Part shown: one piece after another, positions 1-41,420 of the stretch
Layout of the letters: each line of letters opens with the position of its first letter
Position numbering within the stretch: the first letter of the stretch is position 1
Source: Patescibacteria group bacterium
GTDB taxonomy: Bacteria; Patescibacteriota; Dojkabacteria; J137
Length of the DNA: 41,420 nucleotides
Direction of reading: 5' to 3'
Assembly (NCBI GenBank): GCA_016861265.1
Contig: BOLA01000002.1
Coordinates: 1 to 41,420, forward strand
Made by a program: the position numbers and the translations under genes
Notes under the pieces: generated by a model
Databases searched by the model: none
The model's input: only the letters and a program-made list of their open reading frames with translations
What the model was told of the DNA's origin: nothing

Positions 1-127
1 GCCGCTATTATTGCTGCATCCATTTCATTTTTCTTTTTTAATAAATTTAATACATTGATCATAGAACGTATACAATATCAACAAAGTGAAAATTTATCCC
101 TGGATTTTTTTCATATAATCCGGCGTT
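1..127. repeat. Terminal direct repeat, copy 1 (127 bp, identical to 41294-41420); probably an assembler k-mer overlap marking circularity
   Basis: gccgctattattgctgcatcc...catataatccggcgtt at 1-127 is repeated exactly at the contig end; 127 is a standard de Bruijn k-mer size. Confidence 0.95.
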
Positions 128-601
128 TGATATATGTTCAAACCTATATCCAAAATTAATATTTTTGATGAGTGAGGTTGTTAATGCAGCAGAACTCTTA
201 AAATTAAAAGTCCCCCCGAGGTCAAAATCATTAAATATATGATTCGTAATTAAACTAGGTTTAAGACCTATAGAAACGGAAACAATGTTTTCGTAATGAA
301 TCATTTTTAATGTTGGGCCTAATGAGAACAACACCGAATTATTTGTTTTATCACTTACTACACCGAGTGCCGTTTCGAAAGAAATATCTAATGGATTAAA
401 AATATTATCCGCTATTGAGTATATCGGTGGGAATGTATGTATATAGATTTCGTACACAGATAAATCCAATTTTTCTTTATGGTTATTATTAATTCCGGTT
501 CTTATACCAAATTGTACTTGCTGCGCAAAACTGCTGGATATCATTGTTATGCTCAAGAAATAAGTCATTATTACCGTAAGTATTTTTGTGTCTGTTTTCA
601 C
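59..601 (-). CDS. Outer-membrane acyloxyacyl hydrolase / PagL (lipid A 3-O-deacylase)-like beta-barrel protein
   Basis: Signal peptide; C-terminal RFEHISNAGLYEKNPGINF matches the PagL-family H-x-S-N-A-G...N-P-G catalytic motif. Confidence 0.7.
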   Translation of the reverse strand: MKTDTKILTVIMTYFLSITMISSSFAQQVQFGIRTGINNNHKEKLDLSVYEIYIHTFPPIYSIADNIFNPLDISFETALGVVSDKTNNSVLFSLGPTLKMIHYENIVSVSIGLKPSLITNHIFNDFDLGGTFNFKSSAALTTSLIKNINFGYRFEHISNAGLYEKNPGINFHFVDIVYVL

Positions 602-623
602 TCTATTTTTAAATTATTTTGTC

Positions 624-1718
624 TCAAAAGGCTTCTTGTATAGTAAAATAAACATATGTCCCTTCACGTGATTGCGCGAGATCAAGCCGGACGTTTAAGT
701 GTTCGTCTCTATCCAACAAATATCTTAGACCAAGTCCTCCCGCAACCTTCAAATCATTGAAAGTGAATTTTTTAATCTCGGAGAACACTTGCCCTATACT
801 AAAAAATGCAGATGCCCCAATACGCCAGAACAATGGTCTTCTATATTCCACTTGAGATGCCCACAAATTTTTGTCTAAATATTTTCCCATCGGGTAACCT
901 CTCATCATTTGATGATTGCCTAATTTGGGCAGCATTTGAATCGGGACATCACCAGCAGTACCGTTATATATTGTATTAAAAGCAAGAACCTGTCCCTTTG
1001 CAACAGTTAAATAATGTCTTCCGTCAAAATCGAATCGGAAAAAGTTGACGTCTCCACCAAAAATTTTCTGATAAGCCAAAATTTTCAAATCTCCATAAGT
1101 TCCTTCAGTCGGGAAAAACAAGCTATCTCTATAATCAATAACAAATTCTACTCCTGCCCCAGATGTTGTTACGCCTAAGGCACCAAGTAAATTTCCAGTT
1201 TCTATTATTCCACCTGGTTCATAATCCGCGATTGAAAATTTTTCAAACCAGTAATATGGTCCAATAAAGAAATGTTTCGCTACAGCGGAAATAAAATCAA
1301 CCTTCACTCTATACTGATCGTATGTTACATCTTCTTTAACTTTAGTTGTTGGATCAGGTCCTATACCCCAAAATTCATCCGGGGTTCGGAAGTAGGAAAT
1401 GTCCAGGTCGAACCTGTAATCATTATCACCAAAATATCTGTTTACACGAATGCTACCCTGTACCTGTTTTTTTGTAGAGTATGTACCAAAGCCACCAATA
1501 ATATCTGGAAACCTGTTTGAATTTCCTGGGTCCGGGTTATTGTAATAGAGAAATGCTGCGCCAAAAGCATATCCGGTATTTGGCAAATAAAAAAGAACAG
1601 GAACTGGATAGAAACCATCCCTGCTTACTTTAACATTTTCATCAAGTGATTGCGAATATATTATTCCCAGCCCGAATAAGAAAAAAGCAAATATTTTTAA
1701 TAAAAATTTTGTTGCCAT
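624..1718 (-). CDS. Omp85 (BamA/TamA-family) barrel-only outer-membrane protein
   Basis: Signal peptide; MMRGY motif (YRGF-like loop 6), GGLGLRY, LNVRLDLA, C-terminal ...IQEAF; 364 aa leaves no room for POTRA repeats. Confidence 0.75.
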   Translation of the reverse strand: MATKFLLKIFAFFLFGLGIIYSQSLDENVKVSRDGFYPVPVLFYLPNTGYAFGAAFLYYNNPDPGNSNRFPDIIGGFGTYSTKKQVQGSIRVNRYFGDNDYRFDLDISYFRTPDEFWGIGPDPTTKVKEDVTYDQYRVKVDFISAVAKHFFIGPYYWFEKFSIADYEPGGIIETGNLLGALGVTTSGAGVEFVIDYRDSLFFPTEGTYGDLKILAYQKIFGGDVNFFRFDFDGRHYLTVAKGQVLAFNTIYNGTAGDVPIQMLPKLGNHQMMRGYPMGKYLDKNLWASQVEYRRPLFWRIGASAFFSIGQVFSEIKKFTFNDLKVAGGLGLRYLLDRDEHLNVRLDLAQSREGTYVYFTIQEAF

Positions 1719-1769
1719 AAGATTTAATAATTCTTTTTTATTTGACTAACCATTTAGACTTCCGCCAAA

Positions 1770-2189
1770 TTACTTTCCAAAAATTTCTTTTTTCTCTAAT
1801 GATTTTAATCCAGGTTTTTCAATATTCTTAAACTTGTTTTTTTGCTGATCGTTCAGTTGATCTTCAATTTCTTCAATTAAGTCTTCAATATCCCCTTTTC
1901 TGCTATCACGCCCCCTTTTAACTCCAATTTTTTCAAAGAAACCCGGTTCATCTCCATTATTAACTCTTTCCTTTATCTCAGCAATTATATTTCTATCCTC
2001 ATCGAGGATCCATTTTATCTGCTCAATCATTGGATTAATTTTTGAAATTTGCTGCGAGCTAAGCGATAAATAATCGTTTACTTTTTCTGTGTCCAATAGT
2101 GATATCTGACTTTGTGCAGAAATTGGGATTAAGAGAATTAAGCCAAATATGACTGCAATGATTTTACTTTTCATACAATATTCTTTCAT
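1770..2189 (-). CDS. Hypothetical exported helical protein
   Basis: 139-aa ORF with signal peptide-like N-terminus; overlaps the stop of the upstream gene. Confidence 0.6.
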   Translation of the reverse strand: MKEYCMKSKIIAVIFGLILLIPISAQSQISLLDTEKVNDYLSLSSQQISKINPMIEQIKWILDEDRNIIAEIKERVNNGDEPGFFEKIGVKRGRDSRKGDIEDLIEEIEDQLNDQQKNKFKNIEKPGLKSLEKKEIFGK

Positions 2190-2596
2190 TTGTTTGTTGT
2201 TATCGGCTCATTATTTATTTCACTTGATTTATTTGTTTTCCACGTAACTAATGTAATTGCTAGCCAGGCTGCAGATCGTATAGTCATAGCTTGTACGCTA
2301 TGCATAGATACTGGACCATCTGAAATAAAAATTACTGCTACAATAATCAGCACTGTTAAATGTAAGACTGTTACAATTGATGTGAGCATTAGTGCCTTTT
2401 TATGGTTAATCCAAATCAACACACCTATAAACAACCCAACGATAGCCATAGCAACGTTATAAACAATCAGCGGAGTAAACACAATATAATCATGTTGGGT
2501 TAGTCCAAGTAAAACCTGTGAGCCTTCAACAATTGTTAGTAGGCTAAAAAGTACAGCAACAGTTGCTGCTATTTTAATAAAAATTGTTTTGTTCAT
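2186..2596 (-). CDS. Hypothetical integral membrane protein (about 4 TM helices)
   Basis: Four hydrophobic segments; in operon context. Confidence 0.65.
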   Translation of the reverse strand: MNKTIFIKIAATVAVLFSLLTIVEGSQVLLGLTQHDYIVFTPLIVYNVAMAIVGLFIGVLIWINHKKALMLTSIVTVLHLTVLIIVAVIFISDGPVSMHSVQAMTIRSAAWLAITLVTWKTNKSSEINNEPITTNK

Positions 2597-2615
2597 TTAA
2601 GAGTCCCTTTTTGTT

Positions 2616-4022
2616 TTAAATTTTCTGTGAAATAAATAATCTAATAGCAGTATTAGAATTATGAGAATCTGGAAAATTTTTATAATTACCATATCGCTCA
2701 TACAATAAAAAATTCAAGCCAAGTTCAGTTTTGTTGTAAACATCAAAACTAATTCCTGTATTCAACAACCCAACAAATTCCTCGCTCTGAGCGCCGCTAA
2801 GTGTATGAATCCAATAACGTTTATAATTTGCAAATAAATTTCCATAATCATTTAAGGAAAATTTAATTCCTATTTTTCCACTGGCACCTGGACCAATATT
2901 ATAATCTTTCCCAAATTCGCTGGCATATTGAGAATTGGTCGCACCCATTAGGATTGCCGAAACGCCAATATGATTTATCATGGATAATTTTGAAGATAGG
3001 GGAATTGTATTTATCATTTGCCCTGTAACACTTGTAGCAGAGAGCTTATAAATTGTATTAATAAGAATATCTACTTCTTTATAGATACCAAGTATATTTT
3101 TTGAATTGTCAAAAAGTTTAATGTGATTATCCCAAAGCACACCACTTGCAAAAACCCCGACGATATTATCCCCTGGACCAACATTAACATCTGTGTGTAA
3201 TGTAAAAAAATCAAATGGTTTTTTGTGAGTTGAAATGGCAAATTGATTTCCGTAATTCAAATCTATACCTAGATGCACATAAGATCTGCTGTCATTAAAT
3301 TTATTATCAAAAAAAACATTATGACCACCAAAAGAAATTATAATCCCGAAATCCTGCTCCTTCGGAGAGTTACCTTTTCTCCACATTTCACCTCTGATCA
3401 TTCTATTTAATCCTTGCATAGGATCAATAAGAGTTGATGAAAACTCACGCACTACTCTTTCTAATCCTGTTGAACTTTCATCAATAATAAGGTTTGATAC
3501 CCGAAAAGAAATTTCACCTAAGATAATACCAGTAACTGGTGTGTTCACAATATCATTATAGGATGGTCGTTCGTTTTCAAAAAAATATTCCCATGTTAAA
3601 CTTCCCAAGAAAGCATATGGTGCAGATTCCCAAAATTCCAACCCGTTAGACCTTGCTGCATTAAAATAATTAGATCCATGATACGGATGCCAGAATTGAT
3701 TTGTAAGATATCCATCATAATCCCAGACGAAACCATATTTTAAATTATTTTTTATCGTTTCCCAACTTATATTAGACCAATTCTCACCACTTAAATATCT
3801 GTGATAGCCCCAGACACCAAAGTTTAAACCAATAATTTCAACCGCAGGAAGCCAATAATTTTTTTCAACATCAGAATTATGCATAAATGTTGAATCATTT
3901 CTAGCTATCAATTGATTATTTGATAAACCAGATGGAAGAAAATCCCTATCATTAGGTTGCGCAAATAAGGATGAACCTAATAAAATAACCGCAAAAAATA
4001 TTTTGTGTAAATCAATATTCAT
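2616..4022 (-). CDS. DUF3943-like outer-membrane protein
   Basis: Signal peptide; WDYDGYLTNQFWHPYHGSNYFNAARSNG and WEYFFENERPSYNDIVNTP motifs typical of DUF3943; beta-strand-rich C-terminus. Confidence 0.7.
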   Translation of the reverse strand: MNIDLHKIFFAVILLGSSLFAQPNDRDFLPSGLSNNQLIARNDSTFMHNSDVEKNYWLPAVEIIGLNFGVWGYHRYLSGENWSNISWETIKNNLKYGFVWDYDGYLTNQFWHPYHGSNYFNAARSNGLEFWESAPYAFLGSLTWEYFFENERPSYNDIVNTPVTGIILGEISFRVSNLIIDESSTGLERVVREFSSTLIDPMQGLNRMIRGEMWRKGNSPKEQDFGIIISFGGHNVFFDNKFNDSRSYVHLGIDLNYGNQFAISTHKKPFDFFTLHTDVNVGPGDNIVGVFASGVLWDNHIKLFDNSKNILGIYKEVDILINTIYKLSATSVTGQMINTIPLSSKLSMINHIGVSAILMGATNSQYASEFGKDYNIGPGASGKIGIKFSLNDYGNLFANYKRYWIHTLSGAQSEEFVGLLNTGISFDVYNKTELGLNFLLYERYGNYKNFPDSHNSNTAIRLFISQKI

Positions 4023-4054
4023 TCTTCTTCTTTTTTATTAATATTAGATAATAC

Positions 4055-4079
4055 AGCCGGCTGCACGACGCAACCGGCT
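4055..4079. terminator. GC-rich hairpin between the OMP gene and the DUF3943 gene (terminator or mRNA-stabilising stem)
   Basis: agccggctgc-acgac-gcaaccggct stem-loop; the U-tract on the minus strand is weak. Confidence 0.35.
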
Positions 4080-4103
4080 TTTGCCAAAAGAATCTTTAGC
4101 AAA

Positions 4104-4646
4104 TTAAAAATAGAATCTTGCTGTTAACTCCGTTTTCGTATTCATTAACACATCGGTTTCTTCTTTTGGAATATCTCGGGAAAGTTGAAAATCAAAACCG
4201 AGATTTTGTTTAATACCAACGCTGAATTTTTCGAATAAGAAATAATCAGCACCAAATATTAAACCAAATTTCAAGCTGTTCTTAGGATCCGGTTCTACAG
4301 TATAAGAACCAGCATTCTGGTTTATACCATACATTGCCTGCAAGCCAAGATATGGTGATACCTTATCAACATTAAAGTGATATGAACCGGCTAAACCAAA
4401 TCTTAAATTGTAACCATCAACTTTTGTTTCGCCTAATGGTGCATCTTCGCCTAGAAATTTAAGGTCAGCTCCAACGATAAAATCCATTGAGAAATTATCT
4501 GAAGCATAATATTTGAACATCAAATTTGGTGAAGAAGATATGTTATCTAAACCGACACCAAATTTCCCTGCTCTGCTCGATTGAGCGAAAAGACTTGTGC
4601 CTGTTAATAACAGAGCAACAGCTACTATCAATGATTTTGCTTTCAT
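4104..4646 (-). CDS. Small outer-membrane beta-barrel protein (OmpA-like 8-stranded barrel family)
   Basis: Signal peptide ending AQS; alternating amphipathic strands; C-terminal RFYF. Confidence 0.7.
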   Translation of the reverse strand: MKAKSLIVAVALLLTGTSLFAQSSRAGKFGVGLDNISSSPNLMFKYYASDNFSMDFIVGADLKFLGEDAPLGETKVDGYNLRFGLAGSYHFNVDKVSPYLGLQAMYGINQNAGSYTVEPDPKNSLKFGLIFGADYFLFEKFSVGIKQNLGFDFQLSRDIPKEETDVLMNTKTELTARFYF

Positions 4647-4726
4647 TGTTGTACTCCTTTTATTTTTTGTTATGTTTATATGGAAATTCAGACAGCCGCG
4701 TTTCGGACAGTCCGAGTTTTGTATAT

Positions 4727-5170
4727 TTATTTATTGTTTTTACTATCATTTAAAAACCTTATAAGTACAATAGACACAGATGGTTTTCCAATTATATCGT
4801 GGTCGACTAAGGATTCAAGTGTTACTAAAGTACCTGGTATAAGTTTAAGCGTATCGGTTTTTTCTTCATTCTTAATTTGTAATTCACCTTCACCTGCAAT
4901 ACATTGAATTGTTATTGGCTCAGCTACACTATGCCATCTAAGATTTGTTCCATTACGTAATGTCAATTGTGCAATCTTTCTTCTTTCACCCTCAAACAAA
5001 AGATTAACTTCCTTTTCTTTTCCATCACCGATTTTATCTTGTATTTTAATTTCTGTGTATGCTCCATTTGTTTGAGCCACCATTTCGGTCGGATTAAAAA
5101 ACATTACAGTTAAAAAACTTAGTAGAAGGATGAAAAGCACTTTTCTATTTTTTAATATCACGTAATTCAT
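4727..5170 (-). CDS. Exported protein with a cupin-like fold
   Basis: Signal peptide; WHSVAEPITIQCIAGEGEL...LIPGTLVTLESLVDHDI resembles the two cupin motifs. Confidence 0.55.
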   Translation of the reverse strand: MNYVILKNRKVLFILLLSFLTVMFFNPTEMVAQTNGAYTEIKIQDKIGDGKEKEVNLLFEGERRKIAQLTLRNGTNLRWHSVAEPITIQCIAGEGELQIKNEEKTDTLKLIPGTLVTLESLVDHDIIGKPSVSIVLIRFLNDSKNNK

Positions 5171-5195
5171 TTTATTTATCCTTTCATTTAAACTA

Positions 5196-6326
5196 TTATT
5201 CTATTTTTTTACTGAATCTCAAAGAACTCATAATTAAAAGAGCCGCTCCCATTCCGAATAAAATTAAAGTTTCCACCCATAATGATGAAAACCCAATTCC
5301 CTTTAGAACAATTCCGCGAAGGATTGTAATAAAGTATCGGAGTGGAATTAGATAAGTAATATATTGAACAACTTGAGGCATATTTTCAATCGGGAAAGCG
5401 AAACCGGAGAGATAAATCATAGGCATCATCAGAGCAAATACCGATGCCATCATTGCTTGCTGTTGCGTTTTGGAAACTGTCGATACAAACAAACCAAGTC
5501 CCAGATTTGAAAGCACAAACAGCAACGCGGTAAATAATAAGTAAAACTTATTTCCTTTTACTTCAATTCCAAACCATTGAGTCATAATAATCATAACAAT
5601 CACCAGCACTACAAATCCAATAAGTGTAAAGGGAATTAATTTACCAATTAGTAACTGGTATTTTTTTATTGGGGTTACTATTAGCTGTTCAAGTGTACCT
5701 ATCTCCCTTTCCCGCACTATTGCCATCGACATTAGGGAAAGAGTTGTAATCATAAGAATTAGTCCCATAATTCCAGGTACCATATAATTCCTGGTTTTCA
5801 TTTCAGGATTGTACCACACCCTAACTTCAGGGACCAGGGAGCCAGCAACAGGAATTATTATTCCATATTTATCTTTTGTTTCTAGTATAACTTTTTGAGA
5901 AAAACGATTTGTAATTCCCTGAATATAGCCGAGTGAAATCGAAGCCGTATTTCCATCAGAACCTTCGAACAACGTTTGAACTGAGACAGTTTCACGTCTG
6001 TTTATTTTTTTTTCGAAGTCCTTTGGAATCATGATTCCAACAAGAGTTTTTCCATCGTTTATTAATTCTGTTACCTCTTTATAACTGGATGTATAATAAT
6101 CTATTGAAAAGTAACCGGACTCCTCTAAGTTTCTGATGTACTCTCTGCTTGTAACAGTTTTATCCTGATCGAAAATCGTTGTATGCACTATATCAACATC
6201 CATATTTGCTCCGTATCCAAGAAGAATTAGCTGGAGAATAGGAGCCATAAAAACTACAGCAAGCATTTTCTTATCTCGTTTGAACTGAAGAAGTTCTTTT
6301 ATTATGAATTGAATTATTGTTTTCAT
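5196..6326 (-). CDS. ABC-2 type transporter permease (YbhR-like)
   Basis: AIVREREIGTLEQLIVTP, LSGFAFPIENMP, PLRYF motifs. Confidence 0.92.
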   Translation of the reverse strand: MKTIIQFIIKELLQFKRDKKMLAVVFMAPILQLILLGYGANMDVDIVHTTIFDQDKTVTSREYIRNLEESGYFSIDYYTSSYKEVTELINDGKTLVGIMIPKDFEKKINRRETVSVQTLFEGSDGNTASISLGYIQGITNRFSQKVILETKDKYGIIIPVAGSLVPEVRVWYNPEMKTRNYMVPGIMGLILMITTLSLMSMAIVREREIGTLEQLIVTPIKKYQLLIGKLIPFTLIGFVVLVIVMIIMTQWFGIEVKGNKFYLLFTALLFVLSNLGLGLFVSTVSKTQQQAMMASVFALMMPMIYLSGFAFPIENMPQVVQYITYLIPLRYFITILRGIVLKGIGFSSLWVETLILFGMGAALLIMSSLRFSKKIE

Positions 6327-6365
6327 TTGTACAATCTCATTTCTTTATTTTGATTCAAGACTTTG

Positions 6366-7496
6366 CTAGGCAGCTTTTGCTTTCCTATCTACTATTGTTG
6401 CTAAGGTGATAAATACTATTCCGAAAATCAGCAGATAAATTAATTGGTCCCAAAAAGCAGATAGCCCCGCACCTCTTAGTAAAATTGCTCTTAGTATTAC
6501 TATGTAAAACTTTGCCGGAGTTATGTTTGTAACCCATTGAATAACAGTAGGCATACTTTCTATCGGGAAAATAAATCCGGAAAGTATCAGCGAAGGTAGT
6601 AATGAAGAAACATTTGCAGCCTGGAAAGCTACTTGCTGTGAATCAGCAATTGTAGAAATAAATATACCCAAGCCAATTGCAGCAAATAAAAATGTTAACG
6701 TTCCCAAAAGAAGAAGTAAAAGATCACCTTTTATTGCAATGCCGAATAGTACATAGCCTGCAATCAAAACAATTGTAGCGTTAATTAAAGAAATAACTAT
6801 GTATGGAAGTATCTTGCCAATAATCAACTCAATAGAGGTAAGCGGAGATACATTTAGTTGCTCAATTGTTCCTCTTTCTTTTTCTCTCACTATCGAAAGG
6901 GAAACTGAGATTACTGCTGTAATTATTAATATCATTCCCATCAAACCAGGGATTAAGAAAAACACTGATACCAATTCCGGATTGAACCAGAACCGTGGTT
7001 CAAGATTAATAGGCACATACATTTTCTTTCCGGTAACAGCCAAATATTCTTTAGTCAACTTTAATGAGTAATTGAAAGTAGCTGCATTCGAATAATTTAC
7101 AATTACAGTTGCCGTATTACCGTCAACACCATCCACTAAATACTGTACTTTTACTTCTTCGTTATTATTAAGTCTTCGGGAAAGATCATTGGGAAAAACT
7201 ATTACTGCCTGAACAATTTTTTCATCAAGAAGGGTTTTAATTTCATTGTCATCGCCTACGTATTTAACTAGATCAAAATATTCTGAACTTATTAAACCAT
7301 CGACATATTCCCTTGTATAATCGGATTTATCCTGATCGTAAACGGCAATTTTAATATGCTTAACATCAAAGTTTATTGCATAACCAAAAATTGCAAGAAG
7401 CACCACTGGGAAAAAGAATACAATAAAGAGCATTCTTGTGTCGCGTTTTAGCTGGCGATATTCTTTCTTTGCTATTGCTAGTATTCTATGAAACAT
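6366..7496 (-). CDS. ABC-2 type transporter permease (YbhS-like)
   Basis: SIVREKERGTIEQLNVSP, LSGFIFPIESMP motifs. Confidence 0.92.
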   Translation of the reverse strand: MFHRILAIAKKEYRQLKRDTRMLFIVFFFPVVLLAIFGYAINFDVKHIKIAVYDQDKSDYTREYVDGLISSEYFDLVKYVGDDNEIKTLLDEKIVQAVIVFPNDLSRRLNNNEEVKVQYLVDGVDGNTATVIVNYSNAATFNYSLKLTKEYLAVTGKKMYVPINLEPRFWFNPELVSVFFLIPGLMGMILIITAVISVSLSIVREKERGTIEQLNVSPLTSIELIIGKILPYIVISLINATIVLIAGYVLFGIAIKGDLLLLLLGTLTFLFAAIGLGIFISTIADSQQVAFQAANVSSLLPSLILSGFIFPIESMPTVIQWVTNITPAKFYIVILRAILLRGAGLSAFWDQLIYLLIFGIVFITLATIVDRKAKAA

Positions 7497-8427
7497 TTTG
7501 TTTATTATCCTTTTCTAATAGATGAATAAAAACATCTTCTAGTGTTGGTACGATCTTGTCAACTCTCTGAACAGCAATTAAATGTTTGCTTGTTAAAATT
7601 TCTCTGATATCTTTCTCACCCTTTGAGTTATCATTTAAAATTATATGTATGTAGTTGCCAAAAATTGAAGTTTCTCCAACCCAATCTTCCTTTTCTAATA
7701 TTTCCATACTTTCAACAACTTTATCGGATTCAATTTCTAAAATTGTATTCTTTATGTAATTTGTTTTAAGTTCCTTGGCATTTCCCTGAGCGATCAATCT
7801 TCCTGCATTTATCAAAATAATATCATTGCAAAATTCGGCTTCATCTAAGTAATGAGTTGTAACCAGCACAGTTGTTCCTGCTGCAGAAAGATCATTTATC
7901 AAATCCCAAAAATTTCTTCTGGAAACAGGGTCAACACCACTGGTTGGTTCATCTAAAAAAACTATTTTGGGTTCGTGTATTACTGCTGTGCCAAGTGCTA
8001 ACCTTTGTTTAATTCCACCTGGTAAAGAGCCAGTGAGAAGTTTTTCTTTTCCTTCAAGATTAGCCACTTTCAAAACCCATTTTTTCCGTTCCAAATATTT
8101 TTTGCCTGTTAATCCATAGACACCTGCAAAGAAACGAATATTTTCTTCAACCGTAAGATCGTTGTACAAGGAAAATTTTTGTGACATATATCCTATTTGC
8201 GTTTTAACTTTATCGGCTTCATTCATAATGCTATAATTACCTACCAAGGCATCACCAGAGCTTGGCTCAAGAATTCCAATAAGCATTCTGATCGTTGTTG
8301 ATTTTCCGGCACCATTTGCCCCCAGAAAACCAAATATTTCTCCTTGTTTTACATTGAAGGATATATCGTTAACAGCTTTAAAGTTTCCGAATACTTTTGA
8401 TAGATTTTTTACTTCAATTGTATTCAT
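7486..8427 (-). CDS. ABC transporter ATP-binding protein
   Basis: Walker A GANGAGKST, signature LPGGIKQ, Walker B VFLDEPT, H-loop TTH. Confidence 0.95.
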   Translation of the reverse strand: MNTIEVKNLSKVFGNFKAVNDISFNVKQGEIFGFLGANGAGKSTTIRMLIGILEPSSGDALVGNYSIMNEADKVKTQIGYMSQKFSLYNDLTVEENIRFFAGVYGLTGKKYLERKKWVLKVANLEGKEKLLTGSLPGGIKQRLALGTAVIHEPKIVFLDEPTSGVDPVSRRNFWDLINDLSAAGTTVLVTTHYLDEAEFCNDIILINAGRLIAQGNAKELKTNYIKNTILEIESDKVVESMEILEKEDWVGETSIFGNYIHIILNDNSKGEKDIREILTSKHLIAVQRVDKIVPTLEDVFIHLLEKDNKQNVS

Positions 8428-9743
8428 TAGTAAATATTTCTCCCTAATGATTTTTCTAATCTTGTTTTTGCTATTTTATAATCAACAAGAGCGGTTTTAA
8501 GATTTGTTGCACTTTGTAATTCAGAAACTTCTGCGTCTATTAGGTCAGTGCTTGTTGCTAACTGAGCGTTATATTTTTCTGATGTTATGCGGTAATTTTC
8601 TGATGCCTGTTCTAAACTTAATTTGCTTACCTCTACTTTTTCATTTGCTTTAACTACACTTAAATAACTTTGATAAACTTCAACTTCAATATTATCCACC
8701 GTTTTCTCCAGTATGGTTCTTGTTTGAACCTCTAACTCTTTTGCCTGAGTTGTTTGAGATGAAGTTAAACCCCAATTCCAAATATCCCAACTAAGAGTAA
8801 CGCCAACATCCCAGGTGTCATTCCACTCTCCAACCAAAGGCTGCACTCTTGTGTTTGGGTTACTGTAGTAATAATTACCAGTTAAATAAATACTTGGAAA
8901 CCATCCAGATTGCGCTGCTGTAATATTTTCGTTTGCGGCATGAAGTTTATATTGCAGTGATTTTAATTCATTTCTATTTGCTTTAGCTTCAGAAAGTAAT
9001 TCGTCAATGTTAGCGGTAAATGAATCGGTTTTAATATCTTCAGAAGAAATTTCTGTAACAGATTCTAACGGTAATCCTAATGATTTATTAAAAACCACAC
9101 TTGCAACATCCAAATTATTTTCCGCTTCAATTAAAAGTAATTTTGTGTTTGAGTATTGTACCTGTAGTTTTAAGTAATCGTTTTGAGTTGCAAGTCCGTT
9201 TTCTAAAAAGTTTTTTGTATCGTTAAGATGATTTTCAATTTGTTTAAGACTTTTTAGAAGTAACTCTCTTACTTCTTGTGCTTTATAATAATTCCAGAAT
9301 GCAGTATGGATATTGAAAGCTGCTTCGTTCTTATCCTTAGAGTATTCCAATTCTGTTGCATTATAATTATAACTTGCAGCTTTTTTGGATGAGAGTAATT
9401 TGAAGCCGGTAAATAATGGCTGCTGAAATGAAAGTTTTAAATTATAATTATCAAGCACTGGGTCGGATATTTTAATTGGCGTTGGTGAAAATGGAGTAAC
9501 TACTTCAAATGGCGGAACATTATCACTCAATCGCGTGTAGTTTGCCATAAATTTAAATTGCGGCAAAAACATTGAATTTATTTCCGATACCTTCGCATCA
9601 GAACTTATTACTTTCGATTGAGAAATCTTCAGATCTTTGCTGTTTTTAAGTCCATACTCTATACTTTCACTAAGTGTCAGTTTTTTGTTTTGTGGAAACA
9701 GTATTGAAGTCAGTATTATCGCTATAACTAATATTTTTTTCAT
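8427..9743 (-). CDS. TolC-family outer-membrane efflux protein
   Basis: Signal peptide; two OEP-type repeats, YNAQLATSTDLIDAE C-terminal motif; sits within an ABC/HlyD operon. Confidence 0.9.
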   Translation of the reverse strand: MKKILVIAIILTSILFPQNKKLTLSESIEYGLKNSKDLKISQSKVISSDAKVSEINSMFLPQFKFMANYTRLSDNVPPFEVVTPFSPTPIKISDPVLDNYNLKLSFQQPLFTGFKLLSSKKAASYNYNATELEYSKDKNEAAFNIHTAFWNYYKAQEVRELLLKSLKQIENHLNDTKNFLENGLATQNDYLKLQVQYSNTKLLLIEAENNLDVASVVFNKSLGLPLESVTEISSEDIKTDSFTANIDELLSEAKANRNELKSLQYKLHAANENITAAQSGWFPSIYLTGNYYYSNPNTRVQPLVGEWNDTWDVGVTLSWDIWNWGLTSSQTTQAKELEVQTRTILEKTVDNIEVEVYQSYLSVVKANEKVEVSKLSLEQASENYRITSEKYNAQLATSTDLIDAEVSELQSATNLKTALVDYKIAKTRLEKSLGRNIY

Positions 9744-9777
9744 TTTATAATCCTCTTATAATTTCTTTCTTTATTAA

Positions 9778-10707
9778 TCATGATGCCTTACTTACTAGGT
9801 GGATAAAAACGTTTTCAAGAGATGGTGTAATTATTCGGTTGTCAACTATTTGAATTTTATTATCAACCAAAAGTTTTTCTAAATCCTGGTACTGATTATC
9901 ATAATTTTGAAGAGCAACATTAAGCCTATCGCCGTACATTTGAACTTCAAAATCTGCTCCTGCTTTTATTAAGTTGTAAGCTTCTCGAATCGGTGAGCAG
10001 ACAATTTCTACAATTTGTGCTTTTAATGATGCCTTAACATTTTTAGGAGTATCCCAGCTTATGATCTCACCATTATTCATAAGTGCAATACGATTACATC
10101 TTTCTGCTTCATCTAGATAAGGCGTTGTCATAAAAATTGTTATTCCATCCTTTTGTAGATCGGATAATATTTTCCAAAAATCTCTTCGTGAAACCGGATC
10201 AACACCTGTCGTTGGCTCATCTAAAAATATTATCTTGGGCTTGTGTATTAGAGTGCAAGCCAATGCAAGCTTCTGTTTCATACCTCCTGAAAGTTTATCT
10301 GCAAGCCTGTCTCTAAATGGTGTTAATCTTGTAAATTCTAATAATTCATTTCGTCTGTCTTTAAAATTTTTCACTCCATGGATATCTGCAAAGAATTCAA
10401 TATTTTCATCAATAGTTAGATCACCATACAGAGAAAATTTTTGCGATAAGTATCCAATTTCATTCTTAATCAGGTTTTGTTGTGTCAACAGATCATAACC
10501 GAGAACCTTAGCATTACCTGAATCAGGTCTTAACAAGCCAGTTAACATTCTTATTGTAGTTGTCTTTCCTGCGCCGTCTGGTCCAACAAGTCCAAACATT
10601 TCCCCTTCAGAAACTGAATATGAAACTCCTTTTACCGCAGTAACTTTTCCGTAATTCCTTTTTAGGCTTTCTATAATTATTGCATTTTCCATTTTATGAT
10701 TCTCCAT
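9778..10707 (-). CDS. ABC transporter ATP-binding protein
   Basis: Walker A GPDGAGKTT, LSGGMKQ, IFLDEPTTG. Confidence 0.95.
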   Translation of the reverse strand: MENHKMENAIIIESLKRNYGKVTAVKGVSYSVSEGEMFGLVGPDGAGKTTTIRMLTGLLRPDSGNAKVLGYDLLTQQNLIKNEIGYLSQKFSLYGDLTIDENIEFFADIHGVKNFKDRRNELLEFTRLTPFRDRLADKLSGGMKQKLALACTLIHKPKIIFLDEPTTGVDPVSRRDFWKILSDLQKDGITIFMTTPYLDEAERCNRIALMNNGEIISWDTPKNVKASLKAQIVEIVCSPIREAYNLIKAGADFEVQMYGDRLNVALQNYDNQYQDLEKLLVDNKIQIVDNRIITPSLENVFIHLVSKAS

Positions 10708-10718
10708 TAAATGCGTTT

Positions 10719-11684
10719 TTAGAGTATTACCTTTGCATCCGCAGGCATTCCTGGTTTTAGGTCATAATTCTTATTCGGGATCTCAATCTTCACCGCAAAC
10801 ACGAGCTTTGTTCTTTCATCTTTTGTTTGAATATTCTTAGGAGTGAATTCTGCTTCGGGGGAAATATAGGTTACTTTTCCATCATAAACTTTATCTTCAA
10901 ATGTGTCGATAGTTACTTCAGCTTTTTGTCCAAGTTTCACTAACCCGAGTTCTACTTCGGAAACATAAATTACTAATTCAACTACATCCAGATCAGAAAC
11001 TTTAAACAATGATGACATTGGGGTAACTGTTTCGTCGTGTTCAACAAAGGTTTTAACCAGGAATCCGTTTATTGGTGAGGTTACATAACTATCACGAATG
11101 TTTTTTTCTAATAGATCAACTCCTGCAATTGATTTATTTAAATTCGCCTTTGCCTGATCAATCTCTTCTTTTCTAAATATTTGTTTTACCTTAGCGAGAT
11201 TTTCATTTGCAGCACTATATTGTGCAGCCATCAAATCATACCTTGCAACCGCATCTTCATATTGCTTTTGAGTGATTGAACGTGAATCATACAAACTCTT
11301 CATCCGCGCTTTATCTCGCTCAGCCGTTTCGTAATTAACTTTCGCCTGATTCAGACTCTGTTCTGCCTGATTTATATCTTCTTTCCTTGCACCTGCCAGC
11401 ATTAGTTTTAATTGAGCTTCAGTTACATCTTTAGACGCAATCGACTGACGTAATTGAATATCAAGCATTTCATGATCGATAATTAGTATTGTATCGCCGA
11501 TGCTAACTTTAGCACCTTCACTGAAATTCATTTTTTTAATATTTCCGGCTGTTCTGGAGCTAATGATTATATTAGTTGATTCAATTGTTCCTGATGCTTC
11601 GATAAACATTTTCTCATCGATGCTGCTGCAACCAATAAAAAATAGAAAAGTTGTAAGAGTTAAGAATATTAGTGATGCTTTCAT
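10719..11684 (-). CDS. HlyD/YbhG-family membrane fusion protein (lipoprotein)
   Basis: Lipobox-like FIGC; ASGTIE, coiled-coil hairpin, ISPEAEFTPKNIQTKDER, LKPGMPAD. Confidence 0.92.
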   Translation of the reverse strand: MKASLIFLTLTTFLFFIGCSSIDEKMFIEASGTIESTNIIISSRTAGNIKKMNFSEGAKVSIGDTILIIDHEMLDIQLRQSIASKDVTEAQLKLMLAGARKEDINQAEQSLNQAKVNYETAERDKARMKSLYDSRSITQKQYEDAVARYDLMAAQYSAANENLAKVKQIFRKEEIDQAKANLNKSIAGVDLLEKNIRDSYVTSPINGFLVKTFVEHDETVTPMSSLFKVSDLDVVELVIYVSEVELGLVKLGQKAEVTIDTFEDKVYDGKVTYISPEAEFTPKNIQTKDERTKLVFAVKIEIPNKNYDLKPGMPADAKVIL

Positions 11685-12319
11685 TTGATTACCTCTAGTT
11701 TATAGTTTAATAATTGTTTGCCTTTTTTTGTTAAAATCCCATTCAGAAGCATGTTAAATGCTTGCCTGAAGATCTGATGATATGAAAATTTAGAGGTAGA
11801 GTCGGATTTAGATTCTGCAATTGCGCCCAACGCAGAACTAAACACTTTTAATACGATTTCATCGGGCATATCTAAAATCAGATTTTTCCTTTTACCAAGT
11901 TTGAGTAAAAGACCAATAAGCGGAACTATTCGATCTATCCTGAATTGCTCTATATAATTTGCTAACTGCGGAAAATGATACTTTAATCTTTTTAAAGACT
12001 CTTCGTTGAATATGGTAAAGTATTCTTCAACCATATTTGATAAGTCAATAAACTTTTCAACAATATTAGATCGCGCCTGAATTATTGTAACAACTTCGCT
12101 GTAAGCGACTGTTAATTGTTTAATTAAAACTGTTCTGATCAATTCTTCTTTTGTTCGGAAGTATTTGTAGATAGTTTTTTTACTTATATGTAACTCATTT
12201 GCAATTTGAACTACTGCAAAATTCCTAAAACCATAATTAAAGAAGTTCTTCGCGAGATGTTCCAGAATCCGCAATTTTAATTCATCATCATTTTGATTTA
12301 TAATTTCTAAATATTTCAT
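11681..12319 (-). CDS. TetR/AcrR-family transcriptional regulator
   Basis: N-terminal HTH: YGFRNFAVVQIANELHISKKTIYKYFRTKEELI. Confidence 0.9.
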   Translation of the reverse strand: MKYLEIINQNDDELKLRILEHLAKNFFNYGFRNFAVVQIANELHISKKTIYKYFRTKEELIRTVLIKQLTVAYSEVVTIIQARSNIVEKFIDLSNMVEEYFTIFNEESLKRLKYHFPQLANYIEQFRIDRIVPLIGLLLKLGKRKNLILDMPDEIVLKVFSSALGAIAESKSDSTSKFSYHQIFRQAFNMLLNGILTKKGKQLLNYKLEVIK

Positions 12320-12335
12320 TTTAATTTTTAAAGTT

Positions 12336-12353
12336 TGTTATCGTTAACTAACA
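12336..12353. promoter_or_regulatory. Candidate TetR operator upstream of the second TetR gene
   Basis: Imperfect palindrome TGTTA-TCGTTAAC-TAACA, 17 bp upstream of the ATG at 12319. Confidence 0.45.
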
Positions 12354-12373
12354 TATTGGTTAAAAAAATATAT

Positions 12374-12961
12374 TTATTTCATAAATATTAATTTATCCAA
12401 CATTTTCACAATACTCTTGCCACGCTCAGACAACGAGAAACTGAAATTACTCAATCGCCATTCAAGTACAATCATTCTGATTAATCCTAAAATCAAGCTT
12501 AATAAATCTTTGTGATTAACATCAGCTACTTCTCCTTTTTGGGAGGATTCTTGAAGAATAGAACTCAACAAATTTTTCCTTTTTTGGATAATAAACATCA
12601 ATTTCTGTCGTAAAATATCGCTTTGATCAAACATATCCTCTGCAAACAATACAGATGTCATTTCTTTCTTTTTTTCAAGAAAATCAAAATGAAATAAAAT
12701 AAAATGCCTAATTTTATCTTGAGCAGTTTTTTGTTTCATGATTTCTCTTTCCAGTAAATGATCGAAATCCACCATTCTGTTCAAGATCCCAAGAATAATA
12801 TCCTCTTTATTTAAAAAGTGGCGATAAATAGCTGGTTCACTTATTCGAACCTGCTTCGCTAGCTCTCTAATAGAAAGAGATTGATAGCCGCCATTGTGAA
12901 TTATATTAATGGCCTCATCAATTATCATATCTTGCCTTTGTTCGGTACTTAATCGTGACAT
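12374..12961 (-). CDS. TetR/AcrR-family transcriptional regulator (likely start is the ATG at 12961, not the GTG at 12988)
   Basis: HTH LSIRELAKQVRISEPAIYRHF; AAGGA Shine-Dalgarno precedes the ATG at 12961. Confidence 0.9.
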   Translation of the reverse strand: MSRLSTEQRQDMIIDEAINIIHNGGYQSLSIRELAKQVRISEPAIYRHFLNKEDIILGILNRMVDFDHLLEREIMKQKTAQDKIRHFILFHFDFLEKKKEMTSVLFAEDMFDQSDILRQKLMFIIQKRKNLLSSILQESSQKGEVADVNHKDLLSLILGLIRMIVLEWRLSNFSFSLSERGKSIVKMLDKLIFMK

Positions 12962-12977
12962 TTTATCCTTAAATAAA

Positions 12978-13025
12978 TTAGTTAACACTCGCTAACAAAA
13001 ATAATATTATAAAACGATTTGTCAA
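12978..13025 (-). promoter_or_regulatory. Sigma70-type promoter (TTGACA-N16-TATTTT) followed by a candidate TetR operator (plus strand TTAGTTAACACTCGCTAA, 12978-12995)
   Basis: Minus-strand TTGACA at 13025-13020 and TATTTT at 13003-12998; palindromic TTAG...CTAA directly downstream, 17 bp before the start codon. Confidence 0.5.
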
Positions 13026-13101
13026 GGGTCATTATTTTATTATTTTTGATTTGTGACCTCAATCAAGTGTTCCGCTAATAATCATAAATGTAATAAACTA
13101 A

Positions 13102-13416
13102 TTATTTGATCATAGTCAAAAGCATTTTTGATTTTACGGTTGCTTTTAACCCGTGTGGAATATTTGGCGGCATAATTATTATCTCACCTGCTTTAACATT
13201 GTATGGATTACCGCCTATCTTAATTTCCATTTCACCATCAACCATATAAACAACTGCTTCATAAGGCGAAGTGTGTTCTGTTAACGATTCATCTTTATCA
13301 AATGCAAACAGAGTAATATTTCAATTTGGTTTTTTAAGAATCTGTTTACTAACGATTGAACCATTTTGATATCCGATCGCATCTATCAACATTTCTTTGT
13401 TTGTTGTTTCTGACAT
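13102..13416 (-). pseudogene. Cupin-domain protein interrupted by an in-frame TGA at 13321-13323 (missed by the ORF track)
   Basis: Reads MSETTNKEMLIDAIGYQNGSIVSKQILKKPN*NITLFAFDKDESLTEHTSPYEAVVYMVDGEMEIKIGG...MPPNIPHGLKA...MIK; a Gly codon (GGA) is expected at the stop. Confidence 0.8.
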
Positions 13417-13515
13417 TCTTTTCTTTCCTTAATGATTATTTATGTTTTTACTAGCGCAGCATTTTAAAAGTTAAGAAAAACATTCAACCCAGTTCTTTAA
13501 ATTTTATTCTGATGT

Positions 13516-14106
13516 TTAATGCCCTGCGTGTGAAACACTGTCATGTTCTATAATATCGTGAATTGCTTCAACAGTATGCGTGTAGTCAACATAGGCAGCT
13601 ACAAATTCTCTTCCTTTTTCAACCGAATCATCTTTTATTCTATTGAGTTCCGATACTTTTTGATATTTCTCACGAACTACTTTATCAATATGATTATTCA
13701 GCTTGAGCAATAAATCTTCCACATTGTTCTCTTTAAGAGCTATATCAGTCATTTGAATAATCAGTTTTGTAGTTCCCGCAGGTTTTAAGCCGGTATATGG
13801 CGCACCTTCTGTTTCACGGTGCAATCGAACGAGAGTCTCGAAAAAATGTTTCTCCACAATCTCATAAACTCCTTTGTCTCCATTGCGCAATTCGTAAGTT
13901 TTTTGAAACAATGTTGTAATCTCTTTCTCTTGTTCTTTAGTAACCCATTTAAGAACTAAATTAACATTGTTTGTTTCGAGTGCCTTTTCAGCATCTTTAA
14001 TGACTGGTCCGTCATAAGAATCACAATGAGCAGATGCTGAGTTTGTAAATACGAACATGAATGATGCTAAAAATAACAGTGCTGTAAATTTTGATTTGAG
14101 TAACAT
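13516..14106 (-). CDS. DUF6448-like exported protein
   Basis: Signal peptide then AHCDSYDGPVIKDA; FFETLVRLHRETEGAPYTGLKPAG; His-rich tail. Confidence 0.7.
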   Translation of the reverse strand: MLLKSKFTALLFLASFMFVFTNSASAHCDSYDGPVIKDAEKALETNNVNLVLKWVTKEQEKEITTLFQKTYELRNGDKGVYEIVEKHFFETLVRLHRETEGAPYTGLKPAGTTKLIIQMTDIALKENNVEDLLLKLNNHIDKVVREKYQKVSELNRIKDDSVEKGREFVAAYVDYTHTVEAIHDIIEHDSVSHAGH

Positions 14107-14118
14107 TGCATTTCTCCT

Positions 14119-14580
14119 TTAATAAATTACTTTCTGATTGAATCTAAGTTTTAGGTACTCACCAATTAATAAGACAGTTGGATAAGTAACCTCTTCTTCA
14201 GTTTTTGCGTGCAACTTAAGTTTTTCTGCAAATGCAGCGTATTCAGGTTTATTTTCTTCCTGCGCTGCTTTAACAAGTTCATCCAACGCTGTAACTATTG
14301 CTTTATGTTCTTGTAACATTTTAGGAAGCTCGACTTTTAATTTGTCGGTCATCTTCAAAATTTCCTTCATATCTTCATTTACTTTTCCTTTGCTCAATTG
14401 AGGTAAAATACCTAATGGAGGAATAGCAAATTCTTCTTCACTTACAAAGTGAGGATGTAGAGTCTGAGCAACTAATCTTGCTGCTTCTGCTATTTTACTA
14501 CCGACTTTGGTCGCTTTGTCAAGCTCCATATGAAGTTCATCGTGCTCAAGTTTTAGTGACTTCGGAATTGTTGTTTTCAT
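14119..14580 (-). CDS. Hemerythrin/HHE cation-binding domain protein
   Basis: EHDELH, HFVSEEE, EHKAI, HAKTEEEVTYP di-iron ligand pattern. Confidence 0.82.
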   Translation of the reverse strand: MKTTIPKSLKLEHDELHMELDKATKVGSKIAEAARLVAQTLHPHFVSEEEFAIPPLGILPQLSKGKVNEDMKEILKMTDKLKVELPKMLQEHKAIVTALDELVKAAQEENKPEYAAFAEKLKLHAKTEEEVTYPTVLLIGEYLKLRFNQKVIY

Positions 14581-14613
14581 TGATTGTATATCCTTTATTT
14601 TATTTTCATTAGA

Positions 14614-14655
14614 AACTTAGTTTCTTATGAGAAGATGTTCCATGACTTAAGTCAG
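14614..14655 (-). promoter_or_regulatory. Crp/Fnr-type box (ATGAC-TTAA-GTCAG, 14642-14655) with a -10-like TAAGTT 22 nt downstream
   Basis: Palindrome of TTGAT-N4-ATCAA type, 62 bp upstream of the hemerythrin start; near-identical to the site at 18082. Confidence 0.6.
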
Positions 14656-14701
14656 AATGTTGTTGATTGTTATAAACAGTTTTTAGGATTATATAAAAAC
14701 A

Positions 14702-14932
14702 TTAAATTAATTCTTTCTTTATTGCATCCATCGGACAGATAGAAATACATTTTATTTTCTTTAAACCAGCACATTCGTCGCAAATTTCAGTTATAATAAA
14801 AAAATGATCCTTCGAAATCGGCGACATAAATTTCTCTTTTATTTTCAAAACGATGCCAGGTTCATAAATAGCTTCTGTTGGACATTCTACTGCACAGGCT
14901 CCGCAGTTAATGCAATCTTCGGTAATTTTCAT
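14702..14932 (-). CDS. 2x[4Fe-4S] ferredoxin (YfhL-like)
   Basis: CINCGACAVECP and CDECAG...CISICP motifs. Confidence 0.9.
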   Translation of the reverse strand: MKITEDCINCGACAVECPTEAIYEPGIVLKIKEKFMSPISKDHFFIITEICDECAGLKKIKCISICPMDAIKKELI

Positions 14933-15384
14933 TTCACTTCACCTTTGGATTTTACATATTGAATTCGAACAGGTCTGATTCTTCCCCATATTGAATAAAA
15001 AAATAATCCTATAGCTAAAATTTGAAATGTCGAGGCGATCGTTATCCCGATACCTATCCAATCATAAAAGTAAAATCCCTTCATAATCTGGAGTACAAAT
15101 CTTATTAATGTAGTAAATGTCATCGACCAATATGTTATATAGATTAACAGAGGGTTGTATTTTTTATCCTCTTTTTCTGCTTTGGGAAAAAACCACAATG
15201 CAACACCCATAATCATCATCAATACTGAACCTGCTAAAATTATATGTGCATGTGCAGTTATAATTTCTGGATAATAACCCGACTTAAAAACGTATCTAGA
15301 AAAAGACATAAAAAGTCCGCTTAATATTCCAATAATTAAAAATACTATGCTTGTTTTAATAAAATATCTTACTGTTGTAAAAAT
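14929..15384 (-). CDS. Membrane protein (about 4 TM, HAH motif) resembling a heme-copper oxidase subunit I fragment; true start probably at 15384, where ATT replaces ATG
   Basis: Open frame extends 25 codons upstream of the called ATG (IFTTVRYFIKTSIVFLIIGILSGLF), starting 3 nt after the DUF59 stop; TAHAHIILAG...MIMGVALWFFP. Confidence 0.6.
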   Translation of the reverse strand: MFTTVRYFIKTSIVFLIIGILSGLFMSFSRYVFKSGYYPEIITAHAHIILAGSVLMMIMGVALWFFPKAEKEDKKYNPLLIYITYWSMTFTTLIRFVLQIMKGFYFYDWIGIGITIASTFQILAIGLFFYSIWGRIRPVRIQYVKSKGEVK

Positions 15385-15387
15385 TGC

Positions 15388-15690
15388 TTAGCCTGTATGT
15401 CCTAATTCCTGTCGAGCTTCATCCGTCATTTTATCCGGTGCCCATTGAGGTTCCCAGACAAGATTTATAATTACTTTTTTTTCAGGTTCTAAGTGTCCAA
15501 CTACATTTTCAACCCAAGCTGAAATGCTGCTATGCATCGGGCAGCCCGGCGTAGTTAGGGTCATCGTGATTATATTTGCTTCGTCGTTGGATTCAACTTC
15601 ATAAACGAGCCCAAGATCAACAATATTAATTCCTATCTCTGGATCAATAACACCTTTTAGAACTTCCAATATTTCTTCTTTGTTTGCCAT
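15388..15690 (-). CDS. DUF59 / SufT-PaaD-like metal-sulfur cluster assembly factor
   Basis: VIDPEIGINIVDLGLVY, MTLTTPGCPM, WEPQWAPDKM. Confidence 0.88.
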   Translation of the reverse strand: MANKEEILEVLKGVIDPEIGINIVDLGLVYEVESNDEANIITMTLTTPGCPMHSSISAWVENVVGHLEPEKKVIINLVWEPQWAPDKMTDEARQELGHTG

Positions 15691-15697
15691 ATAGTTT

Positions 15698-16963
15698 TTA
15701 CTTCCTGAAAATTGTTATCATATTAAATAGAAAGATTTCAGAACTGATAAACATTATTGAAAATGAAATCAGTATCCCTGTTTCACTTCCAAATGCCAAA
15801 GAGTAAAGAGAGCCGAAAACTGCCGTAATCATTAAATAGAACTCAATCTGTGCAAACTTTTCATTGAACATATCTTTTAACATCGGCACCGGTTCAAGCC
15901 CGACTTTACTGCTGTATTTGTGGTACCAAACAAGAAATGGTACAATCTTGTACATCTGTCCAACAATAAGCATAGAGATGTAACCGAAGATTATCATATA
16001 ACCGTAAATAAGTGTAAGGTTGATAATGTTTTGATATTCAACAAATGCAATAAAAGTTCCGAGTATGGTTGTTAGTCCAAGCATAAGATATGCAACAACA
16101 GAAAACTTAATACCTATATCATACTTTTTTCTAATTCTGTTTTTGAAAATGATACGAATTTGAAGAAGGAAGAAAATTATCCCTAAAACAATTAGTCCAG
16201 TGAATATGTAATAAAGAAACGTTGTATCCTTGTAATGCATAATAGTAGATATCCCAAGTAAGCCTACGTTAAGAATCCAGAAGGCTAGTTTTGCATTTGT
16301 TAAAGGAAAACCATGTGAAAGAGTAAACATTGGAATAAGCTTAAATGAAACTCCCATTATCACCATAGAAACCCAGCCAATGAAAGCAATGTGTGCGTGT
16401 AAATTTAAATATTGAAGATGATCTATCTTTACGTATGGTGTCCATAGATTTATAGCCAGCAAAGGTCCTGCTATCGCGGTTACAATCAAATAGAAAATTG
16501 CCGCTGCAAGATACCACGCAGTAACGTTCCATTTCTTAACGCTTTTCATAGTAATGATTATATTATACGAAAAGATGAACATTGCAAGATTAAGTAGTAC
16601 TGCTGATAATGTCATATTAATTCCAGTATCGAATACCCAGAAACAATATACTAAACCGATTACGCTTGGTAAATAAATCCAGAACTGAATCTCCGCAAGT
16701 TTTTCACTGAACAGTTTTGTTTCGAGAACTACTGGAACAAGTTGAAACATCGCACCGAATATTATCATCGTTATCCAGCCAAGTGTTGCAACGTGATTGA
16801 TTGAAAGAATTTTAGGATTGAAATGATGTCCAACTATTTCAGAATAATTAAAAAGTAAAAGAAAATTTAAAAGCACAAACGAAACAATGGCTGCGATAAA
16901 ATATTTTGCAACTATTCTAAATGGCGGAGCATAAGCAGAAACAATTGATTCGGATTGAATCAC
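15698..16963 (-). CDS. Polytopic membrane protein (about 12 TM) of the heme-copper-oxidase-I-like/NnrS-like family found with DUF2249 genes
   Basis: HVATLGWITMIIFGAMFQLVPV, HAHIAFIGWVSMVIMGV, GQMYKIVPFLVW internal repeats with His in TM helices; no CuB HH motif. Confidence 0.65.
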   Translation of the reverse strand: MIQSESIVSAYAPPFRIVAKYFIAAIVSFVLLNFLLLFNYSEIVGHHFNPKILSINHVATLGWITMIIFGAMFQLVPVVLETKLFSEKLAEIQFWIYLPSVIGLVYCFWVFDTGINMTLSAVLLNLAMFIFSYNIIITMKSVKKWNVTAWYLAAAIFYLIVTAIAGPLLAINLWTPYVKIDHLQYLNLHAHIAFIGWVSMVIMGVSFKLIPMFTLSHGFPLTNAKLAFWILNVGLLGISTIMHYKDTTFLYYIFTGLIVLGIIFFLLQIRIIFKNRIRKKYDIGIKFSVVAYLMLGLTTILGTFIAFVEYQNIINLTLIYGYMIIFGYISMLIVGQMYKIVPFLVWYHKYSSKVGLEPVPMLKDMFNEKFAQIEFYLMITAVFGSLYSLAFGSETGILISFSIMFISSEIFLFNMITIFRK

Positions 16964-16965
16964 AA

Positions 16966-17796
16966 TTAAACATTCCTCTTTTTCGTTATCACAACCTTAA
17001 AATAATTTTCATCAATCTTATTTGTAATTGCTGTGTAACCTCTTTCCTCAAGTTTTGGGTAAAGCATCATCGGTTCGCGGTGATGATTAACAACCATAAC
17101 TGTTTTCTCATCTACTTTAGAAATATTTTCAAGTATCTTCATCATTGGTTCTGGTGGAGCTAATTCACGAACATCAAGCTCGATGACATTTTCATAATCA
17201 GCAGGAGATGCTAGACTTGCTTTCGTTTCTACATTAACTTCAGATTTATTTACATCATTTTTGTAGAAGAAAACATTAAACACGTTATTGTCTTTTTCTG
17301 TCCAATGCTCAAAACCTTTACCCTGCATTACTGAATAAAGTGGAAGTGGTTCAAACGAATTTATCAGATGAAAAACTTCGTCATCTTTTAGATTTTTTAC
17401 TTTTGTCATTATCTCAAGGAAAGGATCTTTACCTGAATCGATTATATACCTTACATCCATCTTTTGAATTTTGTCTTCACTTATATTTTTAAGACTTTCA
17501 GGTTTTTCTGTTAGAATCATTTTTTCTTCCGTGCTTTCTTCATTAATAGTTTCAGTATTATCTGCATTGATTGATTTATTTAATTCATTTAATAAATGAA
17601 CGAGATTCACACCGGCTATTCCTGCTGCCTGCTCAACATTTACTCTACTTGCAAGAGTTTTTCTCAGAATCTTGTTGTTTAGTTTCTTGAAGTGCATACT
17701 GAAATTGACAAGCACCTCCAGCGTCTGCGGAAACTCGGTCAGCAGCTTCGATATTTTCATATCCTTTGTGATCATCGTTGAACTATTTTTAGTCAA
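16966..17796 (-). CDS. DUF1858 plus two DUF2249 domains
   Basis: N-terminal MKISKLLTEFPQTLEVL...F; DVRYIIDSGKDPF and LDVRELAPPEPM DUF2249-type starts. Confidence 0.72.
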   Translation of the reverse strand: MTKNSSTMITKDMKISKLLTEFPQTLEVLVNFSMHFKKLNNKILRKTLASRVNVEQAAGIAGVNLVHLLNELNKSINADNTETINEESTEEKMILTEKPESLKNISEDKIQKMDVRYIIDSGKDPFLEIMTKVKNLKDDEVFHLINSFEPLPLYSVMQGKGFEHWTEKDNNVFNVFFYKNDVNKSEVNVETKASLASPADYENVIELDVRELAPPEPMMKILENISKVDEKTVMVVNHHREPMMLYPKLEERGYTAITNKIDENYFKVVITKKRNV

Positions 17797-18020
17797 ACTT
17801 TTGAAATGTTTACACGCCAGACTTCAGGACCACGCTCAACATATTCCCATCCAAACTGGTTTGCTTTTTCTGCCTGAAACTGATAATAAAGCGGAACCGG
17901 ATCATGATCATTAATTAACTGAAAAGCTTCTCCGTTTTTTAGTTCATCGAATGTTTTCATGATGGTTGGATGTTTTTCGCGAGGGACAACAGGACGAATA
18001 TCAAGTTTATTTAATTCCAT
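17793..18020 (-). CDS. Single-domain DUF2249 protein
   Basis: LDIRPVVPREKHPTI...LINDHDPVPLYYQF...GPEVWRV. Confidence 0.85.
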   Translation of the reverse strand: MELNKLDIRPVVPREKHPTIMKTFDELKNGEAFQLINDHDPVPLYYQFQAEKANQFGWEYVERGPEVWRVNISKV

Positions 18021-18053
18021 TTTAAACTCTTTCTAATTTAGGTTTTCTACTTA

Positions 18054-18095
18054 AACCTATTGGTTTTAATATTAGATTTCCTTGACTTAAGTCAG
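18054..18095 (-). promoter_or_regulatory. Crp/Fnr-type box (TTGAC-TTAA-GTCAG, 18082-18095) with a -10-like TAGGTT 22 nt downstream
   Basis: Palindrome 62 bp upstream of the DUF2249 start; same spacing as the 14642 site. Confidence 0.62.
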
Positions 18096-18160
18096 AGTTA
18101 TTATCTTTTAAACAATTAAATTTCGTTTGAATGTAAAGAAGTAAATAGAAGGCAGGATAC

Positions 18161-18855
18161 TTATTTTGCCAGGTCTTTTAATTTTTCAAGATCATTGATA
18201 AAGACAGTTTTACCAGATATGCGAATAATTTCTTCGTCTTGCAATTTTTTGAAGCTCCGAGAAAGAGTTTCTGTTATTGTCCCTAGATACGCAGCAATTG
18301 TTGATTTAGGAACTGTTAATTTTACAAATGGCTCTGGTAATGTTTCTGTTCCTGAAGAATTTATCTCCTTAAGAATGTATTTTGCAAGGCGATTGGGAAC
18401 TTCTTTGGATGAAATATCTTCCAGTTGATTGACTAGTGATTTCATTTTTTTTGAAAATCCCGCCAACATCTTTAATACATATCGGGCTTTTCACTGATAA
18501 GTTTATAAAATCCTTCTTTTGATATAAATATTAATAGAGATTCTTCAAGACTTTGTGCATTAGCTGGATAATTACCTCCATCAAATAAGGGAATATCAGC
18601 AAAAACACTTAACGGTTTCACAATGTGAACAACCGATTCCTTACCCCCTGAGCTAATCTTATAAACTTTTACTGATCCTTTTAATAAAATAAAAAATCCA
18701 TTATAAAAATCACCTTCATGAAAAAGGAAATCATTTTTCTTAAATATTTTAATTTTACTAAAAGAGGTAACTGTTCTTAACTGTTCAATACTTAGTCCAG
18801 AAAATAATGGAAGGTTTTTTAATGTGTCTTTGCCATTGACTATATCATTCATCAC
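18161..18855 (-). pseudogene. Crp/Fnr-family regulator split by a 1-nt frameshift near 18470-18480
   Basis: cNMP-binding domain (18472-18855: LFHEGDFYNGFFILLKGSVKVYK, FDGGNYPANA) followed out of frame by the HTH half (18161-18469: STIAAYLGTITETLSRSF). Confidence 0.85.
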
Positions 18856-18913
18856 ACACTCTGAAAGTCTTATTTCTGATTAAAAAATATAGTTTAATAT
18901 AAGGTTAAAATAA

Positions 18914-18945
18914 AATCCCTCACTGATATAAATCAATAAGGGATT
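18914..18945 (-). terminator. Intrinsic terminator after the oxidase subunit I gene; its core also matches an Fnr/Dnr box (TTGAT-TTAT-ATCAG)
   Basis: Minus strand aatcccttattgat-ttat-atcagtgagggatt forms a 14-bp stem (with G-U pairs) followed by TTATTTT. Confidence 0.6.
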
Positions 18946-18970
18946 CAAATAAGAGGGAAATACTATGATT

Positions 18971-20593
18971 TTATTTTTCCGCGGGCAGCAAATCTTTAGT
19001 ATTTAATTTTGAAGGCATAAAAATCCCAATCACACCTTTTAAACCTACACTCATAACGATATTATAAAAGAATGCAATGAACGCTAATAATAACAGTAAA
19101 CCGCAAAGGCCCGCTAATATCATATAAAAACTATACTCACCATCAAAATAAATTGTACGTCTTAACATTCCTTTTAATCCAGCCATACCCATAAATGCAC
19201 CCATTCCAATTCCGCCTAATAAATGTGCCCAGAAATGGAAGTTGGCTAACTTTTGACTATATAATTTTGCATTATTAGTTACTATAGGAAATAAAAAGTA
19301 AATAGCTGAATAAAGTGTCATTGTTAATCCAACTAATATTGCTACGTGTACGTGCGGGCCAACAATCCATTGAGTGTTATGTAAAATTCTATTCAATCCT
19401 AAATCTGCCTGCATTATTCCAGCCGGTACAGCAAGCGCAAATCCCAACAATCCTCCTAATAAAAACTTTAATGGATTTGTCATCTTTAATGGTCTTGCAC
19501 TCCACAGAGTAATTAATGTAATAAAGAATGCAAGTCCTTGCGTGATAAGCTCAAAAGCTGTTACCATTTCACCAGATAGTATCTTTAAAATTCCTGGCTG
19601 AGCCTGATCTGACATTAAATGATGTGACCAAACCGTCCAGCTAACAACCATCTCAACAAACAAAGCTGCACGAGCCCAGTTTTCCATAAAAAGTTTTTTT
19701 CCGGTAATTAATGTTGCAAGTAAATACCAGGTGCCAGCAACAAAAATTAAAACCAATCCATCAGCAATTAAATCTAAACCCCACCAGAACCAATTTTTAT
19801 AAAGCAATGCATCTATTGAAGAATGTTTTAAACTTGATCCAAGAAGTTCTGCAATCATATAAACTAAAATTAAAACACCTGTAAAAAGTATTATACCTGC
19901 ATTTAAAGCAGTATCAACAGTACCTCTTGCGATTGCAGCAACCGGTAATGAGACCATATGTTCTTTTTTATTTTTTCTAAAAAGATTTTTTAAGCCGCTT
20001 AAACCTAATGCTGAAGCTATTAATCCTTTTCCATCCTGTTTCTCCCAACCTTCCGGTGTGTAAGCAATTGTTCTAAAAATATTAAGGACAAAGAAAACAG
20101 TACCAACCATTATTAAAGCAATACCAAGAATAAAAAATGTACCACCCCAAACGCTAAATTGAGTAAAGTCTGCAGGTAATGGCCAGTACAATGTATAAAG
20201 TGGTGCATAGTGAGTTAAAAATCCTGCAAACCAAAAAGTAAATGTTCCAACTGCAATCAAGCCGCAAGTCCAGTTAGCAAGTTTAATACTCCATAAAGGT
20301 TTGCTCATTAGAAATGGTACAAGAAATAAAAATGCACCAAAAACTATTGAGTAAGTCGAACCAAAAATTCCGACAAGCGGATGTGCAGTAAGCATACCAA
20401 AATATTGGTCAGGTGGTATAGCTGCAATTGGTGTTACCTGGTAAACTCTCATAAGCATTCCTTCAACAAGAGCAAATAAGTAGTAAACCAATCCAACAAC
20501 AACAAACCTTAAAATCATTTTTTGCATTGGAGTAAGTGAATTGGGTTTGAATAAACCTTCTTCTCCATCCATAAAAGTTTGTATAAAATTCAT
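18971..20593 (-). CDS. Heme-copper oxidase superfamily subunit I, B-family-derived, probably gNOR-type nitric oxide reductase
   Basis: Heme ligands LTAHPLVG and HNTQWIVGPHVH; metal ligands WSHH; helix VI reads FWWGLDLIAD where ba3 oxidases have FWWTGHPIVY. Confidence 0.75.
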   Translation of the reverse strand: MNFIQTFMDGEEGLFKPNSLTPMQKMILRFVVVGLVYYLFALVEGMLMRVYQVTPIAAIPPDQYFGMLTAHPLVGIFGSTYSIVFGAFLFLVPFLMSKPLWSIKLANWTCGLIAVGTFTFWFAGFLTHYAPLYTLYWPLPADFTQFSVWGGTFFILGIALIMVGTVFFVLNIFRTIAYTPEGWEKQDGKGLIASALGLSGLKNLFRKNKKEHMVSLPVAAIARGTVDTALNAGIILFTGVLILVYMIAELLGSSLKHSSIDALLYKNWFWWGLDLIADGLVLIFVAGTWYLLATLITGKKLFMENWARAALFVEMVVSWTVWSHHLMSDQAQPGILKILSGEMVTAFELITQGLAFFITLITLWSARPLKMTNPLKFLLGGLLGFALAVPAGIMQADLGLNRILHNTQWIVGPHVHVAILVGLTMTLYSAIYFLFPIVTNNAKLYSQKLANFHFWAHLLGGIGMGAFMGMAGLKGMLRRTIYFDGEYSFYMILAGLCGLLLLLAFIAFFYNIVMSVGLKGVIGIFMPSKLNTKDLLPAEK

Positions 20594-20635
20594 TTGATAA
20601 TCTCTTCTTTTATTAAAAATTTATTTTTGTTTTTT

Positions 20636-21184
20636 TCAATCGATCACTTCAACGACATTTTTTTCAATCATACCAATACCTTTTGGGCCTGAGTACTCAG
20701 TTGATCTGATTGTATAAACGCCGGGTCTATCAAAATGCCAGAGTATATCGTTGTTATGTCCGGGTAAAACCTGCATCTGGAACATCATCGTATTATCCTC
20801 ACGGAATAATCCAAATCCATATGTTAAATCTTCTGAAGTAACATTAAACATTACTTTATCGTTAGTGTTTATAATCATTTTTTCGGAAGGTAAAATAAAT
20901 TTATGATTTGCCACGCTGATATTAAATGTTTTATCAGGGATAATTTCTGCACGGTTCAAATCCAGTGGCTTCCACGGGATTGTTTCGTGTGTAACTATGT
21001 GAAGCGAAACCCCAAGAAGAACGAGAAAGCCTACAAGGGAATAAAATAGCGCAGGTTTAATTTCTCTAGACCCTTCGCTTTTTGTAACATTATAAGCAAA
21101 CCAACCCATAAGCAGCATAATTGCCAGCACATAAAATGTGTACGCAAATGTTTGACCAAAAAGAACTGTATTTGAATCAACCAT
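20636..21184 (-). CDS. Heme-copper oxidase subunit II-like (2 TM + cupredoxin) lacking CuA ligands
   Basis: EDLTYGF (His absent) and STEYSGPKGIGM in place of C-x-E-x-C-G-x2-H-x2-M; directly upstream of subunit I. Confidence 0.8.
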   Translation of the reverse strand: MVDSNTVLFGQTFAYTFYVLAIMLLMGWFAYNVTKSEGSREIKPALFYSLVGFLVLLGVSLHIVTHETIPWKPLDLNRAEIIPDKTFNISVANHKFILPSEKMIINTNDKVMFNVTSEDLTYGFGLFREDNTMMFQMQVLPGHNNDILWHFDRPGVYTIRSTEYSGPKGIGMIEKNVVEVID

Positions 21185-21207
21185 ACCAGGCTCCTTCTAA
21201 AATAAAT

Positions 21208-21235
21208 TTAAATGCTACCCAAACGTAGTATTTAA
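21208..21235. promoter_or_regulatory. Candidate Rrf2 operator upstream of the oxidase operon
   Basis: ttaaatgctac-ccaaac-gtagtatttaa: 11-bp arms with one mismatch, in the 62-bp gap between Rrf2 and subunit II. Confidence 0.4.
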
Positions 21236-21246
21236 GTTTAAATAAA

Positions 21247-21657
21247 TCAATCCTCTTTAGATTTATTGATTAAATCTGACAAACGCGTTTTACTGAGAAT
21301 ATTTATAAGATCTTTCTGCGATCTGATCCATATATCGTGCATTGAACAAGGATTGTCTAAAGCACATTTATCAAAACCAAAAAAACAGCTTGGCTCTTTC
21401 CGAAATCCTTCAACTGCGTCAATGATTTCCGATATTTTAATTTTGCCCGCCTTTTTTGCAAGCAAAAATCCTCCGCTTCTTCCCTGAATACTTTTTATCA
21501 GTCCACTTTTGGAAAGGTCTGTAAGCAATCTCTGCAAATATTTTTTAGGTATTTTAAGTTTTTTATGTAATTCTAGTGATGAATATAATTTTTTATCATC
21601 ACCAGCCATAAGTGCTAAAACTCTTAGTGCATATTCTGTAGTTTTTGAAAAAGTCAT
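21247..21657 (-). CDS. Rrf2-family Fe-S transcriptional regulator (NsrR/IscR-like)
   Basis: TEYALR, SIQGRSGGFLLAK, C-terminal CFFGFDKCALDNPCSMH cluster ligands. Confidence 0.9.
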   Translation of the reverse strand: MTFSKTTEYALRVLALMAGDDKKLYSSLELHKKLKIPKKYLQRLLTDLSKSGLIKSIQGRSGGFLLAKKAGKIKISEIIDAVEGFRKEPSCFFGFDKCALDNPCSMHDIWIRSQKDLINILSKTRLSDLINKSKED

Positions 21658-21681
21658 ATCGATTAAATTATTAACTTATAC

Positions 21682-22047
21682 TTAAAACGTAAACACTTTG
21701 ACCGCTTCAACAGACCACTGAGCAAGTTCACTCATATTGCTTCTTGTGCAGCCTTCAATGAATTGAAGCGTAGCAACTCCACGTGCGTTGATACATCCGC
21801 CGCAAAGTTTTACCTGACCACCTTTATTGATTATGGCTTTTAACATCCTTTCGACGTTATAATATCCTTGTGGTGTGTTTTGGTTTACAAGCGCACCCGT
21901 AACCGCATCTGCCATTAAGAAAACATTAACCTCAACTTCAGATTGTTCTTTGTGGATTGTCATTGCAAGACGACAAGCGTTATAAAATTTTTCTGTACCG
22001 TAAGGTGCATCGTTTATTAAGAATAGTATTTGCACTGTGGACTCCAT
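21682..22047 (-). CDS. DsrE/YchN-family sulfur relay protein
   Basis: INDAPYGTE, VFLMADAV, TPQGYYNVERML, LCGGCINARG. Confidence 0.85.
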   Translation of the reverse strand: MESTVQILFLINDAPYGTEKFYNACRLAMTIHKEQSEVEVNVFLMADAVTGALVNQNTPQGYYNVERMLKAIINKGGQVKLCGGCINARGVATLQFIEGCTRSNMSELAQWSVEAVKVFTF

Positions 22048-22189
22048 TATTTTTATAGAGAACGAGATTTTTATTATAATAAATATAACAAAAGCTAATT
22101 CAACACTCTTCCATTCTAAAAGAAAATATTTATTTTACAAGAGAGTCTATATATCCGAATGATTAGCAAAAAATGAGAAGAAAAATTAA

Positions 22190-22679
22190 ATGAAAACTAT
22201 CTCGACTGTTACGAGACGCAGACTTGATTTACAAGGGTTTACAGATGTTAACGAAAATTTGCTAAACCAAACTGCAAGCTGGCTCAGGCTTGCATTTGCA
22301 TTGTGTACACTCTTAGCAGGATTGGGGACTATCCTGGCATCTTACACGATATTATATATTTTAGTACCGATAGCTGCACTCGGTGCAATTTTCAACACAC
22401 ATCCATTTGATTTAATTTACAATTATGGGATTAGATACATAACGGGTACACCTGCCTTACCCAAGCGTGGAGCACCGGGCAGATTTGCTTGCGGACTAGG
22501 ATCTGTTTGGCTGATTGTCACTGCTTTAATGTTTCAGATGGGTAATAATACTATAGGATATATTATTCTTGGTGCTTCACTTACTATTGTAGGATTGTTG
22601 GTCAGCACTATTTGATTATTGAATTCCTTCGTTAATTTATAGGAGTATATTCGGGTTCCCGCCTAAGAGAAAGGGTTAA
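22190..22679 (+). pseudogene. DUF4395-like membrane protein with a damaged C-terminus (+1 frameshift near 22611-22613 and TGA at 22620-22622)
   Basis: HPFDLIYNYGIR...GAPGRFACGLG; after the called stop the +1 frame continues DY*IPSLIYRSIFGFPPKRKG, where a Cys is expected at *. Confidence 0.65.
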
Positions 22680-22717
22680 ATCTTAATCCCCCAAATCGAT
22701 TCATTTAGCTTTTTCTT

Positions 22718-23585
22718 CTACAATTTTAGTTTCTTTTTTGATTTTGTTTTTACCATTAATGGCTGAGTGTATTTTTCATAGAGCTCAAAAAGGAATTCTA
22801 TTCTTTTTGTTTCGTTTGGGAAGGGCTGGGGACGGTAGCATAAATCTACCGCTTTGTCTAATTCCTGATGCGCTTTTACTAATGCCGGCGGCATTGTAAG
22901 AGGATCGTATAAATCTGCAAGACTGCTGTTTGGAAATTCTTTCCTTGTATCTAAAACTTTTTGTGCTTTTTCTTCTACAAGTTTTATTTGTTTGTTTGTT
23001 GGATTTTCCGGCCAAAGAAAGTTGTTGTAAACAATATCGTTTGAATATCTAAATCTGCTTTCTAATCTAACCAAACTTGTTTAACCCAAGCCATAAGCAT
23101 TTCAGAAGTCAATACGCCAAAATGGGACTTAGATGTTTTAGAAATTGAAAGACAACTATCTGCAACGATGTAATCCTTACTGAAGTAACCTAGAGGTATA
23201 TACTTTCTATTTTCAGAAGAATGTCTGGGTAACATAATATAATTTGAATTTGGTTGTCTAATTTCTCCAACTAAAGTTGAGTAAAGTGCTAATTTCTTTG
23301 TCGCCATTCTAACACTATCTGCCCTATGATTTTTAACAGCTTCAATACGTTCCATAACTTTAGTGAAACCTTTAAGCGTACCAGGATCAACATCAATTAA
23401 CCACAAACACCATCGATTAGTATTATTAATAAACTCTTTTACTGATAAAAATGGTTTAATAAATTTATTCAATTCCGGATTTATATTAAGGATTTCTTTC
23501 TTTTCATCATCATTTAATAAAAGAGTGCCACCATCATTAGGCATATTGCCAAAATTAATTTCCGGAACATCGCAAATAGTGTTAG
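22718..23585 (-). pseudogene. C-terminal fragment of an MmeI-like type IIL/IIG restriction-modification enzyme, 5'-truncated and frameshifted near 23070
   Basis: NFGNMPNDGG, EIRQP...PRHSSENRKYIPLGY, HFGVLTS, RLESRFRYSNDIVYNNF, SLADLYDPLTMPPALVKAHQELDKAVDLCY; no nuclease or methyltransferase motifs present. Confidence 0.85.
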
Positions 23586-23775
23586 ATCTGTCCGGTCGAA
23601 TAGTTCTTCTGGGATTTCAAATCCATATATAAGCTCAAGCTCGGAAAGAGTAAGGATCCAGTCAATTTCAGTAAGGTTATCGTTAATCAAACCAGAGATA
23701 ATGATCTCTGGTGAATATTTATTTCTTACTTCTGATCTAGAGTCGAGTAGCTAATGTAAAAATATATCTAAGCAT
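23575..23775 (-). pseudogene. 5' part of a small hypothetical gene, frameshifted and joined to the MmeI-like fragment
   Basis: ATG at 23775 overlaps the upstream stop; after a shift it reads SRSEVRNKYSPEIIISGLINDNLTEIDWILTLSELELIYGFEIPEELFDRTDLTL and runs into RM sequence at AGATCTAACACT. Confidence 0.4.
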
Positions 23776-23950
23776 AATCTGGCCCTGGTTTAAATTCTCT
23801 CATTGATGGAGTAGTAAATGTTCTTGCATCATCAAATGGGTTTTTTGGTTTTTTCTGTTGAGCAAGCAGCTTATTAAAAACTACATCCGCTTTTTCTTTA
23901 GATCTATTCTTTTGCTTTTCAAGCATCTGTTTATCGATATTATTTTTCAT
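23768..23950 (-). CDS. Small basic hypothetical protein
   Basis: 60 aa, preceded by a GGAGG Shine-Dalgarno. Confidence 0.55.
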   Translation of the reverse strand: MKNNIDKQMLEKQKNRSKEKADVVFNKLLAQQKKPKNPFDDARTFTTPSMREFKPGPDYA

Positions 23951-23989
23951 TTTAATTCCTCCAAAGGTTTAGTTTAATATTTTAATCAT

Positions 23990-24376
23990 TTATAAATCGC
24001 TTCTGAAATATTTCTCTCTATACCGTCTTAAATGAACTTTGTTAAAAGATAGGTAAATACATATATCTTCTTGAAATTCACGATAATTATATCCAAGTAT
24101 TTTTACAGCAGTTATGAATGAGCCGTTAGAGATGTATTCACCAAAATATTTTTCAACATAAAACTTCAGCTGAAGACTGTTTTTTAAGTTCTTGAAAGAT
24201 TTATTTGGTTTATAAAACTCAACCAACCAAAAGATGCATTTCTGGATTTCATCTGTAGCATTTAGTAAAGTCTCCCTGCCTCTTATATATTCTGGACTGG
24301 AAATATCTCTGTTAATTCCGTCATAAATCACTTCCGGATAATTATCCAGATATTTTATAATTGTTTCTTTTTCCAT
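23990..24376 (-). CDS. Hypothetical protein of phage/primase-associated type
   Basis: GAGGA Shine-Dalgarno; SLQLKFYVEKYFGEYISNGSFITAVKILGY resembles a motif I associate with primase-linked phage proteins (from memory). Confidence 0.55.
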   Translation of the reverse strand: MEKETIIKYLDNYPEVIYDGINRDISSPEYIRGRETLLNATDEIQKCIFWLVEFYKPNKSFKNLKNSLQLKFYVEKYFGEYISNGSFITAVKILGYNYREFQEDICIYLSFNKVHLRRYREKYFRSDL

Positions 24377-24379
24377 CGT

Positions 24380-24679
24380 TTAATCCTCCTCAGGAAATAT
24401 CAGGTGCTTATAATAAGCTGCTGGAACTGTCCCTCTTTGAACCCCAACATAGATAGCTGACTTGAGATTGACTGGTCTTTGCCAGTTGCAGACTTGACTT
24501 AAGTATCTCAGAGTCGAAGCACTAACATATTCCTTGAGAATTTTGCTTAGCTCTTCAGCTCCTTTGTACATACCGTATCTTATCCATACCTGTTTTACTT
24601 CTTCAAGCCCGATTGTGTTTATTAGTTTTTGAGTGCTGGTGTTTTTTCGTTTTCCTATTTGGTTGATATCCCTAGTCAT
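24380..24679 (-). CDS. Small hypothetical protein, possibly DNA-binding
   Basis: Strong GGAGG Shine-Dalgarno; basic N-terminus; helical AEELSKILKEYVSASTLRYLS segment. Confidence 0.55.
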   Translation of the reverse strand: MTRDINQIGKRKNTSTQKLINTIGLEEVKQVWIRYGMYKGAEELSKILKEYVSASTLRYLSQVCNWQRPVNLKSAIYVGVQRGTVPAAYYKHLIFPEED

Positions 24680-24766
24680 AATTCCCTCCTTAATTTGTTG
24701 TACCTACCTCGGTTTAATCATTCTTTTAATGTCTCTTTGTAGTAGACCTGCCTCCTTCGAAGTTCA

Positions 24767-25050
24767 GGTAACTAAAGGTAACCAGAGGTAACCAAATGTT
24801 TTGTTTTTAGTTTAAATTCGCAATAGTTACCCCTGTTACCTGGTTACCCCAATTTTTAAGTTGGTTGGAGAAATAATTAATTATTTTTTTCCATCCCCAG
24901 TTAAAAAAGTTTTTCCTAATTAATTATTTATTTTCTGATATTAGAAAATATAGGTAACCAGGTAACCTACCCCCCTTTCTTTAGTTTTTAGTTTAAATTC
25001 CAACAATCCAGAGGTAACTTTCGGGTAACCTAAAGGTAACCGGGGTAACC
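24767..25050. repeat. Iteron array / candidate replication origin: 12 GGTAAC(C) copies in four clusters around an AT-rich core
   Basis: Forward copies at 24767, 24777, 24787, 24953, 24961, 25013, 25024, 25035, 25044; reverse GTTACC at 24826, 24835, 24843; 17-bp direct repeat GTTTTTAGTTTAAATTC at 24803 and 24984; palindrome AAATAATTAATTATTT at 24871-24886. Confidence 0.8.
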
Positions 25051-25094
25051 AAATTCCAGCACAACCAGGATAGATTGTGCCGGGTAATATGTAA

Positions 25095-26957
25095 TTACTT
25101 AGATTCATATACTTTCATTGATATTCCATCAAATTTTTTTGTCGTTTCCTCAACTCCTTTTAACTTTAATCTTTTCAGTGTCGACTTATAATTATGATAT
25201 TGAAAGTGATACTTGCATATCTTACTCATATACCTTGCTGGAATTACTCCGTGCAGATCAATCTTATCTTCTACCATTGCAGCAATATCTGTTTTCAATC
25301 CCATATCCTTTTCTGGTTCAGTGATTGGAAATATTTCATCAAGCAGAAAATAACTCGCATCCTTCGCTTTTAATCTTTCAGCAAATTCTTCGTATTCATC
25401 TTTTGATAATGCTTTCAATATGTTCTTTGCTTCTGTTTCAATTGGATGATTTGCAAGCTCCCTATCGTAATCTAATTTGAAAATAATATTTGCAAATTCC
25501 GAGAGTTCAGCTTTTATATCAGGTTCAAGATCCTTGAGGCTTTTATAGATAGTTAACTCACTTACCTTCTTTGCATTATCATTTCTAATTACATTAAATC
25601 TCCTGTCTTCATCATCCAGAAATATTGGATGTTCACTGTTCGAGAATAAAATGAAATTCATAAAGTTGCTTGTTTGAAATGTATCAACACCCTTTATTTC
25701 AATGCTCTGGTATGGAGCAGTAATTAAATCCTTTAACGATTCCTTGCGATGAAGATTTTCTTTAGCATTACCTGCACTAAAAACTTCATTGTATCCTCGC
25801 AGAAAACAATTCATATCAATCTTATTAAAGTTTTTTGCGATTCTGCTGCCATTCATTAACTGAGATTGTTTTTCACCAAATAGCGGCATTAATATTCTGA
25901 TAAATAATAAATCTTTGCCAATGCCCTGCACATTAGAAGTAATTAACCACGCTGTGTATGACTTTACTCTTGCCTGTAGAATGAATGCAATCCAGTTCAG
26001 AAATCTTTCAAGATATTCTTTCTGACCAAAGATGTTAATCATAATTTCATATATAACTTTACATCTCTTCTCTAATTCAGAAACAACTTGATTCAAGGCA
26101 AGGGGTAGTAAGGTAGTATAATCCTTTTTCATATACTCACTCTCTTCAAACAAATTATAATATTTATCATTCAAACCTCCGTGCAAGCCCGGATTAAATA
26201 TTATTTCTCTTCTCGGTAAATAAGAACGAATATTCGGATCAATGTTTTTCTGCATACAGTAATTATCAAAATCAGCTGCATTCTTGAATATGTAAAGAGG
26301 ACCATCACCATTATAACTTTCATACCCGATCATTGACGGACCACCAACAGACTCATTCCAGAATAATTTACTCTTTGCTGCATCTATCTCTTTACTATCC
26401 TGCCAATAGGTTTTGCTTTCTGATGAACAGAAAATATAATACTGCCCAACATCATTGATATCAATGAATGCATTATGTGTATGCGGATGTGTTCTCTTTG
26501 AATGATCGCAGTAAGGACAGAATATTTTTGTTTTACCTGAAATATTTCTAACCTTCTCCCTTGTAACACCATCTTCAAGAGTAACTTCATCATCAAGTGA
26601 AATTGTTATCTCTTCTTTTTTTGGTCTTCCTGGTTTTTTCTTTTTTATTTTTAATTTTTCATCGTCCCAAAAATTTAGAGATAAAAAGTTCATTGCTTTT
26701 TTTCTTCTTAATCTGTTTAGAGATGTATTCACAGTTATCTGGTAAATCCAGGTTGATAGTTTGGAATCTGCTCGAAAAGAATTGATGGAATTGAAAACTT
26801 TAATGAAAACATCCTGAGTAACTTCCTCGGCATCTTCATTATTGCCGGTCATACGAAAGCAAACGCTATAAACCATACGGGAATATTGGTCATATACATA
26901 TTTGTATATAAACTCATCACCGCTTTTAAGGTTTTCAATTATCTTTGCTTCTTCCAT
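25095..26957 (-). CDS. Chimeric ORF: ECF sigma-70 region 2 (about aa 1-100) fused in frame to the Zn-finger + D5/DUF5906-type SF3 helicase part of a phage/plasmid primase
   Basis: N-terminus EDAEEVTQDVFIKVF...FRADSKLSTWIYQITVNTSLNRLRR is sigma region 2; then CPYCDH...FC; ERFLNWIAFILQ, Walker A QGIGKD, YNEV (Walker B), NFMNFILFSN, DRRFNV. Confidence 0.8.
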   Translation of the reverse strand: MEEAKIIENLKSGDEFIYKYVYDQYSRMVYSVCFRMTGNNEDAEEVTQDVFIKVFNSINSFRADSKLSTWIYQITVNTSLNRLRRKKAMNFLSLNFWDDEKLKIKKKKPGRPKKEEITISLDDEVTLEDGVTREKVRNISGKTKIFCPYCDHSKRTHPHTHNAFIDINDVGQYYIFCSSESKTYWQDSKEIDAAKSKLFWNESVGGPSMIGYESYNGDGPLYIFKNAADFDNYCMQKNIDPNIRSYLPRREIIFNPGLHGGLNDKYYNLFEESEYMKKDYTTLLPLALNQVVSELEKRCKVIYEIMINIFGQKEYLERFLNWIAFILQARVKSYTAWLITSNVQGIGKDLLFIRILMPLFGEKQSQLMNGSRIAKNFNKIDMNCFLRGYNEVFSAGNAKENLHRKESLKDLITAPYQSIEIKGVDTFQTSNFMNFILFSNSEHPIFLDDEDRRFNVIRNDNAKKVSELTIYKSLKDLEPDIKAELSEFANIIFKLDYDRELANHPIETEAKNILKALSKDEYEEFAERLKAKDASYFLLDEIFPITEPEKDMGLKTDIAAMVEDKIDLHGVIPARYMSKICKYHFQYHNYKSTLKRLKLKGVEETTKKFDGISMKVYESK

Positions 26958-27073
26958 TTAGTTTTGCCGCAAATCCAGATTGTTGTATTAGCTTAAAAAA
27001 TAAGGTTCTATTATTAAACAAGTTTCTGAACGTTATTGTTTAACAAATAAAAAGAATTAGATGTCTTGCCGAA

Positions 27074-29350
27074 TCAAAACTTCGCCGTAAACCCAATAAT
27101 AGGCATAATTCCAAAATCATATCGCGGCTCTGTGGTTATTGTACCGTCCTTAGTGGTTTTGAATGAATATGAAACAACATTATCTCTGTTGTACACATTC
27201 CACAAATCGAGGTAAACGGAAAACGACCAGTTATCAAATACAAATTGTTTATCAATGCGAAGATCTAATTTGTGGTAATCGGGGTAATGTGCGGAATTAT
27301 TCTCGCCGTCAATTACATAAAAGATATTATCTATTTCAGTTACACCGGTTACCGGCGTGTACGGGTGGCCGGAAGCATATTGAAACTTTGCTCCAATCTG
27401 CCAGCCGGCTCCCATCTCAAGACCAAAAATCAAATTCAAAATGTGCGGTCTATCATATTCAAAGTCATACAGCGATGCTAATTCATAATCCCTTCTTTTA
27501 GAAATTGAATAAGAATAAGAAGCGCTTCCGACAAAACCATCAGTAAATTTCTTTTGAAGCGAGAATTCAATTCCTTGAGCATAACCGCTTCCGGTATTGA
27601 TTAATAGGTTCGAACTATCAGGATCTACTATCAAGCTCGAAAGCTCTTTATGATAAATTTCAATACCCGCTTTTGTATCCAATCCCAAACGGTATTCTAC
27701 TCCGGCAATGTAATGATCGGCGTAACTGCTGTTCAACAAAAGATTTCGTTCATCAGGTGCTATTTCATAACTTGCCGGCGATTGATAATACCTTCCCAGG
27801 GCAAAGTTCAGCCGCGTTCTTTCGGATAAATTGTACGATAGAGAAATTCGAGGACTAAAATTATTTTCATTTGTTAACGAAAAATAATCGTAACGCAATC
27901 CGGCAGAGATCACTAACGGATCAACAATACGGAAAGATGACTGCAGAAAAAACATCGACTTAAATTCAGCATCGGGTTGATAAGAAATTATACTTGCGGG
28001 AATAATTGTTCCCTCCCGGGTTGTATCGGCAGGGCTCCAGGATTCATTATGAGAATTGATCACTTTAAATTGTCCACCAAGTTTCAAATTTAATTTCGGT
28101 GAAAACTGATAGTTAAATTCAGACTTCAAACTGAATTCATCTTCGCGAATATCTTCGCCCAGTAAATCACGGTTTAATTCTGTACCTTGAATTGTATTCC
28201 AGCCGTTGCTTGTGTAAGAAGCCGTAACTAACGAGAATGCTTTTTCTGAAATGAGCGAGCGCCAATTAATTCCGATTGCAGCGCCGTAATCATCGCGTGT
28301 CAAATAGTCGAAACGATTCCAACTGTATGTTTCACCTTTCTCAATTCCGGTTCGTTCAATTTGATCTACATAATAAAATCCCACGAGACTTATTCTGTTG
28401 TCTTTATTCAAATCAAAAGAAGTTTTTCCGACTGCATCATAATAGTTCGGTGCTACAGGTTTGTCAAGAAGTGAAGTTATCAAATCGAAATAACCTCGTC
28501 TAAGAGAAAATACCATATTAGTATTTTCGGCAACAGGTCCATCCATCGTTATGCCGAAACCGGCTATATTTAAATTTGCATCGGTATTCATAGTTTCTTT
28601 GTTGCCCTCTTTTAGAGTCATATCAAAAACAGATGACATTTTAACTCCGTACTTAGCCGGGAAACCTCCGGTTAAGAAATCAACTTTTTGAAGCAGTGCT
28701 GGATTAACTATGCTTATTACACCCATTGATTCACCAGTTCTGGCAAAATGTATCGGGTTATATACTTCAATATTATCAAGCAGGGTTAGATTTTCTTCCG
28801 GGCTTCCGCCTCGTACAATTAATTGTGCGCTTTTTGTGCCTGCTGTTGCAACGCCTGGCATTGACTGCATAACTCTAAAAATGTCTTCCGCAGAACCAGG
28901 CGATCTTCTTATTTCTTCGGGTGATATTGTTCTGAAACTGACTGGATTTTCATCCGGATTTGCAAAATAATCCGCTGTTACTTTAACCTCGTCCATTTCC
29001 ATAGCAGCAGAATTAAGTTCAAAATTTACCGATTGATTTCTATTAGGATTTATGTTTAACTCTGTTATCACTGAAGATAAATAACCAATCATTGAAACTT
29101 TTAAAGAATATCTCCCAGGTACCACATCTTTTATAACGTAATAACCATTCTCATCACACGCCGAACCCTGATTTGTTCCATCAATTAATATGTTTGCACC
29201 TGGAAGTGGTTGTTTAGTTACAGCATCTCTTACTTCACCGGAAATTATTCCGGTTTTACTTTGGCTATTTATTTCATTTGTAAGGAATAGAAATACTGAA
29301 ATCGTTATTGCAATTAAGATTTTGGCGATGGCAAATGATTTTTTGTACAA
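27074..29350 (-). CDS. TonB-dependent receptor with an N-terminal carboxypeptidase-regulatory-like domain
   Basis: GEVRDAVTKQPLPGANI; plug RVMQSMPGV...LIVRGGSPEENLTLLDNIEVYNPIHF; KLDLRIDK...NVYNRDN; C-terminal F; TTG start. Confidence 0.9.
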   Translation of the reverse strand: MYKKSFAIAKILIAITISVFLFLTNEINSQSKTGIISGEVRDAVTKQPLPGANILIDGTNQGSACDENGYYVIKDVVPGRYSLKVSMIGYLSSVITELNINPNRNQSVNFELNSAAMEMDEVKVTADYFANPDENPVSFRTISPEEIRRSPGSAEDIFRVMQSMPGVATAGTKSAQLIVRGGSPEENLTLLDNIEVYNPIHFARTGESMGVISIVNPALLQKVDFLTGGFPAKYGVKMSSVFDMTLKEGNKETMNTDANLNIAGFGITMDGPVAENTNMVFSLRRGYFDLITSLLDKPVAPNYYDAVGKTSFDLNKDNRISLVGFYYVDQIERTGIEKGETYSWNRFDYLTRDDYGAAIGINWRSLISEKAFSLVTASYTSNGWNTIQGTELNRDLLGEDIREDEFSLKSEFNYQFSPKLNLKLGGQFKVINSHNESWSPADTTREGTIIPASIISYQPDAEFKSMFFLQSSFRIVDPLVISAGLRYDYFSLTNENNFSPRISLSYNLSERTRLNFALGRYYQSPASYEIAPDERNLLLNSSYADHYIAGVEYRLGLDTKAGIEIYHKELSSLIVDPDSSNLLINTGSGYAQGIEFSLQKKFTDGFVGSASYSYSISKRRDYELASLYDFEYDRPHILNLIFGLEMGAGWQIGAKFQYASGHPYTPVTGVTEIDNIFYVIDGENNSAHYPDYHKLDLRIDKQFVFDNWSFSVYLDLWNVYNRDNVVSYSFKTTKDGTITTEPRYDFGIMPIIGFTAKF

Positions 29351-29462
29351 TAAGTAAACTCCGTTTATGGTTTATAAATCATTTGACACACTTAAAGGTT
29401 AAAACTTGCGGTTTGTTTGATTTAAAGGAAATATAAAAAAGTTAAAATTTTACTTTATCATC

Positions 29463-30857
29463 TCAAAAAGCATGATCAACAAACATCTGCATGTAAAATC
29501 CTTCCTTGCTGTAAGCACCATCCATTCTTAAAATAAGGTTGTTCATAAAAATTCTTATACCGCCGCCGGCGCTCCATTTCATATCTGTGTGTAAAGTGGA
29601 GATGTTCCATTCGGGTGCAACTCTACCGGCTTCTGCAAATACAGCTAATTGAAGCCAGTGTACGTTTAATTTTTCAGTAACCGACCATAAATCAAATGGA
29701 TTCCAGTCAATTATATGCCTGTATTCGGCTCCATAATAAATTGCTGCTCTATCATTAAATCGTCCTTCGTAAAAAGCACGAAGCCTGTATCTCCCACCAA
29801 GATACGCGCCAGTATAAGGTGGCGGACGATGATATTGTTTGATTTCATTACCCTCCGGATCTAGTCCAACAACATCATAGCTGTCCCATGTCAGAGTGTT
29901 TACTGTCCAGAAATCAAATGCTAATACTTTTGGCAGCGAATTTTTATCGCAAAAAATTTCGTGAAGCGGTAAATACCATCTTAGATCTGTTTCTACAACA
30001 CTCCAGGGTGCCATAGTATCAAACCATCCGAAGTCTCTTCTAAAAGCAATTTTCTGAACGCTCCCGCGTGTTGGATTTACATAATAATCTGTATTCTCTC
30101 TTGTTAACGCAAATTCAATTCCGTTAGTAGCAAAGGCAACTCGTTTTCTATAAAATGGTTTTATATCTATAAAAGTTCTTCCACTTATAAATGGGTTCCA
30201 GTGTGTACCGCCCATCTCACCAGATTTTAAAATTCCGTTTTCTAATTTTGGTGAAAAGTAAACTTCATCTTTGCCATGCCCGATCGGAAGAAGAAATCTA
30301 AATTTAAGCTCATACCATTGGTCATTCCCGCTCACTTCCATATAATCATTTTTATCTGACTCGTTACTACCAGCCCGAAGTTTAGGATCATTTTCAATTA
30401 AAGTAGTTGGCGGATCTTTATAAACATTTAGTACACCGAAATATCCTCCTAATATATCGGGCGCGATGTAAAGCCTTGGATAAAATGGCAAATAGAATTC
30501 TTTGATTTGAATGAATCCGTATTTTGTTCCATTAGTACTAATTAATCCACCCATGTAAAGGGACATATTTTTTTGTGATAAACCCTGAACTCCCACAAAC
30601 CCGCCTGCAGCCCAACCAAATATTTCGCTATATAATGCAAACGGTAAAGCTGAGATTGTAATTTCATCCTTTTTTTGATTAAGTGAATCTTCAATAACTT
30701 CTTGCTTTAAATCATCATTTAGAATAACTGCTTCATTTGATTTGACAATATCTGATTGACTTTTAACTTCGACAGAAAAAAGTGAAATTAACAATAAGAG
30801 CAAGAAAACATTTTTTATTAGTCTCATATTAGCAATCAGTTTTATCATCATTTTCAT
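29463..30857 (-). CDS. Omp85 (BamA/TamA-family) barrel protein without POTRA domains
   Basis: Signal peptide; GGRYRLRAFYEGRFNDRAAIYYGAEYR, AGGGIRIF, LRMDGA, C-terminal ...VDHAF. Confidence 0.72.
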   Translation of the reverse strand: MKMMIKLIANMRLIKNVFLLLLLISLFSVEVKSQSDIVKSNEAVILNDDLKQEVIEDSLNQKKDEITISALPFALYSEIFGWAAGGFVGVQGLSQKNMSLYMGGLISTNGTKYGFIQIKEFYLPFYPRLYIAPDILGGYFGVLNVYKDPPTTLIENDPKLRAGSNESDKNDYMEVSGNDQWYELKFRFLLPIGHGKDEVYFSPKLENGILKSGEMGGTHWNPFISGRTFIDIKPFYRKRVAFATNGIEFALTRENTDYYVNPTRGSVQKIAFRRDFGWFDTMAPWSVVETDLRWYLPLHEIFCDKNSLPKVLAFDFWTVNTLTWDSYDVVGLDPEGNEIKQYHRPPPYTGAYLGGRYRLRAFYEGRFNDRAAIYYGAEYRHIIDWNPFDLWSVTEKLNVHWLQLAVFAEAGRVAPEWNISTLHTDMKWSAGGGIRIFMNNLILRMDGAYSKEGFYMQMFVDHAF

Positions 30858-30864
30858 TAATTAT

Positions 30865-32208
30865 TTAGTCTAAATATTCCAGTTCTTCGATTAAATGATT
30901 TGTTCCATTGGTATCCAAGTGCGTAACTGGTGATTCATTCATCAGTTTCCGCAAAGTATTTTTGAGTTTCATCATCTGAATAAAAAGATCATGTTCAGGA
31001 ACAATATTGGGCGAGTGCATAGGACTTTTGAAAAATACTGACATCCATTCTTGAATTCCGCTCATGTGGCTTCTGAGAGCAAGGTCGGCAAATAAAATTA
31101 AATCGAGTACAATCGGAGCTGCTAAGATAGAATCACGACATAGGAAATTTATTTTTAATTCCATTGGATAACCGAGCCAACCGAAAATATCTATGTTATC
31201 CCATCCCTCTTTATTATCCCCGCGAGGAGGATAATAATTTATTCTTACTTTATGATAGTATTCTGAATAAAGATCTTTATATAATTCTGGTTGTAAAATA
31301 GAATCGAGTACAGAGAGTTTGCTTTCTTCTTTGGTTTTGAATGATTCTGGATCGTCTAGAACCTCTCCGTCTCTATTGCCAAGAATGTTATTTGAAAACC
31401 ATCCATTTAAGCCTAACAGTCTCATTTTTAACATAGGTGCAATAACTGTTTTTATAAGTGTTTGCCCAGTCTTAAAATCTTTACCAGCTATAGGGACATT
31501 CATTTCTTTAGAAAACTCAACCATCGCCGGAATATCCACACTTAAGTTTGGCGAACCATTTATATAAGCCGCTTCTTCAGCAATCGATGCATATGCATAA
31601 AGCATGCTTGGAGAAATATCCGGATCATTTTGAATCATACCTTCAATAAATGATTCGGTAGATTGATGAACTGCTTTCTGTTCAATAAATATTTCTGTAC
31701 TTCCCGCCCAGATTACAACGACACGTTCGAGTGAATTCATTTCTTTAAATAACTGAATATCTTCTCTTAATTGCATCATAAGTTCAAATTTATTTTTTCC
31801 ACTCTTGACATATTCCCCATTCAATCGTTTTACATAATTTTGATCGAATACGCCGCGCATCGGTACAATATTCTGTAATTCATCTGAAACAATTTTCAGA
31901 TCTTTTTCATTAAGAACTTTTGCGTACTGTGCAGCTTCTAAACAATTTTCGTTTCGAATATCCCATCCCCCGAAGACTAAATCGTCTATAGACGTTAGTG
32001 GGACAAAGTCTTTTATTAATGGAAAATTATTATCACTTCTCTTTCCAGACCGGATGGTTCCCATTTGTGATAGTGACCCGATAGGTTTTGCCAATCCTTT
32101 TCGAATGGCAAAAACTCCGGCTAAAAAAGTTGTAGATACTGCGCCATTTAAACCGACGATTAGTACTCCTAATTTTCCATTCGGTTTTTTAATTTCATAT
32201 AATTCCAT
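30865..32208 (-). CDS. ino1: myo-inositol-1-phosphate synthase (Bacteroidota-type)
   Basis: GVLIVGLNGAVSTT, VFGGWDI, YINGSPN, GKDFKTGQTL, NILGNRDG, GDNKEGWD, CRDSILAAPIVLDL. Confidence 0.95.
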   Translation of the reverse strand: MELYEIKKPNGKLGVLIVGLNGAVSTTFLAGVFAIRKGLAKPIGSLSQMGTIRSGKRSDNNFPLIKDFVPLTSIDDLVFGGWDIRNENCLEAAQYAKVLNEKDLKIVSDELQNIVPMRGVFDQNYVKRLNGEYVKSGKNKFELMMQLREDIQLFKEMNSLERVVVIWAGSTEIFIEQKAVHQSTESFIEGMIQNDPDISPSMLYAYASIAEEAAYINGSPNLSVDIPAMVEFSKEMNVPIAGKDFKTGQTLIKTVIAPMLKMRLLGLNGWFSNNILGNRDGEVLDDPESFKTKEESKLSVLDSILQPELYKDLYSEYYHKVRINYYPPRGDNKEGWDNIDIFGWLGYPMELKINFLCRDSILAAPIVLDLILFADLALRSHMSGIQEWMSVFFKSPMHSPNIVPEHDLFIQMMKLKNTLRKLMNESPVTHLDTNGTNHLIEELEYLD

Positions 32209-32255
32209 TTTTCTCTCCTTGTATAATTTTTTAATAATTAAAATTCTTCTTTGAG

Positions 32256-32957
32256 TTAATTAAATTCTTTAAGAATAGGTGGCAATTCTTTTATGGATTT
32301 AATTATTTTATCTGCACTACCAATCTCATCTGGATTATTCCACCCCTTATTGTTAATCCAGATTGTATCACAACCCAGCAATTTGGCAGGTGCAATATCA
32401 TTACTATAAGAATCTCCAATCACAATGGCATCGGTTGGATTTACGCCCAATTCACTTAGAGCTGCCTCAAAAATTTTTCCATCAGGTTTTCTGATTCCTA
32501 TAACAGTCGAGTCAACAATTGAAGTAAAATATTTTTTTAGAGAAAGTTCTTTTAATACTGCTTCAACATTGCCGTAATAATTTGATACTAGTCCCAGTAG
32601 ATAACTTTGTTCCAGAGATTCAATTATTATTTTAGATGTGCTTACATTCTTAATTACTGATTTATGACAATATTCCTTAAGTTCACTTATGATCAGGCTA
32701 TAAATTGATGATAAATAAAACTTGTTTTGGAGATATTCCATTTGATATTTAAGCTGCGTTTCAAATGTTTGCCTCAAATTAAAATCTGTTTTGATAATCC
32801 CTGCACATTTTTTTTCAGAATAGATAAATGCTTCTCTAAAAATTTCTTTAGAAATAGGAATTTGAAAATGGTTATATGCTTCCCAAAATTTTTCACTCCA
32901 ATGGATTCCATCAGTATCAAGTGTTCCACCAAAATCAAATAAAAGTGCTTTTTTCAT
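32256..32957 (-). CDS. HAD-superfamily hydrolase
   Basis: LLFDFGGTLD, VSNYYGN, RKPDGKIF, IGDSYSNDI. Confidence 0.9.
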   Translation of the reverse strand: MKKALLFDFGGTLDTDGIHWSEKFWEAYNHFQIPISKEIFREAFIYSEKKCAGIIKTDFNLRQTFETQLKYQMEYLQNKFYLSSIYSLIISELKEYCHKSVIKNVSTSKIIIESLEQSYLLGLVSNYYGNVEAVLKELSLKKYFTSIVDSTVIGIRKPDGKIFEAALSELGVNPTDAIVIGDSYSNDIAPAKLLGCDTIWINNKGWNNPDEIGSADKIIKSIKELPPILKEFN

Positions 32958-33960
32958 AATTTACTTCAGTTAATAATTCTTGATTTGTTTTTTTTCCGCT
33001 TAATGCAATAAGGATAAGTCCGATTAATATCCAGAAAAGTTCTCGTATTCTGTTTACAAGGCCTACATAAATTCCAAGTGAGGAAGCTATATTTAAAGAC
33101 TCTAAAACCAGCACAAGCCCGCCCTCGCGTGATCCCAATTCTAAAGGCATAAAGAAAAATAGATTTATTATAAAAGCGGAAACAGCATTGATATACAATG
33201 CCTCATAAAAAGTAATATCGATTCCAATTGCCCGGAGAATAAATAAATATTCAAGTGAGCCGATAATGCGCGAAATAATTTCACTAAAGAGCGCTAAATA
33301 AAAATTCAGTTTTCGATTTAAATACAGATCGGTTATCTGGTCATCGATTATTTGTATTGATTCTTCTTTCTTAGAAAGCGGGCCGGTAACTCTGTTTATG
33401 AATGGGATTTTTAAAGTAATGTTAAATAAAGATTTTAATATCCCTTTTTTGTGGCGTGTAATAAAAAAATATGTTATTACTAAAAAGAAAACCAACGCAA
33501 TTATCAAGGATACCTTTGTTGCCATTGTAAGAGTTAGAGAAATGAGTACAAGAAAAATAATTAGTATCCAGAACATAAAAGACGAGAGAAAGTGAATCAT
33601 TGAATACAGGATAGTAGAAGAAACCGCCCTGCTTGTGCCCAGTTGTCCTTTTAGTTCTCCAATACGATATGGTTCACCACCCAGCCCAACAAATGGCGTA
33701 ATGTAATTGATTGCAAATCCGCTAATGGTTAAGGAAAATATTTTATGGAAAAGAATATTTTGCTTATTGTTTCCAATTATAAATCGCCAGGCAAGTGCGT
33801 TAAAAAAATAGACGAAAACCCATACACCAATTACGGGAATAAAATACCATCCGGTTTTATGAAGGTTGGATAAAATATTATCTAAACCAAAATCCCAAAC
33901 CAGGTATGTAAATATTGTAATACCAACAACAAATAAAATTATTTTAGACTTTTTACTCAT
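32935..33960 (-). CDS. UPF0104 / lysylphosphatidylglycerol-synthase-TM family flippase-like membrane protein
   Basis: GFAINYITPFVGLGGEPYR, PLELGSREGG, RIRELFW; multiple TM helices. Confidence 0.85.
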   Translation of the reverse strand: MSKKSKIILFVVGITIFTYLVWDFGLDNILSNLHKTGWYFIPVIGVWVFVYFFNALAWRFIIGNNKQNILFHKIFSLTISGFAINYITPFVGLGGEPYRIGELKGQLGTSRAVSSTILYSMIHFLSSFMFWILIIFLVLISLTLTMATKVSLIIALVFFLVITYFFITRHKKGILKSLFNITLKIPFINRVTGPLSKKEESIQIIDDQITDLYLNRKLNFYLALFSEIISRIIGSLEYLFILRAIGIDITFYEALYINAVSAFIINLFFFMPLELGSREGGLVLVLESLNIASSLGIYVGLVNRIRELFWILIGLILIALSGKKTNQELLTEVNYEKSTFI

Positions 33961-34972
33961 TGATTAATTCTATTGTCTTTTGTGTTTGTGATGATTCATA
34001 ACATTTTTCTAATAAATAAACTGTATTCAAGGCTTCTTTCAATCCACCCTTAATAAAATTTTTGTTCTGCATATTGTTAGCGAATTCAAAAAATAAATTA
34101 ACATAGAGTCCGGTATAATGAGATTTATCAGACACGTTCGGAACAGCAATTATTTCATCATTACCATTTTTGCTTTTGACTAAATATTCTTCTCCACTGT
34201 AATGCAGACTTCCTTCTTTCGAAATTAATTTGGCTTCATTCTTTCTGGAAATAGAGGCCCAGCTGAGATTAATTTGAATTATTCCTCGCTCAAACTCTAA
34301 AATTACTTGCGAAGTGTCTTCTACCTGGAAATTATTATGCGCCAGATTATGATTAATAGCTGTAACTTTATTCGGTTGCCCCAACAACCAGTTTGCTAGG
34401 TAGAGATAATGAAATCCCGTATCGGATAAAATGCCGCCGCCGCTAATTTCTTTATTCAAACGCCAGGGAGTTGTGTCTGCATTAAGTCCCGGATCAGCTC
34501 CGGTTCTAAACACATTTAATTGAATAAATATATTAGCAATATCTAACTGTTCAATAAAAGATTTAAAGTGTTTCCATAAAGAAGAATATTTATACTGATG
34601 ACAGGGTATAAATAGAATATTCTTTCCGTTAAGATTTGAATAAAGTTCTTTTGCTTCTGCATAAGAAATGGTGAACGGTTTTTCACAAATAATATGAATA
34701 CCTTTATCAACAGCCCACTCTATTATTTCTTTGTGATATTTGGGAGGCGTAGTTATATCAATAAAATCAACTTTATTATTTGAGTACATTTCGTTTAATG
34801 ATTCATAAAAATTTATACTACTATACTCTTTCCTACATCTCTCCCTTATATTAATATCTACTTCTACCGCAGAAGTTATATCAATACTTTTTTGCAATTC
34901 TTCTGATTGAAAAGCTTCAAGATGATTAGTTCTTGCTATTTTGCCAAAACCAACTATAGCGCCTTTAATCAT
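33953..34972 (-). CDS. Gfo/Idh/MocA-family NAD(P)-dependent oxidoreductase (inositol dehydrogenase-like); likely start is the ATG at 34972
   Basis: GAIVGFGKIA Rossmann motif, ITTPPKYH, ICEKPF, GGGILSDTGFHYL. Confidence 0.88.
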   Translation of the reverse strand: MIKGAIVGFGKIARTNHLEAFQSEELQKSIDITSAVEVDINIRERCRKEYSSINFYESLNEMYSNNKVDFIDITTPPKYHKEIIEWAVDKGIHIICEKPFTISYAEAKELYSNLNGKNILFIPCHQYKYSSLWKHFKSFIEQLDIANIFIQLNVFRTGADPGLNADTTPWRLNKEISGGGILSDTGFHYLYLANWLLGQPNKVTAINHNLAHNNFQVEDTSQVILEFERGIIQINLSWASISRKNEAKLISKEGSLHYSGEEYLVKSKNGNDEIIAVPNVSDKSHYTGLYVNLFFEFANNMQNKNFIKGGLKEALNTVYLLEKCYESSQTQKTIELINE

Positions 34973-35891
34973 TTGAAAATTCCTTTTTACCTTTTGTAAA
35001 CTCAAATAAATATTTGTGAATTTTTTCTTCCTTAATTACAAAGTAGATCAGAACCAGATTGAGTGCTATTAATTCGAAAAGGAAATAGTAAAGGATGTTA
35101 CCCCAAAAGACTGTAATGAACAGAACAATCATTCTTGTATTGGTGGTTAAAATATTCTGATACTTAATCATTGGTTTGTTAAGTTTACGGTATTCTTCAG
35201 TAAGCCAATGCGGAATGAACTCTTTGAAATTATCTTCAACATACTTGTATAAGACCCTTACATGCTTTGCAAGTAAATGCTGTTGATGAGTATAATTTAT
35301 ATAAACCCGAAGAAGGAATTTCCTAAAAGGTGTTTTTATCCAGAATAGTTTAGAATAAGTTTCTTTAACCTCGTTAAGATCATCGATATCTTTATTCTTA
35401 CTTTGAGTAAAGTACAAATAAAAGATTCTGTAGTAATCAGCCATTGCACTTTGAAAAGAATGACTTATTCCCGAAATCAATGCAATCAGCAATATAAATG
35501 GAGTTCCACCTTCTATAATAAACCTTGCTGACATATGTAAGTAGATACTAATAAACCATAAATTACCGGCAACCCCATCAAATATTCTTCCGTAGCGGGA
35601 AAAAGTATTGGTCATACGGGCAAGCTGTCCATCAGCCCCATCTAATGCCTCAGCAATAATTAAGAACAAAACGCCAAGGAGATTTATTGTTGTGTTTTGA
35701 TAGAAGAATAAATGACCGGCAGCAACACCAAAGATTATACTGATAAAAGTAACTGCATTTGGTGACAACCCTATCGCCTTAGATACAACTGCTATTCTAT
35801 ATCCAACTTTACGGTAGAAAATTCTGTCGAGAAATTCTTCCGTATCTGCTGATTTATAGGTTGATTCAATATTTGATTTGTTCAGCGACAT
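34965..35891 (-). CDS. CDP-alcohol phosphatidyltransferase family protein
   Basis: SPNAVT; LDGADGQLAR...YGRIFDGVAGN signature; HSFQSAMADYYR. Confidence 0.9.
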   Translation of the reverse strand: MSLNKSNIESTYKSADTEEFLDRIFYRKVGYRIAVVSKAIGLSPNAVTFISIIFGVAAGHLFFYQNTTINLLGVLFLIIAEALDGADGQLARMTNTFSRYGRIFDGVAGNLWFISIYLHMSARFIIEGGTPFILLIALISGISHSFQSAMADYYRIFYLYFTQSKNKDIDDLNEVKETYSKLFWIKTPFRKFLLRVYINYTHQQHLLAKHVRVLYKYVEDNFKEFIPHWLTEEYRKLNKPMIKYQNILTTNTRMIVLFITVFWGNILYYFLFELIALNLVLIYFVIKEEKIHKYLFEFTKGKKEFSND

Positions 35892-37218
35892 AAGTAAACG
35901 CTTCCTCCATTATCTGAATTCCTTCTTCAGCAATTTCTTTGCTTACAATCAAGGGCGGATAAATGCGAATATCTGCATTATATCCCATTACTATCAGTCC
36001 CCGTTTTAAACATTCCTGAAATACCATTTCAGTATATTTTTTATCTAATTTAACTTTAGAGCCTTTATCTTGTACGAGTTCAATCCCTATCATCAGACCT
36101 TTACCACGAACATCCCCGATAATCGGAATTCTCTCTTTCATTTCATTGAACTTATCCAGCATAAATGCACCAACCGTAGCTGAATTTTCAACAAGCCCTT
36201 CTTCGATTATTGTTTTTAAAGTTGCGTAAGCAGCAGTAGATGCCAATGGGTTTCCACCAAAGCTGGATGAACTGCCGCTTGGATTTCCAAACGGTTTGGC
36301 AAAAATTATTTCTTTACGAGACATCACACCTGTCATTGGAAAACCGCCGCCAAATCCTTTGCCTATCGTTATTATATCTGGTACAATGTCCTCGTGCTGC
36401 GTTCCAAACATTTTACCTGTTCTGCCAAAACCGGTTATCATTTCATCACAGATCAATAATGCTCCGATTTCATCGGTAAGTTTTCGCAATTCCTTTAAAA
36501 AACCTTGCGCAGGAACTACATTCCCAGCAGTCCCTTGAATTGGCTCTACTATGATTGCAGCTATATTGTTAGTTGTTTCATATCTAATTTTTTTTCTTAT
36601 GTGATCAACACATTCCCAATTACATCCCGGAAACGTTCTGTTAAATTCGCAATGCCTGCAATCAGCATAAGGAGTGTTGTAAATTCCCGCTGGTAAAGGA
36701 CCAAGACCAAATTTGAAATCATCTCCAAGCAAACCGAGTACACCGACTGTTTTACCATGGAAGCCATTCCAGAAACCAATGAACTCAGTTTTTTTCGTGT
36801 ACGATTTTGCCATTCTTAATGCAGCTTCAACTGCCTCTGCGCCTCCACTATAAAATTGACTCCATTTCAAATCACCAATTGCAATTTCAGAAAGAAGTTT
36901 GGTGAGTTTGACCCTGTTTTGAGTAGTAAAACTTCCAACGTGAATATTATCGAGCTGTTCCTTCATCAGTCTGTTGTAAACAGGATGATTATAGCCAAGA
37001 CTAGCAACGCCAACGCCAACAAAGAAATCAATATATCTATCACCATCAACATCCTGAACTATACATCCCTCACCTTTATCAATAGCAATTTTAGATCGGG
37101 TTGCAATTGTTTGAATGCCCGGGGCTATGTAATTTATTTCATCATTAAAGAGCTCCAATGATTTTGGACCCGGTATTTCAGTTTTAACATCTGCATATTT
37201 TGTATTTGAAATTATCAT
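35866..37218 (-). CDS. Class III PLP-dependent aminotransferase (GabT/ArgD-like fold)
   Basis: SGGAEAVEAALR, GFHGKT, IVEPIQGTAG, DEMITGFGRTG, PDIITIGKGFGGG, GDVRGKGLMIGIEL. Confidence 0.92.
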   Translation of the reverse strand: MIISNTKYADVKTEIPGPKSLELFNDEINYIAPGIQTIATRSKIAIDKGEGCIVQDVDGDRYIDFFVGVGVASLGYNHPVYNRLMKEQLDNIHVGSFTTQNRVKLTKLLSEIAIGDLKWSQFYSGGAEAVEAALRMAKSYTKKTEFIGFWNGFHGKTVGVLGLLGDDFKFGLGPLPAGIYNTPYADCRHCEFNRTFPGCNWECVDHIRKKIRYETTNNIAAIIVEPIQGTAGNVVPAQGFLKELRKLTDEIGALLICDEMITGFGRTGKMFGTQHEDIVPDIITIGKGFGGGFPMTGVMSRKEIIFAKPFGNPSGSSSSFGGNPLASTAAYATLKTIIEEGLVENSATVGAFMLDKFNEMKERIPIIGDVRGKGLMIGIELVQDKGSKVKLDKKYTEMVFQECLKRGLIVMGYNADIRIYPPLIVSKEIAEEGIQIMEEAFTYVAEQIKY

Positions 37219-37247
37219 ATTTTTTTATTTTCTTCTTAAAATTAATT

Positions 37248-38084
37248 TTATGATTTAAGTAGTATAGTCTCTTCGAAATATTTTGCCTTTTGAAAAATTA
37301 ATTGTGCAATTTCTTTACTCGATTGTTCACGTATTGGAGCAAAGCTTGGCCAATCATTAATATCTATAATTGAAATCGAACCATTGGGAGAGATAATTGC
37401 ATCTCCTCCAAAAATATCCAGCCCAAGGATTTCAGCAGACCTGGATGTAAATTCAAATAATTGTTCTTTATCAAATGGAGTATGATTAATTCCATTTAGA
37501 TAGTACCAATGGAAAAAGCTGCTATTTTTAATTGAATAAAATTTGATAACATCGCCCTCCAGATGTTCTTGAAGAACAGCATACTCAATACCTCTTTTAT
37601 TAAATTCCCGGAAAATATTTTTTCTTTCTTCTTCTGAATAAACCAAAGTCACATCTTCTCTATGAACAGCGTGAACATCGCCCCGCTTGACCCAAATCTT
37701 CCTTGCATTAAAATCGTCGAAAGAAATTCCGTTTATATTATCAACAGGCAACACATAACTTCTGGGGAAGGGAATTTTATTTTGTGATAAAATATTTACC
37801 ATATTCATACGGAAGCATTTTATTCCAGCTTGTGGAGTATTTATTATAACTCTACCTTCATTTCCTAATTTTAATAATTCATTCAAAGCTCTTTCTCCTT
37901 GTGCCATTGAAAAAATAACGGGTTCATTTATTTCGATGGAACCAAGATCCTGCTCCTCATAAATTTTTACTATAACGCCCATATTGTTAAGATGTTCAGC
38001 GGTCCTCATCAAAATAAGAGTATCATTTTCAATATGATTTGGAGAGTATAGCGATTGTCTTTTAATACCAGCTATTGTTTGCAT
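37248..38084 (-). CDS. ATP-grasp fold protein (amide ligase or ITPK1-like inositol phosphate kinase)
   Basis: WVKRGD, VLQEHLEGDVIKFY, LDIFGGDAII, IIDINDWPSF: ATP-grasp Lys, QE and D/E-x-N motifs. Confidence 0.75.
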   Translation of the reverse strand: MQTIAGIKRQSLYSPNHIENDTLILMRTAEHLNNMGVIVKIYEEQDLGSIEINEPVIFSMAQGERALNELLKLGNEGRVIINTPQAGIKCFRMNMVNILSQNKIPFPRSYVLPVDNINGISFDDFNARKIWVKRGDVHAVHREDVTLVYSEEERKNIFREFNKRGIEYAVLQEHLEGDVIKFYSIKNSSFFHWYYLNGINHTPFDKEQLFEFTSRSAEILGLDIFGGDAIISPNGSISIIDINDWPSFAPIREQSSKEIAQLIFQKAKYFEETILLKS

Positions 38085-38101
38085 TGCATTTTAGTCCTTT
38101 T

Positions 38102-39064
38102 TTAGAAAATAGAAAGATTAACGTACCTATCAGGGTTATCCTTTATATCTTTTATTAATTTATTAAGATCATTTATTAATGAAGTAATTTGCCTGTAACT
38201 TTCCGTATTATTGATAAGTCCGCCCAGCATAGTTGAATCACTATTTAATGACTTAGAAGCATTCTTTATATTTTCAGTAAAGTCATTAAGATTACTGTAA
38301 AGGGGATCATTTTTAATTAATTTCCCTACAGTACCCTTGCCTGTTTGGATCGAATCGGTAATCATTTTCAAATTCATAATTAATAGTGATAGATTATCAT
38401 ATAATTCATTACTATAAACTAGATTGCCAATCGTTCCATCACTTTTATTAAGAGAAGAAGAGAAGGATTCTAAATTTGCGAGTGAAGCGTTTAATCTATC
38501 TGCAGCGGATGAATTGAACACAAGCTTACCAATACTGCCTTTACCCTGTGAAATAGTATCAGTTATTGTTTTAAGGTCATCAAAAATCTTGTTAATGTTT
38601 TCAATTGCCGGTTCAATTTTTTGAGTAATGCTCTCAAAACTAACGTATTCTCTCACGGGTAAAAATTCACCTTCGGAAAGCGGTCTTTCAGTTGGATTGC
38701 CTAGAGAAACATTTATCAACTTATCACCAAGCAATCCTAAAGTTGAAATTTTTGCATACGAATTTACTGTGATTTGTGATGCATACTTTTCAAGTATTGC
38801 CAATCTTAGCTTAACAAGATTTTGATCATTTACCGATGCAAATTCTATTTTATCAATATGACCAATTTTTAAGCCGCCTAGTGAGACAGAGCCTCCCTCT
38901 GTTAATCCTTGCGTATCATTCATTAAAATGTTTAAATGGTATGTGTTAGAAAAGTAATTTCCTTCAGAACCAACCAGGAAAATGAAAAGAAAAAATATTA
39001 GCAAACCTATAATAACAGTGATGCCTACTTTCAGTTTAGAATAATTTGAGTTCTTATTTAACAT
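38102..39064 (-). CDS. mlaD: MCE/MlaD-family lipid-binding protein with a helical extension
   Basis: N-terminal TM; GLTEGGSVSLGGLKIGHI; STLGLLGDKLINVSLG; GTIGNL/GTVGKL repeats; DIKDNPDRYVNLSIF. Confidence 0.88.
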   Translation of the reverse strand: MLNKNSNYSKLKVGITVIIGLLIFFLFIFLVGSEGNYFSNTYHLNILMNDTQGLTEGGSVSLGGLKIGHIDKIEFASVNDQNLVKLRLAILEKYASQITVNSYAKISTLGLLGDKLINVSLGNPTERPLSEGEFLPVREYVSFESITQKIEPAIENINKIFDDLKTITDTISQGKGSIGKLVFNSSAADRLNASLANLESFSSSLNKSDGTIGNLVYSNELYDNLSLLIMNLKMITDSIQTGKGTVGKLIKNDPLYSNLNDFTENIKNASKSLNSDSTMLGGLINNTESYRQITSLINDLNKLIKDIKDNPDRYVNLSIF

Positions 39065-39833
39065 TGACTAATCCATATTGATTGGTATAACTATCCAACA
39101 AGTAATTTCCTCTATTAATTTGATAAAAAAATTTCTGAACAAAATTGTTAGATGACTGTAATATTTCATCAACTGTACCTGATTCTACAATCCTGCCATT
39201 ATTAATCACGATCAACTTATCGCCAATTGTAATGGCATCATTTAATATGTGTGTTACCAGTATTGATGTTGTTCCACTCTTCTTTAGTTTTGAAATTAAA
39301 TGCAGAATTGATTCAGCATTGATAGGGTCTAATCCGGTTGTTGGTTCATCAAACAAAATTACTTTTGGATCAATAGCTAGTGCGCGAGCAATTGCAACTC
39401 TTTTTTTCATTCCACCACTGAGTTCTTCAGGAAAAAAGTTCTCAGTTCCCTCTAAATTCACAAATGAGAGTAACTCTTCAACTTTGTATTTTAACTCTAT
39501 ATCAGATAATTTTTTCTTATCAGGAAGGAAGTAAAGAATATTCTCCGCAACTGTTAATGAATCAAACAGTGCGTTATTTTGAAAAACAATTCCGATATTT
39601 TTTCTTATTCGAGTAAGTTCTTCTTCAGTTAATTTGTTGATGTTTATCCCATCAAATAAAACTTCGCCATAATCGGGTTTCCAAAGAGCCAGAATAATTT
39701 TTAAGATTGAACTTTTCCCTGCACCACTTGGTCCAACAATAACAGAGGTTATATTTCTCTCAATATTTAATGAAACATTATCCAGAATAATTTTATCAGA
39801 AAGTAAAAGTGTTATGTTTTTAAATGAAATCAT
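39054..39833 (-). CDS. mlaF: MlaF/Mkl-type ABC ATP-binding protein
   Basis: GPSGAGKS, FQNNALFDSLTV, PEELSGGMKKRVAIARA, FDEPTTGLDP. Confidence 0.9.
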   Translation of the reverse strand: MISFKNITLLLSDKIILDNVSLNIERNITSVIVGPSGAGKSSILKIILALWKPDYGEVLFDGININKLTEEELTRIRKNIGIVFQNNALFDSLTVAENILYFLPDKKKLSDIELKYKVEELLSFVNLEGTENFFPEELSGGMKKRVAIARALAIDPKVILFDEPTTGLDPINAESILHLISKLKKSGTTSILVTHILNDAITIGDKLIVINNGRIVESGTVDEILQSSNNFVQKFFYQINRGNYLLDSYTNQYGLVNVK

Positions 39834-39839
39834 ATTTGG

Positions 39840-40595
39840 TTACAAAACTTCCCATACTATTTTTGTGAAAATGAAATCAATTATCAAAACGATTACAGAA
39901 GTCAAAACAACTGCATTAATAGTATTTTTTCCCAGTCCTGAAGTGCCACCTTTGGTAGTTAAACCCAAATAGCAACTTATAGTTGAAATAAAAAACGCGA
40001 AGAAAAATGGTTTTAGGAATCCAACAAAAAGATCTTTCATCTTTAATGCTCCAATGGCAGTTTTCCAGAATGAGGAGAAATCAACATGAAATGTCTGGTT
40101 AGCAACGAGCATCCCACCAAGAATTCCCGTAATGTCTGCAATAAGAGTCAACGGTAAAAAAATTAACAGTGCGGCTACCGTTCTTGGAATAACTAATTTC
40201 TGAATTGGATTTGCACCAAATGCTTTTAGTGCATCAATCTGATCACTTAACTGCATCGCGCCTAATTCAGAAGTATTTTTCGCCCCGGTTCTTGCTGCAA
40301 GTAATAAACCGGTAATTATTGGACCAAGTTCTCTAACCATTCCCAACGACATTGTCCTGCTGATCAATGAAGTTGCACCGAAAAGTTTTAATTGATGGCC
40401 AGTTTCTATCGCCAATATTACCCCTGTAAACAACCCACCCAAGAAAATAATCAGGAATGCTTTGCTTCCGATTAAATACATTTCTTGAATTGTTTCTTGC
40501 CAATTATCTTTTATCGAACCGATATTGACAAAAATATCACGGATTAAAACCGTGAATCCTTGCAGCTCTCCAACAATATTTATTAGCCGAGGCAT
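39840..40595 (-). CDS. mlaE: MlaE-family ABC permease
   Basis: VRELGPIITGLLLAARTGA...ELGAMQLSDQIDALKAFGANPIQKLVIPR. Confidence 0.92.
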   Translation of the reverse strand: MPRLINIVGELQGFTVLIRDIFVNIGSIKDNWQETIQEMYLIGSKAFLIIFLGGLFTGVILAIETGHQLKLFGATSLISRTMSLGMVRELGPIITGLLLAARTGAKNTSELGAMQLSDQIDALKAFGANPIQKLVIPRTVAALLIFLPLTLIADITGILGGMLVANQTFHVDFSSFWKTAIGALKMKDLFVGFLKPFFFAFFISTISCYLGLTTKGGTSGLGKNTINAVVLTSVIVLIIDFIFTKIVWEVL

Positions 40596-40596
40596 G

Positions 40597-41355
40597 TTAT
40601 TTACACTCTTTACTGTCAGAAAGATTACTAGTTAAAAATTCTTCCGCTTTTTCAATATCAGAGAGATGATCAACATCAATAATTTTTGAAAAAGGAAATG
40701 CATAAAATCGAAAATCTTTTTGAATAAGAAACCTCAGAAAGTTTCTCAATCTAACAACTCCTGAGTTTACAGCTTCATCAATTTCTTTTTGAATATCTGT
40801 TTTGAACAAATACAAACCGCCTGTTATAAATTCATATCCGTCATTCGAATCTTTAAAATTTGTTATTCTAGTGTTCTCATCTATATCGGCATACACCGGT
40901 TTTTCATCATCAATAAAGTCTGTTACGGCAATTAAACCATCGGCATCTTTTAAGTTCATTCCATAAGTCACAAACGATTTAAACTCAGATTCAAGAAATA
41001 CCGAATCGGCAGTTGTCAGTAGAAATGGAGCTGACAAAAATCTATTTAATTGATATAAGCTGTGTAGAGAGCTTGGGGTAGATTTTACAATTAAATTCAC
41101 TGGTTTACTTCTATTATACTTTAAAAGGAAAGATTCGAGTTCTTCTGACTTTTCATTGATGATACATGTTATTGAAGAATTACCAGTGTTTCTTATAATA
41201 TCTATTATACGTTGTATGATTGGAATGCCATTTATCTCTACTAAAGGTTTTGGCACATTAATCCCTTCTTCTTTTAATCTAAGCCCTTCGCCAGCCGCTA
41301 TTATTGCTGCATCCATTTCATTTTTCTTTTTTAATAAATTTAATACATTGATCAT
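40597..41355 (-). CDS. NTP transferase (IPCT/LicC-like cytidylyltransferase candidate)
   Basis: AAIIAAGEGLRL...PKPLVEING, TTADSVF, IDVDHLSDI. Confidence 0.88.
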   Translation of the reverse strand: MINVLNLLKKKNEMDAAIIAAGEGLRLKEEGINVPKPLVEINGIPIIQRIIDIIRNTGNSSITCIINEKSEELESFLLKYNRSKPVNLIVKSTPSSLHSLYQLNRFLSAPFLLTTADSVFLESEFKSFVTYGMNLKDADGLIAVTDFIDDEKPVYADIDENTRITNFKDSNDGYEFITGGLYLFKTDIQKEIDEAVNSGVVRLRNFLRFLIQKDFRFYAFPFSKIIDVDHLSDIEKAEEFLTSNLSDSKECK

Positions 41356-41420
41356 AGAACGTATACAATATCAACAAAGTGAAAATTTATCCCTGGATTT
41401 TTTTCATATAATCCGGCGTT
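41294..41420. repeat. Terminal direct repeat, copy 2
   Basis: Identical to 1-127. Confidence 0.95.

What the first reader, a model, noticed from the sequence alone, without database searches (positions are those of the whole stretch)
18971..20593. Heme-copper oxidase with Asp replacing both the helix-VI metal-ligand His and the cross-link Tyr
Seen: FWWGLDLIADG, with Asp codons at 19772-19774 and 19760-19762. This aligns by eye to ba3-type FWWTGHPIVY, so His>Asp and Tyr>Asp, while the heme His residues and WSHH are kept. Known: O2-reducing HCOs need the His-Tyr cofactor, and a His>Asp substitution defines the proposed gNOR family of B-family-derived NO reductases. Inference: this is an NO reductase with a 2-His/carboxylate non-heme metal site. 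Its activity is, to my knowledge, little tested, and it would be mis-annotated as cbb3 oxidase.
Basis: partly seen in the sequence, partly recalled or inferred. Interest (0 to 1): 0.72.

Follow-up and report, generated by a model that had tools for sequence, protein, structure and literature searches.

The report
gNOR-type nitric oxide reductase operon
This gene encodes a respiratory-oxidase relative with aspartates in place of the copper-binding histidine and the catalytic tyrosine; it belongs to the published but never purified gNOR family of presumed nitric-oxide reductases, so it is a new member of a known kind.

Summary
ORF 18971-20593 (-) is a 540-aa heme-copper oxidase subunit I with NWFWWGLDLIADG. 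GAT codons lie at 19774-19772 (D274) and 19762-19760 (D278). Heme ligands H71, H414 and H416 and the WSHH pair (H324, H325) are kept. Profile-profile alignment puts D274 on the helix-VI metal-ligand His and D278 on the cross-link Tyr.

Both Asp are invariant in a family of over 3000 bacterial and archaeal proteins, which forms one clade apart from its nearest relatives. The family includes the Persephonella marina EX-H1 protein, 63% identical. Persephonella is one of the genera for which gNOR is listed.

The neighbouring 182-aa subunit II is a cupredoxin with STEYSG in place of the CuA motif CxExC. An Fe-S-type Rrf2 regulator and a conserved palindromic operator (21210-21233) precede the pair.

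All published gNOR hallmarks are met: His>Asp, Tyr>Asp and a CuA-less cupredoxin subunit.

The most likely function is quinol-driven NO reduction to N2O for NO detoxification. This has not been tested biochemically for any family member in the literature I could search.

The parts
18971..20593 (-). gNOR catalytic subunit I (540 aa, 12-13 TM helices, heme-copper oxidase fold)
   Evidence: ORF. Pfam COX1 8e-55. AF2 model pLDDT 82.7, pTM 0.85. Foldseek TM about 0.72 to COX1 and CyoB. 63% identical to Persephonella marina ACO03049.1.
19760..19774 (-). Helix-VI active-site segment D274-L-I-A-D278. D274 replaces the metal-ligand His and D278 replaces the cross-link Tyr.
   Evidence: Sequence. hhalign register. 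Invariant in the family.
19619..19624 (-). H324-H325 (WSHH), the two retained helix-VII metal ligands
   Evidence: Invariant columns in A1 and A2. Aligned to the HH of the oxidase relatives.
20381..20383 (-). H71, axial ligand of the low-spin heme (helix II)
   Evidence: Invariant. Aligns to the TAHG/TxH heme-ligand motif.
19346..19354 (-). H414-V-H416, helix-X ligands of the high-spin and low-spin hemes
   Evidence: Invariant. Aligned to HFH of the relatives.
19550..19552 (-). E348, an invariant carboxylate on helix VIII. It is a candidate third carboxylate near the metal site or part of a proton path (inference).
   Evidence: Invariant column. Its position on helix VIII comes from the model's helix 334-365. 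The role is inferred.
20636..21184 (-). gNOR subunit II: two TM helices plus a cupredoxin domain without CuA
   Evidence: Weak Pfam COX2 and NCBIfam CoxB hits. AF2 pLDDT 87.3. Foldseek best matches are bo3 CyoA and the ba3 CuA domain. 47% identical to the gene upstream of the Persephonella subunit I.
20687..20704 (-). S161-T-E-Y-S-G166, occupying the place of the CuA motif CxExCG (both Cys are Ser)
   Evidence: Invariant in all 74 subunit II sequences extracted from the related loci and in alignment A4.
21210..21233 (.). Palindromic operator AAATACTAC-N6-GTAGCATTT, 25 nt upstream of the subunit II start codon. Its centre reads TAcgTTTG, a Bacteroidetes-type -7 box.
   Evidence: The only match in the window. 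The core ATnnTAC-N6-GTAnnAT occurs 25 times in 851 kb of related loci. 23 of these lie in the control region of Rrf2-bearing cassettes (23 of 50), and none lie in the 24 cassettes without Rrf2.
21247..21657 (-). Rrf2-family regulator with Fe-S ligand set C91, C98, C104, H107
   Evidence: Pfam Rrf2 3e-29. The four ligands are conserved in 51 of 51 cassette-linked Rrf2 proteins. The gene lies directly upstream of subunit II in 51 of 80 loci.
21682..22047 (-). DsrE-like protein upstream of Rrf2 (local context only)
   Evidence: Pfam DsrE 1.6e-19. Found next to the cassette in only 2 of 80 loci.
18161..18855 (-). Crp/Fnr-family regulator gene split by a 1-nt frameshift near 18470
   Evidence: cNMP_binding and HTH_Crp_2 fall on two ORFs. 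The gene is intact in L001. The frameshifted sequence is identical in contigs of four independent metagenome runs.

Best explanation
The two genes 20636-21184 and 18971-20593 encode a gNOR, a two-subunit member of the heme-copper oxidoreductase superfamily.

Shown here:
- Subunit I keeps both heme-ligand sets and two of the three metal-ligand histidines.
- It has Asp274 where the helix-VI histidine sits and Asp278 where the cross-linked tyrosine sits.
- Subunit II is a membrane-anchored cupredoxin that has lost the CuA cysteines and histidines.
- The pair is preceded by an Fe-S-type Rrf2 regulator and a conserved palindromic operator that overlaps the likely promoter.

Inferred:
- The binuclear centre is a high-spin heme plus a non-heme iron held by His324, His325 and Asp274. 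Asp278, and perhaps Glu348, supply further carboxylates, as the glutamates do in cNOR.
- Without the His-Tyr cofactor the site cannot carry out four-electron O2 reduction, but it can reduce 2 NO to N2O.
- Electrons probably come from menaquinol through the low-spin heme, because there is neither CuA nor a cytochrome c domain.
- The Rrf2 protein represses the operon until NO damages its Fe-S cluster.
- In this sludge Ignavibacteriaceae organism the cassette therefore serves mainly as an inducible NO-detoxification and N2O-producing module.
For: - Fold, ligands and motif.
- Register of D274 on His and D278 on Tyr: hhalign, with a link to ba3.
- Published gNOR definition: His>Asp, cupredoxin subunit without CuA, possible quinol use (PMC11214002); 'D' at the Tyr site and the genera Sulfurimonas, Sulfurovum and Persephonella (PMC8756737 Table A4).
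- The Persephonella marina EX-H1 protein ACO03049.1 has the same motif and is 63% identical over its full length. Its upstream gene is 47% identical to subunit II and carries STEYSGPKG.
- All 70 D/D sequences form one clade with SH-aLRT support of 100, apart from the seven nearest other oxidases.
- Subunit II fold and loss of CuA ligands.
- Rrf2 linkage (51 of 80 loci), Fe-S ligands (51 of 51) and an operator confined to Rrf2-bearing cassettes.
- Strong purifying selection: amino-acid identity stays at 80-85% while third-position GC runs from 24% to 96% across host phyla.
- Fragments identical to the operon occur in sludge RNA libraries from several studies.
- E44 aligns with the quinol-binding Asp75 region of bo3 and aa3-600 (the bo3 residue numbering is from my own knowledge).
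Against: - No gNOR has been purified or assayed in any paper I could find, so NO reduction, the identity of the metal and the electron donor are all inferences.
- One HMMER alignment shifts the register by one residue.
- No nitrite reductase, nosZ or other denitrification gene lies in the window, and the whole-genome search tool was shut (footer), so the physiological source of NO is unknown.
- The RNA evidence consists of low-depth contigs and could be DNA carry-over.
- The Rrf2 ligand set (3 Cys plus His107) resembles IscR as much as NsrR, so NO sensing is not proven.
Confidence: 0.75

Rival explanations
1. The enzyme carries out chemistry other than NO to N2O at its heme/2-His/2-Asp site. 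Candidates are NO dismutation, N2O or hydroxylamine turnover, or a sulfide-tolerant or sulfur-linked reaction.
For: No member has been assayed. The family is reported mostly from sulfidic habitats (PMC11214002). Here it lies beside DsrE-like and TusA-like/DUF2249 genes. Related HCO branches have been proposed to be NO dismutases or N2O reductases.
Against: The DsrE and DUF2249 neighbours are not conserved with the cassette: DsrE is adjacent in 2 of 80 loci and DUF2249 in 1 of 80. The conserved partner is an Fe-S Rrf2 regulator, the type used for NO and Fe-S stress. According to Murali et al., a synthetic mimic of the gNOR site reduces NO. This organism is common in activated sludge, which is not a specifically sulfidic habitat.
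Confidence: 0.12
2. It is an O2-reducing terminal oxidase (B-family or cbb3-type, as databases name it) that uses an unusual copper site.
For: [quoted passage not shown] The overall fold and heme ligands are those of oxidases. The Arg pair R478/R479 that binds heme propionates is kept.
Against: The His-Tyr cofactor that all O2-reducing HCOs need is absent in every one of the members examined. The cbb3 model TIGR00780 scores 47.7 bits against a cutoff of 583, and CtaD scores 99 against 671. There are no CcoO/CcoP or cytochrome c genes nearby. Subunit II has no CuA.
Confidence: 0.04
3. It is a decaying or non-catalytic oxidase relic, and the Asp substitutions are loss-of-function changes.
For: Two catalytic residues of the parent enzymes are lost, and the neighbouring Crp/Fnr gene is frameshifted.
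Against: D274 and D278 are invariant across bacteria and archaea. Amino-acid identity stays at 80-85% while synonymous sites are saturated, with GC3 from 24% to 96%. The ORFs are intact in 80 of 80 loci. Identical fragments occur in RNA libraries.
Confidence: 0.02

Closest known systems
gNOR family of the heme-copper oxidoreductase superfamily (Sievert et al. 2008; Hemp & Gennis 2008; Murali et al. PNAS 2024, PMC11214002)
   Same: Asp replaces an active-site His and Asp sits at the Tyr position. Subunit II is a cupredoxin without CuA. The family occurs in Bacteria and Archaea. The window protein is 63% identical to the Persephonella marina member and sits in the same clade.
   Different: The host and habitat differ: an Ignavibacteriaceae organism abundant in activated sludge and bioreactors, not a sulfidic vent or cave. 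The I. album type strain was reported to lack gNOR (PMC3362086). Here the pair is preceded by an Rrf2 regulator and operator that the Persephonella and Nitrosophilus loci lack; those loci have a third, unnamed gene of about 196 aa downstream instead.
cNOR / qNOR (NorB; e.g. Pseudomonas aeruginosa cNOR, Geobacillus qNOR)
   Same: The presumed reaction is the same (2 NO to N2O). Both would have a heme plus non-heme iron centre with carboxylates one helical turn after the helix-VI ligand, and neither has the cross-link Tyr. Like qNOR, gNOR probably uses quinol.
   Different: No NorB structure was matched at E<0.001 by the family profile, so the lineage is different. cNOR and qNOR keep all three His and add Glu, whereas gNOR replaces one His with Asp. 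The gNOR partner subunit is a cupredoxin, not a heme c protein or a fused N-terminal domain.
E. coli cytochrome bo3 and B. subtilis aa3-600 quinol oxidases (A-family)
   Same: These are the best solved-structure matches by family profile (1e-27 and 2e-23). Their subunit II has two TM helices and a CuA-less cupredoxin, and it is the top fold match for the window's subunit II. The invariant E44 aligns with the quinol-site Asp of helix I.
   Different: They are O2 reductases with an intact His-Tyr and CuB site and with D and K proton channels. Only about 18% identity to the model.
Thermus thermophilus ba3 oxidase and B-family-derived NORs (eNOR, bNOR, sNOR, nNOR)
   Same: These are the published sister groups of gNOR. 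The FWW-x-G-H-x-x-x-Y segment aligns without gaps to FWWGLDLIAD. The ba3 CuA domain superposes on subunit II at 2.7 A over 103 columns.
   Different: All of them keep the helix-VI His and, according to Murali et al., have CuA-containing secondary subunits (Table A4 gives N for sNOR and the Bacillus CuANor, Q for eNOR). ba3 is a weaker profile match (1e-17) than the A-family quinol oxidases. ba3 subunit II has a single TM helix (my own knowledge).

Membership tests
gNOR | Heme-copper oxidase subunit I fold with both heme-ligand sets retained | tested here: met
   Pfam COX1 8e-55. H71, H414 and H416 invariant. AF2 plus Foldseek give TM about 0.72 to COX1 and CyoB.
gNOR | One of the three active-site metal-ligand His replaced by Asp (Murali 2024) | tested here: met
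   D274 aligns to the His of GHPxVY in hhalign, with transitive support from ba3. It is invariant in the family. Caveat: one HMMER alignment is shifted by one residue, and no 3D distances could be measured.
gNOR | Asp at the position of the cross-link Tyr ('D' in Table A4 of PMC8756737, modified from Hemp & Gennis 2008) | tested here: met
   D278 aligns to the Tyr of GHPxVY and is invariant.
gNOR | [quoted passage not shown] | tested here: met
   STEYSG stands in place of CxExCG in all 74 subunit II sequences extracted, and TYGF in place of xHGF. The AF2 model has 2 TM helices plus a beta-sandwich. The best fold matches are CyoA and the ba3 CuA domain.
gNOR | Groups with sequences from organisms named as gNOR carriers (Sulfurimonas, Sulfurovum, Persephonella, Ca. 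Methylomirabilis) | tested here: met
   Persephonella marina EX-H1 ACO03049.1/WP_012675288.1 is 63% identical with the same motif. The window's subclade is sister to the Persephonella and Nitrosophilus sequences, and the whole D/D family is one clade. Caveat: I could not read a paper that names this accession. The link rests on the genus list and on the motif being unique to gNOR. DAMO_1118 was not retrieved.
gNOR | Closest relatives are B-family oxidases | tested here: inconclusive
   The nearest non-family proteins include ba3-like sequences (P0189, best solved match ba3). However, the family profile and the fold search rank A-family quinol and cytochrome c oxidases above ba3. No tree with labelled A, B, C and NOR references could be built.
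gNOR | Conserved residues able to bind quinol | tested here: inconclusive
   The invariant E44 aligns with the helix-I Asp of the bo3 and aa3-600 quinol site. The positions matching bo3 R71, H98 and Q101 are not conserved. The published residue list (ref 23 of Murali 2024) was not available to me.
gNOR | NO reductase activity | not testable with these tools
   This needs purified enzyme. No assay of any gNOR was found in the literature searched.
cbb3-type (C-family) cytochrome c oxidase (the database name) | CcoN-type subunit I passing the family model, with CcoO/CcoP heme c subunits and a His-Tyr cofactor | tested here: not met
   TIGR00780 scores 47.7 bits against a cutoff of 583. No heme c subunit genes lie nearby. 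The His and Tyr are absent.
B-family O2 reductase (ba3-type) | Helix-VI His cross-linked to Tyr four residues later, and CuA in subunit II | tested here: not met
   D274 and D278 occupy these positions. The subunit II Cys and His ligands are absent.
cNOR / qNOR | NorB-type subunit with three His plus Glu around FeB, and a heme c subunit or fused quinol domain | tested here: not met
   No NorB chain is among the 52 PDB sequences matched at E<0.001. Only two His are retained, and the partner is a cupredoxin.

The most novel reading that the evidence does not exclude
The heme/2-His/2-Asp enzyme is not a simple NO detoxifier. One possibility is an energy-conserving (electrogenic) menaquinol:NO oxidoreductase. 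The other is an enzyme with a different substrate or product (for example NO dismutation or sulfide-insensitive N-oxide chemistry). In either case it has spread as a compact Rrf2-controlled cassette across at least six phyla and would be an overlooked N2O source or sink in wastewater communities.
Probability: 0.15. Interest if true: 0.7.

Novelty: new member of a known kind. Interest (0 to 1): 0.3.

Why it matters
gNOR is one of several proposed NO-reductase families that may account for a large share of environmental N2O production, yet no member has been assayed. This copy adds nothing new in kind. It does show that an almost invariant gNOR subclade, with its own Fe-S repressor and operator, sits in an Ignavibacteriaceae population. 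Exact-word matches place that population in sludge, biofilm and bioreactor metagenomes from at least 12 studies. Databases label the protein as a cbb3 oxidase, so denitrification and N2O gene inventories of wastewater systems will miss it. The extreme amino-acid conservation across hosts from 32% to 70% GC marks it as a good candidate for the first biochemical and structural study of the family.

Tried and rejected
- HMMER alignment of the family profile to aa3-600 and bo3 put L273 on His and A277 on Tyr by inserting a residue inside helix VI. I rejected this in favour of the hhalign register, which has no gap within the W-to-Tyr segment (one gap column follows the Tyr) and preserves the W(i)/His(i+4)/Tyr(i+8) face.
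- NCBIfam has no model that passes its cutoff for this protein or for other family members.
- The single-sequence PDB search gave only weak cbb3 and aa3 hits.
- The Sulfurimonas genome paper (PMC2258580) and the supplements of Murali 2024 are not held. The published accession lists and curated HMMs could therefore not be used.
- The genome search and the fetch from genomes were shut (footer). The rest of the genome could not be screened for nir, nos or other nor genes.
- AF2 coordinates are not exposed to the Python box, so ligand geometry was not measured.
- I considered that the cross-phylum hits were mislabelled MAGs. I rejected this because locus GC (32-70%) and gene GC3 (24-96%) follow the labelled host. 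L005 is the one exception.
- I considered that the Crp/Fnr frameshift was an assembly error. I rejected this because four independent runs carry the identical sequence.
Full report
**Observation**

The minus-strand ORF 18971-20593 encodes 540 aa. Read on the minus strand, 19780-19760 is ggt tta GAT tta att gct GAT. The two Asp codons therefore lie at 19774-19772 (D274) and 19762-19760 (D278), within NWFWWGLDLIADG, exactly as reported. Pfam COX1 matches residues 26-496 at 8e-55. WSHH (H324, H325), H71 and H414-x-H416 are present.

**Is the alignment to His and Tyr right?**

I built two family alignments of 25 and 59 diverse members, with identity to the window protein down to about 41%. The invariant columns include W270 W271 G272 L273 D274, A277 D278 G279, W322 S323 H324 H325, H71, H414, H416 and R478 R479.

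Profile-profile comparison with the seven nearest non-family oxidases aligns IDALLYKNWFWWGLDLIADG with IDPLLAKNMLWFFGHPVVY. This places D274 on His and D278 on Tyr, with no gap before the Tyr. One of those relatives, P0189, has Thermus ba3 as its best solved match, and its GHPVVY aligns with the ba3 GHPIVY.

A plain HMMER alignment to aa3-600 shifts the register by one residue by opening an insertion inside the helix. I regard that as an artefact of matching 'WG'. An AF2 model of good quality (pLDDT 82.7, pTM 0.85) has the oxidase fold, with TM about 0.72 to COX1 and CyoB.

**What family is it?**

The 1.84-billion-protein representative search shows an isolated family. Full-length hits run at 75% and 46% identity (E 1e-263 and 1e-115). 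Then there is a gap to ordinary oxidases at 26-32% identity (E 1e-25 and weaker). Those oxidases carry GHPxVY, or H-x3-N in two cases.

Word-indexed searches give more than 3000 family members from Bacteria and Archaea. Labelled sources include Ignavibacteria, Bacteroidota, Nitrospirota, Nitrospinota, Chloroflexota, Actinobacteria, Thermoprotei and Methanomethylicia.

The literature defines gNOR as follows:
- It is the only heme-copper family in which an active-site His is replaced, by Asp.
- Its cupredoxin subunit lacks the CuA residues.
- It may use quinol, and it is found mostly in sulfidic settings (PMC11214002).
- Table A4 of PMC8756737 lists 'D' as the gNOR residue at the Tyr site and gives the genera Sulfurimonas, Sulfurovum and Persephonella.

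The third search returned the Persephonella marina EX-H1 protein (ACO03049.1 / WP_012675288.1 / UniRef100_C0QTR7), together with Persephonella atlantica and Nitrosophilus alvini proteins. All carry FWWGLDLIADG. The window protein is 63% identical to the P. marina protein over its full length.

In a maximum-likelihood tree the 70 D/D sequences form one clade with SH-aLRT support of 100. The window sits in a tight Ignavibacteria/Bacteroidota subclade that is sister to the Persephonella and Nitrosophilus sequences. Membership in gNOR is therefore well supported.

[quoted passage not shown] No NCBIfam model passes its cutoff: ccoN scores 47.7 bits against 583, and CtaD 99 against 671.

**Subunit II**

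The upstream 182-aa ORF (20636-21184) gives only weak COX2 and CoxB hits. Its AF2 model (pLDDT 87.3) has two TM helices and a beta-sandwich. The best fold matches are E. coli bo3 CyoA and the ba3 CuA domain, the latter at 2.7 A over 103 columns.

The CuA motif CxExCGxxHxxM reads STEYSGPKGIGM. RSTEYSG is invariant in all 74 orthologues extracted. The gene upstream of the Persephonella subunit I is 47% identical and also has STEYSGPKG.

**Regulation**

An Rrf2 gene (21247-21657) lies directly upstream of subunit II in 51 of 80 related loci. All 51 keep C91, C98, C104 and H107, an Fe-S ligand set.

Between Rrf2 and subunit II lies the palindrome AAATACTAC-N6-GTAGCATTT (21210-21233). It is the only such site in the window.

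The core ATnnTAC-N6-GTAnnAT occurs 25 times in 851 kb of related loci:
- 23 of the 25 fall in the control region of Rrf2-bearing cassettes, that is in 23 of 50 such cassettes.
- They sit at fixed offsets, either 28-39 nt before the subunit II start or just before Rrf2.
- None occur in the 24 cassettes without Rrf2.

In the window the centre of the palindrome reads TAcgTTTG, the Bacteroidetes-type -7 promoter element (my own knowledge). This suggests repression by promoter occlusion, which is an inference.

**Conservation and spread**

Within the window's subclade the protein stays 77-98% identical across loci labelled Ignavibacteriota, Bacteroidota, Acidobacteriota, Spirochaetota and Planctomycetota. 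Locus GC runs from 32% to 70%, and the gene's third-position GC runs from 24% to 96%, following the host. The labels are therefore credible, the gene has taken on each host's base composition, and the protein is under very strong purifying selection.

Subunit I is far better conserved than its neighbours. Between the window and L001, subunit I is 98% identical, against 66-73% for the Crp/Fnr protein.

**Habitat and expression**

Exact-word matches show the 18000-21700 stretch at full coverage in 20 sludge, biofilm and bioreactor metagenome runs from 12 studies. Short contigs with no differences from the window, covering the operon, occur in RNA libraries from four studies. This is compatible with transcription, but depth is low and DNA carry-over cannot be excluded.

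**Mechanism**

Shown: the ligand set, the loss of CuA, and the Rrf2/operator linkage.

Inferred:
- The centre is a heme plus non-heme iron held by H324, H325 and D274. D278 occupies the place of the FeB-binding Glu of cNOR, one helical turn after the helix-VI ligand. The invariant E348 on helix VIII is a possible third carboxylate or proton relay.
- The enzyme reduces 2 NO to N2O with electrons from menaquinol through the low-spin heme.
- Expression is induced when NO disrupts the Rrf2 cluster.

The invariant E44 aligns with the quinol-site Asp of bo3 and aa3-600, but the other bo3 quinol residues are not conserved. No NorB structure matches the family profile at E<0.001. If gNOR is an NO reductase, it became one independently of cNOR and qNOR, as Murali et al. 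propose.

**Points that did not fit neatly**

Published trees place gNOR next to the B-family. In my searches the best solved matches by profile are the A-family quinol oxidases aa3-600 and bo3 (1e-27 and 2e-23, against 1e-17 for ba3). Fold search also ranks A-family subunits first. Without labelled reference sequences I could not resolve this.

**Comparison with earlier notes of this scan**

Several earlier agents reached the same gNOR verdict for Bacteroidales, Campylobacterota and other genomes, and reported an Rrf2 operator. I treated these as leads and re-derived each point independently here.

**Verdict**

The feature is a new member of a known but biochemically untested family. Interest is modest (0.3).

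Noticed in passing
window 18161-18855 (-), frameshift near 18470: The Crp/Fnr-family regulator downstream of gNOR is split into cNMP-binding and HTH ORFs by a 1-nt frameshift (...PDMY* then MLAGFSKK...). The orthologue in L001 is intact. The frameshifted sequence is identical, with no differences or gaps, in contigs of four independent metagenome runs from different studies. It is therefore real in this population and not an assembly error.
   Followed up: yes
window 1-127 and 41294-41420; 24404-24750: The first and last 127 nt are identical, which is the signature of a contig closed as a circle at k=127. In four independent runs the contigs carrying 1-900 extend 4-13 kb beyond position 1. None of them carries 40400-41293 at 97% or better. 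All four assemblies fork at 24750, and depth roughly doubles over 24404-24750 in X5 and rises less in the other three runs. The circle may be an assembly path through a repeat or a strain-specific arrangement.
   Followed up: partly
window 15698-16963 (-) and 14929-15309 (-): Two membrane proteins of 421 aa and 126 aa match only the C-terminal helices of Pfam COX1 (5e-12 and 2.5e-07). A homologue of the 126-aa protein lies immediately upstream of subunit II, in place of Rrf2, in L040, L053 and L072. There it sits together with Crp/Fnr and DUF6448 genes, and with a hemerythrin gene in L040 and L072. These could be accessory or assembly partners of gNOR.
   Followed up: partly
related loci L001-L080 (subunit I genes): Third-position GC of the gNOR gene ranges from 24% (Ignavibacteriaceae) to 96% (Vicinamibacterales), while amino-acid identity to the window stays at 80-85%. 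This is unusually strong protein conservation for a membrane enzyme spread across phyla.
   Followed up: yes
L005 (contig labelled uncultured Chloroflexia): The gene GC is 36.9% (GC3 27.6%) against a flank GC of 51.5%, and the protein is 89% identical to the window. This points to either a recent transfer from an Ignavibacteria-like donor or a chimeric or mis-binned contig.
   Followed up: no
window 22718-23544 (-): Two adjacent ORFs carry MmeI target-recognition and C-terminal domains only. This looks like the broken 3' end of a type IIL restriction-modification gene. A 43-nt imperfect direct repeat lies at 22708 and 22965.
   Followed up: no
window 23971-24385: In three of four metagenome runs a contig replaces 413 nt of the window with 404 other letters. 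This is a polymorphic segment next to the iteron-like region noted by another first-stage finding.
   Followed up: no
L081/L082 9665-10255 and L083 9705-10298: In Persephonella and Nitrosophilus a conserved gene of about 196 aa with no Pfam hit follows gNOR subunit I directly, and there is no Rrf2. It may be a third subunit or an assembly factor specific to that subclade.
   Followed up: no

What the first reader, a model, noticed from the sequence alone, without database searches (positions are those of the whole stretch)
23575..26957. Model: an origin-bearing chromosomal segment circularised or amplified by illegitimate recombination
Seen: a circle with no integrase, partition, conjugation or capsid genes, about 38 kb of chromosome-type genes, an intact-looking satellite origin, and a mid-gene junction. 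Inference: one recombination between the middle of a resident element's primase gene and an ECF sigma gene about 41 kb away gives exactly this molecule. It keeps the origin, so a helper copy of the primase could replicate it in trans and amplify or mobilise the lipid and NOR loci. The size is also in the range of a tailed-phage headful. An amplification (MDA) chimera is the competing explanation.
Basis: inference. Interest (0 to 1): 0.68.

Follow-up and report, generated by a model that had tools for sequence, protein, structure and literature searches.

The report
False circle from a repeat-flanked chromosome segment
The 41-kb "circle" is a single-copy stretch of an Ignavibacteria chromosome that the assembler closed on itself across a 366-bp repeat and that was then binned into the wrong genome, but the sigma-primase gene fusion inside it is real and marks a 38-kb block of genes imported from another lineage.

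Summary
The sequence features are real. The window is a whole contig with an exact 127-bp end overlap. It has no integrase, partition, conjugation or capsid genes. An iteron array lies behind a primase-helicase gene. One in-frame junction (J1, 26655-26666) joins ECF sigma region 2 to the last 524 residues of a 718-aa primase-helicase.

The circle itself is not a molecule that the data support.
- The exact fusion protein sits on 49 public contigs up to 281 kb long, all linear where I read them.
- In those contigs the path runs fusion, origin, a 366-bp repeat R (24385-24750), a different tail, then ordinary chromosome.
- A second copy of R lies 41 kb upstream, behind another intact primase-helicase element.
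- The window closes only by switching copies inside R. Other assemblies break the same unit at R (one contig of 41,056 nt).
- Depth equals the flanking chromosome (about 600x against 640-680x in one run).
- The contig is Ignavibacteria DNA mis-binned into a 1.1-Mb CPR genome.
- J1 occurs unchanged in 20 runs from at least 13 studies, so it is not an MDA chimera.

The 38-kb block is foreign. It is 92-97% identical to a sister lineage, against 66-77% for the host species' own locus. Whether it entered as such a circle is open (about 0.3).

The parts
1..127 (.). Terminal direct repeat, identical to 41294-41420. This is the assembler's k-length overlap that makes the contig look circular.
   Evidence: The join itself is ordinary continuity: a 23,947-nt contig of run X7 crosses it with exact length, and G001 contig C5 is colinear across it.
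1..23577 (-). First part of the 38-kb block U: PagL, Omp85, DUF3943, ABC-2/OEP/HlyD efflux, TetR, gNOR and accessory genes, Rrf2, DsrE, DUF4395, truncated MmeI.
   Evidence: Pfam. 99.98% identical to ENA contig NODE_28 (205 kb) over 13990-24750. 87-92% identical to G001 over most of this span, with an 82-86% patch at 12575-15384.
26667..41420 (-). Second part of block U: sigma region 2 stub, TonB-dependent receptor, Omp85-like gene, inositol-lipid cluster, Mla, NTP transferase.
   Evidence: Pfam. 99.98% identical to NODE_72 (168 kb) over 24385-36957. 93% identical to G001 over 26642-39359.
22718..23577 (-). MmeI-family remnant: target-recognition and C-terminal domains only, frameshifted, with the N-terminal part missing.
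   Evidence: PF20466 and PF20467. The same remnant is present in G001 (L046) and NODE_28.
23578..23578 (.). J2: the end of element homology, where a truncated element ORF joins the truncated MmeI gene. It is older than J1 and is shared with the sister lineage.
   Evidence: homology to the full element L001 stops here, inside L001 ORF 13548-13955. (window 19648-23978 matches G001 C126 at 92%, straight across J2).
23578..24384 (-). 'A-tail' of the element: truncated ORF, 60-aa ORF (23768..23950) and 128-aa ORF (23990..24376). In linear contigs this tail follows a different, intact 678-aa primase-helicase.
24385..24750 (-). Repeat R (366 bp, includes the 99-aa ORF 24380..24679). It is present twice in the chromosome, 41 kb apart in direct orientation, and the window's contig switches copies here.
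   Evidence: (99.2% between the copies in L049 and L053), twofold depth in X7 (1273x), and contigs of other assemblies ending inside it.
24403..24403 (.). Copy-specific SNP. The window has the B-copy base, followed 11 nt later by A-tail sequence. All eight other A-tail contigs that cover the site have the A-copy base.
   Evidence: No indexed run holds the hybrid words in full.
24763..25054 (.). Iteron-like array: about 12 copies of GGTAAC(C) in both orientations around an AT-rich palindromic centre. It is the presumed origin of the 'B' element copy.
   Evidence: It is conserved in position behind the primase gene in L001 and L085.
25095..26654 (-). The 3' 73% of a 718-aa-type primase-helicase gene: zinc-ribbon-like CxxC...C motif, DUF5906 SF3-type NTPase and C-terminal domain. 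The first ~195 codons are missing.
   Evidence: The missing part matches phage 'DNA primase' phrog_9765.
26655..26666 (-). J1: the 12-nt microhomology (GACGATGAAAAA) where the sigma gene and the primase gene are joined in frame.
   Evidence: The pattern occurs once in the window.
26667..26957 (-). The 5' 97 codons of an ECF sigma gene (region 2 only). Region 4 is missing.
   Evidence: The intact 188-aa orthologue in G001 has region 2 and region 4.

Best explanation
The window is not a replicon. It is a single-copy stretch of the chromosome of an Ignavibacteria species, the species of the closed anammox-reactor genome IGN3 (CP053447).

In strains that carry it, the order is: Y1 flank (DnaE-like, DoxX, rhodanese); element head A (HTH_17, 1582-aa radical-SAM/SPL protein, intact 678-aa primase-helicase); R; A-tail; truncated MmeI; the 38-kb block U; sigma'::primase' (J1); iteron origin; R; B-tail; Y2 flank (DUF2231, metal-resistance genes).

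The two 366-bp R copies are direct repeats, so the assembly graph contains a cycle. The assembler emitted that cycle as a 'circular' contig with a 127-bp overlap, and the binner then put it into a CPR genome.

J1 itself is real, fixed and chromosomal. It is one illegitimate recombination at a 12-nt microhomology. It destroyed both genes: the sigma factor lost its DNA-binding region 4 and the replication protein lost its primase domain.

Block U is foreign to this species. It was imported from a lineage close to the Ignavibacterium MAG G001, where the same genes lie beside the same kind of element.

Shown: the two R contexts, the linear contigs, the depths, J1, the foreign origin of U and the mis-binning. 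Inferred: that the assembler, not a cell, closed the circle.
For: Linear context:
- The exact 620-aa fusion protein is on 49 contigs, the longest 281,393 nt.
- In ENA NODE_72 (167,689 nt) it is followed by 103-, 129-, 60- and 146-aa ORFs, then DUF2231, TPR, YHS and ABC genes.
- The window is 99.98% identical to that contig from 36957 down to 24385 and then differs.
- The exact 128-aa A-tail protein is on NODE_28 (205,291 nt), behind an intact 678-aa DUF5906 protein and Y1. That contig is identical to the window over 13990-24750 and differs above 24750.

The repeat:
- R is 366 bp and 99.2% identical between the two copies.
- Other assemblies break at R. NODE_730 is 41,056 nt, the whole unit with 55 nt of R at each end. 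NODE_824, the end of NODE_72 (by arithmetic), 20 contigs carrying the 678-aa gene, and Logan contigs all stop in R.

Depth:
- Run X7: U 563-620x, R 1273x, Y2 640-680x. Y2 includes a 22-84x minor strain that lacks U.
- Run X1: U 3-6x, Y2 3.3-4.8x.
- Run X6: U 5.5x, Y2 28-36x, U-less element about 20x.

J1:
- It occurs in 20 runs from at least 13 studies. The four runs laid across it (X1, X5, X6, X7) each have a contig crossing it with no difference.

Foreign origin of U:
- U is 92-97% identical to G001.
- It is only 66-77% identical to the colinear native locus of the closed genome G002. G002 shares Y1 and Y2 at 99.2-99.5%.
- The rpoB genes of G002 and G001 are 85% identical.

Mis-binning:
- C2 has no similarity to C1 or C3.
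- It carries the only TonB receptor of the assembly, and none of 8 relatives has one.
- The bin's stated contamination of 3.35% matches C2's share of 3.5%.
Against: - Two short Logan contigs (L055, 5.5 kb; L059, 2 kb) also run B-head, R, A-tail, as the window does. A k=31 contig should break at a two-copy repeat unless the other branches were lost.
- The window carries the B-copy base at 24403 directly before A-tail sequence. No other contig shows this hybrid. At k=127 it must have been present in reads of the source sample.
- I could not read the source library, and no read or read pair spanning R was available. A minority of real loop-out circles is therefore not excluded.
- I did not read any single contig end to end across both R copies. 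That NODE_28 and NODE_72 span the whole unit follows from coordinates and lengths.
Confidence: 0.85

Rival explanations
1. Real loop-out circle or tandem duplication. RecA-dependent recombination between the two direct R copies excises U plus one R as a 41.3-kb circle, or duplicates it, in part of the population. The window would be that molecule.
For: - Direct 366-bp repeats 41 kb apart are a sufficient substrate.
- The window, L055 and L059 show the B-head-R-A-tail path.
- The hybrid at 24403/24392 must exist in reads of the source sample.
Against: - U is not above its flanks in X7, X1 or X6.
- The reciprocal product (A-head-R-B-tail) was seen in none of 23 + 13 contigs.
- A crossover would have to fall in a 10-nt window at the edge of R. 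Strain variation or gene conversion in the A copy explains the hybrid more simply.
- The only replication gene on such a circle lacks its primase domain.
Confidence: 0.09
2. One illegitimate crossover between the primase gene and the sigma gene made a self-standing, origin-bearing circle, which a helper primase now replicates or amplifies.
For: - The G001 gene order is exactly the required parent.
- J1 has the microhomology expected of such a crossover.
- An iteron array is present.
Against: - J1 is embedded in linear contigs up to 281 kb that run on into chromosome.
- Depth equals the flank.
- No second primase copy at 95% identity or more is present in X7 to act as a helper for these iterons.
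Confidence: 0.03
3. J1 is an artefact: an MDA chimera or an assembler mis-join.
For: The junction is mid-gene in both partners, and the window comes from a metagenome bin.
Against: - J1 has full word share in 20 runs from at least 13 studies (sludge, soil, biofilm, sediment; 2017-2022).
- The four runs laid across it each have an independently built contig crossing it with no difference.
- The exact protein was called on 49 contigs from NCBI, ENA and Logan.
Confidence: 0.01

Closest known systems
Repeat-induced false circular contigs in de Bruijn graph assemblies
   Same: A segment bounded by two direct copies of a repeat longer than k forms a cycle in the graph. The contig is emitted with a k-length end overlap, other assemblers break the same unit at the repeat, and depth is single-copy.
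   Different: The repeat here is not an IS element or an rRNA operon. It is a 366-bp module shared by two otherwise dissimilar copies of a primase-helicase element, so no self-similarity is visible within the window.
F-prime/R-prime formation and lambda-dgal-type aberrant excision, followed by Campbell integration
   Same: An episome-derived origin would be joined by illegitimate recombination to a long stretch of flanking chromosome. The insert is now flanked by a direct duplication of element sequence, as after a single crossover of a circle.
   Different: No such circle was observed. The element has no conjugation or packaging genes in view. The pre-insertion recipient element (A-head-R-B-tail) was not found. 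The duplicated arms are identical only over R.
Homology-facilitated illegitimate recombination (one homologous anchor plus one microhomology join; de Vries and Wackernagel 2002, from my own knowledge)
   Same: Foreign DNA has one end in shared mobile-element sequence and the other end (J1) at a 12-nt microhomology.
   Different: The left border of the differing sequence coincides with the element's own end next to the rhodanese gene, not with an internal anchor. Natural transformation is not known for these bacteria.
P4-like and PICI-type satellites and other integrative elements with a primase-helicase (D5/SF3, DUF5906) and an adjacent iteron origin
   Same: A DUF5906 helicase gene is followed directly by an iteron array and small ORFs. 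Full copies in relatives carry a tyrosine integrase and an HTH_17 excisionase-like gene (L001).
   Different: The copy in the window lacks an integrase, an excisionase and the primase domain. No helper phage, packaging signal or capsid-redirecting genes are known for this family.

Membership tests
Plasmid or other extrachromosomal replicon | Circular topology that does not depend on a repeat also present in the chromosome | tested here: not met
   Closure runs through R (24385-24750), which has a second chromosomal copy. Linear contigs leave R in other directions.
Plasmid or other extrachromosomal replicon | Copy number independent of the chromosome, or presence without the chromosome | tested here: not met
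   U tracks Y2 at about 1:1 in X7 and X1, and tracks the U-bearing strain fraction in X6.
Plasmid or other extrachromosomal replicon | Intact replication initiator, plus partition or maintenance genes | tested here: not met
   The primase-helicase lacks its first ~195 residues. No partition genes are found.
Repeat-collapsed assembly cycle | Repeat longer than k at the closure, in two distinct genomic contexts | tested here: met
   R is 366 bp, longer than 127. A-head/A-tail and B-head/B-tail contexts are seen at 99.98% identity to the window.
Repeat-collapsed assembly cycle | Independent assemblies break the unit at the repeat, and depth is single-copy with the repeat at twofold depth | tested here: met
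   NODE_730 is 41,056 nt from R to R, and many contigs end in R. X7 has R at 1273x against 596x for the unit.
ECF sigma factor | Both region 2 (core binding, -10) and region 4 (-35 binding) | tested here: not met
   Only Sigma70_r2 is present. The intact G001 orthologue has both regions.
P4/PICI-like integrative satellite | Integrase and excision control, primase-helicase with origin, helper-dependent packaging | tested here: inconclusive
   An origin-like iteron array and a helicase part are present. Integrase and HTH_17 are found only in full relatives and are absent from the window. Packaging cannot be tested here.
Campbell-type (single-crossover) insertion of a circle | The insert is foreign and is flanked by a direct duplication of the segment shared with the target | tested here: inconclusive
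   Foreign origin is met. The duplication is identical only over R, and the rest of the arms are 79% identical or unalignable. That is what a crossover inside R between two different element variants would give, but also what later gene conversion would give.
Campbell-type (single-crossover) insertion of a circle | Existence of the uninterrupted target (A-head-R-B-tail) in related strains | tested here: not met
   Not seen among 23 contigs with the 678-aa gene or 13 contigs with the 129-aa gene. U-less strains carry other element variants.

The most novel reading that the evidence does not exclude
The circle did exist once, as the vehicle of a cross-lineage gene transfer.

1. In a donor arranged like G001, a primase-helicase element lying beside the gNOR/efflux/lipid/TonB locus recombined illegitimately with the sigma gene 41 kb away (J1). 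This gave exactly the 41.3-kb circle that the assembler redrew.
2. After transfer, that circle entered a related resident element of the IGN3 species by one homologous crossover in R.

This would explain in two steps why U is flanked by two non-identical partial element copies that share only R, why the A-tail is donor-like (92% to G001), and why the B-tail is resident-like (99.5% to IGN3). The U-bearing strain has also lost most of its native copy of the locus at the 95% identity threshold, so the event would amount to a replacement of about 30 kb of core envelope genes from another lineage, delivered F-prime-style by a satellite-like element.
Probability: 0.3. Interest if true: 0.65.

Novelty: new member of a known kind. 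Interest (0 to 1): 0.35.

Why it matters
Practical. A 'complete circular' contig carrying 38 kb of housekeeping-type genes could easily be reported as a plasmid, chromid or amplified episome of a CPR bacterium. Here it is a repeat-collapsed piece of an Ignavibacteria chromosome in the wrong bin. It accounts for essentially all of that bin's stated contamination. It would falsely give an ultra-small bacterium an outer membrane, a TonB receptor, a nitric-oxide reductase and an inositol-lipid pathway.

Biological. The region records a large import of core-type genes (efflux, lipid A and outer-membrane genes, inositol lipid, gNOR) between Ignavibacteria lineages whose rpoB genes differ by 15%. The block is lodged inside a primase-helicase element and has since spread through sludge, biofilm, soil and sediment communities. 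If the circle route were shown, it would be a natural example of prime-plasmid-like capture by a small integrative element in an uncultured phylum.

Tried and rejected
- Reciprocal junction or second copies in the same assembly: blastn of C2 against C1 and C3 gave nothing. This is uninformative, because C2 is from another organism.
- Locating P0001, the second allele of the fusion: it is not on record as a called gene. It is a read-level ORF of one run.
- JGI metagenome scan with a 40-nt pattern spanning J1: no match. The pattern was verified to occur once in the window.
I used the identical Y2 stretch of G002 instead.
- The genome search on L049: the record is not held.
- Searching runs for the hybrid words around 24403: only 3 sampled words, and no run held more than one. 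This is weak evidence.
- 'Two illegitimate junctions made at once with filler DNA': rejected, because J2 is shared with G001 and is therefore older.
- 'HFIR with a duplication of resident sequence': rejected, because A-head and B-head are unrelated immediately above R.
- Using the nearest full-length primase contigs (L085, L086) to decide which tail belongs to B-head: neither tail matched, because the 128/129-aa module is hypervariable.
- G001 sequence downstream of the sigma gene is absent from X7, X1 and X6 at 85% identity or more. The donor itself is therefore not in these samples.

Full report
**What the window is.** The window is one whole contig (C2, 41,420 nt) of a three-contig, 1.18-Mb assembly. 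Its first and last 127 bases are identical, which is the usual signature of a cycle emitted by a k=127 de Bruijn assembler. Almost all genes lie on the minus strand, and GC is 0.29-0.39 throughout. Pfam scans of all ORFs of 80 aa or more give the following:
- PagL, two Omp85-type proteins and DUF3943;
- an ABC-2/OEP/HlyD efflux set with TetR regulators;
- a gNOR-type heme-copper oxidase with accessory genes, a split Crp/Fnr regulator, Rrf2, DsrE and DUF4395;
- a TonB-dependent receptor, an inositol-phosphate-synthase lipid cluster, MlaDEF and a nucleotidyl transferase.

No integrase, partition, conjugation or capsid domain is present.

**The flagged region.** The 620-aa ORF 25095..26957(-) has Sigma70_r2 at residues 22-87 and DUF5906 at 341-453. 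In a search of 5.8 billion proteins, its relatives are 715-719 aa and cover only query residues ~97-620. The alignment shows that the first ~195 residues of the full-length protein are replaced by 97 residues of an ECF sigma factor. The lost part matches the N-terminal region of a phage 'DNA primase' family (phrog_9765), so the fusion keeps the helicase part and loses the primase part.

At DNA level, homology to a complete element (L001, JGI) covers only window 24563-26666 and 23578-23895. The element fragment is therefore 3.09 kb long and ends mid-gene on both sides.
- J1, sigma to primase. In a three-way alignment with an intact sigma gene (G001, 188 aa with regions 2 and 4) and an intact primase gene, the window follows sigma up to and through GACGATGAAAAA and follows the primase from that same dodecamer on. 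J1 is thus a 12-nt microhomology at 26655-26666, in frame.
- J2, element ORF to a truncated, frameshifted MmeI gene, at ~23578.

Behind the helicase gene lies a real iteron-like array, about 12 GGTAAC(C) copies around an AT-rich palindrome at 24763-25054. The stretch 23575-23990 is not an origin. It is a truncated element ORF and a 60-aa ORF.

**The contig does not belong to the genome it was binned with.**
- C2 shares no sequence with C1 or C3.
- Earlier notes of this scan describe C1 as a CPR (Dojkabacteria) chromosome and C2 as Ignavibacteriota.
- The only TonB-dependent receptor of the assembly is on C2. None of 8 relatives of the bin (0.9-1.6 Mb genomes) has one. The bin's stated contamination, 3.35%, equals C2's share of the bases.
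- C2 is 99.98% identical to contigs that continue into Ignavibacteria chromosome (see below).

Any depth comparison with 'the chromosome' of this assembly would therefore be meaningless.

**The parental order exists in a sister lineage.** The closest genome found through the TonB receptor is an uncultured Ignavibacterium MAG (G001, CAZQCC01).
- Its 71-kb contig is colinear with the window from about 15512 down through the contig-end join and on to 26642, at 93% over the part I aligned (26642-39359), and then continues with the intact sigma gene.
- Two further G001 contigs cover 15458-19702 and 19648-23978.
- The latter crosses J2 and carries a related element with a different, 865-aa replication gene next to the same MmeI remnant.

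So J2 is old and shared. The contig-end join is ordinary continuity.

**J1 is real and widespread.** The 501-nt stretch around J1 is held with all sampled words by 20 public runs from at least 13 studies (bioreactor and activated sludge, soil, biofilm, sediment; 2017-2022). Contigs of X1, X5 and X6 (3-6x) cross J1 without a single difference. In X7 (about 596x) one 23,947-nt contig runs from 24721 through J1, through the contig-end join with exact length, to 7374. An MDA or assembly chimera is excluded.

**But J1 is chromosomal, and the circle closes elsewhere.**
- The exact fusion protein was called on 49 contigs, the longest 281,393 nt.
- In ENA NODE_72 (167,689 nt) the order is lipid cluster, Omp85, TonB receptor, fusion, 103-aa, 129-aa, 60-aa and 146-aa ORFs, then DUF2231, TPR, YHS, ABC/FtsX and heavy-metal genes ('Y2').
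- The window equals this contig (2 mismatches in 12,573 nt) from 36957 down to 24385 and then diverges.
- Conversely, the exact 128-aa protein of the window lies on NODE_28 (205,291 nt). There it sits behind DnaE-like, DoxX, rhodanese ('Y1'), HTH_17, a 1582-aa radical-SAM/DUF3631/SPL protein and an intact 678-aa DUF5906 protein.
- NODE_28 equals the window from 13990 up to 24750 and diverges above it.
- The two contexts overlap only in a 366-bp stretch, R (24385-24750). R is 99.2% identical between the copies and sharply bounded on both sides by unrelated or 79%-identical sequence.

The chromosome therefore reads: Y1, A-head, R, A-tail, J2, MmeI', U, J1, B-head (primase' plus iterons), R, B-tail, Y2. 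The window is the cycle obtained by going from B-head through R into A-tail.

**Independent assemblies behave as expected for a repeat.** By the coordinates reported:
- ENA NODE_730 is 41,056 nt and runs from window 24696 round to 24458. That is the whole unit with 55 nt of R at each end.
- NODE_824 and the far end of NODE_72 also stop there, and Logan contigs stop at 24721.
- Twenty of 23 contigs with the 678-aa gene stop in R, and three go on to A-tail.

**Depth.**

| Run | U | R | Y2 (laid on G002) | G002-type, U-less element |
|---|---|---|---|---|
| X7 | 563-620x | 1273x | 640-680x, no differences | 22-84x |
| X1 | 3-6x | not compared | 3.3-4.8x | about 0 |
| X6 | about 5.5x | not compared | 28-36x | about 20x |

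In X7 a B-tail-specific contig is at 642x. U is thus single-copy relative to its own flank in the strain that carries it, and strains without U coexist with it. rpoB-like contigs in X7 are at 750-800x and another chromosomal stretch is at 857x, so U is certainly not amplified.

**Residual evidence for a real circle.**
- Two short Logan contigs (L055, L059) also take the B-head-R-A-tail path. At k=31 this should not happen if all four branches at R are present. Low coverage with tip clipping is the likely cause, but I could not check.
- The window has the B-copy base at 24403 followed by A-tail sequence from 24392. All eight other A-tail contigs that cover the site have the A-copy base, and no indexed run holds the hybrid words fully (only three sampled words).
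- At k=127 that hybrid must have been in reads. A private variant or gene-conversion tract in the A copy explains it more simply than a crossover confined to 10 nt at the edge of R.

I put a real loop-out circle or duplication in part of the source population at about 0.09.

**Where U came from.**
- The closed genome G002 (CP053447, 'IGN3', a 3.74-Mb Ignavibacteriae MAG from a freshwater anammox reactor; PMC7358590) shares Y2 at 99.5% and Y1 at about 99% with the U-bearing contigs.
- At that site G002 carries one intact element (719-aa primase, 1580-aa SPL protein) and no U.
- G002 has its own colinear efflux-to-lipid locus 1 Mb away, only 66-77% identical to U, and gNOR accessory genes elsewhere at 72%.
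- G002 and G001 differ by 15% in rpoB, whereas U is 92-97% identical to G001.

U is therefore a xenologous import from a G001-like lineage into one strain group of the IGN3 species. The fusion protein is indexed in 71 blocks, against 252 for the Y2 marker. In X1 and X7 the U-bearing strain lacks most of the native locus at 95% identity or more; X1 has a clean 3,173-nt skip.

**How it got there is not settled.**
J1 would be made in the donor, followed by a single crossover in R with a resident element. This explains in two events why A-head differs from B-head and A-tail from B-tail, why identity is confined to R, why A-tail is donor-like (92% to G001 across J2) and why B-tail is resident-like. 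Its predicted uninterrupted target, A-head-R-B-tail, was not found.
- Route 2: a donor element carrying U integrated at the rhodanese site, in tandem with a resident element. A deletion from mid-sigma to mid-primase followed, or a homology-facilitated illegitimate join. R would have been homogenised later. Its predicted resident, a full-length primase 99% or more identical to B-head, was not found either. The nearest is 93% at protein level and 88% at DNA level.
- A duplication of resident sequence is excluded, because the arms are unrelated outside R.

**Verdict.** The sequence features are real and well described, and the inference about how J1 arose is sound. The central claim, that the window is a circularised or amplified origin-bearing molecule, is not supported. 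It is a repeat-collapsed, mis-binned, single-copy chromosome segment. What remains of interest is a fixed sigma-r2/helicase fusion and a 38-kb cross-lineage import lodged in a primase-helicase element.

Noticed in passing
whole window (C2) against C1 and C3 of the assembly: C2 is bin contamination. It is Ignavibacteria DNA in a 1.1-Mb CPR genome, it holds the assembly's only TonB receptor, and its 3.5% share of the bases matches the bin's stated 3.35% contamination. Any metabolic reading of that CPR genome that uses C2 genes (outer membrane, gNOR, inositol lipid) would be wrong.
   Followed up: yes
genome contig C1, both ends: The last and first bases of C1 continue one UmuC/DinB-like reading frame, with an 11-nt overlap that has a single mismatch. 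The 1.11-Mb chromosome is probably closed apart from a strain variant.
   Followed up: no
18161-18855 (-): The Crp/Fnr regulator is split into a cNMP-binding ORF (127 aa) and an HTH_Crp_2 ORF (102 aa). The same split is called in NODE_28. Run X9 has an extra A behind 18478 in its only contig, which may change the frame and join the two parts. This looks like a strain-specific frameshift.
   Followed up: partly
window ~15400; G001 contig C5 97-10471: G001 carries about 10 kb of extra sequence inside the gNOR accessory cluster, relative to the window.
   Followed up: no
23578-23669; G001 L047 12105-12196: The last 92 nt of the element fragment recur (89-91%) about 10.5 kb downstream of the sigma gene in G001, inside a 165-aa ORF homologous to the element's 146-aa ORF. 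That ORF has a weak phosphopantetheine-attachment (ACP-like) match. This may be a second element remnant or an attachment-site gene.
   Followed up: partly
G002 (CP053447) 2,596,000-2,612,000, compared with runs X1 and X7: The U-bearing strain lacks most of the species' native efflux/DUF3943 locus at 95% identity or more. X1 shows a clean 3,173-nt skip. The imported block may have replaced the native one functionally.
   Followed up: partly
P0001 (620 aa, from one SRA run): This is a second allele of the same fusion. The first ~185 residues are identical to the window, and the rest is 8% different overall and resembles another primase allele (P0004 type). That suggests later recombination of the fused gene with other element copies.
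   Followed up: partly
L086/L087 (ENA), L085, L062-L065: The unit DUF5659, 718-aa primase-helicase and four or five small ORFs recurs in unrelated contexts, sometimes without an integrase or the SPL gene. The second small ORF (126-148 aa) is hypervariable. This is a modular, undescribed element family of Ignavibacteria.
   Followed up: partly
L053 2318-7066; L064 16120-20861: The element heads encode a giant (about 1580 aa) protein that combines radical-SAM, DUF3631 and spore-photoproduct-lyase-like domains. Its function is unknown.
   Followed up: no
7345-7379: A 35-nt stretch inside the ABC-2 permease gene is at 1590x in X7, against 596x around it. It is a short sequence shared with other loci or organisms.
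   Followed up: no

What the first reader, a model, noticed from the sequence alone, without database searches (positions are those of the whole stretch)
24767..25088. Highly structured iteron origin directly downstream of the helicase gene
Seen: 12 GGTAAC(C) copies in clusters of 3 forward, 3 reverse, 2 forward and 4 forward, mostly 8-11 bp apart (the first three exactly 10 bp). A 17-bp direct repeat GTTTTTAGTTTAAATTC follows the first and third clusters. An AT-rich core with the palindrome AAATAATTAATTATTT lies in the middle. Known: P4 and PICI/SaPI origins are short iterons in both orientations around an AT-rich region beside the primase-helicase gene. Inference: this is the element's replication origin and appears intact.
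Basis: partly seen in the sequence, partly recalled or inferred. Interest (0 to 1): 0.68.

Follow-up and report, generated by a model that had tools for sequence, protein, structure and literature searches.

The report
Iteron replication origin beside truncated primase-helicase
The repeat cluster is very probably the replication origin of a small mobile element of Ignavibacteria, built like the known origins of phage-satellite islands; the DNA site is intact here, but its own initiator gene has lost its primase part, so this is a well-supported but ordinary annotation.

Summary
Twelve exact GGTAAC(C) copies lie in 283 bp (24767-25050) of the 415-bp gap after the helicase gene, with a 17-bp direct repeat and an 80% AT core.

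The origin reading is strongly supported by comparison.
- All 34 related primase-helicase loci with enough downstream DNA carry an array directly after the stop codon.
- The layout is always the same: 3-4 copies, 2 copies, a 90-112-nt AT-rich core, 2-4 inverted copies, 2-4 copies.
- The repeat word changes in concert between protein clades (GGTAACC, AGGTAACA, GATTACC, AGGTTACA and others).
- A second element in the same lineage has an identical downstream gene, an unrelated DUF5906 helicase and a different array (TGGACA). Its identity to the window starts exactly at the array's edge, so the array belongs with the helicase.
- The helicase tail is predicted to be a winged helix.

This matches the published SaPI/PICI origin design, so it is a new member of a known kind. 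The site is intact. Its initiator is not: a sigma-factor fragment replaces the AEP primase domain found in full-length (718-aa) relatives. No binding or replication has been shown. The 41-kb 'circular' contig closes through a two-copy repeat, so it is not evidence that this origin fires.

The parts
25095..26957 (-). 620-aa ORF. An ECF sigma region 2 fragment (residues 1 to about 95) is fused in frame to the C-terminal three quarters of a primase-helicase: AT-hook-like KKKKPGRPKK, Cys/His zinc-ribbon-like motif, DUF5906 SF3 helicase and a C-terminal winged helix. The N-terminal AEP primase domain of the 718-aa relatives is missing.
   Evidence: Pfam Sigma70_r2 at 22-87 and DUF5906 at 341-453. 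Alignment with 718-aa relatives (A1). tblastn of P0004 residues 196-718 matches 26666-25098. Helicase core matches the NrS-1 primase, 6k9c. The N-terminal domain of relatives folds like AEP/PrimPol domains: 6zp9 at E 5e-5, then D5, CAPP and RepB'.
25056..25083 (-). Conserved 11-bp stem-loop 12 nt after the helicase stop. It is either a terminator-like element or a structural part of the origin.
   Evidence: Terminator-like hit. RNA fold -18.6 kcal/mol, z = -4.1. Compensatory changes in L006 (GCGCAA/TTGCGC) and L027 (GCACAG/CTGTGC) in alignment A3.
25013..25050 (.). Outer iteron cluster A (nearest the helicase): four GGTAAC(C) copies, 11/11/9 bp apart.
   Evidence: Same positions in L002, L003 and L025.
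24984..25000 (.). Copy 2 of the 17-bp direct repeat GTTTTTAGTTTAAATTC, in the A-B spacer.
24953..24967 (.). Inner iteron cluster B: two GGTAACC copies 8 bp apart, facing the AT core.
24849..24952 (.). AT-rich core (80% A+T), the presumed unwinding region. It contains AAATAATTAATTATTT (24871-24886) and a near copy at 24918-24933.
   Evidence: Both AT-rich flanks are conserved across classes I and II, around a variable centre of about 20 nt (A3). The core is 90-112 nt long in all loci.
24826..24848 (.). Inner iteron cluster C: three copies in the opposite orientation (GTTACC on the + strand), 9/8 bp apart.
24799..24825 (.). C-D spacer. It holds copy 1 of the 17-bp repeat (24803-24819) and, read in helicase orientation, the block ATTGCGAATTTAAACTAAAA. 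This block stays constant while the iterons change (classes I, II, IV).
24767..24793 (.). Outer iteron cluster D: three GGTAAC(C) copies exactly 10 bp apart.
   Evidence: L003, L025 and L052 have a fourth copy here.
24680..24750 (-). Leader of the 99-aa gene. It is not part of the array: it is shared at 99.9% identity with a second element whose array is different. 24750 is the module boundary.
   Evidence: A branch at 24750 appears in 8 of 8 DNA runs. L053 and L055 match the window from 24750 downwards only.
24380..24679 (-). 99-aa orphan gene (family c2), the first gene after the array. It is present at 2x depth because a second element carries an identical copy.
23990..24376 (-). 128-aa orphan gene (family c3). 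A 404-nt alternative version exists in the same populations.

Best explanation
The 24767-25050 array, with its AT-rich centre, is the iteron-type replication origin (ori) of a small integrated element of Ignavibacteria. The element's initiator is the adjacent DUF5906 (D5/SF3-type) primase-helicase.

Proposed mechanism (inferred, not shown):
1. The C-terminal winged helix of the helicase reads the 7-bp word GGTAACC.
2. The tightly spaced inner clusters B and C face each other across a 104-bp core of 80% A+T. They position helicase rings on either side.
3. The outer clusters A and D, spaced about one helical turn apart, add cooperative binding.
4. The core melts and the helicase loads itself.
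5. In full-length relatives the N-terminal AEP primase then makes the first primer for the host polymerase.

In this window the DNA site is complete, but the initiator has lost its primase domain to an in-frame fusion with a sigma-factor fragment. The origin is therefore probably an orphan, or at best crippled.
For: 1. Position. The array starts 45 nt after the helicase stop.
2. Universality. All 34 related loci with at least 150 nt of downstream DNA have an array at the same place. Top 6-mer counts are 5-13 per 450 nt, while 7 or more occur in only 0.5% of 2169 control windows.
3. Geometry. The four-cluster layout and the 90-112-nt AT core are conserved from 39% to 95% protein identity.
4. 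Concerted change. All of the roughly 12 copies switch word together between clades, while the spacers stay alignable. The words are GGTAACC, AGGTAACA, GATTACC, GATTACA, AGGTTACA, GGTTACT and ATATACTGAGTA. The classes follow the protein tree with the minimum possible 5 changes (0 of 200 shuffles as low).
5. Module boundary. A second element in the same lineage has a 99/99-identical downstream gene, an unrelated DUF5906 primase-helicase (23% identity, N-terminal part only) and a TGGACA/TGTCC array. Its identity to the window begins exactly at 24750, the edge of the array. It has no DUF5659 gene upstream. The helicase is therefore the only constant partner of the arrays.
6. Reader domain. The last 65 residues are predicted as a winged helix with pLDDT above 90. 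The nearest folds are the NrS-1 primase-helicase tail and, weakly, winged-helix regulators.
7. Design match. The layout fits the published SaPI/PICI origin. That origin has 6-12 penta- or hexanucleotide iterons immediately 3' of rep and an AT-rich centre. At least two iterons on each side point in opposite directions, and they are read by a C-terminal winged helix (PMC9371898; PMC6092414).
8. Selection. Within class I the array region is as conserved as the helicase coding sequence, or more so: 87-90% against 84-89%.
Against: - No experiment exists: no binding, melting or replication data.
- Co-variation of the word with the protein clade could in part reflect simple linkage.
- The proposed wing-to-base match holds in most loci but fails in L052. 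There an SRV wing goes with mixed GGTAAC[C/T/A].
- Metatranscriptome contigs cover clusters D and C together with the 99-aa gene. Part of the array is therefore transcribed and may also act in regulation.
- No rise in depth around the site was seen, though Logan contig depth is too coarse to show one.
- The cognate initiator here lacks its primase domain.
Confidence: 0.8

Rival explanations
1. The array is a transcriptional operator/promoter region and not an origin. A DNA-binding protein, either the helicase tail or another factor, occupies the repeats to control the downstream 99-aa/128-aa genes.
For: It lies upstream of the 99-aa gene. Metatranscriptome contigs X30 (24724-24874) and X31 (24638-24810) join clusters D and C to that gene. 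A terminator-like hairpin separates it from the helicase gene.
Against: - An identical 99-aa gene and leader sit behind a completely different array in the second element, so the repeats are not tied to that gene.
- Arrays are present in all loci, whereas the 99-aa family was found in only 13 of 23.
- The mirror layout around a long AT-rich core is the layout of an origin.
- No sigma-70-type promoter was found, although the scan does not cover Bacteroidota-type promoters.
- A dual role is not excluded.
Confidence: 0.08
2. The array is a packaging (pac/cos) site or a partition (centromere-like) site, bound by a small terminase or a ParB/ParG-type protein.
For: Such sites are also arrays of short repeats. 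The downstream orphan genes have no assigned function.
Against: - No terminase, capsid or ParA/ParB genes appear in any of the element maps.
- The family is absent from IMG/VR viral contigs.
- The array travels with the helicase, not with the downstream genes.
Confidence: 0.04
3. GGTAAC resembles the -35 box of ECF sigma promoters, and the sigma part of the fusion protein reads the repeats.
For: The fusion carries Sigma70_r2. From general knowledge, ECF -35 boxes contain an AAC motif.
Against: - The same arrays sit beside 34 helicases that have no sigma part.
- The fragment lacks region 4, the part that reads -35 boxes.
- The repeat word changes with the helicase clade.
Confidence: 0.01

Closest known systems
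Replication origins of SaPIs and other PICIs (SaPI1/SaPIbov1 Rep-ori, SaPI5 PriRep5, E. coli EcCICFT073 pri-rep-ori; PMC9371898, PMC6092414)
   Same: - The origin lies immediately 3' of the initiator-helicase gene.
- It has 6-12 short (5-7 bp) iterons in two sets around an AT-rich centre, with the inner sets pointing in opposite directions.
- The initiator is a self-contained primase plus helicase with a C-terminal winged helix.
- The iteron word differs between related elements.
   Different: - The helicase here is of the DUF5906/D5 SF3 type with an AEP-like primase. It is not the SaPI Rep, which PMC9371898 places in the pre-sensor II insert clade.
- The four-cluster layout has outer clusters about 50 and 35 nt from the inner ones, and conserved non-iteron spacer blocks.
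- The host phylum is Ignavibacteriota.
- No PICI hallmark genes (repressor, packaging, interference) were found. An integrase occurs only in some relatives.
[quoted passage not shown] 2002)
   Same: One polypeptide combines primase, SF3 helicase and a C-terminal winged-helix origin binder. The origin is made of short repeats.
   Different: The P4 primase is of the Toprim type (PMC4234260); here it is AEP-like. P4 needs a second cis site (crr). No second array exists in this assembly.
pRN1 ORF904 replicon of Sulfolobus (PMC4234260)
   Same: The domain order is the same: AEP prim-pol, SF3 helicase, winged helix. The essential cis element lies just downstream of the replication gene. A terminator-like element and a stem-loop sit in that region.
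   Different: The pRN1 origin is a 100-nt stem-loop without iterons. Here the iterons and AT core dominate, and the hairpin is only 28 nt.
Nitratiruptor phage NrS-1 primase-helicase (PDB 6k9c, 6k9e, 6lrb)
   Same: It is the closest solved structure for the helicase core (E 1e-21) and for the C-terminal 151 residues (E 8e-5).
   Different: Identity is only 18-27%. I did not compare its origin.

Membership tests
SaPI/PICI-type iteron origin | Lies immediately 3' of the replication initiator gene | tested here: met
   45 nt after the stop in the window. Same place in 34 of 34 related loci.
SaPI/PICI-type iteron origin | Two sets of short iterons (6-12 in all) flank an AT-rich region | tested here: met
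   6 + 6 copies around a 104-bp core of 80% A+T.
SaPI/PICI-type iteron origin | At least two iterons on each side point in opposite directions | tested here: met
   Inner clusters B (2 forward) and C (3 reverse) face each other. Outer cluster D has the orientation of A and B. The word is nearly palindromic (GGT[A/T]ACC), so orientation rests on one base.
SaPI/PICI-type iteron origin | The initiator has a C-terminal winged helix that reads the iterons | tested here: inconclusive
   The winged helix is predicted with pLDDT above 90. Fold matches to known winged helices are weak. Wing residues track the last iteron base in most clades but not in L052. Binding was not tested.
SaPI/PICI-type iteron origin | The array plus its cognate initiator supports autonomous replication | not testable with these tools
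   Needs a plasmid maintenance assay.
PICI (phage-inducible chromosomal island) as an element | Integrase, master repressor, and packaging or interference genes in the PICI order; helper-phage induction | tested here: not met
   The window has none of these. Relatives show a tyrosine integrase only in L011, L020 and L022. There are no PHROGs hits for the small genes. The family is absent from IMG/VR. Induction is not testable.
P4-type replicon | Toprim primase fused to a D5-type helicase, plus a second cis site (crr) | tested here: not met
   The N-terminal domain of relatives folds like AEP PrimPol, not Toprim. There is only one array in the assembly.
Classical iteron plasmid origin (RepA/Pi/TrfA type) | Rep_3-type initiator, 17-22-bp iterons, DnaA boxes | tested here: not met
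   The initiator is a helicase and the iterons are 6-7 bp. There is no TTWTNCACA box in or near the gap. The single match in the window is at 34679.

The most novel reading that the evidence does not exclude
The sigma-fragment::helicase fusion may still be a working initiator. It keeps the AT-hook, zinc motif, helicase and winged helix, and it would bind and open this intact origin. The lost primase would be replaced by host priming, perhaps by RNA polymerase recruited through sigma region 2. The 41.3-kb circular contig would then be a real episome, carrying respiratory and lipid operons and maintained from a captured satellite origin.
Probability: 0.04. Interest if true: 0.8.

Novelty: new member of a known kind. 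Interest (0 to 1): 0.3.

Why it matters
- It gives a confident origin annotation for an uncharacterised family of AEP-primase/SF3-helicase elements that is widespread in Ignavibacteriota.
- It shows that the satellite-island origin design extends to this phylum and to a different helicase family.
- The family offers at least six natural initiator/iteron pairs with different words. These are a possible source of orthogonal minimal replicons for a group of bacteria with no genetic tools, and a natural series for studying how a winged helix changes DNA specificity.
- For this genome, the origin is a relic beside a crippled initiator, and the circular contig should not be read as a plasmid on this evidence.

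Tried and rejected
- Rfam scan of 24300-25300: only a chance snoRNA hit at E 0.69, so no known RNA.
- Sigma-70 promoter scan: no sites. It does not cover Bacteroidota-type promoters.
- DnaA boxes: none near the array.
- ECF -35 idea: rejected, because the arrays sit beside helicases without any sigma part.
- 99-aa protein as the repeat binder: rejected, because an identical protein sits behind a different array.
- DUF5659 protein as binder: unlikely, because it is absent from the second element and from the window.
- Simple wing code (KK with ...ACC, xR[VIL] with ...ACA). It was predicted correctly for L051 but failed for L052, so I keep it only as a lead.
- IMG/VR scan: no relatives. Annotated phages and plasmids hold only helicase cores below 30% identity.
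- Looking for the intact locus in 30 'relatives' of the assembly: none carry the helicase.
- Depth profiles from Logan contigs are flat per contig and cannot show origin firing.

Full report
**1. Observation**

The 415-bp non-coding gap 24680-25094 lies between two genes on the minus strand. Upstream of it is the stop of a 620-aa ORF (25095-26957). Downstream is the start of a 99-aa ORF (24380-24679).

The gap holds 12 exact GGTAAC words in four clusters:
- 24767/24777/24787, forward, exactly 10 bp apart;
- 24826/24835/24843, reverse;
- 24953/24961, forward;
- 25013/25024/25035/25044, forward.

The window as a whole has 25 copies against 9.5 +/- 3.0 in shuffles. The other 41 kb holds 13, so 0.14 are expected per 450 nt. 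Nothing comparable exists elsewhere in the 1.18-Mb assembly.

The 17-bp direct repeat (24803-24819 and 24984-25000) and the palindrome AAATAATTAATTATTT (24871-24886) are exactly as described. The stretch between the inner clusters (24849-24952) is 80% A+T. It is among the least stable 0.3-0.9% of 100-nt windows.

**2. The neighbouring gene**

The 620-aa ORF has Sigma70_r2 at residues 22-87 and DUF5906 (D5-type SF3 helicase) at 341-453. Its helicase core matches the phage NrS-1 primase-helicase.

Database relatives are about 718 aa long and have no sigma part. The alignment shows that the window's protein joins the family at about its residue 95, just before a conserved KKKKPGRPKK motif (A1; tblastn).

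The roughly 235 N-terminal residues that are missing here carry invariant DxD, HTTxNH and DKxRV motifs. They have no Pfam match. They are predicted with mean pLDDT 85 to fold like AEP primase-polymerases. The best matches are cyanophage S-2L PrimPol at E 5e-5, then vaccinia D5, CAPP and RepB'.

Intact relatives are therefore AEP primase, zinc motif, SF3 helicase and C-terminal domain in one chain. The window's copy has lost the primase. I confirmed the junction and the loss, but not the deletion history.

**3. Comparative test of the origin reading**

I fetched 23 loci from species genomes, 15 from metagenomes and two more by exact protein look-up. All 34 with at least 150 nt after the stop codon carry a dense array of one short word at that place. 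Counts are 5-13 copies per 450 nt. In 2169 control windows from the same loci, the best word reaches 7 copies in only 0.5%.

The layout is the same throughout, from 95% down to 39% protein identity:
- 3-4 copies, then about 50 nt;
- 2 tightly spaced copies;
- a 90-112-nt AT-rich core;
- 2-4 copies in the other orientation, then about 35 nt;
- 2-4 copies about one helical turn apart.

The word itself differs by clade:

| Word | Loci |
|---|---|
| GGTAACC | window, L002, L003, L025 (L052: GGTAAC with a mixed seventh base) |
| AGGTAACA | L004-L006, L027, L028, L034-L036, L051 |
| GATTACC | L008, L014-L017 |
| GATTACA | L011, L022, L039 |
| AGGTTACA | L009, L010, L012, L013, L029, L031, L033, L037 |
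| GGTTACT | L020, L021, L023 |
| ATATACTGAGTA | L038 |

These classes map onto the protein tree with the minimum possible number of changes (5; none of 200 shuffles as low).

The alignment of class I and class II gaps (A3) is the clearest evidence. The hairpin, the spacers and the AT-rich flanks align base for base. Yet all of the roughly 12 repeats differ between the classes at the same position. Such concerted change is hard to explain unless one sequence-specific reader recognises all copies.

**4.

Adjacency alone cannot separate the helicase from the small genes around it. A second element in the same lineage settles part of this.

In 8 of 8 DNA runs from several independent studies, the unitig covering the 99-aa gene (24404-24750) has twice the depth of its flanks. 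A branch leaves at 24750 into ...GTGGACAGGTGGACAGG.... Contigs L053 and L055 show what lies there:
- a 678-aa DUF5906 primase-helicase, only 23% identical to the family and only in the N-terminal part;
- a 281-nt gap with TGGACA/TGTCC repeats around AT-rich DNA;
- then, from exactly the base equivalent to 24750, the same leader, an identical 99-aa gene and the 128-aa gene.

That element has no DUF5659 gene upstream. The array therefore travels with the helicase gene and not with the downstream genes or the DUF5659 gene.

The last 65 residues of the helicase are predicted with pLDDT above 90 as helix, strand, helix, helix and beta-hairpin, which is a winged helix. The whole C-terminal piece resembles the NrS-1 tail, and more weakly PadR/HSF/MarR winged helices.

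At the tip of the wing, clades with words ending ...ACC have KK, while those ending ...ACA have xR[V/I/L]. This holds across two separate pairs of sister clades. The rule predicted L051 correctly but not L052, so I treat it as a lead only.

**5. Mechanism**

Shown: position, architecture, concerted change and module linkage.

Inferred:
1. The winged helix reads the iterons.
2. The facing inner clusters place helicase rings on each side of the AT core, which melts.
3. The outer, helically phased clusters add cooperative binding.
4. The helicase loads itself, and the AEP domain of full-length proteins primes.

This is the model published for SaPI and PICI origins. There, 6-12 penta- or hexanucleotide iterons lie immediately downstream of rep around an AT-rich centre. 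At least two on each side point in opposite directions, and they are read by the winged helix of a self-loading helicase (PMC9371898; PMC6092414). The P4 alpha protein works similarly through a winged helix and repeats, and pRN1 also keeps its origin just downstream of ORF904 (PMC4234260).

**6. State in this genome**

The site has the same 12 positions as in L002, which has a full-length gene. It is 415/415 identical in an independent 167-kb contig. Within class I the array region is 87-90% identical, against 84-89% for the helicase coding sequence. The site is therefore intact.

Its initiator lacks the primase domain, and the other primase-helicase in the lineage has a different repeat word. 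The origin is probably an orphan. Metatranscriptome contigs cover the 99-aa gene together with clusters D and C. Part of the array is therefore transcribed, and an added regulatory role cannot be excluded.

**7. The circular contig**

The window is a whole 41,420-bp contig with a 127-bp terminal overlap. An earlier first-reader note (e1-5215942) read this as a circle made by recombination and carrying a working origin.

My data point elsewhere:
- The cycle closes through the two-copy 99-aa/128-aa module, which has two entries and two exits.
- The exact fusion protein also lies inside contigs of 167 kb and of 0.2-1 Mb.
- In the 167-kb contig the fusion and origin are followed by the alternative 128-aa gene version and by different flanking genes.

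The circle is most likely an assembly artefact of a repeat. It could be a loop-out that short reads cannot resolve. Either way it is not evidence that the origin fires.

**8. Rivals**

| Rival | Probability | Main objection |
|---|---|---|
| Pure operator or promoter role | 0.08 | The module swap and the origin-like symmetry. |
| Packaging or partition site | 0.04 | No such genes; the family is absent from viral contigs. |
| ECF -35 boxes read by the sigma fragment | 0.01 | 34 arrays sit beside helicases without any sigma part. |

**9. Novelty**

The kind of origin is well known, and this scan has met it repeatedly beside primase-helicases in E. coli satellites and prophages. What is new:
- the host phylum;
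- the pairing with an AEP/DUF5906 initiator family that has no close relative in annotated phages or plasmids;
- the four-cluster layout with conserved spacer blocks;
- a natural series of at least six word classes.

I rate it a new member of a known kind, of modest interest.

Noticed in passing
L053:5720-5930 (branch point at window 24750): A second element in the same lineage has a 678-aa DUF5906 primase-helicase followed by a 281-nt gap with TGGACA/TGTCC repeats and AT-rich DNA. It then carries the same leader, an identical 99-aa gene and the 128-aa gene as the window. [Helicase + origin] behaves as a swappable cassette with a sharp boundary.
   Followed up: partly
window 1-41420 (whole contig); repeat 23911-24750: The contig is an assembler circle (127-bp terminal overlap), but the cycle closes through a module present at 2x depth with a branch at each end. 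The same fusion gene lies in a 167-kb contig with different downstream genes (alternative 128-aa gene, then DUF2231). The circle is probably a repeat artefact.
   Followed up: partly
assembly G000 (C1 against C2 and C3): The 30 nearest genomes are all about 1 Mb and none has the helicase. The tetranucleotide correlation of C2 with C1 is 0.956, against a median of 0.995 for 41-kb pieces of C1. All relatives of the window's helicase are from Ignavibacteriota-type MAGs. C2 may be mis-binned.
   Followed up: partly
window 25056-25083 (minus strand): An 11-bp stem-loop lies right after the helicase stop (-18.6 kcal/mol, z = -4.1), with compensatory changes in L006 and L027. It could be a terminator or a structural part of the origin, as in pRN1.
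   Followed up: partly
protein P0006 (database; contig not retrievable): A second version of the same 620-aa sigma::helicase fusion exists. Its first 186 residues are 100% identical to the window's and the rest is about 88% identical, with an SRI wing of the class II type. This looks like gene conversion of the helicase 3' part after the fusion arose.
   Followed up: partly
window 26615-26650 (residues 103-114 of the fusion): The AT-hook-like motif KKKKPGRPKK sits just after the fusion junction and is conserved in several clades of the family. It could contact the AT-rich core.
   Followed up: no
window 24799-24825; same block in L006, L009, L051: The C-D spacer contains ATTGCGAATTTAAAC (helicase orientation), which stays constant across word classes I, II and IV. 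It may be a host-factor site or a start site.
   Followed up: no
L003:867-2477, L006:3-815, L019:2-235: In three relatives the element lies a few kb from a truncated-looking dnaE ORF (PHP plus Pol III alpha NTPase domains only, 536 aa in L003). This could mark an insertion hot spot or a split gene.
   Followed up: no
window 22718-23544 (minus strand): Two adjacent ORFs hold only the target-recognition and C-terminal domains of an MmeI-type restriction-modification enzyme. This is a remnant of a larger gene next to the element.
   Followed up: no
L011:6044-7438 and 7929-10340: Two copies of the primase-helicase lie in tandem, the first truncated. A short tandem repeat (AAAGAAAGTAGTATAGC) lies after the second gene's stop, before its array.
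   Followed up: no

Follow-up and report, generated by a model that had tools for sequence, protein, structure and literature searches.

The window, a 41,420-nucleotide stretch of contig BOLA01000002.1, encodes an ATP-grasp enzyme of an uncharacterised family that is an overlooked core gene of a predicted inositol-lipid pathway. The family belongs to the core of the predicted CDP-inositol head-group pathway, the "alternative" type found in Bacteroides vulgatus, and its members are probably kinases of some kind. As to the reaction itself, the enzyme may phosphorylate either inositol monophosphate or CDP-inositol, with a HAD phosphatase later removing that phosphate; this is the assignment preferred here, mainly on gene context, although tentatively and at somewhat under even odds.

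The gene lies within a tightly packed minus-strand operon whose genes span positions 29463 to 41355 (Table 1). The preliminary description had placed it beside an inositol-phosphate synthase; the synthase (MIPS) belongs to the same operon and is found five genes downstream. In this Ignavibacteria version of the operon, the three mla genes (38102..40595) are inserted between the NTP transferase gene and the ATP-grasp gene; in other genomes the former immediately precedes the latter or is fused to it. The best NCBIfam matches of the CDP-alcohol phosphotransferase are AIPS, PIPS and DIPPS. The Omp85 gene exhibits a tblastn match in only two of the related loci (L017 and L034), and no sphingolipid genes were identified elsewhere in the window among the ten large ORFs scanned.

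Table 1. Features of the inositol-lipid operon in the window and the candidate nucleotide-binding site of the ATP-grasp protein.
Feature	Position	Strand	Remarks
NTP transferase, IPCT-like cytidylyltransferase candidate	40597..41355	minus	first operon gene
mlaE	39840..40595	minus	lipid-transport ABC system
mlaF	39054..39833	minus	lipid-transport ABC system
mlaD	38102..39064	minus	lipid-transport ABC system
Orphan ATP-grasp gene	37248..38084	minus	single ORF, ATG start, 278 aa
Class-III aminotransferase	35866..37218	minus	accessory; always paired with the Gfo/Idh/MocA gene; directly downstream of the ATP-grasp gene
CDP-alcohol phosphotransferase, AIPS/DIPPS/PIPS-like	34965..35891	minus	most constant neighbour of the ATP-grasp family
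Gfo/Idh/MocA oxidoreductase, IolG-like	33953..35005	minus	accessory partner of the aminotransferase
LPG_synthase_TM / HpnL-like flippase-like membrane protein	32935..33960	minus	
HAD-IA phosphatase, capped small-molecule type	32256..32957	minus	
MIPS	30865..32208	minus	
Omp85-family outer-membrane protein	29463..30857	minus	last gene of the packed row
Candidate ATP/Mg site of the ATP-grasp protein	K133, K181, Q172-E173 hinge, D228, D241, N243		proposed

The ORF and the motifs first read from it are real, as the translation contains AVLQEHLEGDVIKFYSIKNSS and LGLDIFGGDAIISPNGSISIIDINDWPSFAPIRE, and the C-terminal block of the protein reads IFGGDAII...IIDINDWPSF. The AF2 model of the protein is a confident three-domain ATP-grasp structure (pLDDT 92.9, pTM 0.88), and a Foldseek search against the PDB provided 528 matches at E<=0.001, the best 50 of which are ATP-grasp enzymes throughout. 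Little or no variation is seen among 104 relatives of 28-56% identity at K133, K181, D228, D241, N243 and P246 and in the WPSF block, and the family signature is WxKRGDxHA...DV, GDxVKFY, GGDxI and IDxNDWPSFAP. Judged by this conservation, the C-terminal motifs are not due to chance. The three-domain fold and the ATP-binding lysines with acidic and Asn Mg ligands that define the ATP-grasp superfamily are both present, and the original assignment to it is borne out by the AF2 fold, the Foldseek matches and the conserved Lys, Asp and Asn residues. A residue census identified only R9, R134, R164 and R252 as conserved basic residues beyond the expected ATP binders, together with ten conserved acidic residues. 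The window protein does not reach any Pfam or NCBIfam model at the cut-off, and scans of 25 relatives along with the window protein gave only sub-threshold matches, to ATP-grasp_3, ATPgrasp_ST, Ins134_P3_kin, TTL and RimK.

A kinase and a ligase are not separable by sequence comparison and predicted fold, and by these measures the family appears to lie between the RimK-type ligases and the ITPK-type inositol-phosphate kinases. Foldseek returned near-equal matches to ArgX, ZmITPK1, DcsG, PsnB, Ddl, RimK and PPIP5K2 (E ~1e-12, TM 0.6-0.74), with ArgX at rank 1 (E 3.5e-13). The structural comparison proposed in the preliminary description therefore does place ITPK1 among the top matches, but the ligases ArgX, Ddl and RimK tie with it. 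Alignment of the family profile by hhalign gave a probability of 86.2% (E 4.9e-6) with human ITPK1 and 81.6% (E 1.1e-5) with E. coli RimK, using partner sequences identical to 2odt_X and 5zct_A respectively. A profile search of the PDB ranked PsnB first (3.9e-8), followed by ITPK4 (1.1e-5) and then ITPK1 (4e-4) and RimK (5e-4) at about the same level. The only NCBIfam matches of the family are RimK, MptN and LysX; the N-terminal half resembles the RimK/MptN models, with a RimK-like "pre-ATP-grasp" region and the segment ...G..viNsp.ai..c.R....

The ITPK family (PF05770; human ITPK1 2odt/2q7d, Arabidopsis ITPK4 7pup, maize ITPK1 7tn5) has the three-domain ATP-grasp fold in common with the window family (Foldseek E 8.6e-13, TM about 0.7), as well as an inositol phosphate context and a D-x-N Mg site within the block FG-x-D-x-I...IDxN-x-[FWL]-P-[GS]-[YF]. 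The C-terminal block of the window protein aligns to LFGIDIII...VIDINAFPGY of ITPK1 and VDLNYLPSF of ITPK4. In the hhalign alignment K133 matches the ITPK1 ATP lysine K157 and H138 matches H162, and the ATP/Mg residues of the family align with K157 and D295/N297 of ITPK1 and with their RimK equivalents. The contrast between D-x-N and E-x-N drawn in the preliminary description holds in the alignments, where VIDINAFPGY of ITPK1 and VDLNYLPSF of ITPK4 stand against MEVNASPG of RimK and LELNASAMF of PsnB. The segment KRGDVHAVHRED of the window protein aligns to KLVEGTQGIGVV of RimK; the E-V-N Mg site of RimK is D-I-N in the window protein and the Gly-rich loop EGTQGIG is replaced by RGDVHAVHRED, so that neither ligase feature is found.

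Membership of the ITPK family itself is not supported. The window protein does not exhibit a match to PF05770 at the Pfam gathering score or even at E<=0.01, sub-threshold matches occur in only 4 of 25 close relatives (best E 0.0048), and HMMER aligns only the C-terminal 50-95 residues. RimK, LysX and Ddl are equally close, and the best PDB profile match is a ligase. Few conserved basic residues remain for a polyphosphate pocket and, unlike ITPKs, the window family is bacterial and 270-290 aa in length, and its genes invariably occur with those of a cytidylyltransferase and a CDP-alcohol phosphotransferase. ITPK4 also contains a HAD-like domain (PMC7614388), which recalls one HAD fusion within the window family, though a sequence match between the operon HAD and the AtITPK4 domain was not found. 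The RimK/LysX/ArgX/MptN ligases and PsnB are of the same fold and size as the window family. Against the RimK model TIGR00768 (cut-off 143.4 bits) the window protein reaches 20.7 bits, and the match is confined to the C-terminal 58 residues. The family also lacks the peptide or amino-acid context of RimK-type ligases, and instead of a PsnB-type graspetide context all 80 related loci exhibit a head-group lipid operon.

Gene context is more informative than sequence or fold on the choice between kinase and ligase. Relatives of the ATP-grasp protein are present in at least 595 species and form about 1,200 clusters at 50% identity; the carriers number in the hundreds and come from soil, gut and mouth, with Ignavibacteriota and Chloroflexota among the hosts. 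One member, MROS_1263 of Melioribacter roseus, has a tandem paralogue. In 80 of 80 related loci the gene lies within a CDP-alcohol phosphotransferase head-group operon; with this, and with few conserved basic residues beyond the ATP binders, the lipid-independent inositol polyphosphate synthesis that had been proposed is not supported. When the counts are restricted to the 62 loci with full flanks, the phosphotransferase is located no more than 2.5 kb downstream in 60 loci and the HAD phosphatase is likewise co-conserved in 60. The NTP transferase is found no more than 3 kb upstream in 50 loci, and in nine others it lies upstream at a greater distance, with mla genes in between. MIPS is present in 41 of the 62, neither MIPS nor PfkB is nearby in 12, and many loci with the ATP-grasp gene lack the flippase-like gene. 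The aminotransferase (AT3) and Gfo/Idh/MocA (GFO) genes occur in only 10 of the 62, always together. At positions conserved to at least 90%, no residue changes between proteins with the pair (n=20) and without it (n=69), and at three further positions conservation is limited to the former group. Fusions of NTP transferase and ATP-grasp domains are found in six representatives of 50%-identity clusters, a HAD, NTP transferase and ATP-grasp fusion in one protein (P0186), and an NTP transferase, ATP-grasp and CDP-OH_P_transf fusion in another (P0222); one locus (L077) encodes an apparent ATP-grasp and phosphotransferase ORF. This gene context suggests that an inositol intermediate is phosphorylated, not that two molecules are joined.

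The "alternative" cluster of Bacteroides (Phocaeicola) vulgatus and Prevotella features the same NTP transferase, CDP-alcohol phosphotransferase, HAD hydrolase, MIPS, LPG-synthase-like and CarboxypepD_reg/DUF5686 genes, and the ATP-grasp relatives of Bacteroidales sit in loci of this type. The NTP transferase, phosphotransferase, HAD and usually MIPS genes that mark a B. vulgatus-type cluster are all present in the window and in most of the 62 loci, and the window version adds the Mla transport genes and the dehydrogenase/aminotransferase pair. Heaver et al. 2022 described the cluster as putative and named the genes BVU_RS13095, 13105 and 13115, with no mention of an ATP-grasp protein (PMC9246714); from the locus-tag spacing, the ATP-grasp gene is probably the unnamed gene between BVU_RS13095 and 13105. 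No paper pairing an ATP-grasp enzyme with CDP-inositol or inositol sphingolipids was found. The CDP-inositol/BEPIS route of Rhodothermus marinus, described by Jorge et al. 2015 according to papers citing that work, is likewise one of the nearest known counterparts.

In the preferred reading, ATP-Mg would be held by K133, K181, D228, D241 and N243, and phosphotransferase chemistry is the most likely outcome. The substrate would be a soluble inositol-derived intermediate already bearing one phosphate, either inositol monophosphate from MIPS (in some genomes from a PfkB inositol kinase) or CDP-inositol, into which the neighbouring cytidylyltransferase would convert that monophosphate. Once doubly phosphorylated, the intermediate would be used by the cytidylyltransferase and then by the CDP-alcohol phosphotransferase. 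The HAD enzyme may strip the extra phosphate before CDP activation, in a 3-to-1 "phosphate walk", or it may act only once the head group is on the lipid, which is the order in PGP, PIP and DIPP synthesis. The same logic is seen in the PgsA/Pgp, PIPS/PIP phosphatase (BT_1523/BT_1525) and DIPPS/phosphatase pairs, where the phosphotransferase product has an extra phosphate that a dedicated phosphatase then strips; there the extra phosphate comes with the acceptor, whereas here it would be installed by a dedicated ATP-grasp kinase. The aminotransferase/dehydrogenase pair of the window would be an add-on that probably aminates the head group elsewhere in the pathway, and the lipid would be exported by MlaFED and the flippase-like protein. 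What the data establish is the fold, the conservation of the catalytic residues, membership of the operon, the fusions and the distribution; kinase chemistry, substrate and sequence of steps are inferred.

The earlier proposal of a kinase rather than an amide ligase thus stands in part, with a C-terminal catalytic block nearer to ITPK1 and ITPK4 than to RimK, a D-x-N Mg site, and a genomic context that favours a phosphotransferase (the fusions, the HAD enzyme, the independence from the aminotransferase and the Tannerella forsythia product). The invariant catalytic residues and the synteny also count for a kinase. We know of no bacterial cytidylyltransferase that accepts inositol bisphosphate and of no CDP-inositol kinase, and both points weigh against the kinase reading. 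So does the Rhodothermus CDP-inositol route, which reportedly needs no enzymes beyond MIPS, IPCT and BEPIS in the account cited within PMC4587543.

A carboxylate-amine or carboxylate-hydroxyl ligase acting through an acyl-phosphate, for example one placing an amino acid on an inosamine amine, an inositol hydroxyl or another pathway intermediate, is considered unlikely. Such ligation is the usual chemistry of most ATP-grasp families and counts against a kinase, and PsnB as the top profile match, RimK on a par with ITPK1, the three NCBIfam matches and ArgX at Foldseek rank 1 all agree with it. The adjoining downstream aminotransferase of the window could make the amine nucleophile, and the operon contains an MprF-flippase-like gene. 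However, the aminotransferase is missing from 52 of the 62 complete loci, and this rarity together with conserved residues that are the same with or without the pair makes an inosamine amide ligase an improbable function; as the function of the family it was rejected. The core cluster encodes no carboxylate or amine partner, the fusion partners are a nucleotidyltransferase and a phosphotransferase rather than amino-acid enzymes, the Mg site and missing Gly-rich loop depart from the ligase pattern, and the flippase-like gene is itself absent from many loci. T. forsythia, B. vulgatus and P. veroralis all make plain inositol-phosphoceramides as end products (PMC4587543, PMC9246714). T. forsythia, which carries the NTP-transferase/ATP-grasp/phosphotransferase/HAD set (L050) with WP_014226239.1 as its ATP-grasp protein, has solely unmodified inositol-phosphodihydroceramides as inositol lipids (PMC4587543), which leaves a ligase without an amide or ester product.

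The same organism makes a plain cyclitol kinase attractive, though this too is improbable, and slightly more so than a ligase. The enzyme would convert free myo-inositol, or scyllo-inosamine in the window, to the monophosphate for the cytidylyltransferase as a Kennedy-type first step. T. forsythia is without MIPS and IMPase, relies on exogenous inositol only, and an inositol kinase has not been identified in it (PMC4587543), but the ATP-grasp gene sits between its NTP transferase and phosphotransferase genes; the "missing inositol kinase" would be supplied, whereas a kinase of inositol monophosphate or CDP-inositol would require a further one there, which counts against the preferred reading. 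Kinase-nucleotidyltransferase fusion is a common design that the family also exhibits, the 12 loci with neither MIPS nor PfkB nearby fit, and the window HAD, dehydrogenase and aminotransferase could yield free inosamine needing re-phosphorylation. However, nine Runella/Dyadobacter genomes carry a PfkB kinase gene in place of MIPS at its operon position; the best solved relatives of this kinase are TM0415 (E 2e-31) and TK2285, both myo-inositol kinases (PMC5931981). The PfkB kinase supplies inositol phosphate separately and the ATP-grasp and HAD genes are still kept, which disfavours a plain inositol kinase. The ATP-grasp gene is likewise kept in the 41 loci already making inositol phosphate with MIPS, T. 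forsythia keeps the HAD gene with no MIPS product to dephosphorylate, and residue changes do not separate the putative inositol- and inosamine-using enzymes. Action on MIPS-made inositol monophosphate, as in the preferred reading, would fit the replacement of MIPS by PfkB, though this swap is confined to one clade and is a single evolutionary event, which reduces its weight for the kinase reading.

It is highly improbable that a dihydroceramide or other lipid alcohol is phosphorylated, converted to a CDP-lipid by the NTP transferase and coupled to inositol phosphate by the phosphotransferase, as in PIP/AIP synthases, before HAD removes the phosphate: the phosphotransferase matches accept inositol phosphate, the constant HAD and the coexistence with PfkB would be explained, and inositol glycerolipid was not seen in T. 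forsythia (PMC4587543), but the window protein has no membrane segment, the HAD is of the capped small-molecule type, and the family is found in Ignavibacteriota and Chloroflexota, whose lipid anchor already bears a phosphate. Nor do we know of any ATP-grasp or RmlA/GlmU-type nucleotidyltransferase acting on a lipid.

A bolder extension of the preferred reading, which is doubtful at present, is that the family is a bacterial counterpart of the eukaryotic ITPKs. An inositol-bisphosphate-level intermediate (Ins(1,3)P2 or CDP-inositol phosphate) would then be obligatory in a third, undescribed inositol-lipid route with HAD as the partner enzyme, and in the Ignavibacteria version amination of the head group would give a phospho-inosamine lipid for export by MlaFED.

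Interaction with the host is affected by the inositol lipids and inositol sphingolipids of Bacteroides, Prevotella, Parabacteroides and Tannerella, and to our knowledge the "alternative" pathway used by many such bacteria has never been reconstituted. The published model of this pathway omits an enzyme that is as constant in the cluster as the phosphotransferase. The family is without a Pfam or NCBIfam model and its hosts are cultured and genetically tractable, so that the question is directly testable. Assignment of the reaction would complete or correct the pathway, could place the head-group phosphate, and would test whether bacteria possess inositol phosphate kinases of an ITPK-like kind.

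The ATP-grasp gene is a real ORF in the ORF listing of the window, has an ATG start, and its translation contains all three motifs noted in the preliminary description (QEHLEGDVIKFY, IFGGDAII and IIDINDWPSF). It belongs to a tightly packed operon with intergenic gaps or overlaps of at most 47 nt. The MIPS gene previously placed beside it shares this operon but is located five genes away. The Omp85-like gene is followed by a TonB-dependent receptor gene with a CarboxypepD_reg-like N-terminal domain; CarboxypepD_reg/DUF5686 proteins, which Heaver et al. (PMC9246714) mention as homologues of BT_1527, also border the cluster in Bacteroidales and Cytophagales. A 620-aa ORF with an unusual pairing of a sigma-70 region-2 domain and DUF5906 separates these outer-membrane genes from a block containing two COX1-like ORFs.

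Coordinates of features in the window and in related loci of other genomes (prefix L)
Feature	Coordinates	Strand	Position or source
NTP transferase	40597-41355	-	first in operon order
mlaE, mlaF, mlaD	38102-40595	-	between NTP transferase and ATP-grasp
ATP-grasp	37248-38084	-	278 aa
Class-III aminotransferase	35866-37218	-	follows ATP-grasp
CDP-alcohol phosphotransferase	34965-35891	-	follows aminotransferase
Gfo/Idh/MocA oxidoreductase	33953-35005	-	follows CDP-alcohol phosphotransferase
LPG_synthase_TM/HpnL-like membrane protein	32935-33960	-	follows Gfo/Idh/MocA gene
HAD phosphatase	32256-32957	-	follows LPG_synthase_TM/HpnL-like gene
MIPS	30865-32208	-	follows HAD phosphatase
Omp85-family protein	29463-30857	-	last in operon order
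TonB-dependent receptor	27074-29350	-	after Omp85-like gene
Sigma-70/DUF5906 ORF	25095-26957	-	
Two COX1-like ORFs	15698-16963, 18971-20593		
PfkB kinase	L031:13680-14660		equivalent position in L040, L041, L043, L049, L063, L064, L067, L078
Transporter (Asp-Al_Ex/TrkA_C)	L050:7527-9197		Tannerella forsythia
NTP transferase	L050:9182-9952		Tannerella forsythia
ATP-grasp/phosphotransferase ORF	L077:7388-9200		Parabacteroides MAG
Tandem ATP-grasp copies	L001:9171-10004, L001:10001-10843		Melioribacter roseus
Inserted second-route genes	L036:10867-14484		Muribaculaceae MAG
DUF2141 protein	L028:6202-6654, L072:7498-7944		MAGs labelled Hyphomicrobiales
Second CDP-alcohol phosphotransferase homologue	near 5858-6043 in L019, L022, L025		Bacteroidota MAGs

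The window protein did not reach the threshold of any Pfam model, and the RimK model gave 20.7 bits, over the C-terminal part only, against a cut-off of 143.4. Among 5.8 billion proteins searched there were 1,141 relatives. They are annotated as 'hypothetical' or 'RimK-type ligase-like', and Ignavibacteriota supply most of them, Melioribacter roseus MROS_1263 being one. In a 50%-identity library, a profile search matched 1,207 clusters, of which 424 had E-values below 1e-30. These proteins form a genuine, conserved and uncharacterised family within the ATP-grasp superfamily. The AlphaFold2 model, made from a 25-sequence alignment, is confident and has three domains (pLDDT 92.9, pTM 0.88), and Foldseek against the PDB confirmed the ATP-grasp fold. 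The fold comparison proposed in the preliminary description did not discriminate, as ligases and kinases scored alike (ArgX, maize ITPK1, DcsG, PsnB, Ddl, RimK and PPIP5K2, all about 1e-12, TM 0.6-0.74).

When a family profile built from 104 diverse relatives was searched against PDB sequences, PsnB ranked first (E 3.9e-8), followed by Arabidopsis ITPK4 (1.1e-5), human ITPK1 (4e-4), RimK (5e-4), Entamoeba ITPK1 (2e-3) and GshB (0.04). Alignment of this profile with hhalign gave 86.2% (E 4.9e-6) for human ITPK1 (identical to 2odt_X) and 81.6% (E 1.1e-5) for E. coli RimK (identical to 5zct_A). Judged from this ranking and these scores, the family appears approximately equidistant from RimK-type ligases and ITPK kinases. 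Likeness to RimK and PsnB is found in the N-terminal half, whereas the C-terminal catalytic block resembles ITPKs, with D-x-N in place of E-x-N, and has 'PSF' in common with ITPK4; the ITPK-like tail described earlier is real. Following the ATP lysine, RimK has a Gly-rich loop, whereas the family has its own RGDxHA motif. The best-matching ITPK, Arabidopsis ITPK4 (PDB 7pup), carries an N-terminal HAD-like domain (PMC7614388), which parallels a HAD, NTP-transferase and ATP-grasp fusion in the family (P0186); the window HAD showed no sequence match to that domain.

When genomes were scanned at one per species, relatives with [IV]DxN[DA]WPSF turned up in at least 595 species. The carriers include Ignavibacteria, Kapabacteria, Runella, Dyadobacter and Chitinophagaceae, the Bacteroidales Tannerella forsythia, Parabacteroides, Muribaculaceae, Prevotellaceae, Dysgonomonas and Bacteroides graminisolvens, and scattered Chloroflexota, Myxococcota and Bacillota MAGs. 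The window's twelve proteins were mapped by tblastn onto 80 related loci, and counts were taken from the 62 with full flanks. In 60 of these 62, a CDP-alcohol phosphotransferase is encoded no more than 2.5 kb downstream of the ATP-grasp gene; a HAD phosphatase is present in 60, and the NTP transferase is within 3 kb upstream in 50 and farther upstream, behind mla genes as in the window, in another nine; MIPS is present in 41. These loci are the 'alternative' inositol-lipid cluster proposed for Bacteroides vulgatus and Prevotella by Heaver et al. (PMC9246714), who list an NTP transferase, a CDP-alcohol phosphatidyltransferase, a HAD hydrolase and MIPS but mention no ATP-grasp. A full-text literature search found no paper tying an ATP-grasp enzyme to CDP-inositol or Bacteroidetes inositol sphingolipids.

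Several loci depart from this arrangement. Melioribacter roseus has tandem ATP-grasp copies, which may differ in substrate; the additional copy, on the upstream side, shares 52% identity with the window protein, which is single-copy. In one Muribaculaceae MAG the ATP-grasp gene is separated from the 'alternative' phosphotransferase by genes of the Bacteroides thetaiotaomicron-type route (PgpA-like phosphatase, short CDP-OH phosphotransferase, PAP2_3 protein and acyltransferase), so both proposed inositol-lipid routes occur in one locus. Two MAGs encode a DUF2141 protein between NTP transferase and ATP-grasp, and in three others a further CDP-alcohol phosphotransferase homologue is encoded some 4 kb upstream of ATP-grasp.

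Over-long proteins among the best 150 of the 1,207 cluster representatives were compared with Pfam. Six are NTP_transferase and ATP-grasp fusions, a seventh protein (P0186) has HAD in addition, and an eighth (P0222) adds CDP-OH_P_transf instead. The partner genes at the P0186 locus match those of the window, except that mla genes are missing. The single 596-aa ORF joining ATP-grasp and phosphotransferase in a Parabacteroides MAG could be a genuine fusion or the product of misassembly, and a phosphotransferase-HAD fusion was reported in Prevotella veroralis by Heaver et al. (PMC9246714). Through these fusions, the core soluble enzymes are chained to one another and to the membrane transferase.

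ATP-grasp enzymes are mostly ligases, and so is PsnB, the top profile match; both points count against the main kinase reading given below. A ligase is unlikely here. In Tannerella forsythia ATCC 43037, the NTP transferase, ATP-grasp (WP_014226239.1, 'hypothetical protein'), phosphotransferase and HAD genes are consecutive, with no MIPS at the locus. This species lacks MIPS, IMPase and a recognisable inositol kinase, takes inositol only from the medium, and makes unmodified inositol-phosphodihydroceramides as its sole inositol lipids (Megson et al., PMC4587543); with such an end product, no group is left for a ligase to have attached. The same 2015 paper reported IPCT absent, although an NTP-transferase ORF lies directly upstream of ATP-grasp; that ORF is preceded by a transporter gene, a candidate inositol importer.

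A more specific candidate, an amide ligase using the amine from the neighbouring aminotransferase, is disfavoured. The aminotransferase and Gfo/Idh/MocA dehydrogenase are an accessory pair, found in 10 of the 62 full-flank loci and never one without the other. Between ATP-grasps from clusters with (n=20) and without (n=69) the pair, 53 positions share one residue that is at least 90% conserved in each group, none is conserved in both with different residues, and S59, F106 and G221 are conserved only with the pair. The ATP-grasp tree tracks taxonomy, and clusters without the pair nest among Ignavibacteria clusters with it.

A kinase of the free cyclitol is improbable. Nine Runella and Dyadobacter genomes lack MIPS, and a PfkB kinase stands exactly where MIPS would be, between HAD and DUF4833. 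Among proteins of solved structure, the best relatives of this kinase are TM0415 (E 2e-31) and TK2285, a pyrophosphate-dependent myo-inositol kinase and a myo-inositol 3-kinase respectively (PMC5931981). Since this homologue fills the MIPS slot, inositol phosphate would come from either enzyme; the replacement suggests that Runella and Dyadobacter, which are soil bacteria, use scavenged inositol for the lipid. ATP-grasp and HAD are retained with both enzymes, which argues against a plain inositol kinase, with limited weight because the swap is one evolutionary event in the tree. A lipid-alcohol kinase feeding a CDP-lipid is very improbable.

The ATP-grasp protein probably acts as a kinase in the CDP-inositol lipid pathway. 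Kinase chemistry of some kind is favoured; its substrate, inositol monophosphate or CDP-inositol, is suggested only tentatively. The enzyme would phosphorylate this intermediate, which already has one phosphate, and the bisphosphate-level product would pass to the cytidylyltransferase and CDP-alcohol phosphotransferase. The HAD phosphatase would strip the added phosphate at one of two stages: ahead of CDP activation, giving a net shift of phosphate from the MIPS-made position to another, or after lipid transfer, mirroring PGP, PIP and DIPP synthesis. We infer this two-phosphate scheme as the sole one found that gives roles to all four constant enzymes in clusters with MIPS, PfkB or neither. 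Against it, we know of no cytidylyltransferase that accepts inositol bisphosphate. The Rhodothermus CDP-inositol route, as cited in PMC4587543, is said to require just MIPS, IPCT and BEPIS, which also counts against it.

The inositol phosphate kinase proposed in the preliminary description is partly supported: activity on the MIPS product fits the gene context, and ITPK family membership falls below the model threshold. Its suggested inositol polyphosphate synthesis is not borne out, as all loci are lipid head-group operons and conserved basic residues beyond the expected ATP binders are few (R9, R134, R164 and R252, against ten conserved acidic residues); nothing in the loci or conserved residues points there. 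The ATP-grasp protein is an overlooked core enzyme, absent from the published model of the 'alternative' inositol-lipid cluster (PMC9246714).
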